Source: Moniliella sp. 'wahieum' | Lineage: Eukaryota | Length of the DNA: 64,000 nt | Direction: 5' to 3' | Assembly (NCBI GenBank): GCA_003971905.1 | Contig: RSEE01000008.1 | Span: 248,001-312,000 of the forward strand | Shown here: piece by piece, positions 1 through 64,000 of the stretch | Layout: each line of letters starts with the position of its first letter | Numbering within the stretch: position 1 is the stretch's first letter | Notes under the pieces: generated by a model | Seen by the model: the letters and a program-made list of their open reading frames with translations, nothing else | Databases searched by the model: none | What the model was told of the DNA's origin: nothing | Made by a program: the position numbers and the translations under genes

Positions 1-133
1 CTCTTCTTCGCTTTCACCACCCGGTACAGTCGCGGATTCTGCTCACTCTTCCACCACCGCATCGACGCTTAACCCACGCAGTCGTCGTGCCTCGGCCCGG
101 GTCGCTCGCTCCCGCATCGAGCGTTCTACTGCC

Positions 134-3100
134 TTGGCGGTCGACCACGACGAGGCAAACTATGGGGGAGGTCCTGAGTTGGACCCGAGTACGCCTGAAA
201 GCCAACGCCATTCGCTCACCAATTCTTCCGGTCGCAACTCCTCCCGCCCTACCACGGGTGGATCGGGGTGGCGAGTCGAGCCGTCTGGCTTGAGTGGCGT
301 GGCGCGCTTGCGTTCCTCTGCTCACGAAGCAGTTGCCAATGGCACGTACTACTCGGATGCCGAACTTGAGACGAACCGCAGCGGATCCCCACGCCCGTCT
401 AGCAGTCTACGTCCCAGCTCGGGCATGGATCGGCAGTTGGGTCAAGAGGGTGATCCAGAAGTGTCTCACTGGGGTGGGGCTCCCTCGGCTACAACTCTTG
501 ACTTGGCTCAGTTCGATTCCCAGGGCATCATGGCAGTCCCTACGTTTGGGCGCAGCCAGGACAGCCTTTCTTCTTCCTGTAGCTCTTCATCTTCCTCCTC
601 TTCTTCTGGCTCTGTTGATGGGGACGGTAAGACGAAACGCCTGAGTCATGCCCTTACTGAGACCGGTTCACCTCGTCTGGGCCGGGTGGAAACCACGCTT
701 TCGGGTGATGCAACCACTCAGCCTCACGATTCGGACGAAGACGATGGTCCCGATGAGCCCGAGCACACCCTGTCGAACCAGAGCTCAGCTTCGACACTGG
801 CTCTTCGGCCGCGAGGCGGGGGCGCCCCTCTTTCGGCTCTGCAAGCGCTAGCTCACCCTGCCCCCATACGGGATCTAACTTTGCGTCGCGCTTCAAGGCG
901 GCCCGTGCCAGTACCCAAGTCGATGCCCAGGGCTTGACAGAGAAAGCTTCGGTTACCACGTTGACCGGTGCCCCCTGGGTCTCTTCCTCGCCTGTCGCCC
1001 AAGGATTTCCCGCGTCTTCGATGGAGCCTTTACGCGCTTCCTCTAGCCAAGCTAATCCCGCCTCAACGGGGGGCAGAGAGCGCAGCGGAAGTCGGTCCAC
1101 ACGCTCCAGCATGTTGGACGAAGATGGGGTTCGCACCATGGGTATTGCTGTGGTGGGGCAGCACAATGTAGGGAAATCGTCCGTCATCCGAAAAGGTCTC
1201 CGTCAATATGGCCTCTCGCGCCCGACGGTGGTGAGCGACAAGATTAAAGCCTATGCTATCCGCTGTGTCTTGGATCAGCCTACCGCGGAGAACATTCGGG
1301 TTTTGGAACTCGACTCGGCTGCGTTTGTCGCAGCCTCAGGCACAGAACTCGCTTGGCCCGCCGATTTGGCTGACTTGGACCGTCCCGGTCACGGCAAGAT
1401 TGAGGGTGCTGTTATTTGCTACGATGCTGGCTACCTGCCATCGCTCAAGGGTGTCCCTGAGCTACTTGGTATGTTGTTTTGACCTGCTTGTTGGACTCTT
1501 GCTAACGTATTCCCTCAGAATTCTTCCACAAGGCGCATATCCCCACTATCGTCTTGGCGTGCAAATCGGACATTCCTGCCAAGGCCATCGATCCGTTTTT
1601 GGTGCGCGAGTTGGCATCCAAGTTTGCCGCTCGTTTGACCGAGTGCACAACTGCCTTGCCGCCGCCTGGTGCGGCTGCTGCTGGGATGGGAGAAGAAAAC
1701 AAGAAACGGTTAAGAGATGCTTTCCAGTACCTGTTGCGTTCCATGAGCCAAGCTCGGGTGCAACGCGCTGATTTGGAACTTGGGTACGCTACGGCCACCG
1801 TTCGGCACCGCCACCATCACCAGCCCAATTTGCCCTCCACCTCCACTTCCGCTGTCAAGGACACTTCTCGGCACAGGTCCGGATCTGCGTCGCAGGCTGC
1901 CTTGAGCTTACTCCCTACCGCGGGCGGAGGGATGCTGGACCCGGAAGAACTGGCCCCTGCCGAACGTGAACGGATTCAAGAGGAAGAGCAAGCTGCTGGT
2001 CCTGGACCTGAGGCCCTCTCGATTTCCGATTTCCTCGCGTCCATTGCGCTCACGGGCCCTTCTTCGTCCTCATCTGGCTCGGAGGATGGAGAGGTGAGGG
2101 CGGATCCTGATTTGGATGGGGCGGATAGCGATGATGAATCCCGACCTGGTTGGTCCCGCACTTCGCGCCGTCAGTCGTTTATCAGCACCGCCAGTTCTTC
2201 CATGGAACCTAGGGAGCGTGGACGCGGGGACAGCGAGGGTGCAGAAGAGGAGGATCCGACTCCGATGCTCAGCCAGGTCTCCATCCCTTCGGTGCCAGGC
2301 CAAATTGGCGGACCATCTATTCCGACCAGTGGGGCGGTCCGAGCCGCACCGTCCAGTGCAGCCGATGATGCTTCCCGGTTCCCTCTTGCTTTTGGCAAGA
2401 AGAAGGCGCGGGCCAAGGAGCCGGTGTATGTTCCCTTGCCAGATCTGCTGCATCGCTTCTTCACTGCTGTCGTGGCTCACTCGGACACCGACTTCATGTC
2501 GGCCCTGCTGGTGTTCTATCGTGCTTTTGCCTCGCCCGAGTTCCTCCTTTCTGCATTTATGGCTCGGTTCAAGGACCTGGCCGACGATGAGACTCAGTTG
2601 CCAGATGGTCTTGCTGATGCTCCGTCAAGCAAAGCGCTCGATAACCCAACTTTGGTTCACCATGCCCTCGCTCGCCTCGTCACTGTCTTCCAAGAGTGGG
2701 TCCGTCAGTTCCCCGGAGACTTTTCGGCCCCCACAATGACCGACTCGCTGGACACGTTTGTCATGCGCATCAGTCAAAATCAAGCCACGACAAGTATGGT
2801 GCCCGCATTGAAATCGGACCTGCAGCTCTGCCAAACGGCTATCGACTTGGACGTGATGTGGTCCGTTGATGCGTCGGCGGCGCTCTTGGTTTCCCCCTCG
2901 ACTTGGGCCGAAGTGGGAGCGTCCGAATCAGCCGCGGTACGCCATGACGCCTACCGTAACTCGGTGCTTCTCTCGTCGTCAGGGCCAGAGAGGAGGATCC
3001 GTCGACCACGTCGGCTAAGCAAGCGCTCGAAGCGCTTAGCCCCTCTGGACTTTCGATGTTGGCCCCCGCTGCTTCGACAAGCGGAACAGCTCCTTCTGGT

Positions 3101-4393
3101 GTTGCCGACCTGGCTCCCACGAACCCCGCCTCGACTGCCCCCGTAAATGGCGTCCCTCCTAGTTTGAGGTTGACCACGTCGGAAGCGGGCCAGCGCGCTC
3201 GCAGCTCGTCTGTTCTCACAGCCTCGTCGGGACAAGGGAGTGTGCAGTCATGCTATACCGCTGGTTCGGGCCCATCGGAACAAGGTTCATCCAAGACTGT
3301 TGGCAAAGAGGGCGTACCGGAGGAGCAAGAAGAATTGACGGAACCACGCCCTTCGCTGCATCCCATCGTGCCTGGTGGACATCCACGGACCAATACAATG
3401 TCCTCTACCTCAACCACGGGAGCTTACTCGGTAAGCAATGCGTCGACCTCCACATCGGCCACCTCGGTCGCTGTGCCCCCGAATGGGGCGATCGGATCGC
3501 CCACCGCAGGTCTCGACCTGCCTTCCGAGAAACAAGTCGTGACGCTGCGGACGATATCGAATGCGGTCCTGGTGGCCGACGAGGGTGCGTTGGCGGAAGA
3601 ATTGACACGGGTAGAGTGGAGCCTGTTCGCGGTGATTGGCCCACGTGATTGGTTGCGCCATGCGTTGGTCAAGCCGCGCCATCGCATCCCGCACGGCTCG
3701 GTCGCTCAGAGCATCGAATTCTTCAACTACACCTCGGCCTGGGTTGCGTCTATCATCCTCGCCCAACCTAAATTGAAGACCCGTGCAAAGGCGATGGAGA
3801 AGTTGATCCGAGTCGCGGTGCGGCTGCGGATGCTGAACAATTACAACACTCTCTATGCCGTTCTGGCCGGCTTGGCCAGTACCTCGATCCATCGGTTGCG
3901 GCACACACGTGCCATCGTGCAAGAAGATAAGGAGCTGAACAAGCGTCACCTCTCTCTTGCCCGCCTTATGAAGCCCGACCGTGCTTCGGCGGCGTATCGG
4001 TTGGCATTGGAGAATTCGACGGGTCGGATTATCCCCTTTATTGGCGTGCATCTGCACGACATTTTGTCCACCGCCGATGGCAACCCATCGCGGCGTGCGT
4101 CGGATGGGGCGGTTCACTGGCGCAAGTTTGCCCTGATGCATGATGCCATCTCGACGTTAACCAAGTCCCAAAGTGCTGATACGAGGGCGCCGGTAGAGCA
4201 CTCGGACTTGACCAGGCTCATTGTTGACGTACCCATCATGGAAGAAGACGTGCGTATCTACTCTGTCGGCGTGGTTTTTGTTGATACTGACTGACCATTA
4301 TCGATGTAGGTGGCCTACCACACCTCCCTCGCCCTCGAACCCAAGTCGACAGGAGCGGCCCAGACACTTCTGCGCAAAATGCAGGGCTCGTAG
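134..4393 (+). CDS. RasGEF (REM + CDC25 domain) with N-terminal Ras-like P-loop domain; frameshifted, start uncertain
   Basis: P-loop IAVVGQHNVGKS (GQHNVGKS at 1156-1179). REM-like segment DFMSALLVFYRAFASPEFLL. CDC25 domain FFNYTSAWVASIIL...LRMLNNYNTLYAVLAGL...IIPFIGVHLHDI...VHWRKF. Introns 1469-1518 (GTATGT..GCTAAC..CAG) and 4250-4309 (GTGCGT..CTGAC..TAG); last exon VAYHTSLALEPK...QGS ends at TAG 4391-4393. Frame changes near 930 and 3000-3060. Confidence 0.85.
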
Positions 4394-4439
4394 GCGTACC
4401 ACCTCGCCCATACCCCTTCCCCCCTTTGTCATCTTTTGC

Positions 4440-4705
4440 TGCCGATCTTGTGCGGTCCATATATCCCCTCTGTCTTCTCCTCCACCCCTTGCTTCCTTGT
4501 GTCTCCTTTCCCCCCCTCCTCCTCCCCTCCTCCCTCCTCCTCCCCCCCCCCCTTTTTTTCCTTCCCATGTCCTCCCTTGGCTTGCCCTTCCCTCCCCTTT
4601 TGCTTCTTCTCGCTTTTCTTTGACTTTTTCCTGGCGTTACCTCGCTTTCCCTGGTTTCTCCTGGCTATCCTTGGCTTCCTCGTACCCTTTCTCCTCTCTT
4701 TTCCC
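4440..4705. repeat. Long polypyrimidine (C/T-rich) low-complexity tract in RasGEF 3' region
   Basis: Runs such as CCCCCTCCTCCTCCCCTCCTCCCTCCTCCTCCCCCCCCCCCTTTTTTTC are directly visible; further C-runs at 4888-4920. Confidence 0.8.
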
Positions 4706-5646
4706 AGATTGGGGTAGGGAACGGGACCCCCTATGTGTTGGCCCCGGGAACCCCAGATCCCACTCCCTCTGGCCACTACTGACTGGATCATACCACACGC
4801 TCAACATATGTTTTGATGCCGATCCCATTCCCCCTCTCTTAGTTGGCGTGTGAGACGCAGCCTTTGTGTACGCACCCTCTCGTGAATCCCCCCCCCCCTC
4901 CCCCGGCCCCACTCCCACTCTCTCTCGCCCACGTTTTTCCGACCGAACGACCCACCCGCCCCATCTCCCCCTTTCCGACGGCTTGAACTGTCGCTCTATC
5001 CTGGCCTAGACTGCCTCACCTCACCCCACCCCCGCCTCTCTCTCTTGGCGCCCTCGGCTGGTTTCACCATCCTTTGTGGTCGCTTCCTTTCATCATTTCT
5101 GCTATATTCTGTCCCATGGCAGATGGGGATGGAGTTGTGGAGTTGCAGTAGCTCGTGTCTGTTGTCTGTCGGTAGGCCTTTTTATGAACCTTCCTCGCCG
5201 GGTTGCACTTTTTTCCTTTCTTTCTTTCTTTCTCCCCCGTCCTCCCCCCACAGTTGCCAGTGGTTGGGGGACCACTTTCTCTTCCTCTCACGGAGCTTAT
5301 TTTGACAGCGCGCGATTCCCTTGTTGGGTACTATTTTTAGTCAGCGTCAATGTGACCTGGGAGGTTCGGGTGGTCATGTGCGCGCCGGGACTTGCGCTTA
5401 TTCAGGGACGCCTGCCTCATTTTCCCACTGTTCTTTCTACCTGCTGCCAACCGGCGTCGGCGTCGAGTACGTCACTGCACGGGCGGTCCCCCTGGCTGCC
5501 CCCTGGCTACCGCCCCCCCTCGGTACGTGACTTGCGTCTGCACGGGCGGAATGAGATCTGGGTTGAATGGGTCCTAGAATGGTGGGGTAGTATTGATGCC
5601 GCAATAGTAGCCAAGAGTAAGGAAGAGCAGTCTGACAGGTTAGCGG

Positions 5647-7160
5647 TTAACCATAAGGCTTGAAACGAGCCTGGTGAGCCTGCTCGCGATCCCTTGGTCG
5701 ACCTGAGCCGCGTGCCGACCTGCCTGCCCCAGCAGCGGCGCCGCGCGACGAGCGGGAAAAGCTGGGAGAAAAGCTAGCTTCGGCCTGGTGGGAAGCCGAG
5801 AGGGGTTGTTGGATCCTAGCCAACAAGGCGGATTGGACCATGGAGTTCTCCAAGGACCAGATGCATACCTTGCCATCTTCCCCTCCCGTCGTCAGGGTGC
5901 GCGTGGCTGGGTCCACATCCACACAGCGTACAATGTCCGAATGACCTTGCGAGCGGAACGAAGGCGGTCCATTCCCCAAGCCCGACGTCTGCCCTTCGGG
6001 AGGAAGCACGCCCAACAATGTCCAGCACGGCGTTTCACCTGGCCGTTCGGGCGAAGGGGCGTGGATGATAGCCGTACCGCCCGACTGGTCGCCCGTGAAG
6101 AGCACCAGACCATCGGACAACCCTTCGATGCCAGTCTGCGACACATCGTACGCATCCACCACATAGTCCGTGTCCCAAGCGGGAGCGGTGCTACTGGGTT
6201 GCTTGGCGTCCATCGGCTCGAGCACAGCATCAAACTAAACCCATGCTCTTGGTCAGCCGCGCCTCTCGCATCCACGAAACAAGGAGAAAAAAAACGAAAC
6301 ATGAGAAGCAAACGTACCCGATCCGCATCCCAAATGCCAACGGTCTGCATGTCAGAAACGGTCCATGCGCCTCCCAAGCCACGCCGGGGCTTGTTCTCCT
6401 TTTCCTCCAGGCCTTCCAATTTGTCCTCCTCTTCCCCCGGTTTGACAAACAGTTGGCCAATCCCAGGCTTGGCCCCGCCCCACCCGGCCTTGGCCAAACT
6501 AGCGCCCGTGTTACCCACCGCGACCACCGCATCGTCCTCGTTGGCGCCGATCGACAGATCATACACGGCCGCCAAGCCGTCCGAGGAGCCACTGAGCAAA
6601 AGGTGTTCCAACCCGGGCTGGGGGTGAAACGCAAGGGCCGTCACGTCGTCCGAATGGGACTCGGTATAGGAGAAGAGCGGGGCCTCAGGGTGACGAAGAT
6701 CAAATATGTCTACCGCTGCCTCGCCAGCCTGCAACTCGGTCCCTGCCGCAACAAGGAACCCCGCATGTTTTTGGACAGCAACGCTCAGGTACTCCCCACG
6801 CCGCGGACTGGGCAGGGTAGCTGAGGGGGTCCAGAGCGTACGGGGATCCCAGACGGCCACGACGCCTGCCGAGCCCGAGGTGGCCCAGGCACCATGAGAA
6901 AAGGTATCCAGTGCAGTAGCCTTGGTTCCCTGGGTCCAGGCCGTACGGGAGACAACAGTGGCGCGGGCCTTGTCGAGCATCGTCAAGGCACCATCGTCGC
7001 TGACGGCAACGACCGATGTGGTGGTGGGCAAGGTGCGGCAGTGGGTGACGTAGGGGGCGGAGGGGAACGTGAGGGCGGCAGCGACGGGGCTGGGACGGGA
7101 CAGCTGGTCAGGGACGCGGAGCTGGGTACGCGCGACGCTGGCGCGCAGGTCCACATCCAT
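5647..7160 (-). CDS. WD40-repeat protein, WDR89/YNL035C-like
   Basis: ATG at 7160 (MDVDLRAS...). Motifs VAVWDPR, IFDLR...SYTESHSDDVTALAFHP, LLLSGSSDGLAAVYD and GHSDIVRCVD...LTTGGEDGKVCIWS. Intron 6235-6317 (GTACGT..CTGAC..TAG) joins GIWDADR to FDAVLEP in frame; ends ARFKPYG*. Confidence 0.85.
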
Positions 7161-8230
7161 CGTGGGGGACGGGGAGGAGGCAGGCAGACGGCGGTGGCTG
7201 GACAAGGTGTGCGTTGCGCCCGCCGACCGGCCAGCTCTTCCCGCCTCGACCTCGACTTGAAGCTTTACGCCCTTTTGCACCCCACGCACAAGGCGCCACG
7301 CGAGGTAGCTTGTGTTGAACCCAGCCAGTGTCAAATTTTTCTCGCCCAGTCCGCCAATTCCGCCCCTCGACCCCGCCGTTTGCATTGCGCGGCGTCAAAT
7401 TACGAAGTCGCTTCTCAATCGGGTTTTTTGCAAACTCCACTTCACGCTCACGCGCACGCAGCACGCATTTGATTCGCAACACCACGCAGCTGGGAGCGAA
7501 CACGCGCCTGCCGCAGATCTCACATCCATGCGCTCAACGTTCTCAACATAATGTGCATAATGTATGATCTGCATGGCCGGACAGTGACCAGAGGCAGAGG
7601 GATCCTTTCGCTGCCCTTTGCCAGCGGGGGCGGCGCGCATATGGCATTAGCCGGTACCACACGCACGCTTTTTATGGTTTGTTCGGCATATACTCCTGCT
7701 AAAAGACTACTCAACAACGCTATCCCCCCCCGTATCTCGCCTATCTCTTCTGGAACAAAGGTAAGAGTGCTGAATGATGGGGTGCGTTTGAATGATTTTT
7801 TTCTTCTGTGCAACGTATCATCAGGGGGTAGGCCTAAGGGCATAGAGCGCACAGCAAGCACCAAGGAAGAAGTGAGTTGGGAGAAGTGTGGGTACAAGGA
7901 AGGAAGAGTTAATTGTGCGCCCACGTATTCTCCATCATGGAAATCAATGTCTACACTTTTGGAGAGGCCACATTGAAGAGGGGAATCTTCCATGACAGAG
8001 CATATTTTAGGGCACGGATCGAAAACGGCCAAGGGAAGAAGAAAGACGCGCACACACAAAACGAAAAGGGAAAAGCGAGAGGGGACAGCTTGGCGTAAAG
8101 TTCTTATTTAATTGGTACAGAAGGCAGTCATGAGAATACCAAGGGGAATGAACCAATTAAAGACAAAGGAGAGAAAGGGGTTCCACCACATATCTTAACA
8201 CCTCATTATCTCCCGAACTGCAGAAAGGAT

Positions 8231-10520
8231 TCAGGTCAGAGTGCCGCCACAGGAGGGACAATCTGTCGGCGCCAGTGGACCCAACGCGAGTCGGATCTCC
8301 CAAAGCTGAGTGGACCGGAGTCGAATATCAGCTTCCAGACGTGCAGCTCGCGCTTGCAGGGCGGATCGGGACTGGTCCGCACTTGGCTGTTGGGATGCGG
8401 GAAGCTGCAACAGATCAGGGGAGGGGTTGGACTTAGGTTTCGGCTTGGGGCAGTCGTGTGCCATGGGCGATCTCGGCTGGGGAGAAGATAAGTTACTCAA
8501 GCGGGTACTAGGAGGTAACGCAGAGGACGGTAATAGGCTCGAAAAGTCGTCGCTGGGCTCGGGGGAGGTGGAGAATAAGTGGGGGAGAAACGACGGCGTG
8601 CTAGGAGAGACCCTAGGTTCATCAGTCATCGTTTGCACGGTGTCGTTTTGAGCAGGTTGATGGAATGAGATGGTATTAGTGGCCGGCGGAAGCTCCTCCA
8701 ATGGAGGGCTGTGGAGTAGGTGGGGCTGAAGAGGTGTGAAGGCGCTGGAGGTCATGAAAGATGACTGGGACGAGTGGAGTAATGACGCATCCTCTTTCGC
8801 CACAGAGGGGGGTTCGGTTGGAGCTCCGGCCAGTGTATCAGGGATGAGGTTGGGCGAGGCGGATGGTTTGCGCGAAGCAAGGTCTGACGCAGTTAAACCC
8901 AGAGTATTATTGTACAACAAGGGGGCATCATCAAATGATGCATGGTAACTGCTGGAACGCGCCACCTTGTGCCGAGGCAATGGAAGAAGGTTGGGGGAAA
9001 GGGAAGTATGATCTAGGTCGCTTATGGGTGGGTCCATTCTAGTGGGGATCTCAGTAGTAGGGCCATTGGAGCATAGCGTGTAGTTTGACAAAGATTGGGG
9101 GAACGCGGAAGGGATGTGGGAGAGGGTTTTCGATTCGGCAAGTGTCTCCGGAGGGGGGAGCCCCAGTGCAGCTCAACAGAAGGTCATTTTTAGGTGACTT
9201 GGGAATAAAGGGGGTAGAGGCTGAGGCGGTGAGCGTAGAGAACGAATGGCTTGGGCTTGAAGGGGTGCAGTGGAGATCTGCTACTTCGGTCGTGAGGTGA
9301 CTGGGGTGTTGCTCAGAAGGAAAGGCAGATGCATCCTGCTGTTGACTTTGGTGGCTGGCCAATGAAGAAGCAGTCAAATGGAGGGTAGGCGGACGTGGCT
9401 TGTAGCTTGCAGTATAGCCAACAGCGTACATGGGTGGTTCGGAGCTGTCAGACCCGTCATTCCGTGTCCGCAAGAAAGAGGAGGTGGTAGAGGAAAGAGG
9501 GTCGTTGTCTTGCAAAAGTGTTTTGCTCTTGTTTTTCTTCGATGAACGATTGGCGCGGCTCAAAAATGAGAAAAAAGAGCGAGATGGGGTCAGTGGACGA
9601 GAACCCCAGTTCAGCTTGGTACCCTTTTTGTTCTGTCTTTCTTCCGAAAAGGATATGACCTTGATACAATGTGATCAGTCTTCTTCTTGTCGTTGCATGC
9701 ATCTATGATTAAAGAAATGCAGAGACAAAGAGCACGCACCGTTGTGGTAGGGATTGCCATGGAGGGGGCAAATGAGGATTTGGAAGGACTGGTCAAGTTA
9801 GCTGTGCTTGCGGCTCTTTGGGATAGAAAATGTGTATTAGGTACATGCATAGAAAACCCTGTCTCATCCGATTCCTTTATTGGGTCCTCGGATGAAGAAG
9901 CAATCCCGGGAATTGAAGAAACCGGACTGCCTAGGCCACCAGCATGCTGTAGCGGTGTAGCATGAGGCGTCGGCGCTGGGCTTTGGTACCATGAGGGCCG
10001 GCGATGTAGCTTGGAGATGGGAACACGCCGCCGCGGAAGAAGCGGGACCTGGCTGGATTCATTGTCCAGGTTGGTGCAGGAAGCGCTGTGAGCCAACTTT
10101 GACTGTTGCCAGGCCGGATCCAAGATGGGGGATAGGGGGCTGAGAGAAGGGGAGGAGAGAATGGGAGGCAAGTTGGGGGTACTGCGGCTGGCAGGGAGTG
10201 TGGTGCGGGGGGTTGAGGATGGAGTTTTGGGCATCTTTTTGGCTGTTTCACGTTGCATGCGGTGCCGGGGCGGTGGGGTGAGGGAGGTGGGGAGCACGTG
10301 GGGCAGCGACCGCAAGAACGTTCGGCGTCGAATGGGAGGATGCAAGTAGGAGTCGTAAGGTGACCGAGTTGAGTCAGACTGCAAGGTAAACGCAGGGCTT
10401 GGCTTAGGAGCGGTGGGCGAGGAAGAGACGCGGGGACGCATGGACGGGAGGGGGCTGTGGCGGGGGACGGGAGGCCGTCGGTGTGGGTGCTGGGGCGGCT
10501 TGCCAGGGAACAGGTGCCAT
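8231..10520 (-). CDS. Hypothetical Ser/Pro-rich protein with C-terminal coiled-coil-like segment and CPSCG; fragmented
   Basis: Consecutive same-strand ORFs (9611-10441, 9051-9563, 8231-9091) of similar S/P-rich composition. Candidate introns 9703-9739 and 9559-9622 restore frame between two of them. No recognised domain. Confidence 0.4.
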
Positions 10521-12166
10521 GGCGGTGGTGGGGGGTACTGTGTGGGTGGTGGCTAGAGGGGGGAGGAGAAGGCGACGGGGGCGATGAGGACGAGACACGA
10601 GATGCTGCTGCGCAACGCGATACGCTACTGTGGGTCTATGTTGAGTTGGGATGGTGTGACCAAGGCAGCATCGCAGATATGAGAAGTGGTTGATCAACGA
10701 GGCGTGGCAAATGTTGATGCTGGGAAGGACCGGGAGGAGGCGCGTCCCAATGCAATCCCAATGCAGCCGATCATGCAAGATGCAGCAGAGAACGATGCAT
10801 GCACGTTTGAGGCTCGCCCCCCTTGCGCGCTCTCCTGCAGCACATCGCCCCGCCTGTGTCCGCGCAGCAGACCAGAGCACATGCAAGGGATGGCGTAGCA
10901 CAGCCCTGGCCTGCCTTGGGTCAGGCCGGTCGGGTGGCATGTGGCATGTGAGGGCCGAATAAGACGGCAAGCACTCGCGCTCGGCCTGCGCAACCCCCTT
11001 CTGCGCCAGTGTCTCCACACCCCGCACACAAGCCTACTATATAGTACAGTACATGCACCCCGAGATGTTTGGCCGGCCATTCTCACTTCGTCCTAGCGCT
11101 TCGCCGCGCATATCGATCGCGTCTGCTCCGGGCCCCTGTGCATGACCCAATGCATACACCCAACCCCCCACCCTCCTCCCTGCATACCACCAATGCAGTG
11201 CACTGCTCCTGGACAAGCACGGCGCCTGTGTGTGCGGACCCAATTAAAACACCTACTAAATGACCCAGAGGTGTGGATCACCAGGACATTGATGTCTCGT
11301 TCGTCTCTCTCTTGCGCTTCGATCCAATCGAGGCCCGTGAGGGCAGCACCGAGCATGTGAGGCCGGAAGCCGGAGGACAAGAACATGCCTTGCCCTGTGG
11401 CCCTTTCACTCTCCTTACTAGGCAGAACCAGCCAGGAGGAGATGCAAATCCTCACTGCATCTTCTCGACCAGAATAAACAGGGTCTCCACATCCATCATT
11501 TTTGACTGTTGACGCATCCCAAAACGATCTAATACCGCTTTTATCATATTCAGGACGCACATCAGTGATGCAGCTGATACTAGGGTGCTTTAACGGTAGC
11601 TAGTATTTACTGCGTCTCCTGCCAGCAATTACTGCCATCGGTGGGGGCCATGATATACTACGTTCCGATTCACAAATGAATTGTTCTCCCACATTATCGA
11701 CTTGACTTTGCCCTAATCCCCCCCCCCCTTTTGTTCTGTGAGAGACATCTTTTTATAGTATAAACCCCCATCAAAAATTCGCCTCTCGCTCCCTCTCGTA
11801 ACGCGTAACCTCATACAAACCCAACCGTCAAATACCTCGGGTTGAGCTTCCGGTATAACACTCTCCATGGATAACTTTCGTCTCATGGTCTGTCTCTGTT
11901 ATATCCTGGCAATCCAACAACTGAACCGTTTGAAGAGGGGTGTGAGACGAGAGATCTGCGATGCCAACCGATGTTGACACGTGTCACGTGCTCGAACCAG
12001 GGCCAAGATAAAAAATGAAACTTGGACTCGCTGCGGCCACGTGGAAGGGCCAGTGCGATGGATGGGTGGGTCGAAAGCGATGGGACCGGCCCTGAGCCTC
12101 TGCCGGGCGGGCTTCCCTCTCTTGCCACCATCTCCATCTCTTTCTCCATCATCGCTGGCGCCCTCC

Positions 12167-14572
12167 ATGCCACAGGTGCTGGTCAAGTGCCCGTCACCCG
12201 ATGCGGTCGGCGGGCAGATCGGCGACACGCTTCTTCAGCTCCACCCGACGCTGTTATCGCCGACGTCAAGGCCGCTATAGCCCAATGGCCTGGCCGCCCG
12301 CAGACGCACCGGATTCGTGTCATTCGGTCGGGCCGACTGTGCCAAGACGACGAGCGAGCGATTGATGGCACGCCCGACCTTCCTGCTCCCACACTACCTG
12401 TTCCTTCTGCAGCCCAGTCCACCCTCCATGTGGCCATTTCCCCCGACGCGTGGACCGAGCGTGTCCCAATCCACTCAGCCCGCCACCCCTCCACCCGGCC
12501 CGGCACCCCCGTCCCCCCTGTTGCGCCCAGCCATGCTGCGCCATCATTTCATATGGACATGCACCCAGATGCGCCCACGCCTTCTGTGTCGCAGATGAGT
12601 ATGGCTCAGATGGCCGCGTCGCGCACCTTGATGTCGATGCGGGCAGTACATGCAGCGCAGCTCATGTGCTCCTTGCACCCCGCATCCCAGGTACGCGAGC
12701 GGATTGCGGCCAGCCTGTTCCTGTGGCAGCGCCGCGCTGCTGATGTATGGGGAATCATCAACGATCTCGTTCCCCACAATTTGCCTATGGGCGCCCCTAC
12801 CCCCCTGACCCCTGCCCATCTCTGCCCCCGGCCATGGTACTGGCGGCCGGTGGGCTCTGACAGCACCTCCTCCAATGTGCAGGACCAAGTGGTCCAGGCC
12901 GCGAATGATGTTGACTTTCTTCTGGGCCTGCCCGATCGGCCTCGGTTCACACATGATTTTAACCTTGTCTATCGAATGGGCGAACACTCTCTCCCCCTCG
13001 CCACGAGACGAGTATCATCTCCAATTGGGCACCCACTTTCTCACCTTGTCTCGTTCCAGCCATCCGAGGCTATGGCCCAAGCTCCAACCCCGCCTTGTTT
13101 TCCTCGAATGGATGACTACCATGCGACTGACGCCGTTGCAAGTCGCTTGGACTGCCATCTCAGTTCCATCTCCCCATTTGGCACAGCCTCCCTCCCCCGA
13201 CTTGGACTTGGGATGGAAGTTTTAACATGCGGACGGCTGCTTCGCCTTCGCCATTGGGATACGCATCCACTCCGCCTAGCTGGACCCCCATGTACTCCGA
13301 AGGATGGCTACGAGTCCCGCATCCTGGGAGGGGGCCAGGTATTGGACAAGATCAAGACGAGCTGCCACACCCTTACGGTCCCAGACCTTGGAACATGGCT
13401 GGACCTGGTCCAGATGTGCGAACGGCCCGCGAAGTTCGTGACGAGCAAATACAAGAATGGATGGAAACGGTCCGGAGCACCATGCTGTTGCACGGACCGA
13501 TCGTTTTCCAAGTGGCATGGCACACCGCGTTTCGTGTCTTGAAGATTGGTGTTGCGGTCGTCATGATCAATTTGCTTCCGTCAATCCAAAAAGTCATCTG
13601 GCCTCCTCCTCGTCGTACCATGTCCCTCAAGAGAAGTTGGACGAACTGATCGCTCTTTTTGTCTTGATGAGCTCCAGCATCTTTGTCCTCTTGATGATCG
13701 TGGTTGATTACCGTCGTTGCTTCGTCGTGCCCGGCCTCCTACCGCAGGGGCCAATGCTGAAGGAAACCCAAACGATGACCGGGGTGGAAACGGAAACCAA
13801 GGTCCCGCAGACGCTGCCGCCCATGCAGATGAAGCCATGCGTCCTCCAGCATTTCCGCTCAGGTCAATGCAGGATGCCATCTCCCCGATTTGCTGGGCAA
13901 GGTGGATAAGCTCGTGGGGTCTGGAAAGCGAACGGGAAAGACTACACCTACCTATCCCGCCGCCGCCATCCCAAGAAGAAGTAGCTACCTTTCTCACCGC
14001 ATCTGTCCTGGCGCAGTTGCAGTTGGATTCCCCCCAGGCGTCCGACTTGAATCGCACCCTGCCGTCGGCTGACCCACCCTCGGACCCCGCCTGGACGGCG
14101 CAAGCTCTAGCCGCTTCCTTCTTTGCTTCGCTTTGGCCCCTGGCCGCACGGGAGCGCAGGGCTTTTCTGCGGAGCAGGGAAGAGGCGACGCGCGCTTCGG
14201 TTCGTGCGTGGGCAGCGTTTGCGCGAACGGTGCTGCGCGAGGCGAGGGAGGAGCAACGGAACCTTAATCGGCAAGCGACAGCGTCTGACCCGGTCCCTGC
14301 AGAGGGGGTTCGCCACCGTGCTCCCAATGTTGGTATAGAGAGTGAAGATGTGTTGCTCCCGACAGAGTCGGAGTCGGGACCAGCTTCGAGCAGCAGCTGT
14401 GCCTTCGCCTGTGTCTCCCCCAGAGCGAGAAGATGAGCATCCAGACTTCGATGGATGGCCTGCCCATTTCCCGCTTTCCCTCGGCCCGGCTGGCTTGCAC
14501 ACGGCCTATGTGGCGCGCGTTGCTGGGGATATTTTAGCGCGTCAGACTCGCACCGGCGAGTCGGCAGTTTGA
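12167..14572 (+). CDS. Usa1/HERPUD-like ubiquitin-like-domain ER membrane protein (ERAD scaffold); frameshifted
   Basis: N-terminal UBL-like segment IADVKAAIAQWPGRPQTHRIRVIRSGRLCQDDE...LHVAISPDAW. Hydrophobic segments at about 13500-13720. C-terminal SFFASLWP...ERRAFLRSREE pattern as in fungal Usa1/HERP-like proteins. Several frame changes. Confidence 0.6.
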
Positions 14573-15251
14573 TTCCTCTTTCGTATCGGCCAGCCCACGT
14601 TGGACTACCTGCGTCCGGGCACGGTTGGCATGGTTGCTTTTGATTCGGCTTTCTCACTTGGAGAAGCTGCATGCATTCTTTTCAATTTACAAGGACTTCT
14701 TTCTTTCTCATCGCCATCATCCTATCCCCAAATAGCAAGAAGAGAAGATGTGAACAACTTAACCAAGCAGAAAGAATCAAAGGGAAGCAGAGGGTGAAGC
14801 CTCTTTGACTAGGGGAACCGGAGAGGGCGGGATGCTTAACGAAAGCAACGGGGCTTTCGTCCGATTGCACGTCAGAATGAATGATTTTGATCTTGAAGCT
14901 TGAAGCGGTATGTGAATGTTAATGGCTGAGGGGATGTTAACGATGGGTCCCCATGTTGCTAGTGGCGTCATGCTTTCATCTCTCATCTCTCCGTGATTTG
15001 GTCTCTCAGCTGAGACGTGCCTACTGCCCAACCGCTTTCGGATAGCTTTTAGCTACTGATCACTACCGCAGGGTTGTCAGGAAAAAGATTGCATCCCGTA
15101 TCTCCGATTCTCCACCTCAGACGGACGGGCTAAGCTTGCCCGAGCAGACAAAGTCATGCTGTCCAAACGTACGCCATGGTAGAGTTCGGCGTGAATGAAC
15201 ATGGCAGATGAGAACAGGCACCGGGACCACGTGGGTCACTCCGCTTCCGGA

Positions 15252-16740
15252 TTAAGCGGGACCTTTGCGACGAGTGGGTTCGTTGCGCTTATTGGGTTTC
15301 ATCTTGCCTGCCCCGCCCGAAAATACGGGGGGTGCACTCTGCGGTTTCCTGTGGGATGGGACTCTCATCTCTGCGCCTCGCTGGGGGGCCTCGAAGCGCC
15401 TGCGAGGGTACGAGGGGCCATCGATCTGGGGCAGGTGCAGGGCCAAGCGACGGAACATGCTGTGCAGGTTGTATTGCAGTTCGGCATGCGAAGCCTCCAT
15501 GGTACGAAGACGGGCAAAGAAAAAGATGGCCATGTTGTTGGCAGCAATTTGGGCCATTGCATCCACCACGGCCTGCGCCACCCGGTTTCCAGCGCTTGCC
15601 TTTGGATTTCGCCAAACACCACGCGTGATGCACCAAACAACCGGCTTGCCGCGCCCCATCGCACCACAGCCAACTTGTGTGTCGTTTTTTTCCCCGCCAC
15701 GACGCCCATTCGCAGCACGCGATCCTCCTCGGCGTTCTGGATGGCATTTTGGGTGTAGACCAGACGATCGAACTCCCGAATGCGGGGGCAGCCTTTCGTC
15801 TGGTCTGGTGGGTTCGCACCCAACATTTCTCTCCAGGGCAATGAAGGGTCAGCTAGGACACCTACCCAATGCCGCCGCATCACATAGGGTTCGACTAGCG
15901 CAGGCGCCCACACTGCCTTGTAGATCGGCCTTCGCATTTGGGCCGCTGCCGCTGCGTCGAGGCCCGGCACCTTGGGCACAGGCGGATCGCGCTTGCGCTG
16001 CACCGTCCAGATCTTGGCATTGAACACGGTCGAATTGAAGCCAGGCAGTTTACCAGGCCCATTGTACTTGCGCGGTTGGAACCAAGTGTAGGGAGCTTGG
16101 AAGGGAACGTGTCGAATCTGATATTGCAAGCCTCCAGTTAGTCCTGTCGTGCGGATAGAAGAAAAAAGGGCAAAAAAGGGCAAAACACATACCTGCAAAG
16201 GAACGCGTTGGTTCACTGCGGCCCGAATGATGTCCAGCTCCCCTTCCAACCAGGGTAGACAGGCACAAGCGAGTTGAGATCGGGCGCTGCCCCAGGGGAA
16301 GGAAGCTGGGCCCAGTCTGCGTCGGACTGCAACGTGTCGAGATCGAAAAGGGGGAGAGAGGCGGGGAGAGAGCCCGTGGAATCGGGTGCGGGCCGGGGCT
16401 GCGGGGAGGGGAAAGGGAAGTGGACATAAATCTCTTCGCGCTGGTTGGTGGGGGAAATGACAGGCTCAGGGAATTTGGCCTGGTCAACCGGGGGGAGATG
16501 CGGGGACTGCGGGCCCTTCTTGTTATTGCCCTTACCCTTGGGGCCGTTTTTGGGTCCCTTGGCGTGCTTCTCCTGCCGGGCTTGTGCTGGGCGTGGGGAA
16601 GGCTTGGTGCTGGGAGCGGCGGCGGCGGCACCGGCACGCACCAGGGCCGAGGTGCTGAGATGTACCCTGGACACACATGGGCCGGGAGGAAGAGCAGCAC
16701 GAAGCAGCTGGGCGGGTCCGAGGGTGCCGACGGGGCGCAT
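15252..16740 (-). CDS. Putative mitochondrial protein with degenerate RnpA (bacterial RNase P protein)-like C-terminal domain; frameshifted
   Basis: ATG 16740 gives the presequence-like MRPVGTLGPAQLLRAALPPGPCVSRVHLSTSALVRA. In-frame intron 16118-16192 (GTATGT..CTAAC..CAG). C-terminal part reads RMGVVAGKKTTHKLAVVRWGAASRLFGASR then, after a frame change, AIFFFARLRTMEASHAELQYNLHSMFRRL. Confidence 0.55.
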
Positions 16741-17361
16741 GGGCTGGAGCGCGTGCAGACGACGCAGTGGCAGCGCAAACAGAGCAGTTGTCCCACCCGC
16801 CAGAAGGTAGTGGGCGAAGCGGCAAAACGGATGCAATTTGAAACGCAGCGAACAATCGGTGCAACCCAGACGGCTGCGCCTGTGTTTCCCGCCAGGCAGG
16901 GCAGCGCAGCCTTTGCGGCAAGGAATGGACCATGAACCGCAGAAGCCGACAATCAGCGCAAGCACAGCCACCTAGCAGAGCCCCTCTAGCCCGCTAGACG
17001 CGACAACGCCTGGCTGTCCAAGGAGGATGTCGATGGGCGCTGGCTGAGAGCTAGTGATCCCTGATATCGATCATCCGGTCGCCAGGATTACATTATTGCT
17101 AGCAGTAGCAGTTCGCACCGACGGACGGCCTGCGCGAATGGACGTTGGTTGAAGCTCGATCGAAGACCAACGCAATACAGGCTTTACCGATAGCGTTTAT
17201 GCTTTAGCAGTGTTGTGGTGCACGATTGGATGCTACAGATAGAACCATACTGATGTCTATGCCATCCATTCATACAGAAGCCAACGGCATCGCTCCACAA
17301 CACACAAACTAGCGTTCCGATAGGGGAAGATGAGGCGAATCTCGCCCTTATAGTCATCCAC

Positions 17362-19782
<2,421 letters not shown>

Positions 19783-19949
19783 TCACGCGATTAAAGAGCT
19801 CGCTCCCAAGTTTAATCCAGTTCCACCGCGGCTGGCTCGACCGCCAGCGCGATTATCAAGTCTGCGTATCCGAGACACAATAGTCGTCTTCCACCCAAGT
19901 GAATCGTGAATCCCAGTTTCGTGGTTCCCCGCTTTCCCGCTGTGATCTT

Positions 19950-20040
19950 GCGACGCTAGTCGCCCCGTGCTTGTTGATCTTCTCTGCGTTGCGCTGATAA
20001 CAACCCCGAGCGACGCTAGTCGCCCCATGCCTGTTTACCT
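19950..20040. repeat. Pair of 31-nt imperfect direct repeats (60-nt period) with internal palindrome GCGAC-GCTA-GTCGC
   Basis: GCGACGCTAGTCGCCCCGTGCTTGTTGATCT (19950-19980) and GCGACGCTAGTCGCCCCATGCCTGTTTACCT (20010-20040), 4 mismatches. Confidence 0.85.
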
Positions 20041-21585
20041 TACCTTTCTAGGCTGTCCGTGCGGCAGCCGTCTCCCCTGGTCTCCCCTGTTCCCCGTTCA
20101 TCCTCTGTTGCCTTGTTTTCCTTTTATTCCCTGTCTGTTAGCAATGGTTCGTGGCTTTCCCCCACGGTCCATTTGGCGTCTCCCCCTACCCTCCTCGCTA
20201 ATTGATCGAATCCCCCGTACAGGCAACTCCTCCTCTCAGTTGCTCCCCCACATCTCTATGTTGTGTGCATTCCATTGACAGAGCTTAAGGCTGGGACAGG
20301 GGGAACGCTACGTCTAAACCGAACCGTTCATCTTGCGGGGGTTGTTTGGAAGCGCCACTAAGGTCAAGGAACCAGGGGGATTGCCAGGATATCAGGACCC
20401 TCCGGCGATTGGCTGCACTTTTTACCTCAGCTGCCCCGTGACACGTTCCCAGCCACCCACAGCCAGAGTATCGGTGATATTATTTGCCCTCTCCAGCGTG
20501 GAACGGTGGACCGGGGGGAACGGTGGCTACGGTGGCGAAGGGGGAACGGTGGCTATGGTGGCGACGCAGCAGCTGACCGGGCCGTAGGCCCGGTGGTCTC
20601 CTCGTATAGCTAATCGAAAACGCTGGTAACAAGGTTCCGGATAGATATGTGAGGACTACGTACAAAATTCAAGGTGGGCAAGGCCCACAAGATTGTGCAC
20701 AAGAAATTTCGATTAGCTATGGAGCCCTCGTCGTCAGCTCTCAGCTGCCCAGCCCAAGTTCAGCCCAGTTTAGCCGCGTGTGATCTTGCCCTCCGCCACG
20801 CCGCTCCCAGTCTCAGCCCGTCCTCAGTCCAGCAGCGTAGATAGGTCCTCCGCTGCCCGTTCCCCGTCCATGAGCCCGAAGGCTTCAGACGCGATACTGC
20901 CGCCCAAGCCGGTGCTACGCAGCCTTGCCACAAGTTGCAGCCGCCTCTGCTATACGCCGAGAGTCCTTGTCCCTAGCTCCGCTCGGATCCACCAACCGGC
21001 TCAAGCGAGTAACTGCCGTGAGTAGACCCTAGGACCTCCAAGGGATTGTACCCCTTAAACCCTCGGGCAGGCTCCCTGGTGGCGCCCGCCCCATGACAAC
21101 CGCTGGCGATGCCGAGTGGTAAGGAGGCTGGCTGGGAGTTTTCTTATCATCCAGTGAGTTTTTAGTGTCGAGCAAGCGCTGGACTGAGGCGCCGAGGGCG
21201 CTGGGCTGCACAAGAGCTCAGTAATTCATCCATGTGAATTTGGACGGGGGCCGGCGCTCTGGAAGGAGGGGCCCAGGAATACTTGCACAAGGTCGAGGGC
21301 GTGTCCGCCCCGCGGGAGGCAAAACTGGAGGGATCGTTAGGCGGCGTTAGTGAATACAATTGCAGCTATTCACGGAGATTAGGCCTTGTGGCCCTAGCGC
21401 TTAGCTCCTTTACGTCCTGAGCTTGAGCTTAACTACGTTGAATGTTGAACGCACGTTGCAGGGGTATTGCCCAGAGGCTGTCGAGGCCCGAGGGAAGGTG
21501 GGTGTGGAGGGCGGCATGGCGGTCGAGGGGACGTGCTGAGGGCGGAGGGCCCAAGTACAGTGTTGAGACTGAACGTACTGATGGC

Positions 21586-21617
21586 GCTGATGCGCTGATG
21601 TGCTGATGTGCTGATGG
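21586..21617. repeat. Short tandem repeat (GCTGATGY)x4
   Basis: GCTGATGCGCTGATGTGCTGATGTGCTGATGG is directly visible upstream of the MFS gene. Confidence 0.8.
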
Positions 21618-21987
21618 GCTCGAGGCCGATGAGCGCGAGCGATCGATGAGCGTCGGTGCAGTGACTTGGTGACTAGAGATGCATGAGGTGCGAGGGGTGC
21701 TGGGTGCTGGTGCTGGGTACTGCATACTGGGCGCGGGAATGGGTGATTGCGATAAGTGAACGGCAAGCAGAAACCATATGCCCCATCCCATCCAACCATG
21801 CAATCGCACAACGCAGCCATGCGACGGACCAACAATAAGTAACCCCCAGAACTCTGGCCAATTCACCGGCATCGCCCCCTTGCCTCGCCTCGCCTCTCCT
21901 CTCCTGCCCTCCCTTGGCGCCTCCCACCTCCACCACCCACCCCCCATGCCATCCGCTTAGCTCCCATCCCCGTATCAACCTGCCATC

Positions 21988-24567
21988 ATGCCAGCCGCTT
22001 CCCGCCCCCGCCCCCGCCCCCGCTCCCGCTCCCACTCCCGCTCCAGCGGCCCCGCGCCAGCCGCATACAACCTGTCCGACTCGATCGCCTCTCTCTCTGC
22101 TCGGGCCACCGCCACCCAGGCCGGATTTCAGGCTCTCGACTCCTCCACGCCCCTCGGCGTCGACCTCCTCTACCGCTGGGATGGCCCTGATGCTGCTCAC
22201 AACAGCGATGAAGAGAGTGAGATTGCTCACACAGACCCCTCTACTTGCAAGGCTTCATCTGGCCCGCCCCCATTCCCTCCCGACCAGGAAACCACAGGGA
22301 CCAGAGCTGGGGCCCAGATCCCCGTCGATACCCCGCCTTTTTCTCCCGCCGAGGTGGAAGACCATCTCGCTTGGTGTCGCCATCTGCCTTGGTGGAAGCG
22401 GCCGTCGGATGTGATGCTGCGACCGTTTGTCTTCTTCCTTGCCGTTGCCACGGGGTTGGCCATCCCGGTCCGAGTCGAGTTCTTTGACCAACTTGCCTGC
22501 GAAAGCCTCTACTCTTCTTCACCTGCTGCGCCCAGTCTGCCTGGATCAAGCTGGTTCCGCCGCTCCTCCGGTGGTATGATTGCTCCGCACCTTCCTTACG
22601 GACCAGATGATCCTGCCCTGTGTCATTCTGCACCTGTATTGGCTCACAGTGCCAGCCTGCAAATGCGCATCACGGTTCTCTGTGGCTTACTGTCGGTATT
22701 GACGACTGGTTGGTGGTGCGGCCGTTCCGACCGACTGGGACGGCGGGGTGTCATGATCTGGAGCGCACTGGGCATGGTAGTCAATTCGGCAGTGTTCGTC
22801 ATCACGGCCATGGTACCTCGAAGTCGCTTGCCGGGCGGTCCCAACTTTTTGCTCGTGGGCGCCATATTCGATGGACTGGTTGGTGGCATGCCGACGGCAA
22901 TGGCCACGTTTAACGCTTACATCGCGGATGCCACCCCGCCCGGAACTAAAGCGATGGGCTTCAGCATGCTCCTCGGTCTGTTTTACATTGCAATGGCCGT
23001 CGGCCCCGTGCTTGGTGGCCGTCTTGTCGCAATGAGCGGGTTGGTCAGTGTGTTTTACGTTGCAACGGTCATCACTGCTTTGTACTTTGCCTTTGTTGTT
23101 CTTCTGCTCCCCGAGTCGTGCTCGCCAGCGGCGTTGGCCAACTCGCAGAAACAGCACCTCGCTCGCACGAGATTGAACCAAGCCAACCTGGAGGCCCAAC
23201 TCGCCTCTGCTCCTACCTGGGCTCACCAGGTCTGGGTCCATTTCACTTTCCATGTTGCGCGTGTGTTCCAGCCCTTGTCCGTGTTGGTTCCATCGAAAGT
23301 GGAAGTGGTGACCGAGGTCCCGGCTGCGCCGACTTCGATCGTATCGGACGAGGAGACACCTTTGTTGGACCCATCCCGTCGGGCATCAACATACAGTGCT
23401 GCCAGTGGCGCCCCGTCGGCAGAGATCAATGCCTCGTACATTTCTGTCTCGCACGTCTCCAAGAAATGGAAACGCGATTACAACCTGTTGTTGGTGGCGC
23501 TGGCCATGTGGTTTGAAGTATCGGTGATTGGCGTGATGGGAAGCAAGATGCTCTATGCCCAACAACATTTCCACTGGGGTGCTCCCGAAATGGGCGGGTT
23601 CATGACAGCGGCCTCCTTGTCCCGGGTGTTGGCTCTGACGCTGATCTTGCCATTGGCCATCAAACTTCTTCACCGGCCCGCTCACCAGATCGCGCTGCCT
23701 CAGGATAACGATGCTCGGCACGATGCGCTAGACCACGAGGGCCGTGTGTCCCGTCGTGCTTCCCGCACGGGCCTGGCTAGTGACACGCCCTACGACGACG
23801 AAGGTTCGGACGAGGACTCTGATTCGGACGGAGGGGAAGCTCCTCTGACCGAACAGCGGATGATCGAGCATGCGTGGACAATGCGTGCGACTCATCTTCG
23901 TTTGCTCCATGATAGCCGCTTCGACCTGCACGTGGCTCGGGTTAGCATGCTGGTGGCGGTAGCATGCTACCTGGGTACCGCGACGGCCACATCGGGGTGG
24001 ATGTTCGTCTTCTGGACCTGTGCTGCCTGCTTGGGCGCCGGAGCAGGCGCAGCCATCTCATCGCTAGCGGTGGCTCTGTTGAAGGACCCCAAAGACGCAG
24101 GTCGCCTGTTTGGTGCCAACTCGATGCTGGCCGCCATTGGACAGACGGTGATCAGCCCTGTGATCTTCACCCGTGTCTACCAGGCTACCGCTGACACTTC
24201 CTACTCGTGGGCAATCTTCGTGGTTGCGGCAGGTACGTTTGAAGTGACACATCGGTGCTCTCTTCCCGTCTTCTAACCGTTTTCTCTCTCAGGTCTCTTT
24301 TGCATTTCTTTCCTTCTTCTCTGCTTGGTCCGGATCCGCAAGCCCAAGTCTCTCCCTGCCCTACCTCCCGTCCAGCGTCACGGCGAACCAGCGCATTCAC
24401 GCTATAAGCTACTCCGTCGTCCGTCTCGAGTCGGTCTTTCTATATATGAGCCTGCGGTGTATATTTTGATTGGGGGCTCTTGTTTTTCTGTATATCGCTT
24501 CTTTCCTCATCACACGCCCTACATGCCAACCCACCACGCTTCTCCGTTATGGTCTTTTTGGTCATAG
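21988..24567 (+). CDS. Major facilitator superfamily transporter (SLC46/tetracycline-efflux-like fungal family)
   Basis: Intact 762-aa ORF with LPWWKRPS, motif A GRSDRLGRRGV, AYIADATPPGTKA and many hydrophobic helices. Intron 24233-24292 (GTACGT..CTAAC..CAG) adds a last helix GLFCISFLLLCLVRIRKP; that frame stops at 24567. Confidence 0.92.
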
Positions 24568-25113
24568 AATTGAATGTCCATGTCTTTCTTCGTACAATCT
24601 CGCCGCGCTTCTGCACGGTTCCACAAGGACGATCTGGAGGATAATCCACAGACAGCCGTGAAGGAAGCTTGAACCTCTTGCTTTGCCACAATATACTTTT
24701 CTCTAACACAAACACAGCCTATGAGACGTCGCCAATCCAGAATGCTTCCCTCTCCGATCCTGTGCCATATACCAACCTCATCGGCAGTACAGTGAAGTTT
24801 ATGTTTGAGGAGAGAGAATATGAGAAAACCCGAGATCTGTGGCTATGGGAAGAATGACGAAAGCGCAGGGTTGAAGCTCTCACTCTCGCTCAATACGGCA
24901 GAGGTGTGAGACAAGATCCGATTGAATGGCGACATGGTGGTGACAAAAAAGAACACAATAACGATCAAATGATCGGCGATGAATAACAGATGTATGGATG
25001 TGCGAAGAAAACGCGAAGGTCGAAGAATGATAATTGAGCCAATACAAAGATATGCTCAATCCAGTTGGGCCAAGTTGCTCTCAATCTAAGCCAAAAACGC
25101 GTTGTCTCTTTGA

Positions 25114-27106
25114 CTAAAGGGTGGTAGACCCATTCTTCTGGGCCGCAATATGAAGACCACCACGTCGGACCCGACGGAGCTTTGGAACCATGCGAGGCGA
25201 CGTGGGGTCACGTATTTCTGTCAAAGAAGTCGACCGGTGGGTAGAACGGTCGGCCAATGGGCGGCCTTGAGCTTGAGCCTCCTCCGTCTGGATCGAGTTT
25301 ACACCTGGGAGTAGGTGTGTGTAGTATGTGGGAAGGAGCAATGGGGCCGAACCAACCGTGCGTACAGGGTGCCTACGAGGGACAGCCTTGTCGGTTCGAG
25401 TTGGCATTAAAGACGAAGGTGAAGCGTTGAGTGGGACCTCCAATGCCACAGGGTGTGTATGATTTTTGTGAGTGTGGTCCAAGAGACCAGTAGAAGCCGA
25501 ACGGTAGCGTTGGCATGGACTACCTAGATGACCAGAGCTGTGTCGATGTTTAGGCGTTGGAAGGGGTTTGATAGCCCGAGGAGGGGCATTTTGTAACGGA
25601 GCACATGGCGAAGAGGAACGACGACAATCAGTATTTCCTAGGCCGAAGGAATCAGTTTCTTCCTCCATGAGGGCCAAGAGCATGTTGAGTGATGAAGTCG
25701 CCCCCATTTCGCGGATGAACGCAAGCGAGATTTGGTCGCAAGTTGTTGGAGAAGAGGTGCGTCCAGAGCCAGCAGAACGAGCTCGTTTATAGTCGTACCC
25801 GCATGAACTGCGAAAACAGGTGGGGTTGGTCATGGTCTCGATGCTGATTATCCGGGGTCCTGTTGTATTGGATAACAACAGGGAATCATCCAGGTCTTGG
25901 AGGAGGGGTCGCAGTGGAATTTCTTTTGTTGCAACATCCAGTGGGAAAGCGTCAGTTCCTGACTGCCGCCCCTGGGATACCAGAACAGGAGATTCAAGCT
26001 CAACCCGTGTTCCCCTCAGACTGATGTCGGACAAACGTGAGACTGCGTCAGATACGAGGTCCCAACGTTTCTGCGTCTGGCTGACCATATTGGTGGTAGC
26101 CTCTTCCTCCGTTCCAGGACAAGATCTTGAGCGGGAATGGGCGCTGCTCATAGCGCATTTGGCCGTCACCGACACCTGCAATTGGCATGTGTTGGGTGTC
26201 TGGTCCAAAGCCATGGCTGAAGCAGGTTTTGGTGGTCATTGGGGCTGACGGAGGTGAATGACCTATAGGGCGGAATGGCAGTTTGCGCATCTGAAGTTGC
26301 CGAGGACACAACACTTGTCGACCTGGCTGTCCGCAGAGTAAGATTGGAACATTGCGAAGGGGCGCTCGATGCATTTGACGAGTGGGACCATCTTCGTCGC
26401 GCAAAGGGGAGGAAAGTTGGGTATTCCTCGAAACTGGCCTTCGTGAGCAGACCAGCTGACTGGAAAGTACGACCGCCGATAGGTTTTTTGGTTGATGCAG
26501 TAGTAACATTGAAGTTTTCATGCCTGCCGGAACCAAGATCAACGCACTTGAAAGAATGGTCGTGCGCCTGAGGAGCTGGATCTTCAAGGGCCAGCTTGGC
26601 AAAACATCCCTGAAAAAACAAGAACAAATGGTCAGGATATCGATTGCTTAAAACGAAGAGGGCCTGGTGAAGACGAGAATGGATTGTGCTACTTACGCTT
26701 GGAAAAGAAAGGTCCTGAGAAACGTCCTCCAGCATGACTAAAGGGGCTTGTTGGGGGGTAATACGGGTCTGGGGGGTACGTCGGGGGTGGAGATAATGCG
26801 AGTGACTACCGGCACCTGTGCCTCGGATGGCTGATGTTGGGTTGGGTCGAGCGGGTACAAGCCGTAGTTTTGCTGCATCAAGAAGTGTTTAGAAGCAGAC
26901 AGGCGACGCTCTGCTCGTTGCTTGTTCGGTGTCTTGAGCGCTGGAGACGCTTTGGAGTTGGGTAGCGGGCTGCTGGAGTTGCTGGACGGAAAGATGGCAC
27001 TGATGGTCTCGAGATCGGTAAGGACGGCAGTCCAGTGGCCCCCACGGTATTCGCTATCCAGTGACGACGAGGCAATGATGTGGTAGCGGCTCATCAGGCA
27101 GGTCAT
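25114..27106 (-). CDS. Hypothetical protein (orphan), fragmented into 3 ORFs
   Basis: Abutting same-strand ORFs 26738-27106 (ATG start), 26166-26735 and 25114-26214. No recognised domain. Confidence 0.4.
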
Positions 27107-28432
27107 ATGTTGAAGGCAGCCGTCGGGGAGAAACGGGGAAAAGAAGGGAGGAAACAGACCAATGAGAAAAGGAGTATGGTCGAGCGTGGTGTGTTGGTGG
27201 GAAAAGGATGACTGTGTGAGACCAATACAAAGAACTCTTTAGCTCGTGTACATAAAGGTACCGCGTTAAACTTTAAACGTTAAACGTTAGCCGTTGATGC
27301 ATGCATGATGGCTGGAAGGTGGATGCGTATTCAACTGTTGAGTACACTGAGTTACCAAATACTCACAGTACGAAGTCCATGAGGTTCGAAGTGCCGTGGG
27401 AAGAGGGGTTTACATACTGAGGAATACTATAGTTGCAAGACTTGTGCAGGGGCACCGGGTACCAGGATGGTCACTGGCTGGTCCCCAGCGATCATCGACC
27501 GGGCGTGGTACCCCAATGCACCAGTATACCGGTGTGCTTTAATACGTACTGGTGCCCCTGATGTCAATGTCACCGGCACCGAGCCCCGCTGCGCAACACC
27601 AGAATGTTCGCCGCCACATCAAGCTTCAAGACGTGGGCACAGTGACAATCTTGCTTCCCTACCAGTCGCAACACATGTCAATTCTAAGCCACTGATGCAC
27701 ATGCACAGAGATTTCTGTGAACGTTGAACCCTACTGAGCACTGAGCCCCACCATCGTATAACAACAAAAGTAATTGCCATGATGCCATTCCCAACTTTGG
27801 TCACTGAAAAGCATTTGCCCTAAAAGAGGGGAGATGGAGATGTCATCGCAAGAGAGGAGCACGTCAGGGGTAGAACATAGGGGGGAGTCGGATAGAACAA
27901 CGTCGGACATAATGTGTGATCAGCTACATGCGTGATGGCGCTCACTCGGTTGTGGCCACCGCCAAAGGGTTGGCGGATCCTATCGCTTAATACCCTGTCG
28001 TCTCGTCATTCTATCTCTCAAGCTTCATGGTCCACGGGCTTCACATCACGCTGCATCATAACCGCGTGTGGCAAATCAGTCCCTATAATATCCCTACTTT
28101 TTCAATGCCCCTCGCTGCATAGCAGCCACGCTCTGGCAACCCAGAGTGGGCGCAATGGAGGACGGAGCGTAGGACTGCGAGCTTGTACTAAGTGTTGGCG
28201 TGTAGTTGATAGACGTGGGCGAAGGAAGAAAGGAAAGAGATCGGCGTGCAGACCTCGCTCTGCAGAGTCTAAATACCTCAGCCTCACATGGGCCTCACAG
28301 GATGTTCTCAAAGCTCACCACAAAAAACTATCAAGACGACGATGAATGGGTAAGCAAGCGTTGCCAGGTGTAAAAATGTTAGGAAACGATGGGATGCAAA
28401 TGCAACCGTGTAAACTCTCCCGCCTTCTCCCG

Positions 28433-29567
28433 CTAAAGACGAGTACCGGGGGTGCCGAGGAAGGCGGATACCGATGCCGCCGTCTTGGACGACGTTTCTT
28501 TCTAGTACCTCATACGGGTTAGCACATCGCCAAACAGCAAAAGAGGTGGAACGCACAATGAGGTTCGACACTGCTTTGAAGTCCGGATGCTTTGCATCGG
28601 CCAGCAGTTGGAATAGCAGACTTTCTGAGGTAGTGATGACTGCGCCCGCGTTGCGCATGAGCTACACCAGCAGGAAAGAAAGGCAAACGAAGTGTCAGTA
28701 CTATGGGTATTGGCCAAGGGGTAATAGCGAAAGAAATTTGCGTACCCCAAGAGCAGGCCCAATTTCACCTGGGTTGGAGCTGACTCCATCGGTCAGGACG
28801 AAGACGTTGTACCCCTTTTCCCTCAAGTCAAGAACCGTCTGCAGGACACAGACGTGCGATTCTGACCATTCCAAGCCCAGGCAGGCCTACAGGTCAGCAC
28901 ACCATTTGCAAACCGCAATCCAGGAAGGACAACGCACCAATCCCAAAGATAATCACATCCCGCACGCCATCCGGCTGAGCATTGGCCAAAAATTTCTCGG
29001 CGGGGGGGATGAGCATGCTGAACTTGGTTTTTGCCTCAATGTTCACCTTCCAGCCGGGAACTTGTCCAGGATGGTCGTCAGCTCGTAACAGTCGGGCCCA
29101 ATCCTGTATGTAAACCAATCAAAGTCAGTCAGCATTGCCGCCATACACAAGTGGTTCAGCCAGTATTACCCGAGGATATTGTTCGGTGACAAACACGGGC
29201 AGCTGCAACATGTGAGCTGCACTCAGCGTCTTAGCTGCCGTGTTGATGAGTTCAGGGTAGCGCCACATGACGGGACTGGTACACGATGTGGGGGAACGCG
29301 ATCAGTATTCAGGAATCGAAGTTCGTTGCGTTTTGTACTCACCGGAACTGCATGGCACGACGAGGAAGATAAGCAAGGAAAGAGACAAACCACACACCGT
29401 GCAACGTTGACAAGCATCACAGGCGATGGGGAGGTCAGTATGTGTCAATATCGCGACGAAAATCGGAGGGGTTTCTGTACCTTCTCTTGGATATCACAGA
29501 GGAAGACGGCGCTGCGCTCTCGCAGGATACGGGGCACAACATGGGAAGCAGTCGAGGTGATGGACAT
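28433..29567 (-). CDS. Isochorismatase-domain protein (ISOC2/YcaC-like cysteine hydrolase family), multi-exon with 5-nt microexon
   Basis: Splicing gives [28 protein letters not shown]...PVFVTEQYP. Later motifs [70 protein letters not shown]...GTRL*. Introns have canonical donors and branch points; there are some 1-nt indels. Confidence 0.9.
29343..29347 (-). other. 5-nt microexon (TTCCG) of the isochorismatase gene
   Basis: CATGCAG|TTCCG|GTGAGT on the minus strand. It is needed to encode the conserved QEK-F-R-P junction between exon 29481-29567 and exon 29170-29275. Confidence 0.85.
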
Positions 29568-29898
29568 GGTGGGGTTGAAGGTGGTTGGGGGGAGGTAGAA
29601 GGTGGTCCGGGGGGAAGCTGGAAGCTGGGATGGTGTTGAATGATAGGCCGCGGTCATATACGCTCTTGTCGGATCCGCATGCGGCGCTGCAGGGCGCTGC
29701 TTGGCTGCGGCCGCGCACGGGCCTTGGTTGGGGCGATGTGGGGATTCCCACGATTATCGATTACGGTTACCGGTTACCGCGCCGGTTACTGGGCTCCGGT
29801 TTTCGGTTCACGCGTCACGTGGTCACATTCACAGGTGACCCGGTGACGGCCACCAGCCGATCATCGGTCAGCGCTGAGGCTCCGCTGACTGGTGACTA

Positions 29899-30155
29899 GG
29901 TGACTGCTGTCCGCTGTCCACCCAATTAAGTAGGGTTGCTCGGCATGCTGAGGCGCTGAGGCTCAGCCAGGCTCAGCCCTGGAGCCTGCAGCTTCACAAC
30001 GGCCGCGGCAGTAGCGAGCACAAAATTTCATTTCTGGCATTGGGTAGAGGAAGCGGGAAACCAGTTCAACCCTAGTGCACACCCGTGCTGCGGCACATTT
30101 CCCGCCGCTAGGGTTCGTGTGTGCCAGTACCGCCCTGTGTCCCATGCACCCTACC
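29899..30155. promoter_or_regulatory. RPL43 promoter with telo-box/Homol-E-like (AACCCTA) sites, Homol-D-like GGTGACTG and RRPE-like AAAATTTCA
   Basis: TAGGGTT 29931-29937, AACCCTAG 30068-30075, CTAGGGTT 30108-30115, ACCCTACC 30148-30155, GGTGACTG 29899-29906, CAAAATTTCA 30021-30030. Confidence 0.55.
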
Positions 30156-30191
30156 TCTACACCACCTGGACCGCTTCAGTACACTAGCACA

Positions 30192-30632
30192 ATGGTAAGT
30201 TGCCGCTTGGCCCCTGGAGTGGGTGCTGGTTGTGAGGAGACGATGACGCCGTGATGCTCGGTCTAACGTTCGACCTGCCGGTGCACGCAACTACGGGGCC
30301 TTGCTTGACCCACGCAGCCCACAAGATCTTGCCTACTAACATTTCTTTCTCGTCCAGTCCAAGCGCACGACGAAAGTCGGGATCACCGGCAAGTACGGTA
30401 CCCGTTACGGTTCCACCCTCCGTCGCCAGGTGAAGAAGATTGAGATCTCGCAGCACGCCCGGTACACGTGTGCGTTCTGTGGCAAGGACGCTGTTAAGCG
30501 CCGTGCTCTTGGCATCTGGGACTGCCGCGCCTGCAAGAAGCAGGTTGCCGGCGGCGCATGGGCCCTGTCCACCACGGCCGCTGCCACGGTCCGCAGCACC
30601 ATCCGCCGTCTGGTGAGCTCTCGGATGCCTAA
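30192..30632 (+). CDS. RPL43: 60S ribosomal protein eL43 (L37a)
   Basis: ATG|GTAAGT, intron 30195-30357 (TACTAAC branch, CAG), then [43 protein letters not shown]...[17 protein letters not shown]...TVRSTIRRL. Restoring one C at about 30612 gives the usual RELSDA* ending at TAA 30630-30632. Confidence 0.97.
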
Positions 30633-31579
30633 GCGACAATCCTTATGTCTTGGTCGTAATCTCTAGTCTGTGACTCCAACGCAGCCTTTCTCACCTCATT
30701 CCCACCCCACTACCCTGTCGCCTTTTCCCCATTATGCACTCGTGGGACTGGCCGGGTGGACAAGTCACTGACTTCTCGCCCGCCGGCCTCCAGCACTACC
30801 TTTGGGCGTACTCTCACCCGAGGGGCGTGTTCTCCTACCCGCCCTTTTGGAGGGGGGGTCCGGGCGTCTGTGGTTCATGCCGCTGAACAGCCTGCAAAAG
30901 CCCACCATGCATGCCATCTATGCATCCGCACTCACTGCTGTATAGATAAGACCGTGTCAGGAGTTGCGGATGTATAGGATGCGATCGATGGTGGATGGAT
31001 GAACGTGTGTATTTATGCCCCTAGCGGCTATTCGGGTTTCCTGTTTAACCACCAGCACTGCCACCCAAATGCAGATGTGAGGAGGCCTGAGGCTCAGCTG
31101 GATGAGGTTAACAATGTATGTTGCCCAAGCGGGGAGTAGCGCGAGGGGGCGAGACCTGTGAAATGTGGGAAAGGCGAGATGACGGAGGCACTGAGGCTGG
31201 GGATGTGATGCGGAGCAAGGAGTGCGTGGAGCAACGCGCCGCACTTGAAATTTGAAAGCTGTGGAGTGGCTCATATGTGGCTCTGGCCCACCGGCCGGCA
31301 GGGCACACCCCACACTGCGCCCCCACCCACTGTGCCCCACTGTGCCCCCGCTGATCCTTGGATTGAAACTCCAAGCTAGATCGTACGTTGCACTCTGCCG
31401 GACTATTATAATCCAGCTGCTGTCGCCGCAGATCCGCTTCGATCAGCGGCCGCTCAGCCACCCGACGGGCTGATCGGCATTCTTTCTATTCGCAGCCCCA
31501 CATGCTGATGCCCAGGCTAAGACGAGCGTCCAGCACTTCCTCCCCCCGCTCCATCACCACACTCTCTCAGCTGTCGCCA

Positions 31580-33112
31580 ATGGCACGCGCCCTCGTTTGC
31601 CAGCCTCCTTGCCCTCCTGCTCCCAGCCCCGGGCATTCAGGCTCGCACAGTACACACTTCCAGTGGCACTTACACCTCGGTAGCGAGCCGCGTGTCGGGC
31701 GTCAGCGAGTTCCGCAACATTCCCTACGCCCTGCCCCCCACTGGCGCCCGCCGCTTCCATCCGCCCCACCCCATCAATGGCTCCCCCTCGGCTCGGCCCA
31801 ACAAGCGAATGACTACCCCCCTTCTGCCCCAGTGGGTCACAGCGCCCAGCGAGTACAAGTCTGTTTGGAGCGAATACTTTTGGTACACCTCCCTCGGGGG
31901 AGTCAACCAGACCGAGACGGGCATGAGCCCTAGGAGCCAGGAAGACTGTCTCCGTCTCGCGATCTGGACCCCCTCCAAGGCAAAGAAGGGGGACAACCTT
32001 CCTGTCGCCCTTTCTTTCCTGGGGGTGGATTTGTTTCGGGAGGCGTCGACGTTCCAGTTCAAGTTCCTGCCCAGTGGGTGGGCCGTTCGCAGGAACATAT
32101 CGTCGTTACCGCCAACTACCGCCTCGGCATTTTGGTTTTAGCAACGCCCGGGGCGTCACTCGCAAGAATGTAGGAATTCTGGATCAGCGGGCAGCACTCA
32201 AGTGGTTGCCGACAACATCGCCCGCCTTTGGGGGCGATCCAAGTCGCATTACAATCGGGGGCAGTCCGCGGGTGCGCAGTCGGTTGACTTTCATGCGTTT
32301 GCCTGGCCGGACAACTTGATGCCATGGCATTTTTGCCCAATCAGGCGTGGCGGTCAAGCCACAACCATTTAAGGACGTGGAGGGGACCAACTTTACGTCG
32401 GTTGCTCATGGTGGGATGCAAACACCGCAACTGCTGAGTCTGAACTACAGTGCATGCAAAAGGTGTCGGCCTCTGACATTCTTGCCTGGGTCGCCCACCA
32501 TGGAAACAAGGTGAAATTTGGGCCAACTCCAGATGGAAAAGTTATCTTTGACGACTATGCCGCTCGTATGGCCGAGGTCGCTTCGCTCACGCCCCCATTA
32601 TCATCTCGAATGCTGCAAATGGGAGGCGAGCTTGGTTGACTTCCCTTCGAATGAACGTGGGACCTGATCGAGCACGACGAACGCTGAGACGATGCGTCGA
32701 TTCATCTGCCCTTCGTCCAACAGCTCGGCCTTGCGGCATAAGACGGGACGCATCACGTATCGTTATCAATTGCGGGGCAGTTCAGCCAGTTTCAGACCAA
32801 CTTCCTCATGCATGGCTTGCCTCGGCCCACTCATCGGATCTGAGCCCTTTCTTTGGCACGTACGACCTCACTGCGACAGATGCGCCACCGGGACAAGTGA
32901 GCAGGATCGAGCGAGAGACGGCCCATGGATGCAAGACTACTGGCTTTCCTCAAAGACCCTATTCGGGTCCGGCTGCCGCGGGGTGGCACCCATATGCTTA
33001 CCCTGGCTCCATTCTTCGCTTTGGGGCCGATGGCCAAAGTGTGCAGAGCGTGTCGGGTTCCGAAATTGACGGACCGTGCCGGGGGGTAGGCACTTACAAT
33101 CCCCATCCGTGA
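31580..33112 (+). CDS. Secreted type-B carboxylesterase (alpha/beta hydrolase); heavily frameshifted, could be a pseudogene
   Basis: Signal-peptide-like start (SFASLLALLLPAPGIQA in a shifted frame). Motifs EFRNIPYALPPTGARRF, EDCLRLAIWTP, NYRLGI, NVGILDQRAALKW, FGGDPSRITI, nucleophile elbow GQSAG at about 32258-32272, AHSSDL. Ends GPCRGVGTYNPHP*. Confidence 0.85.
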
Positions 33113-34626
33113 TCGAGGATGTTCTTTTCTTTTTCCGCCTGTACATCATTGTTGCTTTGTTGGTTCTTGGTCGAGTCTCTGCGGCGTGGGCTCAGCACCT
33201 TCCACTATCACCATCATAATGTCACACAGGAGATGTTACCATGTTTCTGGTTACCTTTGCTAAAACGATCTCCTACACACTTCTTTTCTCGAGTAAAGCG
33301 ACGCACTGTACGAATTCATTACTACCTCCGTGTTTTTTCCTACCTCTCCTTCCATTTACGCTTGTTGAGACCTTGTGCTCTAGAACGACTCTCGGTACCC
33401 TTTCCCAGTCTCCAGTCATGTAGTCAGGCTTGAAGACGTTGGTTCCCTATGTTTCACTCTTTTTGCCGCAGAGATTGATCCTTCTTACGAGCCAATACAA
33501 ACCCATAGGATATCACGGTGTGCCTCCGTAGCCAGCTTAGGGAGGGGCAGTGAACGAACTCATTCATCCCCCAGGGCGATACCGACTGGGGAAACCACTA
33601 CATCAACCGTTCGTTGTTATCGAATCGATGAGACCTTAACTTGGCATGGATCTGTGTTTCTGCCTGCATATCCTCTTCCACAACATGGCCGTTGCTCCCG
33701 GTGACGCCGAGAAGGGCGTTATCTTTTCAAAGCACCCTGTGCCTGTGCCACACCACAGAGGCTAACGTCTCTCATAAAGGTCGGACCCCACCAATACCGT
33801 GTGTTCGGTCGCCACTTGGGCCACGCTGAGGGCTACACCTACACTAATGGTAAGGCCAACAACAAAAGGCCGTTGTGTTGCCGGATGAAAACGCCATGTT
33901 TGACTAATTCCTCAACCCCAAGAAGTACATTGGCATACTTGGTACCAGCACGGCCTAATCGTCCTGGTGCCCTCTTAGTCTCGCCCCCACCGCACTCCTA
34001 GTATCTGTCCCTCTCTTTCCCCCTATGGACGACTATTAACACCTGCTCTATCCCTTAGAGATGTTATGGTGGTCTCGAGAAGAAAAGAGACCGCAGTGAT
34101 CTCATTACCTATACCTCAAAGAGGCGACCGGTTGGACTTGGTGTGCCAACTAGAGGCTTTTTGGTTGCATCGCACCAAGGGGAGGTAATCACTTTTTCCC
34201 ATCATCCCTGTCCAAGCACCCCATCCCCTCTTGGGGAGAGTTCTCACCCTGAAAAGCTGCAGAATCCAATTAGGTAGAGCCCTTCCTCTCAACCCTCGCG
34301 GCGACAATGGTCGTCGAGAGAGGGAGTGGCTATGAACCAGGGCGATGCCGTCGTCCTTGGCAGCTACTAGCTACACTTACGTCATTGAGTGCAAAATGAT
34401 TATATCGAGGGGATTGGTGCTAAAACATATTGGGTTAAGTGGGTTAAGGGCAACCCCACCTGGGCATCGAAAGGGGGTGTCGGTCGCCATGGTGGCGTAG
34501 TATGCTACATGGCGCGGGCTGACGATCAGCCTTGAACCTCCTGGCCACAGTGCTCCCCGGCTAAGTGATAATAAGATCTAGGGAGCAGTTAGGTTTCTTT
34601 GCCCTTTCTTGAGGCCAGACGGGGCA

Positions 34627-35262
34627 TTAAGCACTAGGCGGTGCTTGGTCCACGTTCAAGTCATGGATCTTGCCCGAAGGAAGGTCGTAAATCCAGCCAT
34701 GGATGGTGACCTTTGGAGTGCCAGTGATGGGAGATGCAATACCCTTCCAATTGTCCTGCACCACGGGCGACGCTGCAACATTGGCCACCTGTTCAGCGAC
34801 CGAAGCCTCAGTAACCAATTGAGCCCAGGTGTGCTCGTCGGCGTCGGGCTGCTCCTTGCGAATCTTGCTGGCCAAAGCAGAGAGCGGGGAGAGGTAGCGC
34901 GCCAAAGGCGTTTGTGGCACAGTCGTATTGGACGATTCCTGAGACGCTGCCACACAGGCTGCGTGCACGCCTCCGCACGAGGTGTGACCCACAATCACGA
35001 TATGTTCCACCGCCAGGCCCTGGATGGCGTAGGTCAAGGCAGCCAACGTGGTGTCGTCCACCGGAGAAACCTGAGCGGCAATGTTGCGTACGACAAAGCA
35101 GTCCCCTGGCTGGGAGCCCGTCACACTGCCTTCTGGAACACGCGAGTCGGAACAGCCAATCCAGAAGACCTTGGGCGCTTGGCCCTTGCTCAGAGTGGCC
35201 AGCAGCTCGGGCGGAGCAGTGGAAGCCCACGTAGCGTTACCTTGAAGGAGTGTAGTGGCCAT
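34627..35262 (-). CDS. Beta-class carbonic anhydrase (Nce103-like)
   Basis: Intact 211-aa ORF with GQAPKVFWIGCSDSRVP, FVVRNIA, HIVIVGHTSCGGV (Cys/His/Cys zinc ligands) and IHGWIYDL. Confidence 0.96.
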   Translation of the reverse strand: MATTLLQGNATWASTAPPELLATLSKGQAPKVFWIGCSDSRVPEGSVTGSQPGDCFVVRNIAAQVSPVDDTTLAALTYAIQGLAVEHIVIVGHTSCGGVHAACVAASQESSNTTVPQTPLARYLSPLSALASKIRKEQPDADEHTWAQLVTEASVAEQVANVAASPVVQDNWKGIASPITGTPKVTIHGWIYDLPSGKIHDLNVDQAPPSA

Positions 35263-38200
35263 GATGGATGTTGTTCAAAACGTAACAGGTAAAGGCGATG
35301 GTTACCGATGGATGGGAGGAATGGCGATAGGGCGAGAAAATGATAGACTACCACAACAATAGAGGTGCTTCAGGATTCCTAGTCCACGGGGATTCAGTAT
35401 ACGCAGGCACTCGCACCGCTCGAGGGAGAGATTCGAGAAGTAGGGAGTCGAGGTAGATGTGGTGGTGAGCCCGGACGGGATATCTGGTGTGGGGGTGTCA
35501 GAGCCATAGCCTCTCTGACGAGAGTGAGAGATATAGTTTTCGGGTCAGAATCATTATGCATTACGCGTTACTCGTTACGCGATAGGCCTCCTCTCGCGAA
35601 ATCAGTGACCACCCTCTGATGTTAAAGCTTGCGGTTTGTGGACACTCAGCCTGCGCTCAGCGGCTCAGCTCGCTCAGCCACCTCAGGCCTCAACGTTCAA
35701 CGGCTCAGAGCGATCACTGTGGTGGATTGGCGTCCAGGTACACCATGATACCGCCCACCTGCTGAATGGTGTGCTGATCGCGCAGGACAAGCGTACCCTC
35801 CACCCTACCAAGGAGGAGCAATAGAGATAGCCACCTGCGGAGGTAAGATGTATGACAAGATTACAAAAGCTTTTGAGCATCATCATCTCCCGCAATAGGC
35901 AGCTACTAAAAAGCATTACCGGCAAAACGCATAACCCTAGTAGCATGTAAGACCCCTGCGCCACACTCAGCGCCCACTCAGTACTCAGCCGTCTCGGCTG
36001 CGCCGAAGGAGGGAGGCAGAGGTACGTGTCAATGTGTAATACACACAGGCATCTGCAAGCCTCTGCGGAACGCCGGGACAAGGCGCTGGATCGATTGTTC
36101 GAGCAGACCGGATTGTGCGCAGAAATGGAAGTACCAGGGTGTATCCCGTGCCCCTTCCTTCCCATGACATGCACATCATTAATCATTGCTTACCGTATGG
36201 TTCATCAAATCGATGGCCGCTCTCACATAATGGCCCAGCACTGCGCACCTCCGTGTCCACACGTATTACACTACGCACGCCACATCTGATGCTTTTTTGA
36301 AGAACGAATCAATTAGCCTCAGGGGGAAGTGGCTGGTATATAGGGTAGCGGATGAGGATAGACGTACGTGTGTGGTGGTGACCGGTGAGGCCAGGTGTGG
36401 CGGTATTCTAAGGGAACCAGGGAGAGGGGGTACCCATGCAGCAAAAGAGAGAAAGCGATGTTTTGCGGACAGATATTGGTACAGACCGGGTGCAAGTGAT
36501 GCATGTCCCCGGCCACGTCAGACACGAAACGCCTTTTGCCTCACATATGTCACAGGCCTGCGCACTCATAGTAATAGCTCTTTGGACGCAGAGGGACGCA
36601 TAGCACGGGGGAAGTGTTCTGTGCACTCTGCTCTTGCAGGGGTGAAAGCACACTGCCTCTCTGCGGTGTGGGCACTAAGGGCGGAAGCTTAAAATAACAC
36701 TACAGTACGCGACTTAGAAAGCGCTTTTTGGTATTGCCAACACACAATCGATAGCACCTACTAGTCTGCCATTTTGTTTTGTGACGGGCTCAGTGCTGGC
36801 TACACAGGAGTGATACTTACGGTGAAGCCCAGAGCATAACTGTAGCGCTGCCAGCTGCATTGTCAGTAAAAGCACCCATCTTCTCGCCTCTCCATCTCCC
36901 TGCGTACACGCGCGCACTATCGCATGACTTACACCATTATCCCTTCCATCCTCACCTCATACCCTCTACTGCAGTGTTACGGGTGAGCCCGCGGTGAGCA
37001 CCAGCTGCAGTACAACATGTCACCCGATCCCGCAGCTTCATCCCCATGTACTAGTCCCTCAAGAAGAGCTTTTAATTTGACTGTGTGCCAACTGCCCTGT
37101 AATAATGACCACCAAATAACGGAATTAAGGAGAGGGCGGGAGCGATCAAGAATATGGCTCTGACGAACAGTATAATAGCTTTCCCAGCATTCAAAGGAGA
37201 GAGGAGCGTACCGAGCAATGACTTTCTCTCCGATGGATGGAGGGGGAGAGGCATGTGCAGTGGCGATCGCATGCTCAGATACCCATCCTCGGAGCCGATG
37301 GAGGCTACCTTTGCATATGCGTACTAATCGAACCGCCTTATATTAGGAGGAGAGCGTGATAGCATGCGAAGTCGGGACGAAGATCGAACAAGCAGTTCCA
37401 AGTCTATTATACATTCTTGTCTGTGTTGTGCCTGATGATGCAACCTATTACTCCTGCCCCTTCTTCTGTGCCCACACATTCAACACATGACCGTCTTGTT
37501 GGCTGTGTCCACCTACCTCTCTCCCGTGACCGCTTGCCTACAGTAGTGACCACAGGCAACACTTCATCTCTCCACTTCCATATGTCAGTAGGGTCTCTTC
37601 CGCCAATCAGGGTGCGTAGCCCATATGCCTCGGTAAGCCCCTACTATCGTTCACTGGAAGATCTGAGCTCCAGGCGCTGGCAGAAGACGCCATAACAGTA
37701 TGGTGCCCAACTCGTCCCTATTTTGTTCGCAGGGTGAACTGTGAACGTTGAACAGACATCACCTAATATGATAATCTCAAGATCAATACTACCGTTCCGT
37801 TGAAGAGTGACCGTCGCGACTGTCTAGTAATACTGAAGGGCAATCTGCTGTGCGAATAGATAATGGACGAAGAGAGGAAACACTTTTTGTTAATGCAAAG
37901 AGTACTGGCCGTCGACAAACCGAAGGACTTGGCGTGCCCCATCACTCAAGGGGCTAGTTTTACGAAGCAGTGTCGTTCTGTGTTCCCAGAAGATGCTCTC
38001 CACGCGGTCGCAGGGATTCGCCGCGCTCGGACAGGTGCAGGAAGTCGGGGGAGATGAAGGAGGATGTAGATTAGGTTGAAGGGCGGAGAAGGGCAACATT
38101 ACAGGCATTGCAGACATCCTCTGTTGTTCCGCGCGAGAGGGAGAGGGTGGTGGCAACGACAGCAGTGACTTGCACAGTTTTGCGTTCAGTAGACCTTTCT

Positions 38201-39664
38201 TTTATCGATGGATGGTACCGATTGCATGATGGAGTTGTGAAGCATCATTTGGATGAGATGGTGGTGCCTGATGGCAAGTACAAACCAAAAGTCGGCAATC
38301 GCTAGTTAAAACCGAATCGTCCATACTAACACGGCCGCGATTTCGCCGTTCTAGTGTGCAAAACGTTGTCTTCTACCGTCTCCATAGCGGGGGAAGGCAC
38401 GTGAGGTCAGTCAAACACCCTTGTGTCTAACTTTACCGACACAGACTTCATCACTAGCAGCTACTATGTCGGGTGCACTGTGCAAATATTAGACCTATTT
38501 TGCAGTTGAAAAAGAAGGTCGATGTGACCCAATGAAAAACGGGGCCTTCGTTACATTGGTGGGTGTTGCTTTCCTTCTGAGCATCGACGATTATAGGTGT
38601 CCGCGTCAAAGGGGAGGTGCTCAGAACATGCAGACCACAGACCACAAGACAAAATAATACGGGAAGATCGAAGGTCCATCGCAGGTTGCTTGGCGACTAC
38701 GCTCACAGCGCTTATCTGATTGTTGGAGGGATCTGCCCAAAGCAACAGGAAAAGTTGTCCAGACACATGATTATGTGACCTCAACTTGTCGATCCTTGTG
38801 GCCTGTGCTCGTCGATCAGGCCCTCGCGCCTCTCTGTCATCTTCGCGTTCGCGCTGGCGGCCGGCTGACATACCATGATGCATCATACATCTTGCAACAT
38901 CAACATCATCGTGGCTAGTAATCACGCGCACTAGCCACTACTAGCTACTACGCATCGATCATCGACCATCTAGCGCTCCGCCCGATGTAGCACTCGAGTA
39001 CTTATTACTACTACGGCCACCCATGCGCTATATATACTAGCCGGGAGGCGGAGTGCACTACACAGGTGTGTTGCTGCGTGCCAATTGCGCTGTTTGGCGC
39101 CTGCAGCATGCGACCCAACACTGCCTCCATGCCTGTGGTCGCCTGTCTCCGGCGCATGTGCATGCTGCACATGATGCAATGCTGCTGCACGCGCTGCAGA
39201 GGACCAGGGGCGTTGGAGGACACCCTAACAGCTCTCTCACGCTCTTCAGCCAGCAGCCTTCAGATCTTCCGAGCTTCAGCTCGGCTTACACTTTGCCTGG
39301 TCTGCCTTGGAGCTTGGTTGGTCCACCTTGCACGACGTGCATGACGCAGGGTGCAGGATGCAGGCTGTCACATCTCACATCTCAGATCTCATGCATCATG
39401 CATCATGCATGACATGCACGCCCACCCGGAACGACCCCTGGGCCACCTGAGGCCTGGCAAGCGTGAAATCGCCGTGCAACACGCACCCGCTTGAGCTCAA
39501 GCACAGTGCGCCCGCGCCTGCTACCAAGCCAGGCGGGCGGCATGCCAGAGAAGTAGAGCGTCGTCGAGCCCGCCCGGCAGCTCGGCAGGTGCGAGCCCAG
39601 CGGCACTTCCCGCTCGTCAGCGGACCGTGGCCGCGCAGGACCAGTGTGGCTTCTGGTGCGAGGC

Positions 39665-39723
39665 GGCTGCGATCCGGCTGCGATCCGGCTGCGATCGGCA
39701 GCGGCAGGCGGCAGGCGGCAGGC
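39665..39723. repeat. Tandem repeats (GGCTGCGATCC)x3 and (GGCAGGC)x3 in chitin deacetylase upstream region
   Basis: Directly visible at 39665-39696 and 39703-39723. Confidence 0.8.
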
Positions 39724-40162
39724 CGCGTGTGTGCGCCGGCGCTGAGCGGCCGCGCGCACAGGGACAGTGTTACGGGGCTGCGACGTGCTCGCGGGCGGGT
39801 GCGTGGCCACACGCCACACTGCCGGGCTGCCGGCCGCGCTCTGTTGCAGCTCACCAAACCTGGCCAAGCCCAGCAGATCGAGGCAGCGGTGGTGGAGACG
39901 CGTCGTGTGTGACTGGGACGGGCGGCGCCTGCTGTCGTGTGCCGTGTGCCCACCCGGCCGCACCTGGCCAGCGGCCGCCTGAGGCCGCAGTGCCTGAGCT
40001 GAGGACGCAGGCCGGGCGGCAGAACCGGTGACCTCGCCTTCCCTGTTACGCCCCCTCCTGCCCACTTATAAGTCCGTCGGCACCGCCGCCGCCGCCCCTT
40101 TCTCCCTCCGCCCCCCCAGCCCCTTGTTCCCTCGGCTGCCTGTCCCTTCCCACGCCGTCCTC

Positions 40163-41677
40163 ATGCGCTCCATCTCTGCCGCCGCTGTCGCCGGCCTGCT
40201 CGCTGCCGCCGTCGCCCCCGAGCTCGTCTCGGCCCATGTTGGTGCCGGCTTCCCCGGCCGCATGCCCTCCGACATGAAGGCCCGCGCCGCCAAGCGCGGG
40301 CTCCAGCGCCGCCAGGTCTCGTACAACGACCAGACCTGGCAGTCCGTCACCGTGCCCAGCCAGGAGTGCACCGCCTACAACTACCCACCCGCCTCGTCCT
40401 GGACGCATGCCTTCCCCACGGCGTGGGAGATTGCCGACATTGTCCCGGGCGACCAGGAGGCCCAGGATCTTTACAACTCCATTTCGCCTGGCATCCCTAA
40501 AATTGCGCCCAAGGGCCAGCCCACCGGCTCGGAACAAGGCACCACCTACAACAACCAACAGGACCCCGACTGCTGGTGGACCGAGACCACTTGCACCCAC
40601 CCCAAGCTCCCTGGCCTCAAGCCCGACATCACCAACTGCCCCGAGGCTCGCACTTGGGGTCTGACCTTTGACGATGGGCCCAACTGCACCCACAATGCTT
40701 TCTACGACTTCCTCAAGAGCAACAAGCAGACGGCCACCATGTTCTACATTGGCTCCAACGTGCTCGACTGGCCGCTGCAAGCCCAGCGAGGTCTGACCGA
40801 TGGACACCAACTCGCCTGCCACACCTGGTCCCACCGGTACACCACGGCCCTGACCAACACCCAAGTCTTTGCTGAGTTTTACTACACTATCAAGGTGATC
40901 AAGTGGACCACGGGTGTGACCGTCACTTCCTGGCGCCCGCCCTACGGCGATGTGGATGACCGTGTACGCTACATTGCTTCTTCGCTTGGTCTTGAGACGG
41001 TCGTCTGGGCTGCCGACACCAATGACTGGTCCGTTCAACCGTATGTATATTGCTTGGCTTTGTTTCTGTTGCGTTGGTCGTTTTGAGTGCATGTGCTGAC
41101 CCGGCCCGTCCAAAGCGAGGGCACTGCTCCGTCGTCCGAGATTCTCAACAACTATGCCTCCATCATCTCGGCTGGCGCCAGCGCAACCAATGGCGTTATT
41201 GTCCTTACCCACGAAATTGATGCCTCGACGATGCACTTGATGATGGAGGAGTACGGCCACATCAAGCAAGAATTCGCCCACATTGTGCCCGTCCAAACCT
41301 GCCTCAACAACACCACCCCCTACAAGGAAGACATTGTCTACCCGAACTTTTCCGAGTACGTTGCCGGCACCATTTTGCCCTCGGCCATCCCCTCGGCACA
41401 AGACATTGTGGGGAGCTCGGTGGCCTCACTGGCTGTGGGCACGGCCAAGGCGAGCTACTCGGTCACCGACCTGAGCACCTCTGCCTCTTCGACTTCCACT
41501 CCCAGTGTGGCAGCCAGCAGCGCTGCTGCTAGCAATATGGCCTCGGCGGCCGCACATGCGACCACGAGCGCTGCGGCGGACGCTAAGAAGGGCGGTGCTG
41601 CTCAGGTTCACGCTGCAGCCGGTGTGGCCGGTGCCGCTCTGGCTGCCGTGGGGGGTGCGGCGGCGCTGTTCGTATAA
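40163..41677 (+). CDS. Chitin deacetylase (CE4/NodB), secreted, Ser/Ala-rich tail, probable GPI anchor
   Basis: Signal peptide MRSISAAAVAGLLAAAV. Motifs DCWWT, WGLTFDDGP, CHTWSH, WRPPYGDVDDRVR, DTNDW, IVLTHEI. Intron 41041-41115 (GTATGT..GCTGAC..AAG). Hydrophobic C-terminus GVAGAALAAVGGAAALFV*. TATA-like TTATAA at about 40066. Confidence 0.96.
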
Positions 41678-42329
41678 GTCGACCAGACGGCCGCCCAATA
41701 AGCCGAAAAAGTGTTTCCCTATCTCTCGCATGTGGGTGATCGATGATCCTGGTGATCCCCCGGTCCCCATTCATCGCTCCGTTTTCCCCCGCACCACCAG
41801 TCTCTTCCGTCGGGCCGTCCTCATGAGTCATGCTCTCATCGCCCATGCCGAGGGCACCGCATTTCGACAGTCGATTGTTGCAATGACTGGTTAATGATTT
41901 GACCCGTGTCGTTTGTGTCCTGCCTAGTATTCTCTCTCCCGACACCGCCCACTCTTTCCATTCCTTCTGGTTGGCCACCTCACTTTGGGGGGGCAATTTG
42001 TTCTAGCTATGCTTTTGCGACCTCTCATCATCCAATCTTTGTTCCTGTACCATCCGTGGGATGCACCCCCACACATCTAGTATCCCGCAATAAGATGGAT
42101 CTTTGTGTGTGCGGTTTGCGGTTTGCGGCTTGCAATATGCCTGCGTGCAAGTAGCCCCTACGACCACAACCGGAGAACAGAAGCTACAAAAGGATCCAAA
42201 GGGAATGCCTTGTATTGGTTGGCTTGTATAGGATCCATAGCCCAGTAGATAAAAAACGATCGAAACGAGGCACGCCAGCAGGTCACTGCATTCCGAAGCA
42301 GCCGGGGTCATGTATTATGCACATGCAAC

Positions 42330-44089
42330 TCATGCCCCGGAATGCGGAGCCGCACTGCCAGCCAACTGGCCAGGAACAATCAACTTGAGAACCTGTTCGA
42401 CCATCCGCGCGGCTTGTCTCCGACTAAGCGGCCCTTGGTCCAGCGCGTACCGTAGTCCTGCCAAGACGGCAGCACAGGCCGGACTGTAGCACGCGACATA
42501 GACCTCGTCCTGTTTGTCGTAGCCACGGCCGAGAAGCTGGTGATGAACGAGCTTGCGAACAATGTTCTTGTTCGTGGTGGCTAGCTCCGAGGAAGAGAAT
42601 GTGTGCGGTTCCGAGATCAATGCCTGGGACTCTTCCATGGTCGAGGCCGAGTCGGCAGCTGGGTCCGAGATGAGGCGCGAAGCCGGGCGGGCGAGCAGGC
42701 CCAGACTTCGAGGCGCCAAGGGCGACACTAACGTTTTGGTCAACACCCCATCCAAGTCATTCTCAAGTGGTGGTAAGTCTTCTCCCCCGCTCGGTCCCGC
42801 TCGACGAGGCAGACTCTCCTTCCCTCTTTCCCGCACTGGCATCTCAATCACATCGGCCCTCTTCTTGTCGACCCGCGCCCGCTTGGCGGAGCTAGGAGAA
42901 GTAGGCAGATCCAACCGCTGTGGTCGTTTTTCGCCGCGTCGACCGGGAGTGATGCCGCCTCGAAGGGACGGGTGTCGTACCGCACTGGCTTCTTTGTGTT
43001 CCAACAACGGAGCCGAGTGGGTCTTGGTTAACGACCGGGCAACGTCTCCCTTGCCCGGACCCATCTCCTTGGACGACCATGCGGACCGAGCTTGGAGTTG
43101 GGTGACGCTAGAGCGAGGTAAAGGGTCGTCGGGCCGGGGAGGAAAGCGCTCGAGACTCGCTTGGGTGGGAGGTGGCATGGTGGAGGTGGTGGGGAATTTA
43201 CGGGGTTTGGTCTTGGCAACCACTTTTCGCCCCAACACCATTTCCAGGCCTTTTGTCAGCGGCGCCTGTCCGCCCTGTTCCACCAGGCTCGCCAAGCTAG
43301 ACACTTGCGATGGGACAGCAAATATCGCCAGCTCTTGCGCCGAGGACGAAACTGAAGTAGTACTCGGTTGGGGAAAAGCTGGTGCTGGCTTGGAAGGCGT
43401 GGTCAAAGCTTGGGATGGTTCGAGAGAGATGAGGACAATGTTGGTGGCATGTTTTCCGCCCGGTGCTAACTGGCACAGGCGGTATCAGCAAGCAAGAACA
43501 GGAGCGTCCAAGCAGTAGAAAGACGTACCGACGCGTCAAGGCAGAACTTGCGCTGGAAAAAGTCAATGGTGCGGTGGGCAGTGGGATCGATGAACATGCG
43601 CATTGAGCGCGAATGTTGCCAGTGGACCGTGGCGCCTTGGACCTTCTTCGCTTCTGGACCTTGATCCTGCTCGACCGCAAGTACCCTCAGTGGTCGGTGG
43701 CGCACCATCTCCAATGCAAGGCAGAAATCGGCCTCGACAGAGGGATCCTGGATGATGTCCGACTCGAGTTCGTCGTCGTCATCGTCGCCGTACAGGGCCG
43801 GGGGCTCGTCGTCGAGCAGACGCGCCGAGGGGGGACGCGATCCACTTTTTCTTTGTTTGCTGGGTGTGCGTCCCGCAGCAAGGGGGGACGCAAGAGGCAT
43901 GCTGGTCGATACCAACGACACGCCTGGCAACTGCGAGCCATCCTGGAGGATGAGGTGGCCTCGCCACAGCAGGCGCGCTCGGGCGCGTGAGGCGGTCGAC
44001 AGAGCGCGCGACCCATTGGATGCCCGTGTCTCGCCCGTTCCCGCAGCCGCATCACGGAGCGGGGTGGCATGGGCTGTGACGTGGGCCAT
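42330..44089 (-). CDS. Sld7-like replication initiation factor (fungal Sld7 C-terminal domain)
   Basis: N-terminal RLLWRGHLIL. Intron 43470-43528 (GTACGT..GCTGAT..CAG) joins the two ORFs in frame. C-terminal NKNIVRKLVHHQLLGRGY...YVACY...LRYAL...RMVEQVLKLIV resembles the fungal Sld7_C helical domain (recognised by eye). Confidence 0.65.
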
Positions 44090-44420
44090 GGCTCACGGGG
44101 CGGAGGAGGGAAACAAGTCAGCGGTGGTGGTGGACGTCTCCCGCCCCACCTAGACCCAAATTGGATGGACTAACTGCTTTGCACGTTTCAATCATCAATC
44201 GTGACGCGTAAACGAACCAGCCCGACTCAGCTCGGTGGGACGTGCTACTTAGACGATGATGGCCGCCAGATTTGGCTGGGGCGCCTGGGCTAGCGCGGAT
44301 CAGGCTAAGACCAAGGCCCAAGGCCTAAAGCTATACAGGATTGTCCTATGATCTCCCAGCCGACAACGTATGATATGAGTACAATGTAGAGCAACGCAAA
44401 GGGCGCGATTAGGGACCACA

Positions 44421-47400
44421 TCAAGCGCGGCGCCCGTAGCCATTCGGCGTGCGGTTCTTTTTGGAGCTGGACGAGGTCTTCTTGCCCGCCTTCTGGTCCC
44501 GCCGCTTCTGGGCACGCAGCTCCTTCTTGCCGCGCGAGTCGACCATGCGATACCGGCCCTTGACTCCCTTGGGCCGCCCCTGCAGTCCGCGGTTGGATCC
44601 GCGAGCCACAATCGTCTTGATCTCACGGTCAGGCATCTTCTTGGACGCCTTGCCAAGAATCTTGGCGACCGAACCCGCCTTCTCACGCTCATTGAGTTCT
44701 CCATTGGCCGCAGAATCCTCCGCGACAACGCCTTCGGCGCGTTTCCGCGCCTTCTCCAGCCTCCGCACGGCGCGCATCTTTTTGCGAGCCTTAGCCTCCG
44801 CCACCTTTTTGATGGGGCGGGCATCGAGCGCGCGCTGCTTGGCACGGATTGCCTCAACGGCTTCCTTAGTGATAGGAATATTGGCCTTGTAATGCACTGC
44901 CTCGTCTTCCAGGAACCAAGAAGGGAGGCCATCCTTATCAGCAAACGCACGCTTGTTGAAGCCCTCGTCAACCAAGTCTGTCTTGGTCTTCTCCTTGTTG
45001 ACCAATTGTCGTGCCAATTGGACCGCCTCGGCAGTGGTAAGACCACGTTGTTGGATCAACCGTTGCTTTGCCTCATCCTCATCCGAGTCCTCGAATGCCC
45101 ACTCGCCTGCCGAGGGCTGGAAGTCGGGAGCACGAGGAACCACTTCAAAGTCATCTTCCTCCTCCTCCGAAGCAAGGGTAGAGCCATCCTCCTCCTCACC
45201 ATCCTCCTCTTCCTCCTCTTCGACGTCCGAGAGCTCCTCCTCCTCCTCCTCCTCCTCCTCGTCAGACTCTTCCGTGTCAGCCTCATCGTCATCCTGTGTG
45301 TCGAACTTGGCTAGATCCTTGAACAAGGGGTTGTCGAACCATAGGTTGGCTTCCCGCGACAAGTCGGCCTTTTTCTTCTTGTCGCCTTGCGGTCCGTGAC
45401 CAACGTAGCTGACGTGATCGCATCTTCCGCCTCGGCCTTGGAACGCTTGCGTTTCTCCTCGGCCTCAGCCTTAATCTGAGCCTGACGCATGGCCTCCACG
45501 CGCGCCGCCAGTTCGTCTTCCTCGTCCTCGGCATCGTCCGAATCGTACGTCTCCTCCAGTTCTTTGCGAGACATGTGTCCAGCGTAGCCACCTTCATCCT
45601 TCTCGTCGTCATTCTCCTCATCATCATCCTCGGCCCCAGACTCTTTGTCTGACCCCGACTTGATTCCGTACCATTCCTCATCCTCATTGGCACGGTTCTT
45701 GTCTTCTTGGCCTCAGCAGCACGGAACTTGGCATCCCGCTCCGCCCTGCGCTGCTTCCATGCCTCGAACCCACCATCGGCTTCATTCTCGAGACGAGCAA
45801 GTTTACGCTCCCGCTCTTCATCCGAGTCGAGGGCAACGTCCTCTTCTCAGATTCTGACTCTGACGACTCGGCTTCGGACGACAAGAGTGCATCCATGTCA
45901 GCCTCATCCACGCGTTTCTTCCCTTCTTTGGTGCGTTGAATGCGCTCCTCCTCATCCAGCTGGAGACATCGCCCGATCGGTCTTTGCCGGCCAGCGCCTC
46001 ATCGTTGATGTCATCGGCCAGATCCATCGGCGTGCCCATCTTGAGTTGCAAACGCAACGTTTCGCGGGCCTTGGTCTCATTCTTGTGCTTGCGAGCCCTG
46101 CGCAAGGCAACAAGGCGCTCCTCATGCAAACGCTTCATCTCCTCGTCAAGGACTTGGTCCTCGTTCATGTTGGCCAACCGAAGCTTCTCCGCCTCTTCTT
46201 CGGCACGGGCCTTGGCCTCGGTCATGGCAACCTTCTGCTCGGGGTCAATTCCAATCCAATTTCTTGACGCACAAGCGAACGCCACTTGAGCAGGCGTTTA
46301 AAGTCGCCCTTGCCCAGCACGCGTAGATCCTCCGCCATGCTGCGCACATCGCCCGTGGTGGCCTCACTGGCAGCAATGACCCCATCCAACGCACTGGTGT
46401 CAGAAAGGTCGAACTTGGCCTTGCCGGGGGGTAGGTCGGCCTTAGCAGCTAGATCCGGCGCAGCGGACGCTGCCGAGGCAGGGGGAGGGTGAGGGCGTTG
46501 TAGGTGCCCAGGATGCCGACGGGGTCAGAGAAATGATGAACTCGCGCGAAGAAACCGACTTGTGCAAGAGGATGGCACCATCTTCGTACCCTTCACGCTT
46601 GCGCTTGCGCGTTTCAGGGTCAAACACATTGGCATGTGCGTTGTGAGCGAGGCGGGCAGTGGATGCAAGGTCTTGGAAGTCGTCACAGCGGGCTCGTTGG
46701 AAATCTTGTCACCTGCGTGACTGACGACGGTCTTGTCATCCCCAGTAATAGAGGCGTTGACATCCAACTCCTTGAAGACGTACTTGGGGTTGAGGAACTT
46801 CGGGTCGATCCGGCGGGGCGCCTTGAAGCCACGGCAGACGACGAACGTCTCAGCGGATACGTTACGGGAAGAAGGGGGCTTGGTCACCTCAACCTTGTAA
46901 GAGTTGGCTGAAGACCCAGATCAAGGCATTGTAGTCACGCGAGCGGAAAACCTTGGTAACAAAAACACCATTCGGAACCAGAAACTCGACGGCAAGTTTG
47001 AGGGCTTGGAGGGTGAGTTCATTCTGCGTGTACGCGTCTTGAACCCAAGCAGCACCAACATTAGGAGCACCATCGTGAAGCACACTGTATATTGAATTTG
47101 GTCAGTGGTTAGGAAGGCATCAAATGGAGATTTTGGTTAACGCACCAGTCCGCTTTCCAGTCTTTGAGCTCGTTCTTGATCAGCTCGCGGCAGCGGTAGG
47201 AGTTGATGTCCTCGGCGAACGTAACGCAACGGGGAATAGGCTTAATGGGGACAAGATCAACGCCGACAATGAGGGATCCAGGCGGCATCTGACGGCTGGC
47301 AACCTGGAGCCAACCGCCGGGAGCAGCACAAAGATCGATAGTGCAGCGGGCCTTCTCGAGAAATGCAAAACGCTTGTTAAGATGAACCAGCTTGAAGGCA

Positions 47401-47487
47401 GCACGAGAGCGGTAACCTGCTCCTTGGCCATCCAGTAGAAGCGGTCCAAACGGCCCTTGGCCGACTTTTCTCAGCCTTGCGTGCCAT
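44421..47487 (-). CDS. SPB1: 27S pre-rRNA 2'-O-methyltransferase Spb1 (FtsJ family); frameshifted
   Basis: [74 protein letters not shown]-terminal LPSWFLEDE...[14 protein letters not shown]...[15 protein letters not shown]. Intron 47085-47145. Confidence 0.97.
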
Positions 47488-48188
47488 GGTGGGGGAAGTG
47501 GCGCCGACAAGGTGTTTGTTGGTGGGAGAAAGTGAGGGCTGCCCCAACCCACCCTCACAGAGCCACATCCGCGCTCCTTTTTCGGCCATGCAAAAAATTG
47601 GGGGCGGAACAGCTGAAGCGGAATTGGGCTCAGCACCGTCCGATCGTATGCACCGGTCTGGGGAGCCTTGTGACCAGTGACCGACAGCCGGTGACAACCC
47701 TAAGGTGAGGCGGCCCATGCACATATTCCCACACACCCGCCGCAAGCACTGGCCCACTTCGGCCTGCAGCGGACGGTGAGGAAAAGGCTCGAGCACACAA
47801 GGCCACAGCCAGTACTCAAGATAGAGTCGCCATCGTCGACTCCAGGTGTTGTATATACTTAACGAGGAAGTGCTATCGGATGACATTCTTAGTGCCTTCG
47901 CAGTCTTCGCTTGCTTCTGTTGGAGGGTAGTGCTGGGGTTCCCCTGCACGGCCCTCGGTGGATCGGCGACGCTCACTTAACCGGGCGGAAGAGTTCCGCT
48001 TGCAGGGCACGCGCGCCCTGCTCGCTTCATCTCCCTTCTCTCTCTCCTCTCCTTCCCTTCAATTCAGATGTTGCTTGAACTTTGCCTTCACGCCTTGTCT
48101 GAAGGCTGCATTGCAGCTGATCCATAGGATCGCGAGTGCTCCCAAGTCGCACTCTATAGCAGCTTCGTCTGCTTCGCTCTGTCAACAT

Positions 48189-48825
48189 CTATGCCAGTGC
48201 GATGGGGCTTAAACAGAAGGGGTTACCAAAAGGGGGCCAACCAATAGTCAGCATCCTTGATTGGTGGGGATCCTTTATCCCACCTTCCGTTCTCGTCCCT
48301 TCCCGATGCCTTTCCTGTCCAACTCCTGAACGTTTCCAGCCAATTGATTCAGTAATACAGGCAACCTCTCGTCTCCACTTAGCTGCATCATCTTCATCAT
48401 CCAAGCTCGTCCTCCAGCTTTCCATCTGCCCAGTCGCATGAGCCTTCCATGAGCCGCGTCGGTTCCCCGTACCACAGCACGTCGCGTGGGTTTTTTTCAC
48501 AGACACTGCCATGCGTCCGCTCCACTGCATCTACCCGACTCTCAGCCCCGGAGGCTTCAGACACGTTACTATCCTCCAGCCGGCGTATACGCAGCCTTGC
48601 CACGCGTGCAGCCGCCTCGGCTTCACGTTCCACCCCCCCACCTTATTTTTGTCGCACAGACTCCAATTGCTTTCCGCATCTCCTCCTTGCTCCACCGCTC
48701 CGCGGCAGCCTTGTGGCCAGGGCGTCGGCAGTGGCGGCACAACCGTCGATTGAGGGGCACCGTGAAGCAGTGTGGTCGTCGGTGCCGCAATGGGGGCACC
48801 GGCGGTGAGTACGGGTAGGGGGCAT
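48189..48825 (-). CDS. Small hypothetical protein starting with a CCHC zinc knuckle; frameshifted, 3' end uncertain
   Basis: AAAATG start, then MPPTRTHRR-CPHCGTDDHTASRC (C-X2-C-X4-H-X4-C). Downstream shifted frames give the charged helix EREAEAAARVARLRIRRLE and DDEDDAAKWRRE. Confidence 0.45.
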
Positions 48826-51800
48826 TTTAAGTGGGTGGAGGGACGCGTCGACGCGACTCTGTCTTATGCCCGATAGTTGGCGCAGCCAGCCCCGTCACGT
48901 GCAGGTCGGGGAGCAGTAGGGTTACACACTTTCTTTGCCTCCTCGCATATGGTAATAGAAGACCAATGGTAAAATAGTTAACCAATGGTAAAAGCGATAA
49001 TCATTGACAACGTAACTGAGTATCGCTCCCATAACTAGAACTTCTATAACAACGGTGTCACATGTCAGCGGAGATAGTGTCGTTAACGATATGAAGAGAG
49101 ATGTATAAAGACCGGGAGTACACTGTTGATTATGTGATGTCGATCCATGACTTAGTATTAGAGTACTATATACTGTGGTAGCGCATCCACGATAACGTGA
49201 TAACGGAAGAGGAGAGCGACATGGTTGTTCTGGGGCGATTCAGTTGGCTCCGGGGAAGTATAGACAGCCCCACATCGTAGATCTCTAATCGAAACACACG
49301 TCAGTCCCGCTAGACTAGCGAAGTCGCCATCAACGGTAAAATGACCTTAATGATCCATGATCCACGCGGCAGATCTCCTCCGCAGCCGGCGATCCATGTC
49401 CACACACACAGGCCCAATGTGATGCTACGATGCTCCCTACCCATTGCGTCCAATTTGGGGCGAAACCCTTCATCTGTGCTGCGCACCGAGACGGGACAGT
49501 GTCTATTAGAAGCTCTGGAAAACACCGCTCAATATTCAATAGGCCTTATGTTGATCCCCTCTACTGGAACCAGCTCTAAAATGGTATCTAAGTAGTCTAC
49601 TTCTGTTATATCACTGTGCAGCAGCGTCAGGCCCTCATGTGTGCGGTGCTGAAGGGCACTGAGGACTGAGCGCGGACCGGATCTCAGCAGATAAGATCGA
49701 TGACCCATGATCGATGATCTCAGAGAGATAAGCCAAAAAGCACCTGCCCACGTCGGAGTGGCAACCACCGGATGCGGTTATACCTCCGACGCACAGTCTT
49801 CTTTTCGTATCGCACCCATCGCATTGTTTGAAAGCAACAAATGTACAAAAATGTACTTTTTTGTTGTGTAAGTTCATGCATGAACATGTAATTAAGGATG
49901 CTTTTTGAGAGCGCTCCTCCTGAGCCCATGCAGCTCTTGGTCAGTTCAGAGGCGGCTGAGCTCTCTCGGCGCTCAGCGTTTCTCCCTTCGAGCACGCAAC
50001 CGCAACAAAATATACATTAGAGCCTTATTCCCAGCAAAATGAATACGTGATTATCTATAGAGCTCTCTGTTCTCCCTATACAAAAACCCTGCCGAAGGTG
50101 GTAAACGCGTGTATCCCGAAACCGCGGGGAACCGGGGGTAACTTGTATACCCTCCCCGGTAACTGTATCATCCTCTTACTCCGTCCGTATCGGTCGCGGC
50201 TTGTACATCAGAGGCTCGCTCAGCGCTCAATGCTCATCTCGATCTCATCGATCTCACCTCTCATCCCTCATCCGGGGTGTGACGATTGCTCGTACCAACC
50301 TACAAATCGAAGGAGGCCAGTGGAGCCTCCAGCTCAGGACGCTCTGCCCCGCTCGTCTTCCGCTTTTCCAAATATGATGTAGCGCGGTGCGTGTGAACCA
50401 TAACAATGAGAGCGTGGTATGCATGTGTGAGAAGCGCTGAGCCCGATGTTGATAAACCAAAACCACAAAATGGGACTCCTCACAGTGTGTGAAGGGTTGT
50501 TTCCAATGCTCAAAAGCATTTGTCGGCCGCTTCTTGATGTTATATAGTACCCACGTGTGTTATGTGGCCACAAGCCTTGTCGCATCCGCTTCTGATCCAA
50601 CAACAGGGTCGAATTAGAAGCAACTCCTCCCGGGGTTCCACAGGCGTTTTGTCTGGTTTCTTCGTGTATATTATGCACCTTCCGGGGGGACGCAAAACCG
50701 TAGCCTATTTAGTGCCCGAACTAAGATCATCATAGTCCTCAAGGCCTTAAACGCCTCTCAGAACCCACTATGCCTCTCACTAGTCTCGCTCCACAGGGTC
50801 ATTTACAGAGATGCTGTGGCCTGTTGGGTGGCCGGTGGTGGCCGGTGGCCCTAGGATGCCGCCAGGCAAACGCTGTTAATGTGATCCGCTTGGGTGATCA
50901 TATCGAGATCATCGGTTGATTGCCAGCTTCCTCCCACCTCCTCTTCTTGAAGCTGGGAGGGAGTGTGTGTCTACAGCAGGTATCGAGTATCGGTGTGGCC
51001 CTGCACGTGACATGTGACATCTGCATCTGACGCGTGACGTGTGATTCCCACGAGAAAGGGTTGCCAGTTTAGGTAACAGGTAACCGAAGTAACCGGGTAC
51101 CGGTTACCGATTATCGATTACTCATGGCTAACGTGGTAACATGGCAACACCAGTAGCACAGTAGGTACACTCCAAAATGCGTTGTATGTTCCCTGCTCCA
51201 GCTACCAGCTACCAAAATACACGATCTCAACTGCCACAGACCTTTGAGGCTCAGCGGCTCAGCGCCGCTCAGCTGCAGCGCTCAACTGAGCCTCAGCACT
51301 CAGCTTGAGCCTGCTTGAAGCTTGAACGCTTGAACGCCAACGCCGCTGAGGCGGCCTTTCCCCATCAGCCGTGGTTTGCATGTGCATGATGCATGACAAG
51401 ATCTAAGAGACTATACAGACGGCAGTTTGCGAAAATTGAGGACTGTGTGGACCTAGCGGCCCAAGTCCGGCGGCCGGTGGTGGCGCGGTGAAGACGGTCT
51501 AAAACGTTACACGTCAAACGTTTTATACCGCGCACACTCACAACAGCACACCCAGTTCTACTCAGTGCTGAGGCTCAGCGCTCAGTGCTCAGTGTGCTCA
51601 GTACACTCTTCGGATACTCAGGTGGTGCACTGAACATGTCACACGTGTGACAGAGGGTATTGCCTGGTACGGCAGGCATGGACACTGCCGGGGCCTTGTG
51701 CCGTCCCTTCTCGGCAATGTGTGGCGCCGGGCTTGGGAGGCTTGGGCCATGCACGATACGGAACGCTGATCTCAGCGATGATCGATGATCGATCATCCAC

Positions 51801-52910
51801 CCTTCCAACGAACACTTGCCTGAAGCAGAAAGGATCGGATCCAATGTCTCGAAAATCTGTTGGTGGAGGGGCACAGCAAACCTAGGCCCTAATTGTGACT
51901 ACTATGTACCGGAGCCTTTTTTCGTCTTCAGGGATCGAAGCGATCCTAGTGATCTTCCCTGGGATCCGAGGACTGACTCTGGCCGCTGTGACTGTAGGAC
52001 TGGCGGTCTATGTAGGACTCGTGACTGTGATCATAAATAGTACTGTAACATGTATAACAAACAGAAGACACGGGATATAGTGTGTGACCGGTGACCTCTT
52101 GGCTGCATGTGGGATACTCGATACGCTACCATCCTGCGTCTTACAGCGCTTAACGACAGTATAGGTCCGACCCCCCCTCCCCTTCCAGGCATCCCTTGAA
52201 CGGAAGTCTTAAACGTCCATCTCCTGCCGGCCGGCACCAGGCTCCCGACGGCACACCCTCTCTGTTACAGTCCCAGGTCCCATTTATTATTTTGGTGTTG
52301 GATGAGATTGAGAGACAATGTCAGGAGTGAGAAGATGATCGATGACATGCAAAAGATCGTGGTGGTGTGGTCGCACTTACGTGTCGTAATTTCTCGGCTA
52401 GACCCAACGCCCCGCCCGTTGAACTCATTTTGCCGTCTGTGTCCCACCGACCCCTCTTGTCCGTGCTGCAGTGGTGGCTTTCGGTGGCTACAGATGTTCT
52501 CATCCACCCTCCCCCTTGGGTTGCCGGTGACGCGTTGGCGGGTGGGTGTGTATCGAGTATCGATATCTGGCGTTTAGTGCTACCTTCACACGCCATCATG
52601 CATCAGATCTGTCCGATCTCTCAGATCTCAGGAACAGTCAATAGTCAATGAGTAATGAAGGCCCTGCGAGGGTGCATGTGAGAAGACCCAGTCGGGAACA
52701 CAACGACCGACGAAGATGTTGTCGGCGTGACAAAATACGTGGGAAGGGGGATGTATATATAGTAGCCGTTTCGGTTTCCACGCGCGCGAAACATATTCGC
52801 GAGCCCTATCCTCACCATCACCTTCTCTCTCGCTTTCTTTTTGGCTGTAGGTTGGCTCTGCAATCATTTGACAACACCCTCCGGTTACTTCAATCCGCTT
52901 TTTTGTTATC

Positions 52911-55259
52911 ATGCCTCCCTCTTGGCCGCTGGCTCCGCCCCCTTCAGCTTTGGATCTCATGCGCTCCAACACTCCCAGTCCGTTGCCTACACCCAGCGGC
53001 GAACAGGTGGGCGATCGACCCCGCTCAACATCGCATGATGATTATGTTGATGCTATTGATCCTTCGCCCTCTGTCACCGAGAACGCTCGTTCGCCCAGTC
53101 CTGGCAACTACCTCTCGCCCACACGAGGTAATGGTCTCGGGCCAAGTCGATCGTTCCTTCTTCCTCCTAGGGCCCCAGCGCTGCTTGGGACGTCGTCTGC
53201 GGCTTTGAGTGTCTCGAGCAGCTGGACAAAAATCCCAATGGACTCCTGCTGTGTCTGCGGAATTCCTCACCAAGGCATCTCAAGCGTCAGGTTACTCCTC
53301 TTCTGGATTGGACTTGCCTACACTCCCGCTCCACCCGGGATCCCGCCCGCAACATGCTCCCGTTCTGATTCAAGCGCAAGTAAAGAGTCCAAGTTCTCCG
53401 AGATCCAAAAGAAAGACTTGAGTCAGGAGACGGTGCTAGATGGTCCTCTGCATGTCCCATCACAGAGCAAGAAGCGCCCTTGGTGGCTCAGATCCCTCTC
53501 AACTCCGGTGCGGGAACAACCGATTCGGGCCAAGAAGCTGTACACCGAATTGGAGAAGGTTCAATCGTCTCGGGTTGCGCTGCGCCGCCGTCGCTGGGTA
53601 GTAATTGCGGCCATTGCTCTTGCAATCGTCGTTCATTACGGCTTTGGGCGTTGGCTTGGGGGTGGGGCTGAAGAAGAAGCATCATCCGCACAATCAACCT
53701 GCCCTACCTTCCCTCAGTACTGCCGACAACTTAGTGGACGACAGCCAGGCTGGCCTGTTGCAAAACGGTGCCTACCATACGTCATACACTAATGTGAGCA
53801 GTGCTCTGCAGTTTAACGCAGCTACAACGTTTACGTTTGCCTCAGCTCCTCCAGCGGGTGGAGCGGACGTGGTGTTACAGCGAGGTACGGGACGGACATG
53901 CATGGATTCGGGGCATCTATGACAGACGCTTCGGCCATTGTCCTCACCCAACTAAAAGTTGCCAACTTGCGGACCTACCAAGCGACGCTGAAAGCATTGT
54001 TTAATCGTCGTTCAGGCATGAGCGTCCTTCGAATTCCAATTGGAGCCACTGACTTTTCCACTCACACCTATACTTGGGCCGACAGTCAAGCAGGGGGGGT
54101 AAACGCCACCCCTTCTGCCGCCTTGGCCAACTTGAATGCCCAGCCCGCCATTGAAACCATCTTTCCTGTTCTCCGAGATTTTGGAGGTCAACCCAGATAT
54201 CAAGCATGATCCTTCCTTGGAGTCCACCGGCGTGGATGAAAAAGTGGGGAACACTTGAGGGGCGGGCCATGGCGCAAATGCCACCAACTATGTGGTGGAA
54301 TATGGCCCAGTCGGCCAAGGCGTTTACTCAGGCGGTTGGAGTACAACGTGGCGTTGAGGTACAGAATAATACCAACCGACTCGTATCCCTCGCATCATCT
54401 CTCCGGAACAAGAGCTAACTCTCCTCGCTCTGCTGCGTGGGCGCATGGCTGAGTTGGGTATGGGCAACACCAAATTGGTGGGATTGGAGGATGATACCGT
54501 ATACTACACAACGGCTCTTCACCTGCTCAATAACAATGCGTCAGCTGTCGATGCTATCAGCTGGCATTGTTACAACGGTGGCTACGATATGATCGATACC
54601 GTATGTGTATTCACTCTTTTGCTTTTTGGCCACGGTACTGAGTACTCATAACATTTGTTTCTTTTCTGGCCAAAACACAGTTCACTTCGGATGCCAAGGA
54701 TCTGATGAATGGAAAAGAGCTGTTCTTTACTGAATGTTCAGGACTTGCTGAAAACTCCCCCTACGAACAGGAGTGGGTGAGCAGCGCCCAATGGTGGATG
54801 ACCCAACTGCTGCTCCCCATCATGGAACGCAACTTCACTGTTGCACTAGCCTGGAACATTGCTTTGGACAACAATTTTGGACCCCGGTTGCCCGGCGCGT
54901 ACTGTGACAATTGCTTTGGGGCGATCCAAGTTGAAGGGAAAGAGGCGTACACTGCATCGCCTCAGCAGGCTTTATTGGCCCACTTGGCCTTGGCCAGTGC
55001 CAACCTGACACGCTTCGGGGGTGGGGCAGCACACCATACACCCATTTATTTGTCTTCTTCTCAAGCGCAAGACTGCTTGCTGGCCAGCGCCTTTACGGCT
55101 CCTTGGGGGCGCGCAGCCAATGTCACCAACCGGTATGGTCTCGTGATGCATAACACGTGCAGCAACCTTACCGAGATTAGCGTTGCGATGGAGACCACAG
55201 GCCAAGCCGAAACGCTCCAAGTGCCGTACGGTGTATCTACATTTGTATGGTCATCTTGA
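52911..55259 (+). CDS. Glycoside hydrolase family 30 (beta-1,6-glucanase/glucosylceramidase-like) with N-terminal tail and single TM anchor; frameshifted
   Basis: GFGASMTDASA, LRIPIGATDFS, PWSPPAWMK, ISWHCYNG, LFFTECSG (nucleophile Glu), WNIALDNNFGP...CDNCFGAI. Intron 54601-54680. TM RRRRWVVIAAIALAIVV...GLGVGLGVGLKKK at about 53580-53680. Confidence 0.9.
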
Positions 55260-56430
55260 TGATTCTGGCTTTGTCCCTCCTCGTGGAAGAATCACCATCC
55301 TCTACGCCATGCAATCGTCGCCAATCCGCTCGTAACTCGCCACATCCGTGCTCACTATGTTCATCTCGTGTGATTCTTCCCTCGCCATCGGCCACCGCAC
55401 ACTGCACACCTATCAACTACTTTTTTGTTCATCAGTCCCCTGTACACCTTCCTCCTCTATACACGGACGATCCATCGCCTTACCAGTCATCGACCTCTCT
55501 GCCACAGTATAATCATCGCTCCACGTTCATGTTCCGTCGCTGTCGTACTCTCTCATCCTCTTTCATATCATACTGACATTTTGTGTATCAATACACGGTT
55601 TCTCGAGACATATATCAGTCGGGATGGGGGGTCATTTGGCCTGCTATGGTATAGTGAGAAATTAGTTTGTACAAGCGCGGCTTTTACTGTTGCTGAGCTA
55701 GTAGTTGCGTCCCTCAGCTATGTCCAGCACATATATCTTCTCTTGTTCTCTAAAGAGCGGTCGCGTGCCGCAACATGATCCTCCCCGCACCGCACGGCGC
55801 CCAACTTCTTTGGTGCCTCCCTCTCTCCCCGCGGTTTTCTTCCAGCCAAGTATCCCCTTCCCCATAGGTCATTCATTCTATGTATACTCTTCGTGCCTCG
55901 TCATTAATTTCGTCGTCATTTCGACTCCTACAATTCCAGCTCTCATGATCTAATCACTCTCAATAGATAAACCCCAGTCTGGTCTTCCCCCCAGTTGCCT
56001 GCTACTTCCTGTGGTCCCGATTATTTATCTGCTGTGGCTTGGGCAAGCGATCACGCGGTCATATTGTGTTCTGCCGTTTTCCGGTTCCGACAGGTTCCAA
56101 GTATTCACGAGAGACGATTGGCGGGCAATGGTAACCGGTAATGGTAGCGAGCATCGAGGGCAACGTCGCGCGTCATAGTCACGTGCCAGGCGATCACGTG
56201 CTGTCGGCTGATTCCGGGTAGGAGATCGGACCAGCAGCCGCAGCGCTCGGCCGCTGTGCTCAGCCACGGCGCCCAGCGGCAGGTAGCTTACAAATGGCAC
56301 GGCAGCAGAGGCCAAGGCGGTAGCACGGGGGCAGTGTCATCGCACGTTTGTTCCGGGCCTACTTGGTCATGGTCTGCTCCACGGCTGCTTCCGCACCACC
56401 ACACCCCTCCCCACCCCGCCCCCTGTGATA

Positions 56431-56986
56431 ATGTCCCTCACCAGCTTTGGCGAGCCAGAGACGAGCACCGGCATGTTCGGTGCCGTCACGAGCTTTGTGT
56501 CCTCCTTCCTCCCCACTGTTCACGCCGAAGAGGAGGAGGAGGAGAGAGCGAGGAGGAAGAGGAGGACGACGAGCCCGTCGACCCCCGCGAGGAGATCTTC
56601 GCTGCATGTGAAGAGAAGGACTGCAGTTCGGCCAAGCACCACTTTGAGGAATGCCAAACCCGCGTTGAGGGTGGCAAGCTTCTCTTCGAGGGCGAGGACT
56701 GCATCGAGGAGTTGTATGTGTCGTCGCCGGATCTTGTGCTCACTCTGGAAGCATCTTTCATGCGGACAACTCTCTCAGGCTCTGATACGCTGACACTTTG
56801 TTACACTACTCTTTTTTTACTACTCTGCTCTTTGTTTGGCCCATTTCTTTTTCATCAAGCTGTACGTCCCCCTCGCGCTCTACGCTCTACGTGCATCAAT
56901 AACTGACCAGGTTTTGCATCCCAGTCCACCTTACCCACTGCGCAGCCGAGTGCACCGCGCCCAAGCTGTTTGCCAAGCTGGCTTAA
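56431..56986 (+). CDS. QCR6: Cytochrome bc1 complex subunit 6 (hinge protein), with 2-nt microexon
   Basis: Acidic N-terminus VHAEEEE..DEPVDPREEIFAACEEKDCSSAKHHFEECQTRV...EDCIEE, spliced to FFHLTHCAAECTAPKLFAKLA* (TAA 56984-56986). One indel in the GAG run near 56545. Confidence 0.95.
56860..56861 (+). other. 2-nt microexon (CT) of QCR6
   Basis: CATCAAG|CT|GTACGT. Introns 56714-56859 and 56862-56924 each have their own donor, CTGAC branch and AG. Inclusion gives GAG TT|CT|TC CAC = E-F-F-H. Confidence 0.8.
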
Positions 56987-57604
56987 GCACGCAACAAACC
57001 CGGTCCCGGTCAAGTTGATGCCCCATTGTCACTTTACCAGCTCGGATTTTGGTGCAAAATACATGCAGATCTACTTCACGTGCCTGTTATTCGGCTACTT
57101 TTCCGATGAAGGCTTTTGCTGGGAAGACGAACACGTTGGTGTCCTTCCCTTCACAAACGCTCCTCGGTCCTTTGGTACGGTAAAGAGAGGTGTACGCGGC
57201 TACGCATCCAAGTGATATGGCTTGAACGCTGTGGGCACCTAGCGTTAGATTCAAAAGGACGAGGCGTATATAGGACGAGTGACGGGGGGTGGGACAGAAC
57301 AGAAAGCCATGGAGCAGAGGGAATGGGAGGGAAAGGAACGAAACAAAAATGAGGAACAGTGCAAAGCAGGGGTGGCACTTCAGCATCCCCTTCTGTGGCC
57401 ATGATCCATCTCAGTAAAAGTGCTTAGGTCACAGAGGACAAGAACCGATCGGGATCCAAGCAAGCGAAAGTTCATGGAGGTGCCGAGAACATCGAGCGAA
57501 GGGCAGATGCGGCCATTGGACAGTCTCAGGAGTAGAAAAGGGGATAATATGGAGAGGTGAACGGGAGCGAGTTAGACAGAAGAAAAAGAGAAGAGAGAAG
57601 AATG

Positions 57605-58280
57605 TCAACAGTTGCAAGAGTCTTCCGTCTCGGCTCCTCCCCTTAGGTCCACCCCGCCGCGGTTGGGATTTGCCCGGGCAGCAGGAGAGGAAGCACTGGT
57701 GCGCGGAAGCTTCTCGGCAATCAGACGGAACAATTCAGTCACGTTGTTGCCTGACTTGGCCGACGTTTCAATAAAGAGGAGCCCTTCTTGGGCCGCGTAT
57801 GCCTCAGCCTCCTCTGTCGGCACGGCCCTCGTTTCCGAGGCCAAGTCAGCTTTATTGCCAGCGAGAGCAATGATAATGTTGGCATCTGCTTGGCGGTGTA
57901 GCTCGGAAATCCATTCCTTGGCTTTAGCTAAAGACGTCTAAGGACGCGGCGGGGGGAGGGGGTTAGCGAAACCCAACACAGATAGAGTCACAACGTACTG
58001 GCTGAGTCACGTCGTACACCACCACCGCGCAGTTGGCATTGCGGTAGTACATGGGCGCCAGTGACTTGTACCGCTCCTGGCCGGCCGTATCCCAGATCTC
58101 AAATTTGACAATGGTGTTGTCATCGAGGCGGATGGACTGGGTGAGGAAAGCAGCCCCAATCGTCGACTCGCGGTAGTCGTCAAACTGGTCCTTGACGAAG
58201 CGCATGACGAGCGAACTCTTCCCCACGGCCGACTCGCCGAGCAGGACCAGCTTGTACTGGAATGTCTGTGGTGCGGACAT
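57605..58280 (-). CDS. Rab5-family small GTPase (Ypt52/Ypt5-like)
   Basis: [62 protein letters not shown]-terminal CNC* prenylation motif. Intron 57938-57998 (GTACGT..GCTAAC..TAG). Confidence 0.97.
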
Positions 58281-59100
58281 GGGGGCAGGGGGAGGCAGGC
58301 AGACAGCTGGTGGGGGTGGTGGCGGTGGCTGAGTACTGCGACGGCCAAGGAGACCGGCAGCGTGGTGGTCTGCCTGGCTGGCTGGGTCGTCGTGACATGT
58401 GACATGCGACAACGGCCGCGACTGCGCGGGTGACGCGGCACAGGCGCCATGCGGGCACGGCTACGTCACCATCAGATTAGGTAATAGTCAGTTACCTTTC
58501 TCTGAGGCGCTGACGTTGGACTTGACATTTTGTGGGAAAAGTGTATCGCGTATCTCTTTTTCCCACAATACACCACCAATTCATATCAGCCGTCGTCGCG
58601 ATATCGATCCGCGGCCCTGGCGCATCCAAGCACCAAGCACTGGAACAAACCATACACATTGCTGTGCCAGTGGTAACTTCTCTCTAAAGCATCCTGCATG
58701 GCATAGGTGTCAATTGTGGTGGAAAAAGACGGGCCTAAAGGTTTGAGTGTTTATCACAGGAGAGAGAAAAGGGAGTAATGTTGATGATGAAGAAATCTCG
58801 AACATACTAATAAGCATGAGGAGAGGGTGTAGAGAGAGAAGTATCTGTGCATGCCATGGTCATGAAACGCGCCCAAACCTCTGACTTTCCACAATGGAGA
58901 CGGCGAGAGATGTGATGATGGAGGAACAGGGCGGCCTGATTTTGTACGCGCGCCATAACCTCTGCAATGCTGTTGCGACTCTGAAGAAAAAGGAGCCATT
59001 ATATGGTGCCGGGAAAGAGGACGTCGTCCAGAAAAAGGAGAGAAACGAGATAAAGTCAGGTTGGGGAGTGAAGGTACAGAGGTACTTATTGATATGGTGA

Positions 59101-61095
59101 TCACAGGAAATCGAAAGTGGCCATCAGGTGCTGCCCTCCCCATGAGAAGGGCATCAAAAGGAGATCCTGGATGGGAAATGGTAATGGAGATGTATGCGTT
59201 TGAGAGTAAGCCCAACGACGTATGACTTGTGTGGTTTTCTCTGTTTCAGTGCACTGGCCGCCGTCGAGTCCTTGGTTGGCTCCATTTGCTGTGGACCACA
59301 CAAGTCGAATGTCCTCGAGTAAGATCCACCTGTGTGGAAAAAGGCGGAGATCTCTTAAGGAAGGCCAAGGAGGATGGAGTGTTGTGTGAGGACTCAACCG
59401 GGATTATTTCCAAGTGCGAGTCAGAAGAAGGGAAAGCAGCCTCGTCAACAAACGGGTGGTTTCATAGTTGGAATAGTGGGTCGAGGTATGGGAGGCAGGC
59501 TGCACGCAGTCATTGAGAATGGGTGGGGGAAAAGGAATGGAAGGAGGAAAATGTGTCGGGGTGGAAAGAGATGCTCCTTCTCCCCTGAAGTGTCGGGCGC
59601 TGTTGTTCTGTACTTCAGCATTCTCATTGTGCACACATTTTACCCAACAGTATGCCTCCATCGCTCGCCAGAGATCCCCCCAAAGGCTTGGCGAATAGAA
59701 AGGATAGTACGGGGCACGATGGCGAGGAGGAAGAAGGATTGGATGGGGAACTGGGCCATCCCCCACCGCCCCATCCATCCTTCGGTGATCAAGGCAATGG
59801 TTAACACGGACGCCAAATGCGTCAGGGTGGAAACGATGACAAAACGGATCATGTCCACTAAGAATTGGCGGCGTGCGGCCGACATTGGCAGCTCTCCAGG
59901 TCGCAAACCTTGCAGACGGATCACATCCCACGGCCGTATCGGTTGCAGTGCCATTCCCTCGATTCGCCAGCTCGACATCCATGCCGCCAGCCCCATGATG
60001 ACCACCGTCACATACTGGATAATGTAAACCGCAATGAGCGTAGGCAGGTGCAGGCGAAAATGATGGCATTTGAACCCCATTTTGAGGGCAGGCACCGGAG
60101 TGGAAAAACTGAGTACAAACCGCAAAGAAAACAACACCAGAATTATTAGTTGCCAACCTACATATACACGGAGAAAAGGACTGCGGAACTCACATCTCAG
60201 CCGACGCCACAGTCGCTTGTCCGATCCAAATGCCAGCGATGACGAAGATGACGAGAGACAGGGTAGGCGTAAGCCAAAGCACCACGCGGGGACTGAATAT
60301 GAGAAGGGCGACATGGGCGCGAAGGAGGACAATGATGTCAACAAGGACGCAGGCCATACCATGAAGCACCACAAGCCCGCGGAAAGTCCCATTGCAGTGC
60401 TGGGTGCGATACAACACCACAAAGCAAAGTGCCACATAAGGAACCACGATGATCCGCAAGAGGAAAAAGCAGGCACTGAGCAAGAGCGCGCGAAACTGGG
60501 GAGAGAAGAGACCCCATTGGCTGGGCCAGGACATGAATTTCTCTGCCTTCATCAGCCATGTCGCCTTGGAGGAATGAGAAGACACCCAACGTGATTGTTG
60601 CTTATCATTGGAACTGGGCGGACCCCGCAATGGAATATTATGAAGGATGCCATGCTGGTCCAATGAGGAAGAAACTGTGCCATTTGCCCCCGAAGGGATG
60701 GTAATGCGAATTTCCGTAGGCCGCCGAGGGTTCCGGACGAAAAGCGGAGACGCCGGCAAGGTCGTCTCCTTTTCTTCCCAGACGGAGGCAGGAGCCTGGG
60801 GAGGTTGGAGGGACTGAGCAGACGTAAATGTGGCTCTAGCGGAGGTGAAGTAGGAGCGAAAAATAGGGAGGTGGTACAGTTGAATCTCGGACGGAAAACT
60901 GGTGAGTACCTCCCAGAGAAGAATGCCACCGAAAAAGCAGGCCAGCCAGAGCAACACGGCACGATCGTATGACCAATCGTTCATATCTGCAAAGGTATAG
61001 TTCCCTTCAACAGTGGACACCCATAGCGGTTGTACGCCCGCGACCGTCGACGGTGTTGCTGAATTTGGAATGGAATCAACAGTGAGGATGGGCAT
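59101..61095 (-). CDS. Fungal multi-pass membrane protein (DUF6533-like first helix); frameshifted, 3' end uncertain
   Basis: WLACFFGGILLWEVLTSFPSEI resembles the fungal LLYDYLLT..DE motif, followed by several hydrophobic segments. Probable intron 60109-60193 (GTGAGT..CTAAT..CAG). Confidence 0.55.
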
Positions 61096-62879
61096 AGCGA
61101 TGGTGGGTCACTATAGTCTCCACAAAGAGAGGGGAGGGGAGAGACAAAAGACAGAGAAAAGATTGCGGAGAAGATGAGATGAAGCTGATGAAGCTGAGAG
61201 GGGGGCGAAGGAAGAAGGCTGAATGTCAGGAAAAAATATGAAGATGACTACTGTGAGAGTGGATGGACTGGAGAATGAAATAGATGAAGAGCTGTGGTTT
61301 CTTAGTGGCGGGGGGTGGGGAGGATTCTTCGATCGAGAAGATTAAGCTATATCGTGGGGAGATTCAACACTTTCATCATACTGAAGAGCTACTATGGAGC
61401 GTGGGTGTATAGAGCAAGTATAGAGCAGAGATAGATAAGGGGTTTGCGCGTGCGCCACACAGAGTGGACGATCATTGATGAGGCCATGAGGGCGCGTTAG
61501 CTGTAGCATCACTCCCAGCACAACACTTAGTGGAGAACCGAACGAGTTGCTGAGAGGTGAATGACAGAGGGAGAACAAAGTATAACACACACTCATCAGA
61601 GGCTGCGGTCGTATAATAACTTTTTTTTTCTTCGTGCGATTAATGCGAAAAGGCCGGTACCACTGCTGTACCGAGCCGGCCTCACAGCAGAGTTGGAGAT
61701 CTACGAACCCTTGCCGCGCCTATACCTGTGAAACACGAAGGGGCTGTGGGAGAGATGCCTATTTTGTGCACGACTGATGGTCGGACGTTTGCAATGGAGC
61801 GAAGCATATATCGAGAAATGGTACTAGCGCTGCAGGGCTAGTCCGTGGCGAGCGATCAGCGCTCAGGCTCTGAGCTCACACAAAAAGAGTATTATAGTGT
61901 GTGAAAACCACATGCGAATCATATGAACGTACACAGGAACACAGAGCAAGTTCCAAGCGCAGCCGGACAGGCTACAGCAAAAAAAAATTCGCGCCCACAC
62001 CGCACCACCAAGCTCCAAGGGGCCAGTGTCTATCACTATAGTACTCCAGACAAGGTCCCTTTTTATACGGGTGTTTTGGCGCAGCGAAATGCCTGGAAGA
62101 TGACTTTTTAGCTTGACTCGGGCCGCCTCAGGCTGCGATACTTTGATCAGAACTGAGTGTACTGAGGTACTAAGTGCTCGCTTATTAAGTTCATTCAGCC
62201 CATATTGAGATCTGAGACCTGGCCTGCTCCCTTTCCCAGCCCAGATAAAGTTCAAACGAAACGCTGGAACCAGGTTTTCAAGTGCCCCGCCCCCCTCCGG
62301 GCAAAAGGTTCTCCTGAACGCCTGATCGCTCGACCCTTCCTACCGCCATTGGTGCGCCCACCACTCCCAAGCACTAGGCTCGCACAATGCATATTGGATC
62401 CACACATCTCCTGGTGTGTTCGCGGTGTCGATCCTGTCTACCCCGGGCCTCATCAACAATCTCTCGCAGCCTGCCAGTTCTACCTTCCCCCTCTGCAGCT
62501 GACGAACTCTGGCCCGGTTGCTACGGAACCTACTAAGTGTGAGCTTGAGCGACGGGACGTCCCCCAAGTCCCTAGTTCTCTTCGTCAAGGTAGTCAGGTA
62601 GTCAAAAGGTGGCCAAAAGGTGGTCCAAGCCGTAGTAACGGTAGTCACTAGTCACTCTTCGTCACGGGGAAATGCAGGGAAGGGGAAGGGGAAGAACGAA
62701 GACGGGGGGCAGAAAGACTATAAAAGAGAGGCATTGAAGCTACAAACTGAATGATCACGCCGCCGTCGGACGCAGTGTGCGCGTCCGCCCAGGCCCTGTA
62801 GACCGACGCGTCCCACTTAGTCCGGGGGGACGGGCTGGGCCCTTGGCACCGACCGCGGTACCGGCACCGGCACCGGCAC

Positions 62880-64000
62880 CTATAGTACCCCCGCCCGCGC
62901 CCGCCCCGCACCGGCACCGGCCACAGCAGAAGCAGAAGCCGAGGCTGAGGCGGAAGACGCAATGGTCGTTGTGACCAACCCTTGCCTCCGTCCGGCCACG
63001 ATCCATGGATGGCGCATGGCCTGTTCGGGCTTCATCCGCCGGTCCGGGTCCCAAATCAAGCAGCGCGAAACAAAGTCGATGAACAAATCTTCTTGGGCCT
63101 GAGCTGCGGCAGCGCCACCAGTCGTGCCCGAGGAAGAGGATACGGCTGCGCCTGCTGGTTTACCGCGCCCACCACCCCGTAAAAGCTGGGTGAGCGTCTT
63201 GCTGCCTGGCCGACGACGACGGTTCTTGCTGTTCTTGACGGGGCGCGGGTGGCCCGTGGCGTCAAAGAAGAATTTCCGTCGGGCGGAACGTTCGATGAGG
63301 TACTTGTCAGGTACCCCTATCACCTCCATGATGCACGCCAGCTGTTCCTGCTCGTTCTCTCCTGGAAACAGAGGGTAGCCCGTGTAGAGTTCGGCGGCAA
63401 TACAGCCCACGCTCCACATGTCGATCGCAGTGTGGTACGCTAGGCCGAGAATGACCTCGGGGAGCGGTAGAAGCGGGATTGGATGTAGGTGTACACCCGT
63501 TCCGTCTCAAAACACGACGAACCAAAGTCGATGACCTTGATGGCCGACTTGGCGGGGTGGCAAAGAAGGATGTTTTCCGGCTTGAGGTCACAGTGGACAA
63601 CGCGGTGCTTGCGCAACAGACAGAGCGACGACAAGACTTGCACCGTCATCCGTCTGACCAGACGTAAACTTAGCCCTACATACCCGTTCGCCTTGATCAG
63701 CTCGTAGAGGTTGATGTTGAGCAGTTCGGTGGCAATGCACAAGTGCTCACGGAAGCAAAAGGATTGGGTCATGGTGATCACATGATGCTTTTCCTCAGCG
63801 TCCCATTGGGTCAAGTGCCGCAAAATATCCACCTCGGTGAGCGCCTGGTGTTGGAACCGGCGCTTGTTGCGAATCATCTTGATCGCGACCCACTTGCCCG
63901 TCTTGTGGTCCTTGCAGCGCAGCACCTGCCCAAACGAGCCTCGGCCCAGCAAATCCATCACCTCGTACCGATACGCCAGATGGTCCCGTGATACCGCCTT
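62880..64000 (-). CDS. DYRK2/Pom1-class dual-specificity protein kinase, 5'-truncated by window edge
   Basis: HLAYRYEVMDLLGRGSFGQV, VAIKMIRNKRRF, HCDLKPENILL, VIDFGSSC, activation loop YTYIQSRFYRSP, DMWSVGCIAAELYTGYPLFPGENEQEQLACIME. One frame change at about 63460. Confidence 0.96.

Follow-up and report, generated by a model that had tools for sequence, protein, structure and literature searches.

Gene content and layout of the locus

The window, the whole stretch of 64,000 nucleotides of DNA that was analysed, has a eukaryotic, fungal gene content (RasGEF, WD40, MFS and saccharopine reductase), and in one of its open reading frames (ORFs) the end of a spermidine synthase runs straight into the Rossmann start of the saccharopine reductase. 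According to PMC10051792, a fusion of spermidine synthase with saccharopine reductase is ascribed to basidiomycetes, and on the presence of this fusion the window probably comes from a basidiomycete. Rfam and tRNA scans of the window returned no matches. The gene that concerns us here lies on the minus strand at 15252-16740, with the following features (coordinates are those of the window).

15252-16740, minus strand: whole coding region, about 470 amino acids; ATG at 16740 and stop codon at 15252-15254; two exons and two frame breaks, the latter most likely from the assembly
16193-16740, minus strand: exon 1, in the ATG frame to about 16250 and then in the next frame (LEGELDIIRAAVNQRVPLQ) to the donor
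16573-16740, minus strand: presequence-like N-terminus of 56 amino acids (6 Arg, 1 Lys, 0 Asp/Glu; 52% Ala/Leu/Ser/Arg), including RVHLSTSA
near 16240-16260, minus strand: first frame break, in exon 1 within ggttggaagggg; its exact point is unfixed, in a region without orthologue cover
16118-16192, minus strand: 75-nt intron, read directly from the sequence, with donor GTATGT, branch site ACTAAC and acceptor CAG; phase 0 on both sides
15791-16117, minus strand: conserved middle region (IRHVPFQAPYTWFQPRKY ... HWVGVLADPSLPWREMLG), without known family
15414-15757, minus strand: RnpA-like domain, aligning from the second or third strand of RnpA through its last helix
15686-15712, minus strand: RMGVVAGKK, counterpart of the RnpA strand R-h-G-h-x-V-x-K-K
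15641-15670, minus strand: AVVRWGAASR, where RnpA has its A-V-x-R-N-R-x-K-R (RNR) helix; of the Arg residues, only the first and another further on are kept
15588-15589, minus strand: second frame break, a leftover GA between CTG (15590-15592) and AAC (15585-15587)
15444-15530, minus strand: AIFFFAR strand and EASHAELQYNLHSMFRRL helix, corresponding to the final strand and helix of RnpA
15255-15413, minus strand: C-terminal tail, basic and Pro/Arg-rich, poorly conserved

The minus strand of this region carries three overlapping open frames. The first opens with the ATG at 16740, reads MRPVGTLGPAQLLRAALPPGPCVSRVHLSTSALVRAG... and is closed by a stop at 16213; the second has LEGELDIIRAAVNQRVPLQ as far as the donor at 16192 and, after the 75-nt intron, IRHVPFQAPYTWFQPRKY, from where it runs through to ...RMGVVAGKKTTHKLAVVRWGAASRLFGASRVVFGEIQRQAL; and the third carries NRVAQAVVDAMAQIAANNMAIFFFARLRTMEASHAELQYNLHSMFRRLALHLPQ... 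and closes at the stop at 15252. The original prediction, which proposed a degenerate bacterial RNase P protein (RnpA) fold at this place, had quoted two strings in its favour, and both were found on this strand and within these coordinates, RMGVVAGKKTTHKLAVVRWGAASRLFGASR in the frame of the ORF at 15365-16465 and AIFFFARLRTMEASHAELQYNLHSMFRRL in the different frame of the ORF at 15252-15848. The frameshifts that it had presumed are likewise present in the assembly, near 16240-16260 and at 15588-15589, and both frame changes are a -1/+2 move, as if the assembly had lost one base. GC3 by frame gave only weak discrimination between the frames. An alternative intron of 137 nt (16399-16535) would also join the frames of exon 1; it offers no branch-site motif and is less well supported by GC3. 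A 35-nt stretch that looks like an intron (GTAGGT...CTGAC...AG, about 15829-15863) was rejected, being conserved coding sequence (VGVLADPSLPW) in both orthologues described below. An intron was likewise rejected as the explanation for the second change of frame, which both orthologues read through and around which no GT...AG of suitable length is plausible. Elsewhere in the window, a Ser/Pro-rich gene at 8231-11033 is also distributed over overlapping frames.

Orthologues and origin of the frame breaks

An exhaustive HMMER search with the 180-amino-acid middle frame against 1.84 billion representatives revealed two true relatives, P0001 (298 amino acids, 71% identity, E 6e-80) and P0002 (265 amino acids, 54% identity, E 2.8e-41), both from short Logan contigs; a third match, P0003, a repeat protein of 1536 amino acids matched in 10 stretches, was rejected as spurious. 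Word-indexed protein searches that started from P0001 or from the family profile found nothing beyond P0001 and P0002, a word-indexed search with the window piece gave no match, and two metagenome scans with the family alignments gave 265 and 594 pattern matches, none of which (0) was a relative. Within the databases searched, the family appears to be very narrow, with three known members.

P0001 and P0002 run across the second break without a change of frame (...QEQAARGERTAQAVVDAMARLAADSMAIFFFARLRTMEASHAELQ...), with a Gly aligned at the break column. The two halves of the RnpA-like motif, which the original prediction had assigned to one protein and whose separation in frame it would have taken as a refutation, share a frame in both orthologues and belong together. 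Breaks comparable to those described here are present in the adjacent spermidine synthase-saccharopine reductase gene, the Pfam domains of which are split between overlapping ORFs that leave no space for an intron: Spermine_synth model positions 1-58 and 54-181 fall in two such ORFs, as do Sacchrp_dh_C model positions 1-98 and 90-265. Because neighbouring genes show comparable breaks and the orthologues are in one frame, we read the frame breaks as assembly indels, and the gene itself is most likely intact. That both breaks are true mutations in a pseudogene is very improbable; two breaks do fall within 1.5 kb, and three public sequencing runs gave between them a single contig, of 210 nt (15351-15560), which is identical to the window and lies outside both breaks, but protein-like sequence stands on both flanks of each break and is conserved in the orthologues around the second, and the similar breaks in the neighbouring gene with spermidine and lysine biosynthesis domains and in the Ser/Pro-rich gene at 8231-11033 point to assembly-wide indel errors. 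The sequence comparisons support a real, conserved, intron-containing nuclear gene at this locus.

Comparison with RnpA in standard libraries

For P0002, PF00825 (Ribonuclease_P) was the only Pfam family at E<=10 (E 0.21, 12.1 bits), with residues 85-121 aligned to model positions 27-60 and a score below the gathering cut-off of the family, which is 22.3 bits. No Pfam match at E<=10 was obtained for P0001 or for the three window frame pieces. NCBIfam gave nothing for any of the four sequences compared (4/4), and the sole PDB sequence-profile match, to Harmonin (E 0.48), was rejected as noise. Judged by accepted thresholds, the protein falls outside PF00825.

Targeted profile comparisons and controls

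Our RnpA profile consisted of 71 sequences, E. coli K-12 and 70 from a sample of one phylum, and is proteobacterial only; PF00825 was matched in 120 of the 121 genomes of the phylum sample. Searched with the filters off and Z=1, the RnpA HMM scored P0002 at 11.2 bits and P0001 at 10.9 bits, with each orthologue matched in two collinear stretches within model positions 37-113 of 119, and the two window frames matched adjoining parts of the model, 40-61 (6.3 bits) and 66-113 (9.4 bits, frame-C piece). The reversed orthologue sequences scored -1.3 and -1.4, and the real score was reached by 0 of 3000 shuffles for P0001 and by 1 of 3000 for P0002. When all 1019 stop-to-stop frames of at least 40 amino acids in the window were ranked against the HMM, the frames of this gene came first and second (8.7 and 5.6 bits; next 4.2), at a site that had been chosen beforehand for its likeness.

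Profile-profile comparison with hhalign gave a probability of 81% (P 1.2e-5, score 39.2, 91 columns) for the full family alignment against RnpA and of 84.9% (P 6.4e-6) for the domain-only alignment, while single sequences gave 54% and 65%. Aligned separately, the window pieces covered template columns 53-79 and 80-141, the latter being the frame-C piece (P 4.7e-4). Against the real score of 39.2, the reversed template scored 12.3 and the reversed query 15.3, none of 149 column-shuffled queries scored as high (mean 12.3, sd 2.3, maximum 23.0), and YidD, YidC and L34, real families from the same bacterial loci that served as decoys, gave P >= 0.28. The P of about 1e-5 holds for one pre-chosen family, and is not significant alone across some 20,000 families or across the whole scan from which the original prediction arose; the site having been picked in that scan for RnpA likeness, the targeted P values overstate significance. 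The likeness to RnpA nevertheless appears to exceed chance in these comparisons, and we regard it as real but weak, of twilight-zone strength.

Conserved and unmatched features of the RnpA-like domain

Feature by feature, the central strand signature and the A-V-x-R that follows it are present (RMGVVAGKK..LAVVR against RlGltVsKK..AVeR), with high posterior and invariant in all three family members. The R, G, V and KK of RMGVVAGKK are themselves invariant in the three, and the family-invariant residues (R, G, V, KK, AV, R) coincide with conserved RnpA columns. The last strand, ending in A-R or A-K, and the C-terminal helix are also present, in the frame-C piece, and are preceded by an insert of 17 residues. 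The RNR motif (R-N-R-x-K-R-x-x-R-E), by contrast, is not kept: it reads R-W-G-A-A-S-R-L-L-G-A-S-R here and R-W-D-V-A-S-R in P0002, so that the family has R-W-G/D at the place where the original prediction had noticed the change from RNR to RWG. About 3 of about 6 basic residues are left in this region, which has a 4-residue insert and in which the confidence of the alignment is low. The N-terminal helix and first strand of RnpA, which form the leader-binding cleft, are unmatched, as the alignments begin at template column 51-64 of 155, and the first 40 or so RnpA residues, the leader-binding helix included, have no aligned counterpart.

In comparison with bacterial RnpA/C5 (PF00825), the protein thus has the same order and spacing of R-h-G-h-x-h-x-K-K, A-V-x-R, a hydrophobic strand ending in A-R and a final amphipathic helix, with a profile-profile probability of 81-85% across 77-91 columns, but differs in its length (about 470 amino acids as against about 120) and in being the product of a nuclear, intron-containing gene. 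The degenerate RnpA domain of the original prediction is supported in part, by a specific profile match of the C-terminal part that the controls fail to reproduce, but the match is sub-threshold and the N-terminal third of RnpA is without a counterpart. The AlphaFold2 models were all-helical and of unusable confidence (mean pLDDT 36.0 with the full alignment and 46.9 for the domain alone).

Language-model neighbours and the case for homology

When P0001 residues 105-235 were compared with the named clusters of the ESM Atlas, rank 2 (score 0.84, 148/256 features) was a cluster of 98 members, all from eukaryotes and mostly from Basidiomycota, with a representative of 286 amino acids and with PF00825 on 18% of its members; ESM Atlas scores below 0.9 are leads only. 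The representative is close in length to P0001 (298 amino acids) and the phylum is that inferred for the window, but phmmer with the 180-amino-acid window piece did not reach this cluster at E<=0.001, and any kinship would therefore be distant. Unrelated viral polymerase clusters (best score 0.79), obtained from the ESM Atlas with the 180-amino-acid frame-B piece, were rejected.

Set against homology is the explanation that the RnpA likeness is a product of chance and composition, in a lineage-specific protein of unrelated fold. In keeping with this, the scores in Pfam, NCBIfam and the PDB profile search are all sub-threshold, the site was chosen by a pattern-seeking reader, with the effect on targeted P values noted above, the query profile is thin at three members, and the AlphaFold2 fold is all-helical, at unusable confidence. 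However, in each of the three members the two halves align with neighbouring stretches of the RnpA profile in collinear order, the reversed, shuffled and decoy controls lie far under the real score, the best scorer is P0002, which is the more diverged of the two orthologues, and a different method, the ESM Atlas, reaches a Basidiomycota cluster that partly carries PF00825. We consider chance likeness doubtful, and, because profile comparison and language model both lead to one rare family, in the inferred phylum, we raised our estimate for true homology to RnpA to a level at which it seems quite probable from these comparisons.

N-terminus and predicted localisation

The original prediction had described the N-terminus as Arg-containing and acid-free with an R-x-x-L-S-T-S-A pattern, and this description was accurate: RVHLSTSA is present, and the first Asp/Glu does not occur before residue 57, with 7 basic residues among the first 56. 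The helical hydrophobic moment of the N-terminus is modest, at most 0.45. On this N-terminal composition alone, the protein is predicted to be probably mitochondrial.

Mitochondrial RNase P in fungi and possible functions

In bacterial RnpA, the RNR motif binds P RNA, of which it is the main contact, and the central cleft binds the pre-tRNA leader, as described in PMC4919922. Fungi are said in a 2024 review (PMC10941002) to lack PRORP, and section 2.2.2 of a 2012 review (PMC3790967) described mitochondrial RNase P as being of unknown composition in several fungal clades and gave rnpB as not found in any basidiomycete mtDNA by that date. Later accounts (PMC10113387, PMC4466345) report rnpB from a few basidiomycete mtDNAs and call it uncommon there. 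Nuclear bacterial-type P proteins occur in Ostreococcus, according to PMC4919922.

The main reading of the original prediction was that of a true mitochondrial RNase P subunit, in which the RnpA-like domain would bind an mtDNA-encoded rnpB and the leaders of pre-tRNAs as C5 does. The RnpA profile evidence and the presequence-like N-terminus are in line with this reading, as are the statement that fungi lack PRORP (PMC10941002), the composition of mitochondrial RNase P given as unknown in several fungal clades (PMC3790967), the nuclear bacterial-type P proteins of Ostreococcus (PMC4919922) and the rnpB reported from a few basidiomycete mtDNAs (PMC10113387, PMC4466345). Against it, the RNR motif is not kept and the leader-binding N-terminal part is unrecognisable, and rnpB is described as uncommon in basidiomycetes (PMC10113387), with none recorded there in 2012 (PMC3790967); on balance we judge a C5-type subunit to be unlikely. 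The scarcity of rnpB in basidiomycete mtDNA, as these sources describe it, weakens the proposal that the protein serves a mitochondrial P RNA and favours a repurposed RNA-binding protein, which the original prediction had named as its alternative.

Given the degenerate RNR motif and the rarity of rnpB in the phylum, we favour, by a cautious judgement that puts it only just on the probable side, an RnpA-derived RNA-binding protein, probably mitochondrial, for which a link to P RNA and a role in RNase P are no more than possible. On this proposal, the intact nuclear gene of a probable basidiomycete, broken twice by indels of the assembly, would encode a protein that is imported into mitochondria and there binds RNA through the retained core of RnpA, namely the strand R-x-G-x-x-x-x-K-K with the first part of the helix after it, and the final strand and helix. 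The helix with which RnpA grips P RNA in bacteria is largely de-charged here and the leader-binding N-terminal part is unrecognisable, and it is for these two reasons that we prefer an RNA-binding cofactor in mitochondrial RNA processing to a canonical C5-type subunit. Its most plausible client would be the precursors of mitochondrial tRNAs, or else a P-like RNA that has diverged.

A parallel is the P protein of Ostreococcus tauri, which, by the description in PMC4919922, is likewise RnpA-type, encoded by a eukaryotic nuclear gene and thought to serve an organellar P RNA, but whose bacterial likeness is recognisable and which complements a mutant of E. coli; in a comparison by description only, the present domain is much more degenerate, and its host is a fungus. 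With yeast Rpm2 and the eukaryotic PRORP the protein would share a candidate role in mitochondrial tRNA 5' processing, and it differs from PRORP in having no PPR or PRORP-type domain (PF00825 being the only family matched in Pfam at E<=10).

A bolder extension, which we hold to be improbable, is that basidiomycetes keep a nuclear, mitochondrion-targeted descendant of the endosymbiont RnpA and that this is their missing mitochondrial RNase P protein, acting with an unannotated, divergent P RNA or as a module of a new enzyme. If the gene is indeed nuclear, RnpA-derived and equipped with a presequence, it would be a concrete, testable candidate for the missing mitochondrial RNase P of basidiomycetes; if it has been repurposed, it would represent an endosymbiont RNA-processing protein with a new mitochondrial job. 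With its putative function and weak likeness, it could bear on how basidiomycete mitochondria trim their tRNAs. In the literature searched, which omits most subscription journals, we found no paper describing a fungal RnpA-type protein, and automatic Pfam (PF00825) labels evidently exist already on some basidiomycete proteins.

Interrupted reading frames in other genes of the window

Three further coding regions of the window were divided between reading frames:

17362–19782, minus strand, fused spermidine synthase-saccharopine reductase gene, the fusion being uninterrupted within ORF 18584..19324
8231–11033, minus strand, long Ser/Pro-rich low-complexity coding region in 4–5 overlapping frames
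1506–4294, plus strand, RasGEF gene, with the RasGEF_N domain in ORF 1506..3146 and the RasGEF domain in ORF 2960..4294

The spermidine synthase-saccharopine reductase gene, a fusion that is the basidiomycete form according to the title and abstract of PMC10051792, changed frame without an intron at three or more points, close to positions 19315, 18740 and 18095. The breaks close to 19315 and 18095 each divided a Pfam domain between overlapping ORFs. These intron-less breaks and split domains indicate indel errors in the assembly. The Ser/Pro-rich region is probably a single gene interrupted by similar indels; it showed a strong GC skew (+0.30 in 8001–10000) and lacked a long tandem repeat, the only repeat being a 29-nt unit in 1.9 copies. 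The two RasGEF gene ORFs also overlapped, and the division of RasGEF_N from RasGEF reflects either a further frame break or an intron.

Base composition and an intron-like coding stretch

No ORFs of ≥250 aa were found between 26235 and 39396 of the window, and GC content was 0.51–0.55 at 24001–38000 and 48001–62000 versus 0.58–0.62 in the remainder.

Within the RnpA-like gene, 35 nt at 15829–15863 (minus strand) resembled a mini-intron (GTAGGT...CTGAC...AG); this candidate was rejected because the stretch encodes VGVLADPSLPW, which is conserved in both orthologues (P0001 and P0002), and such an intron-like coding stretch is a pitfall for gene predictors.
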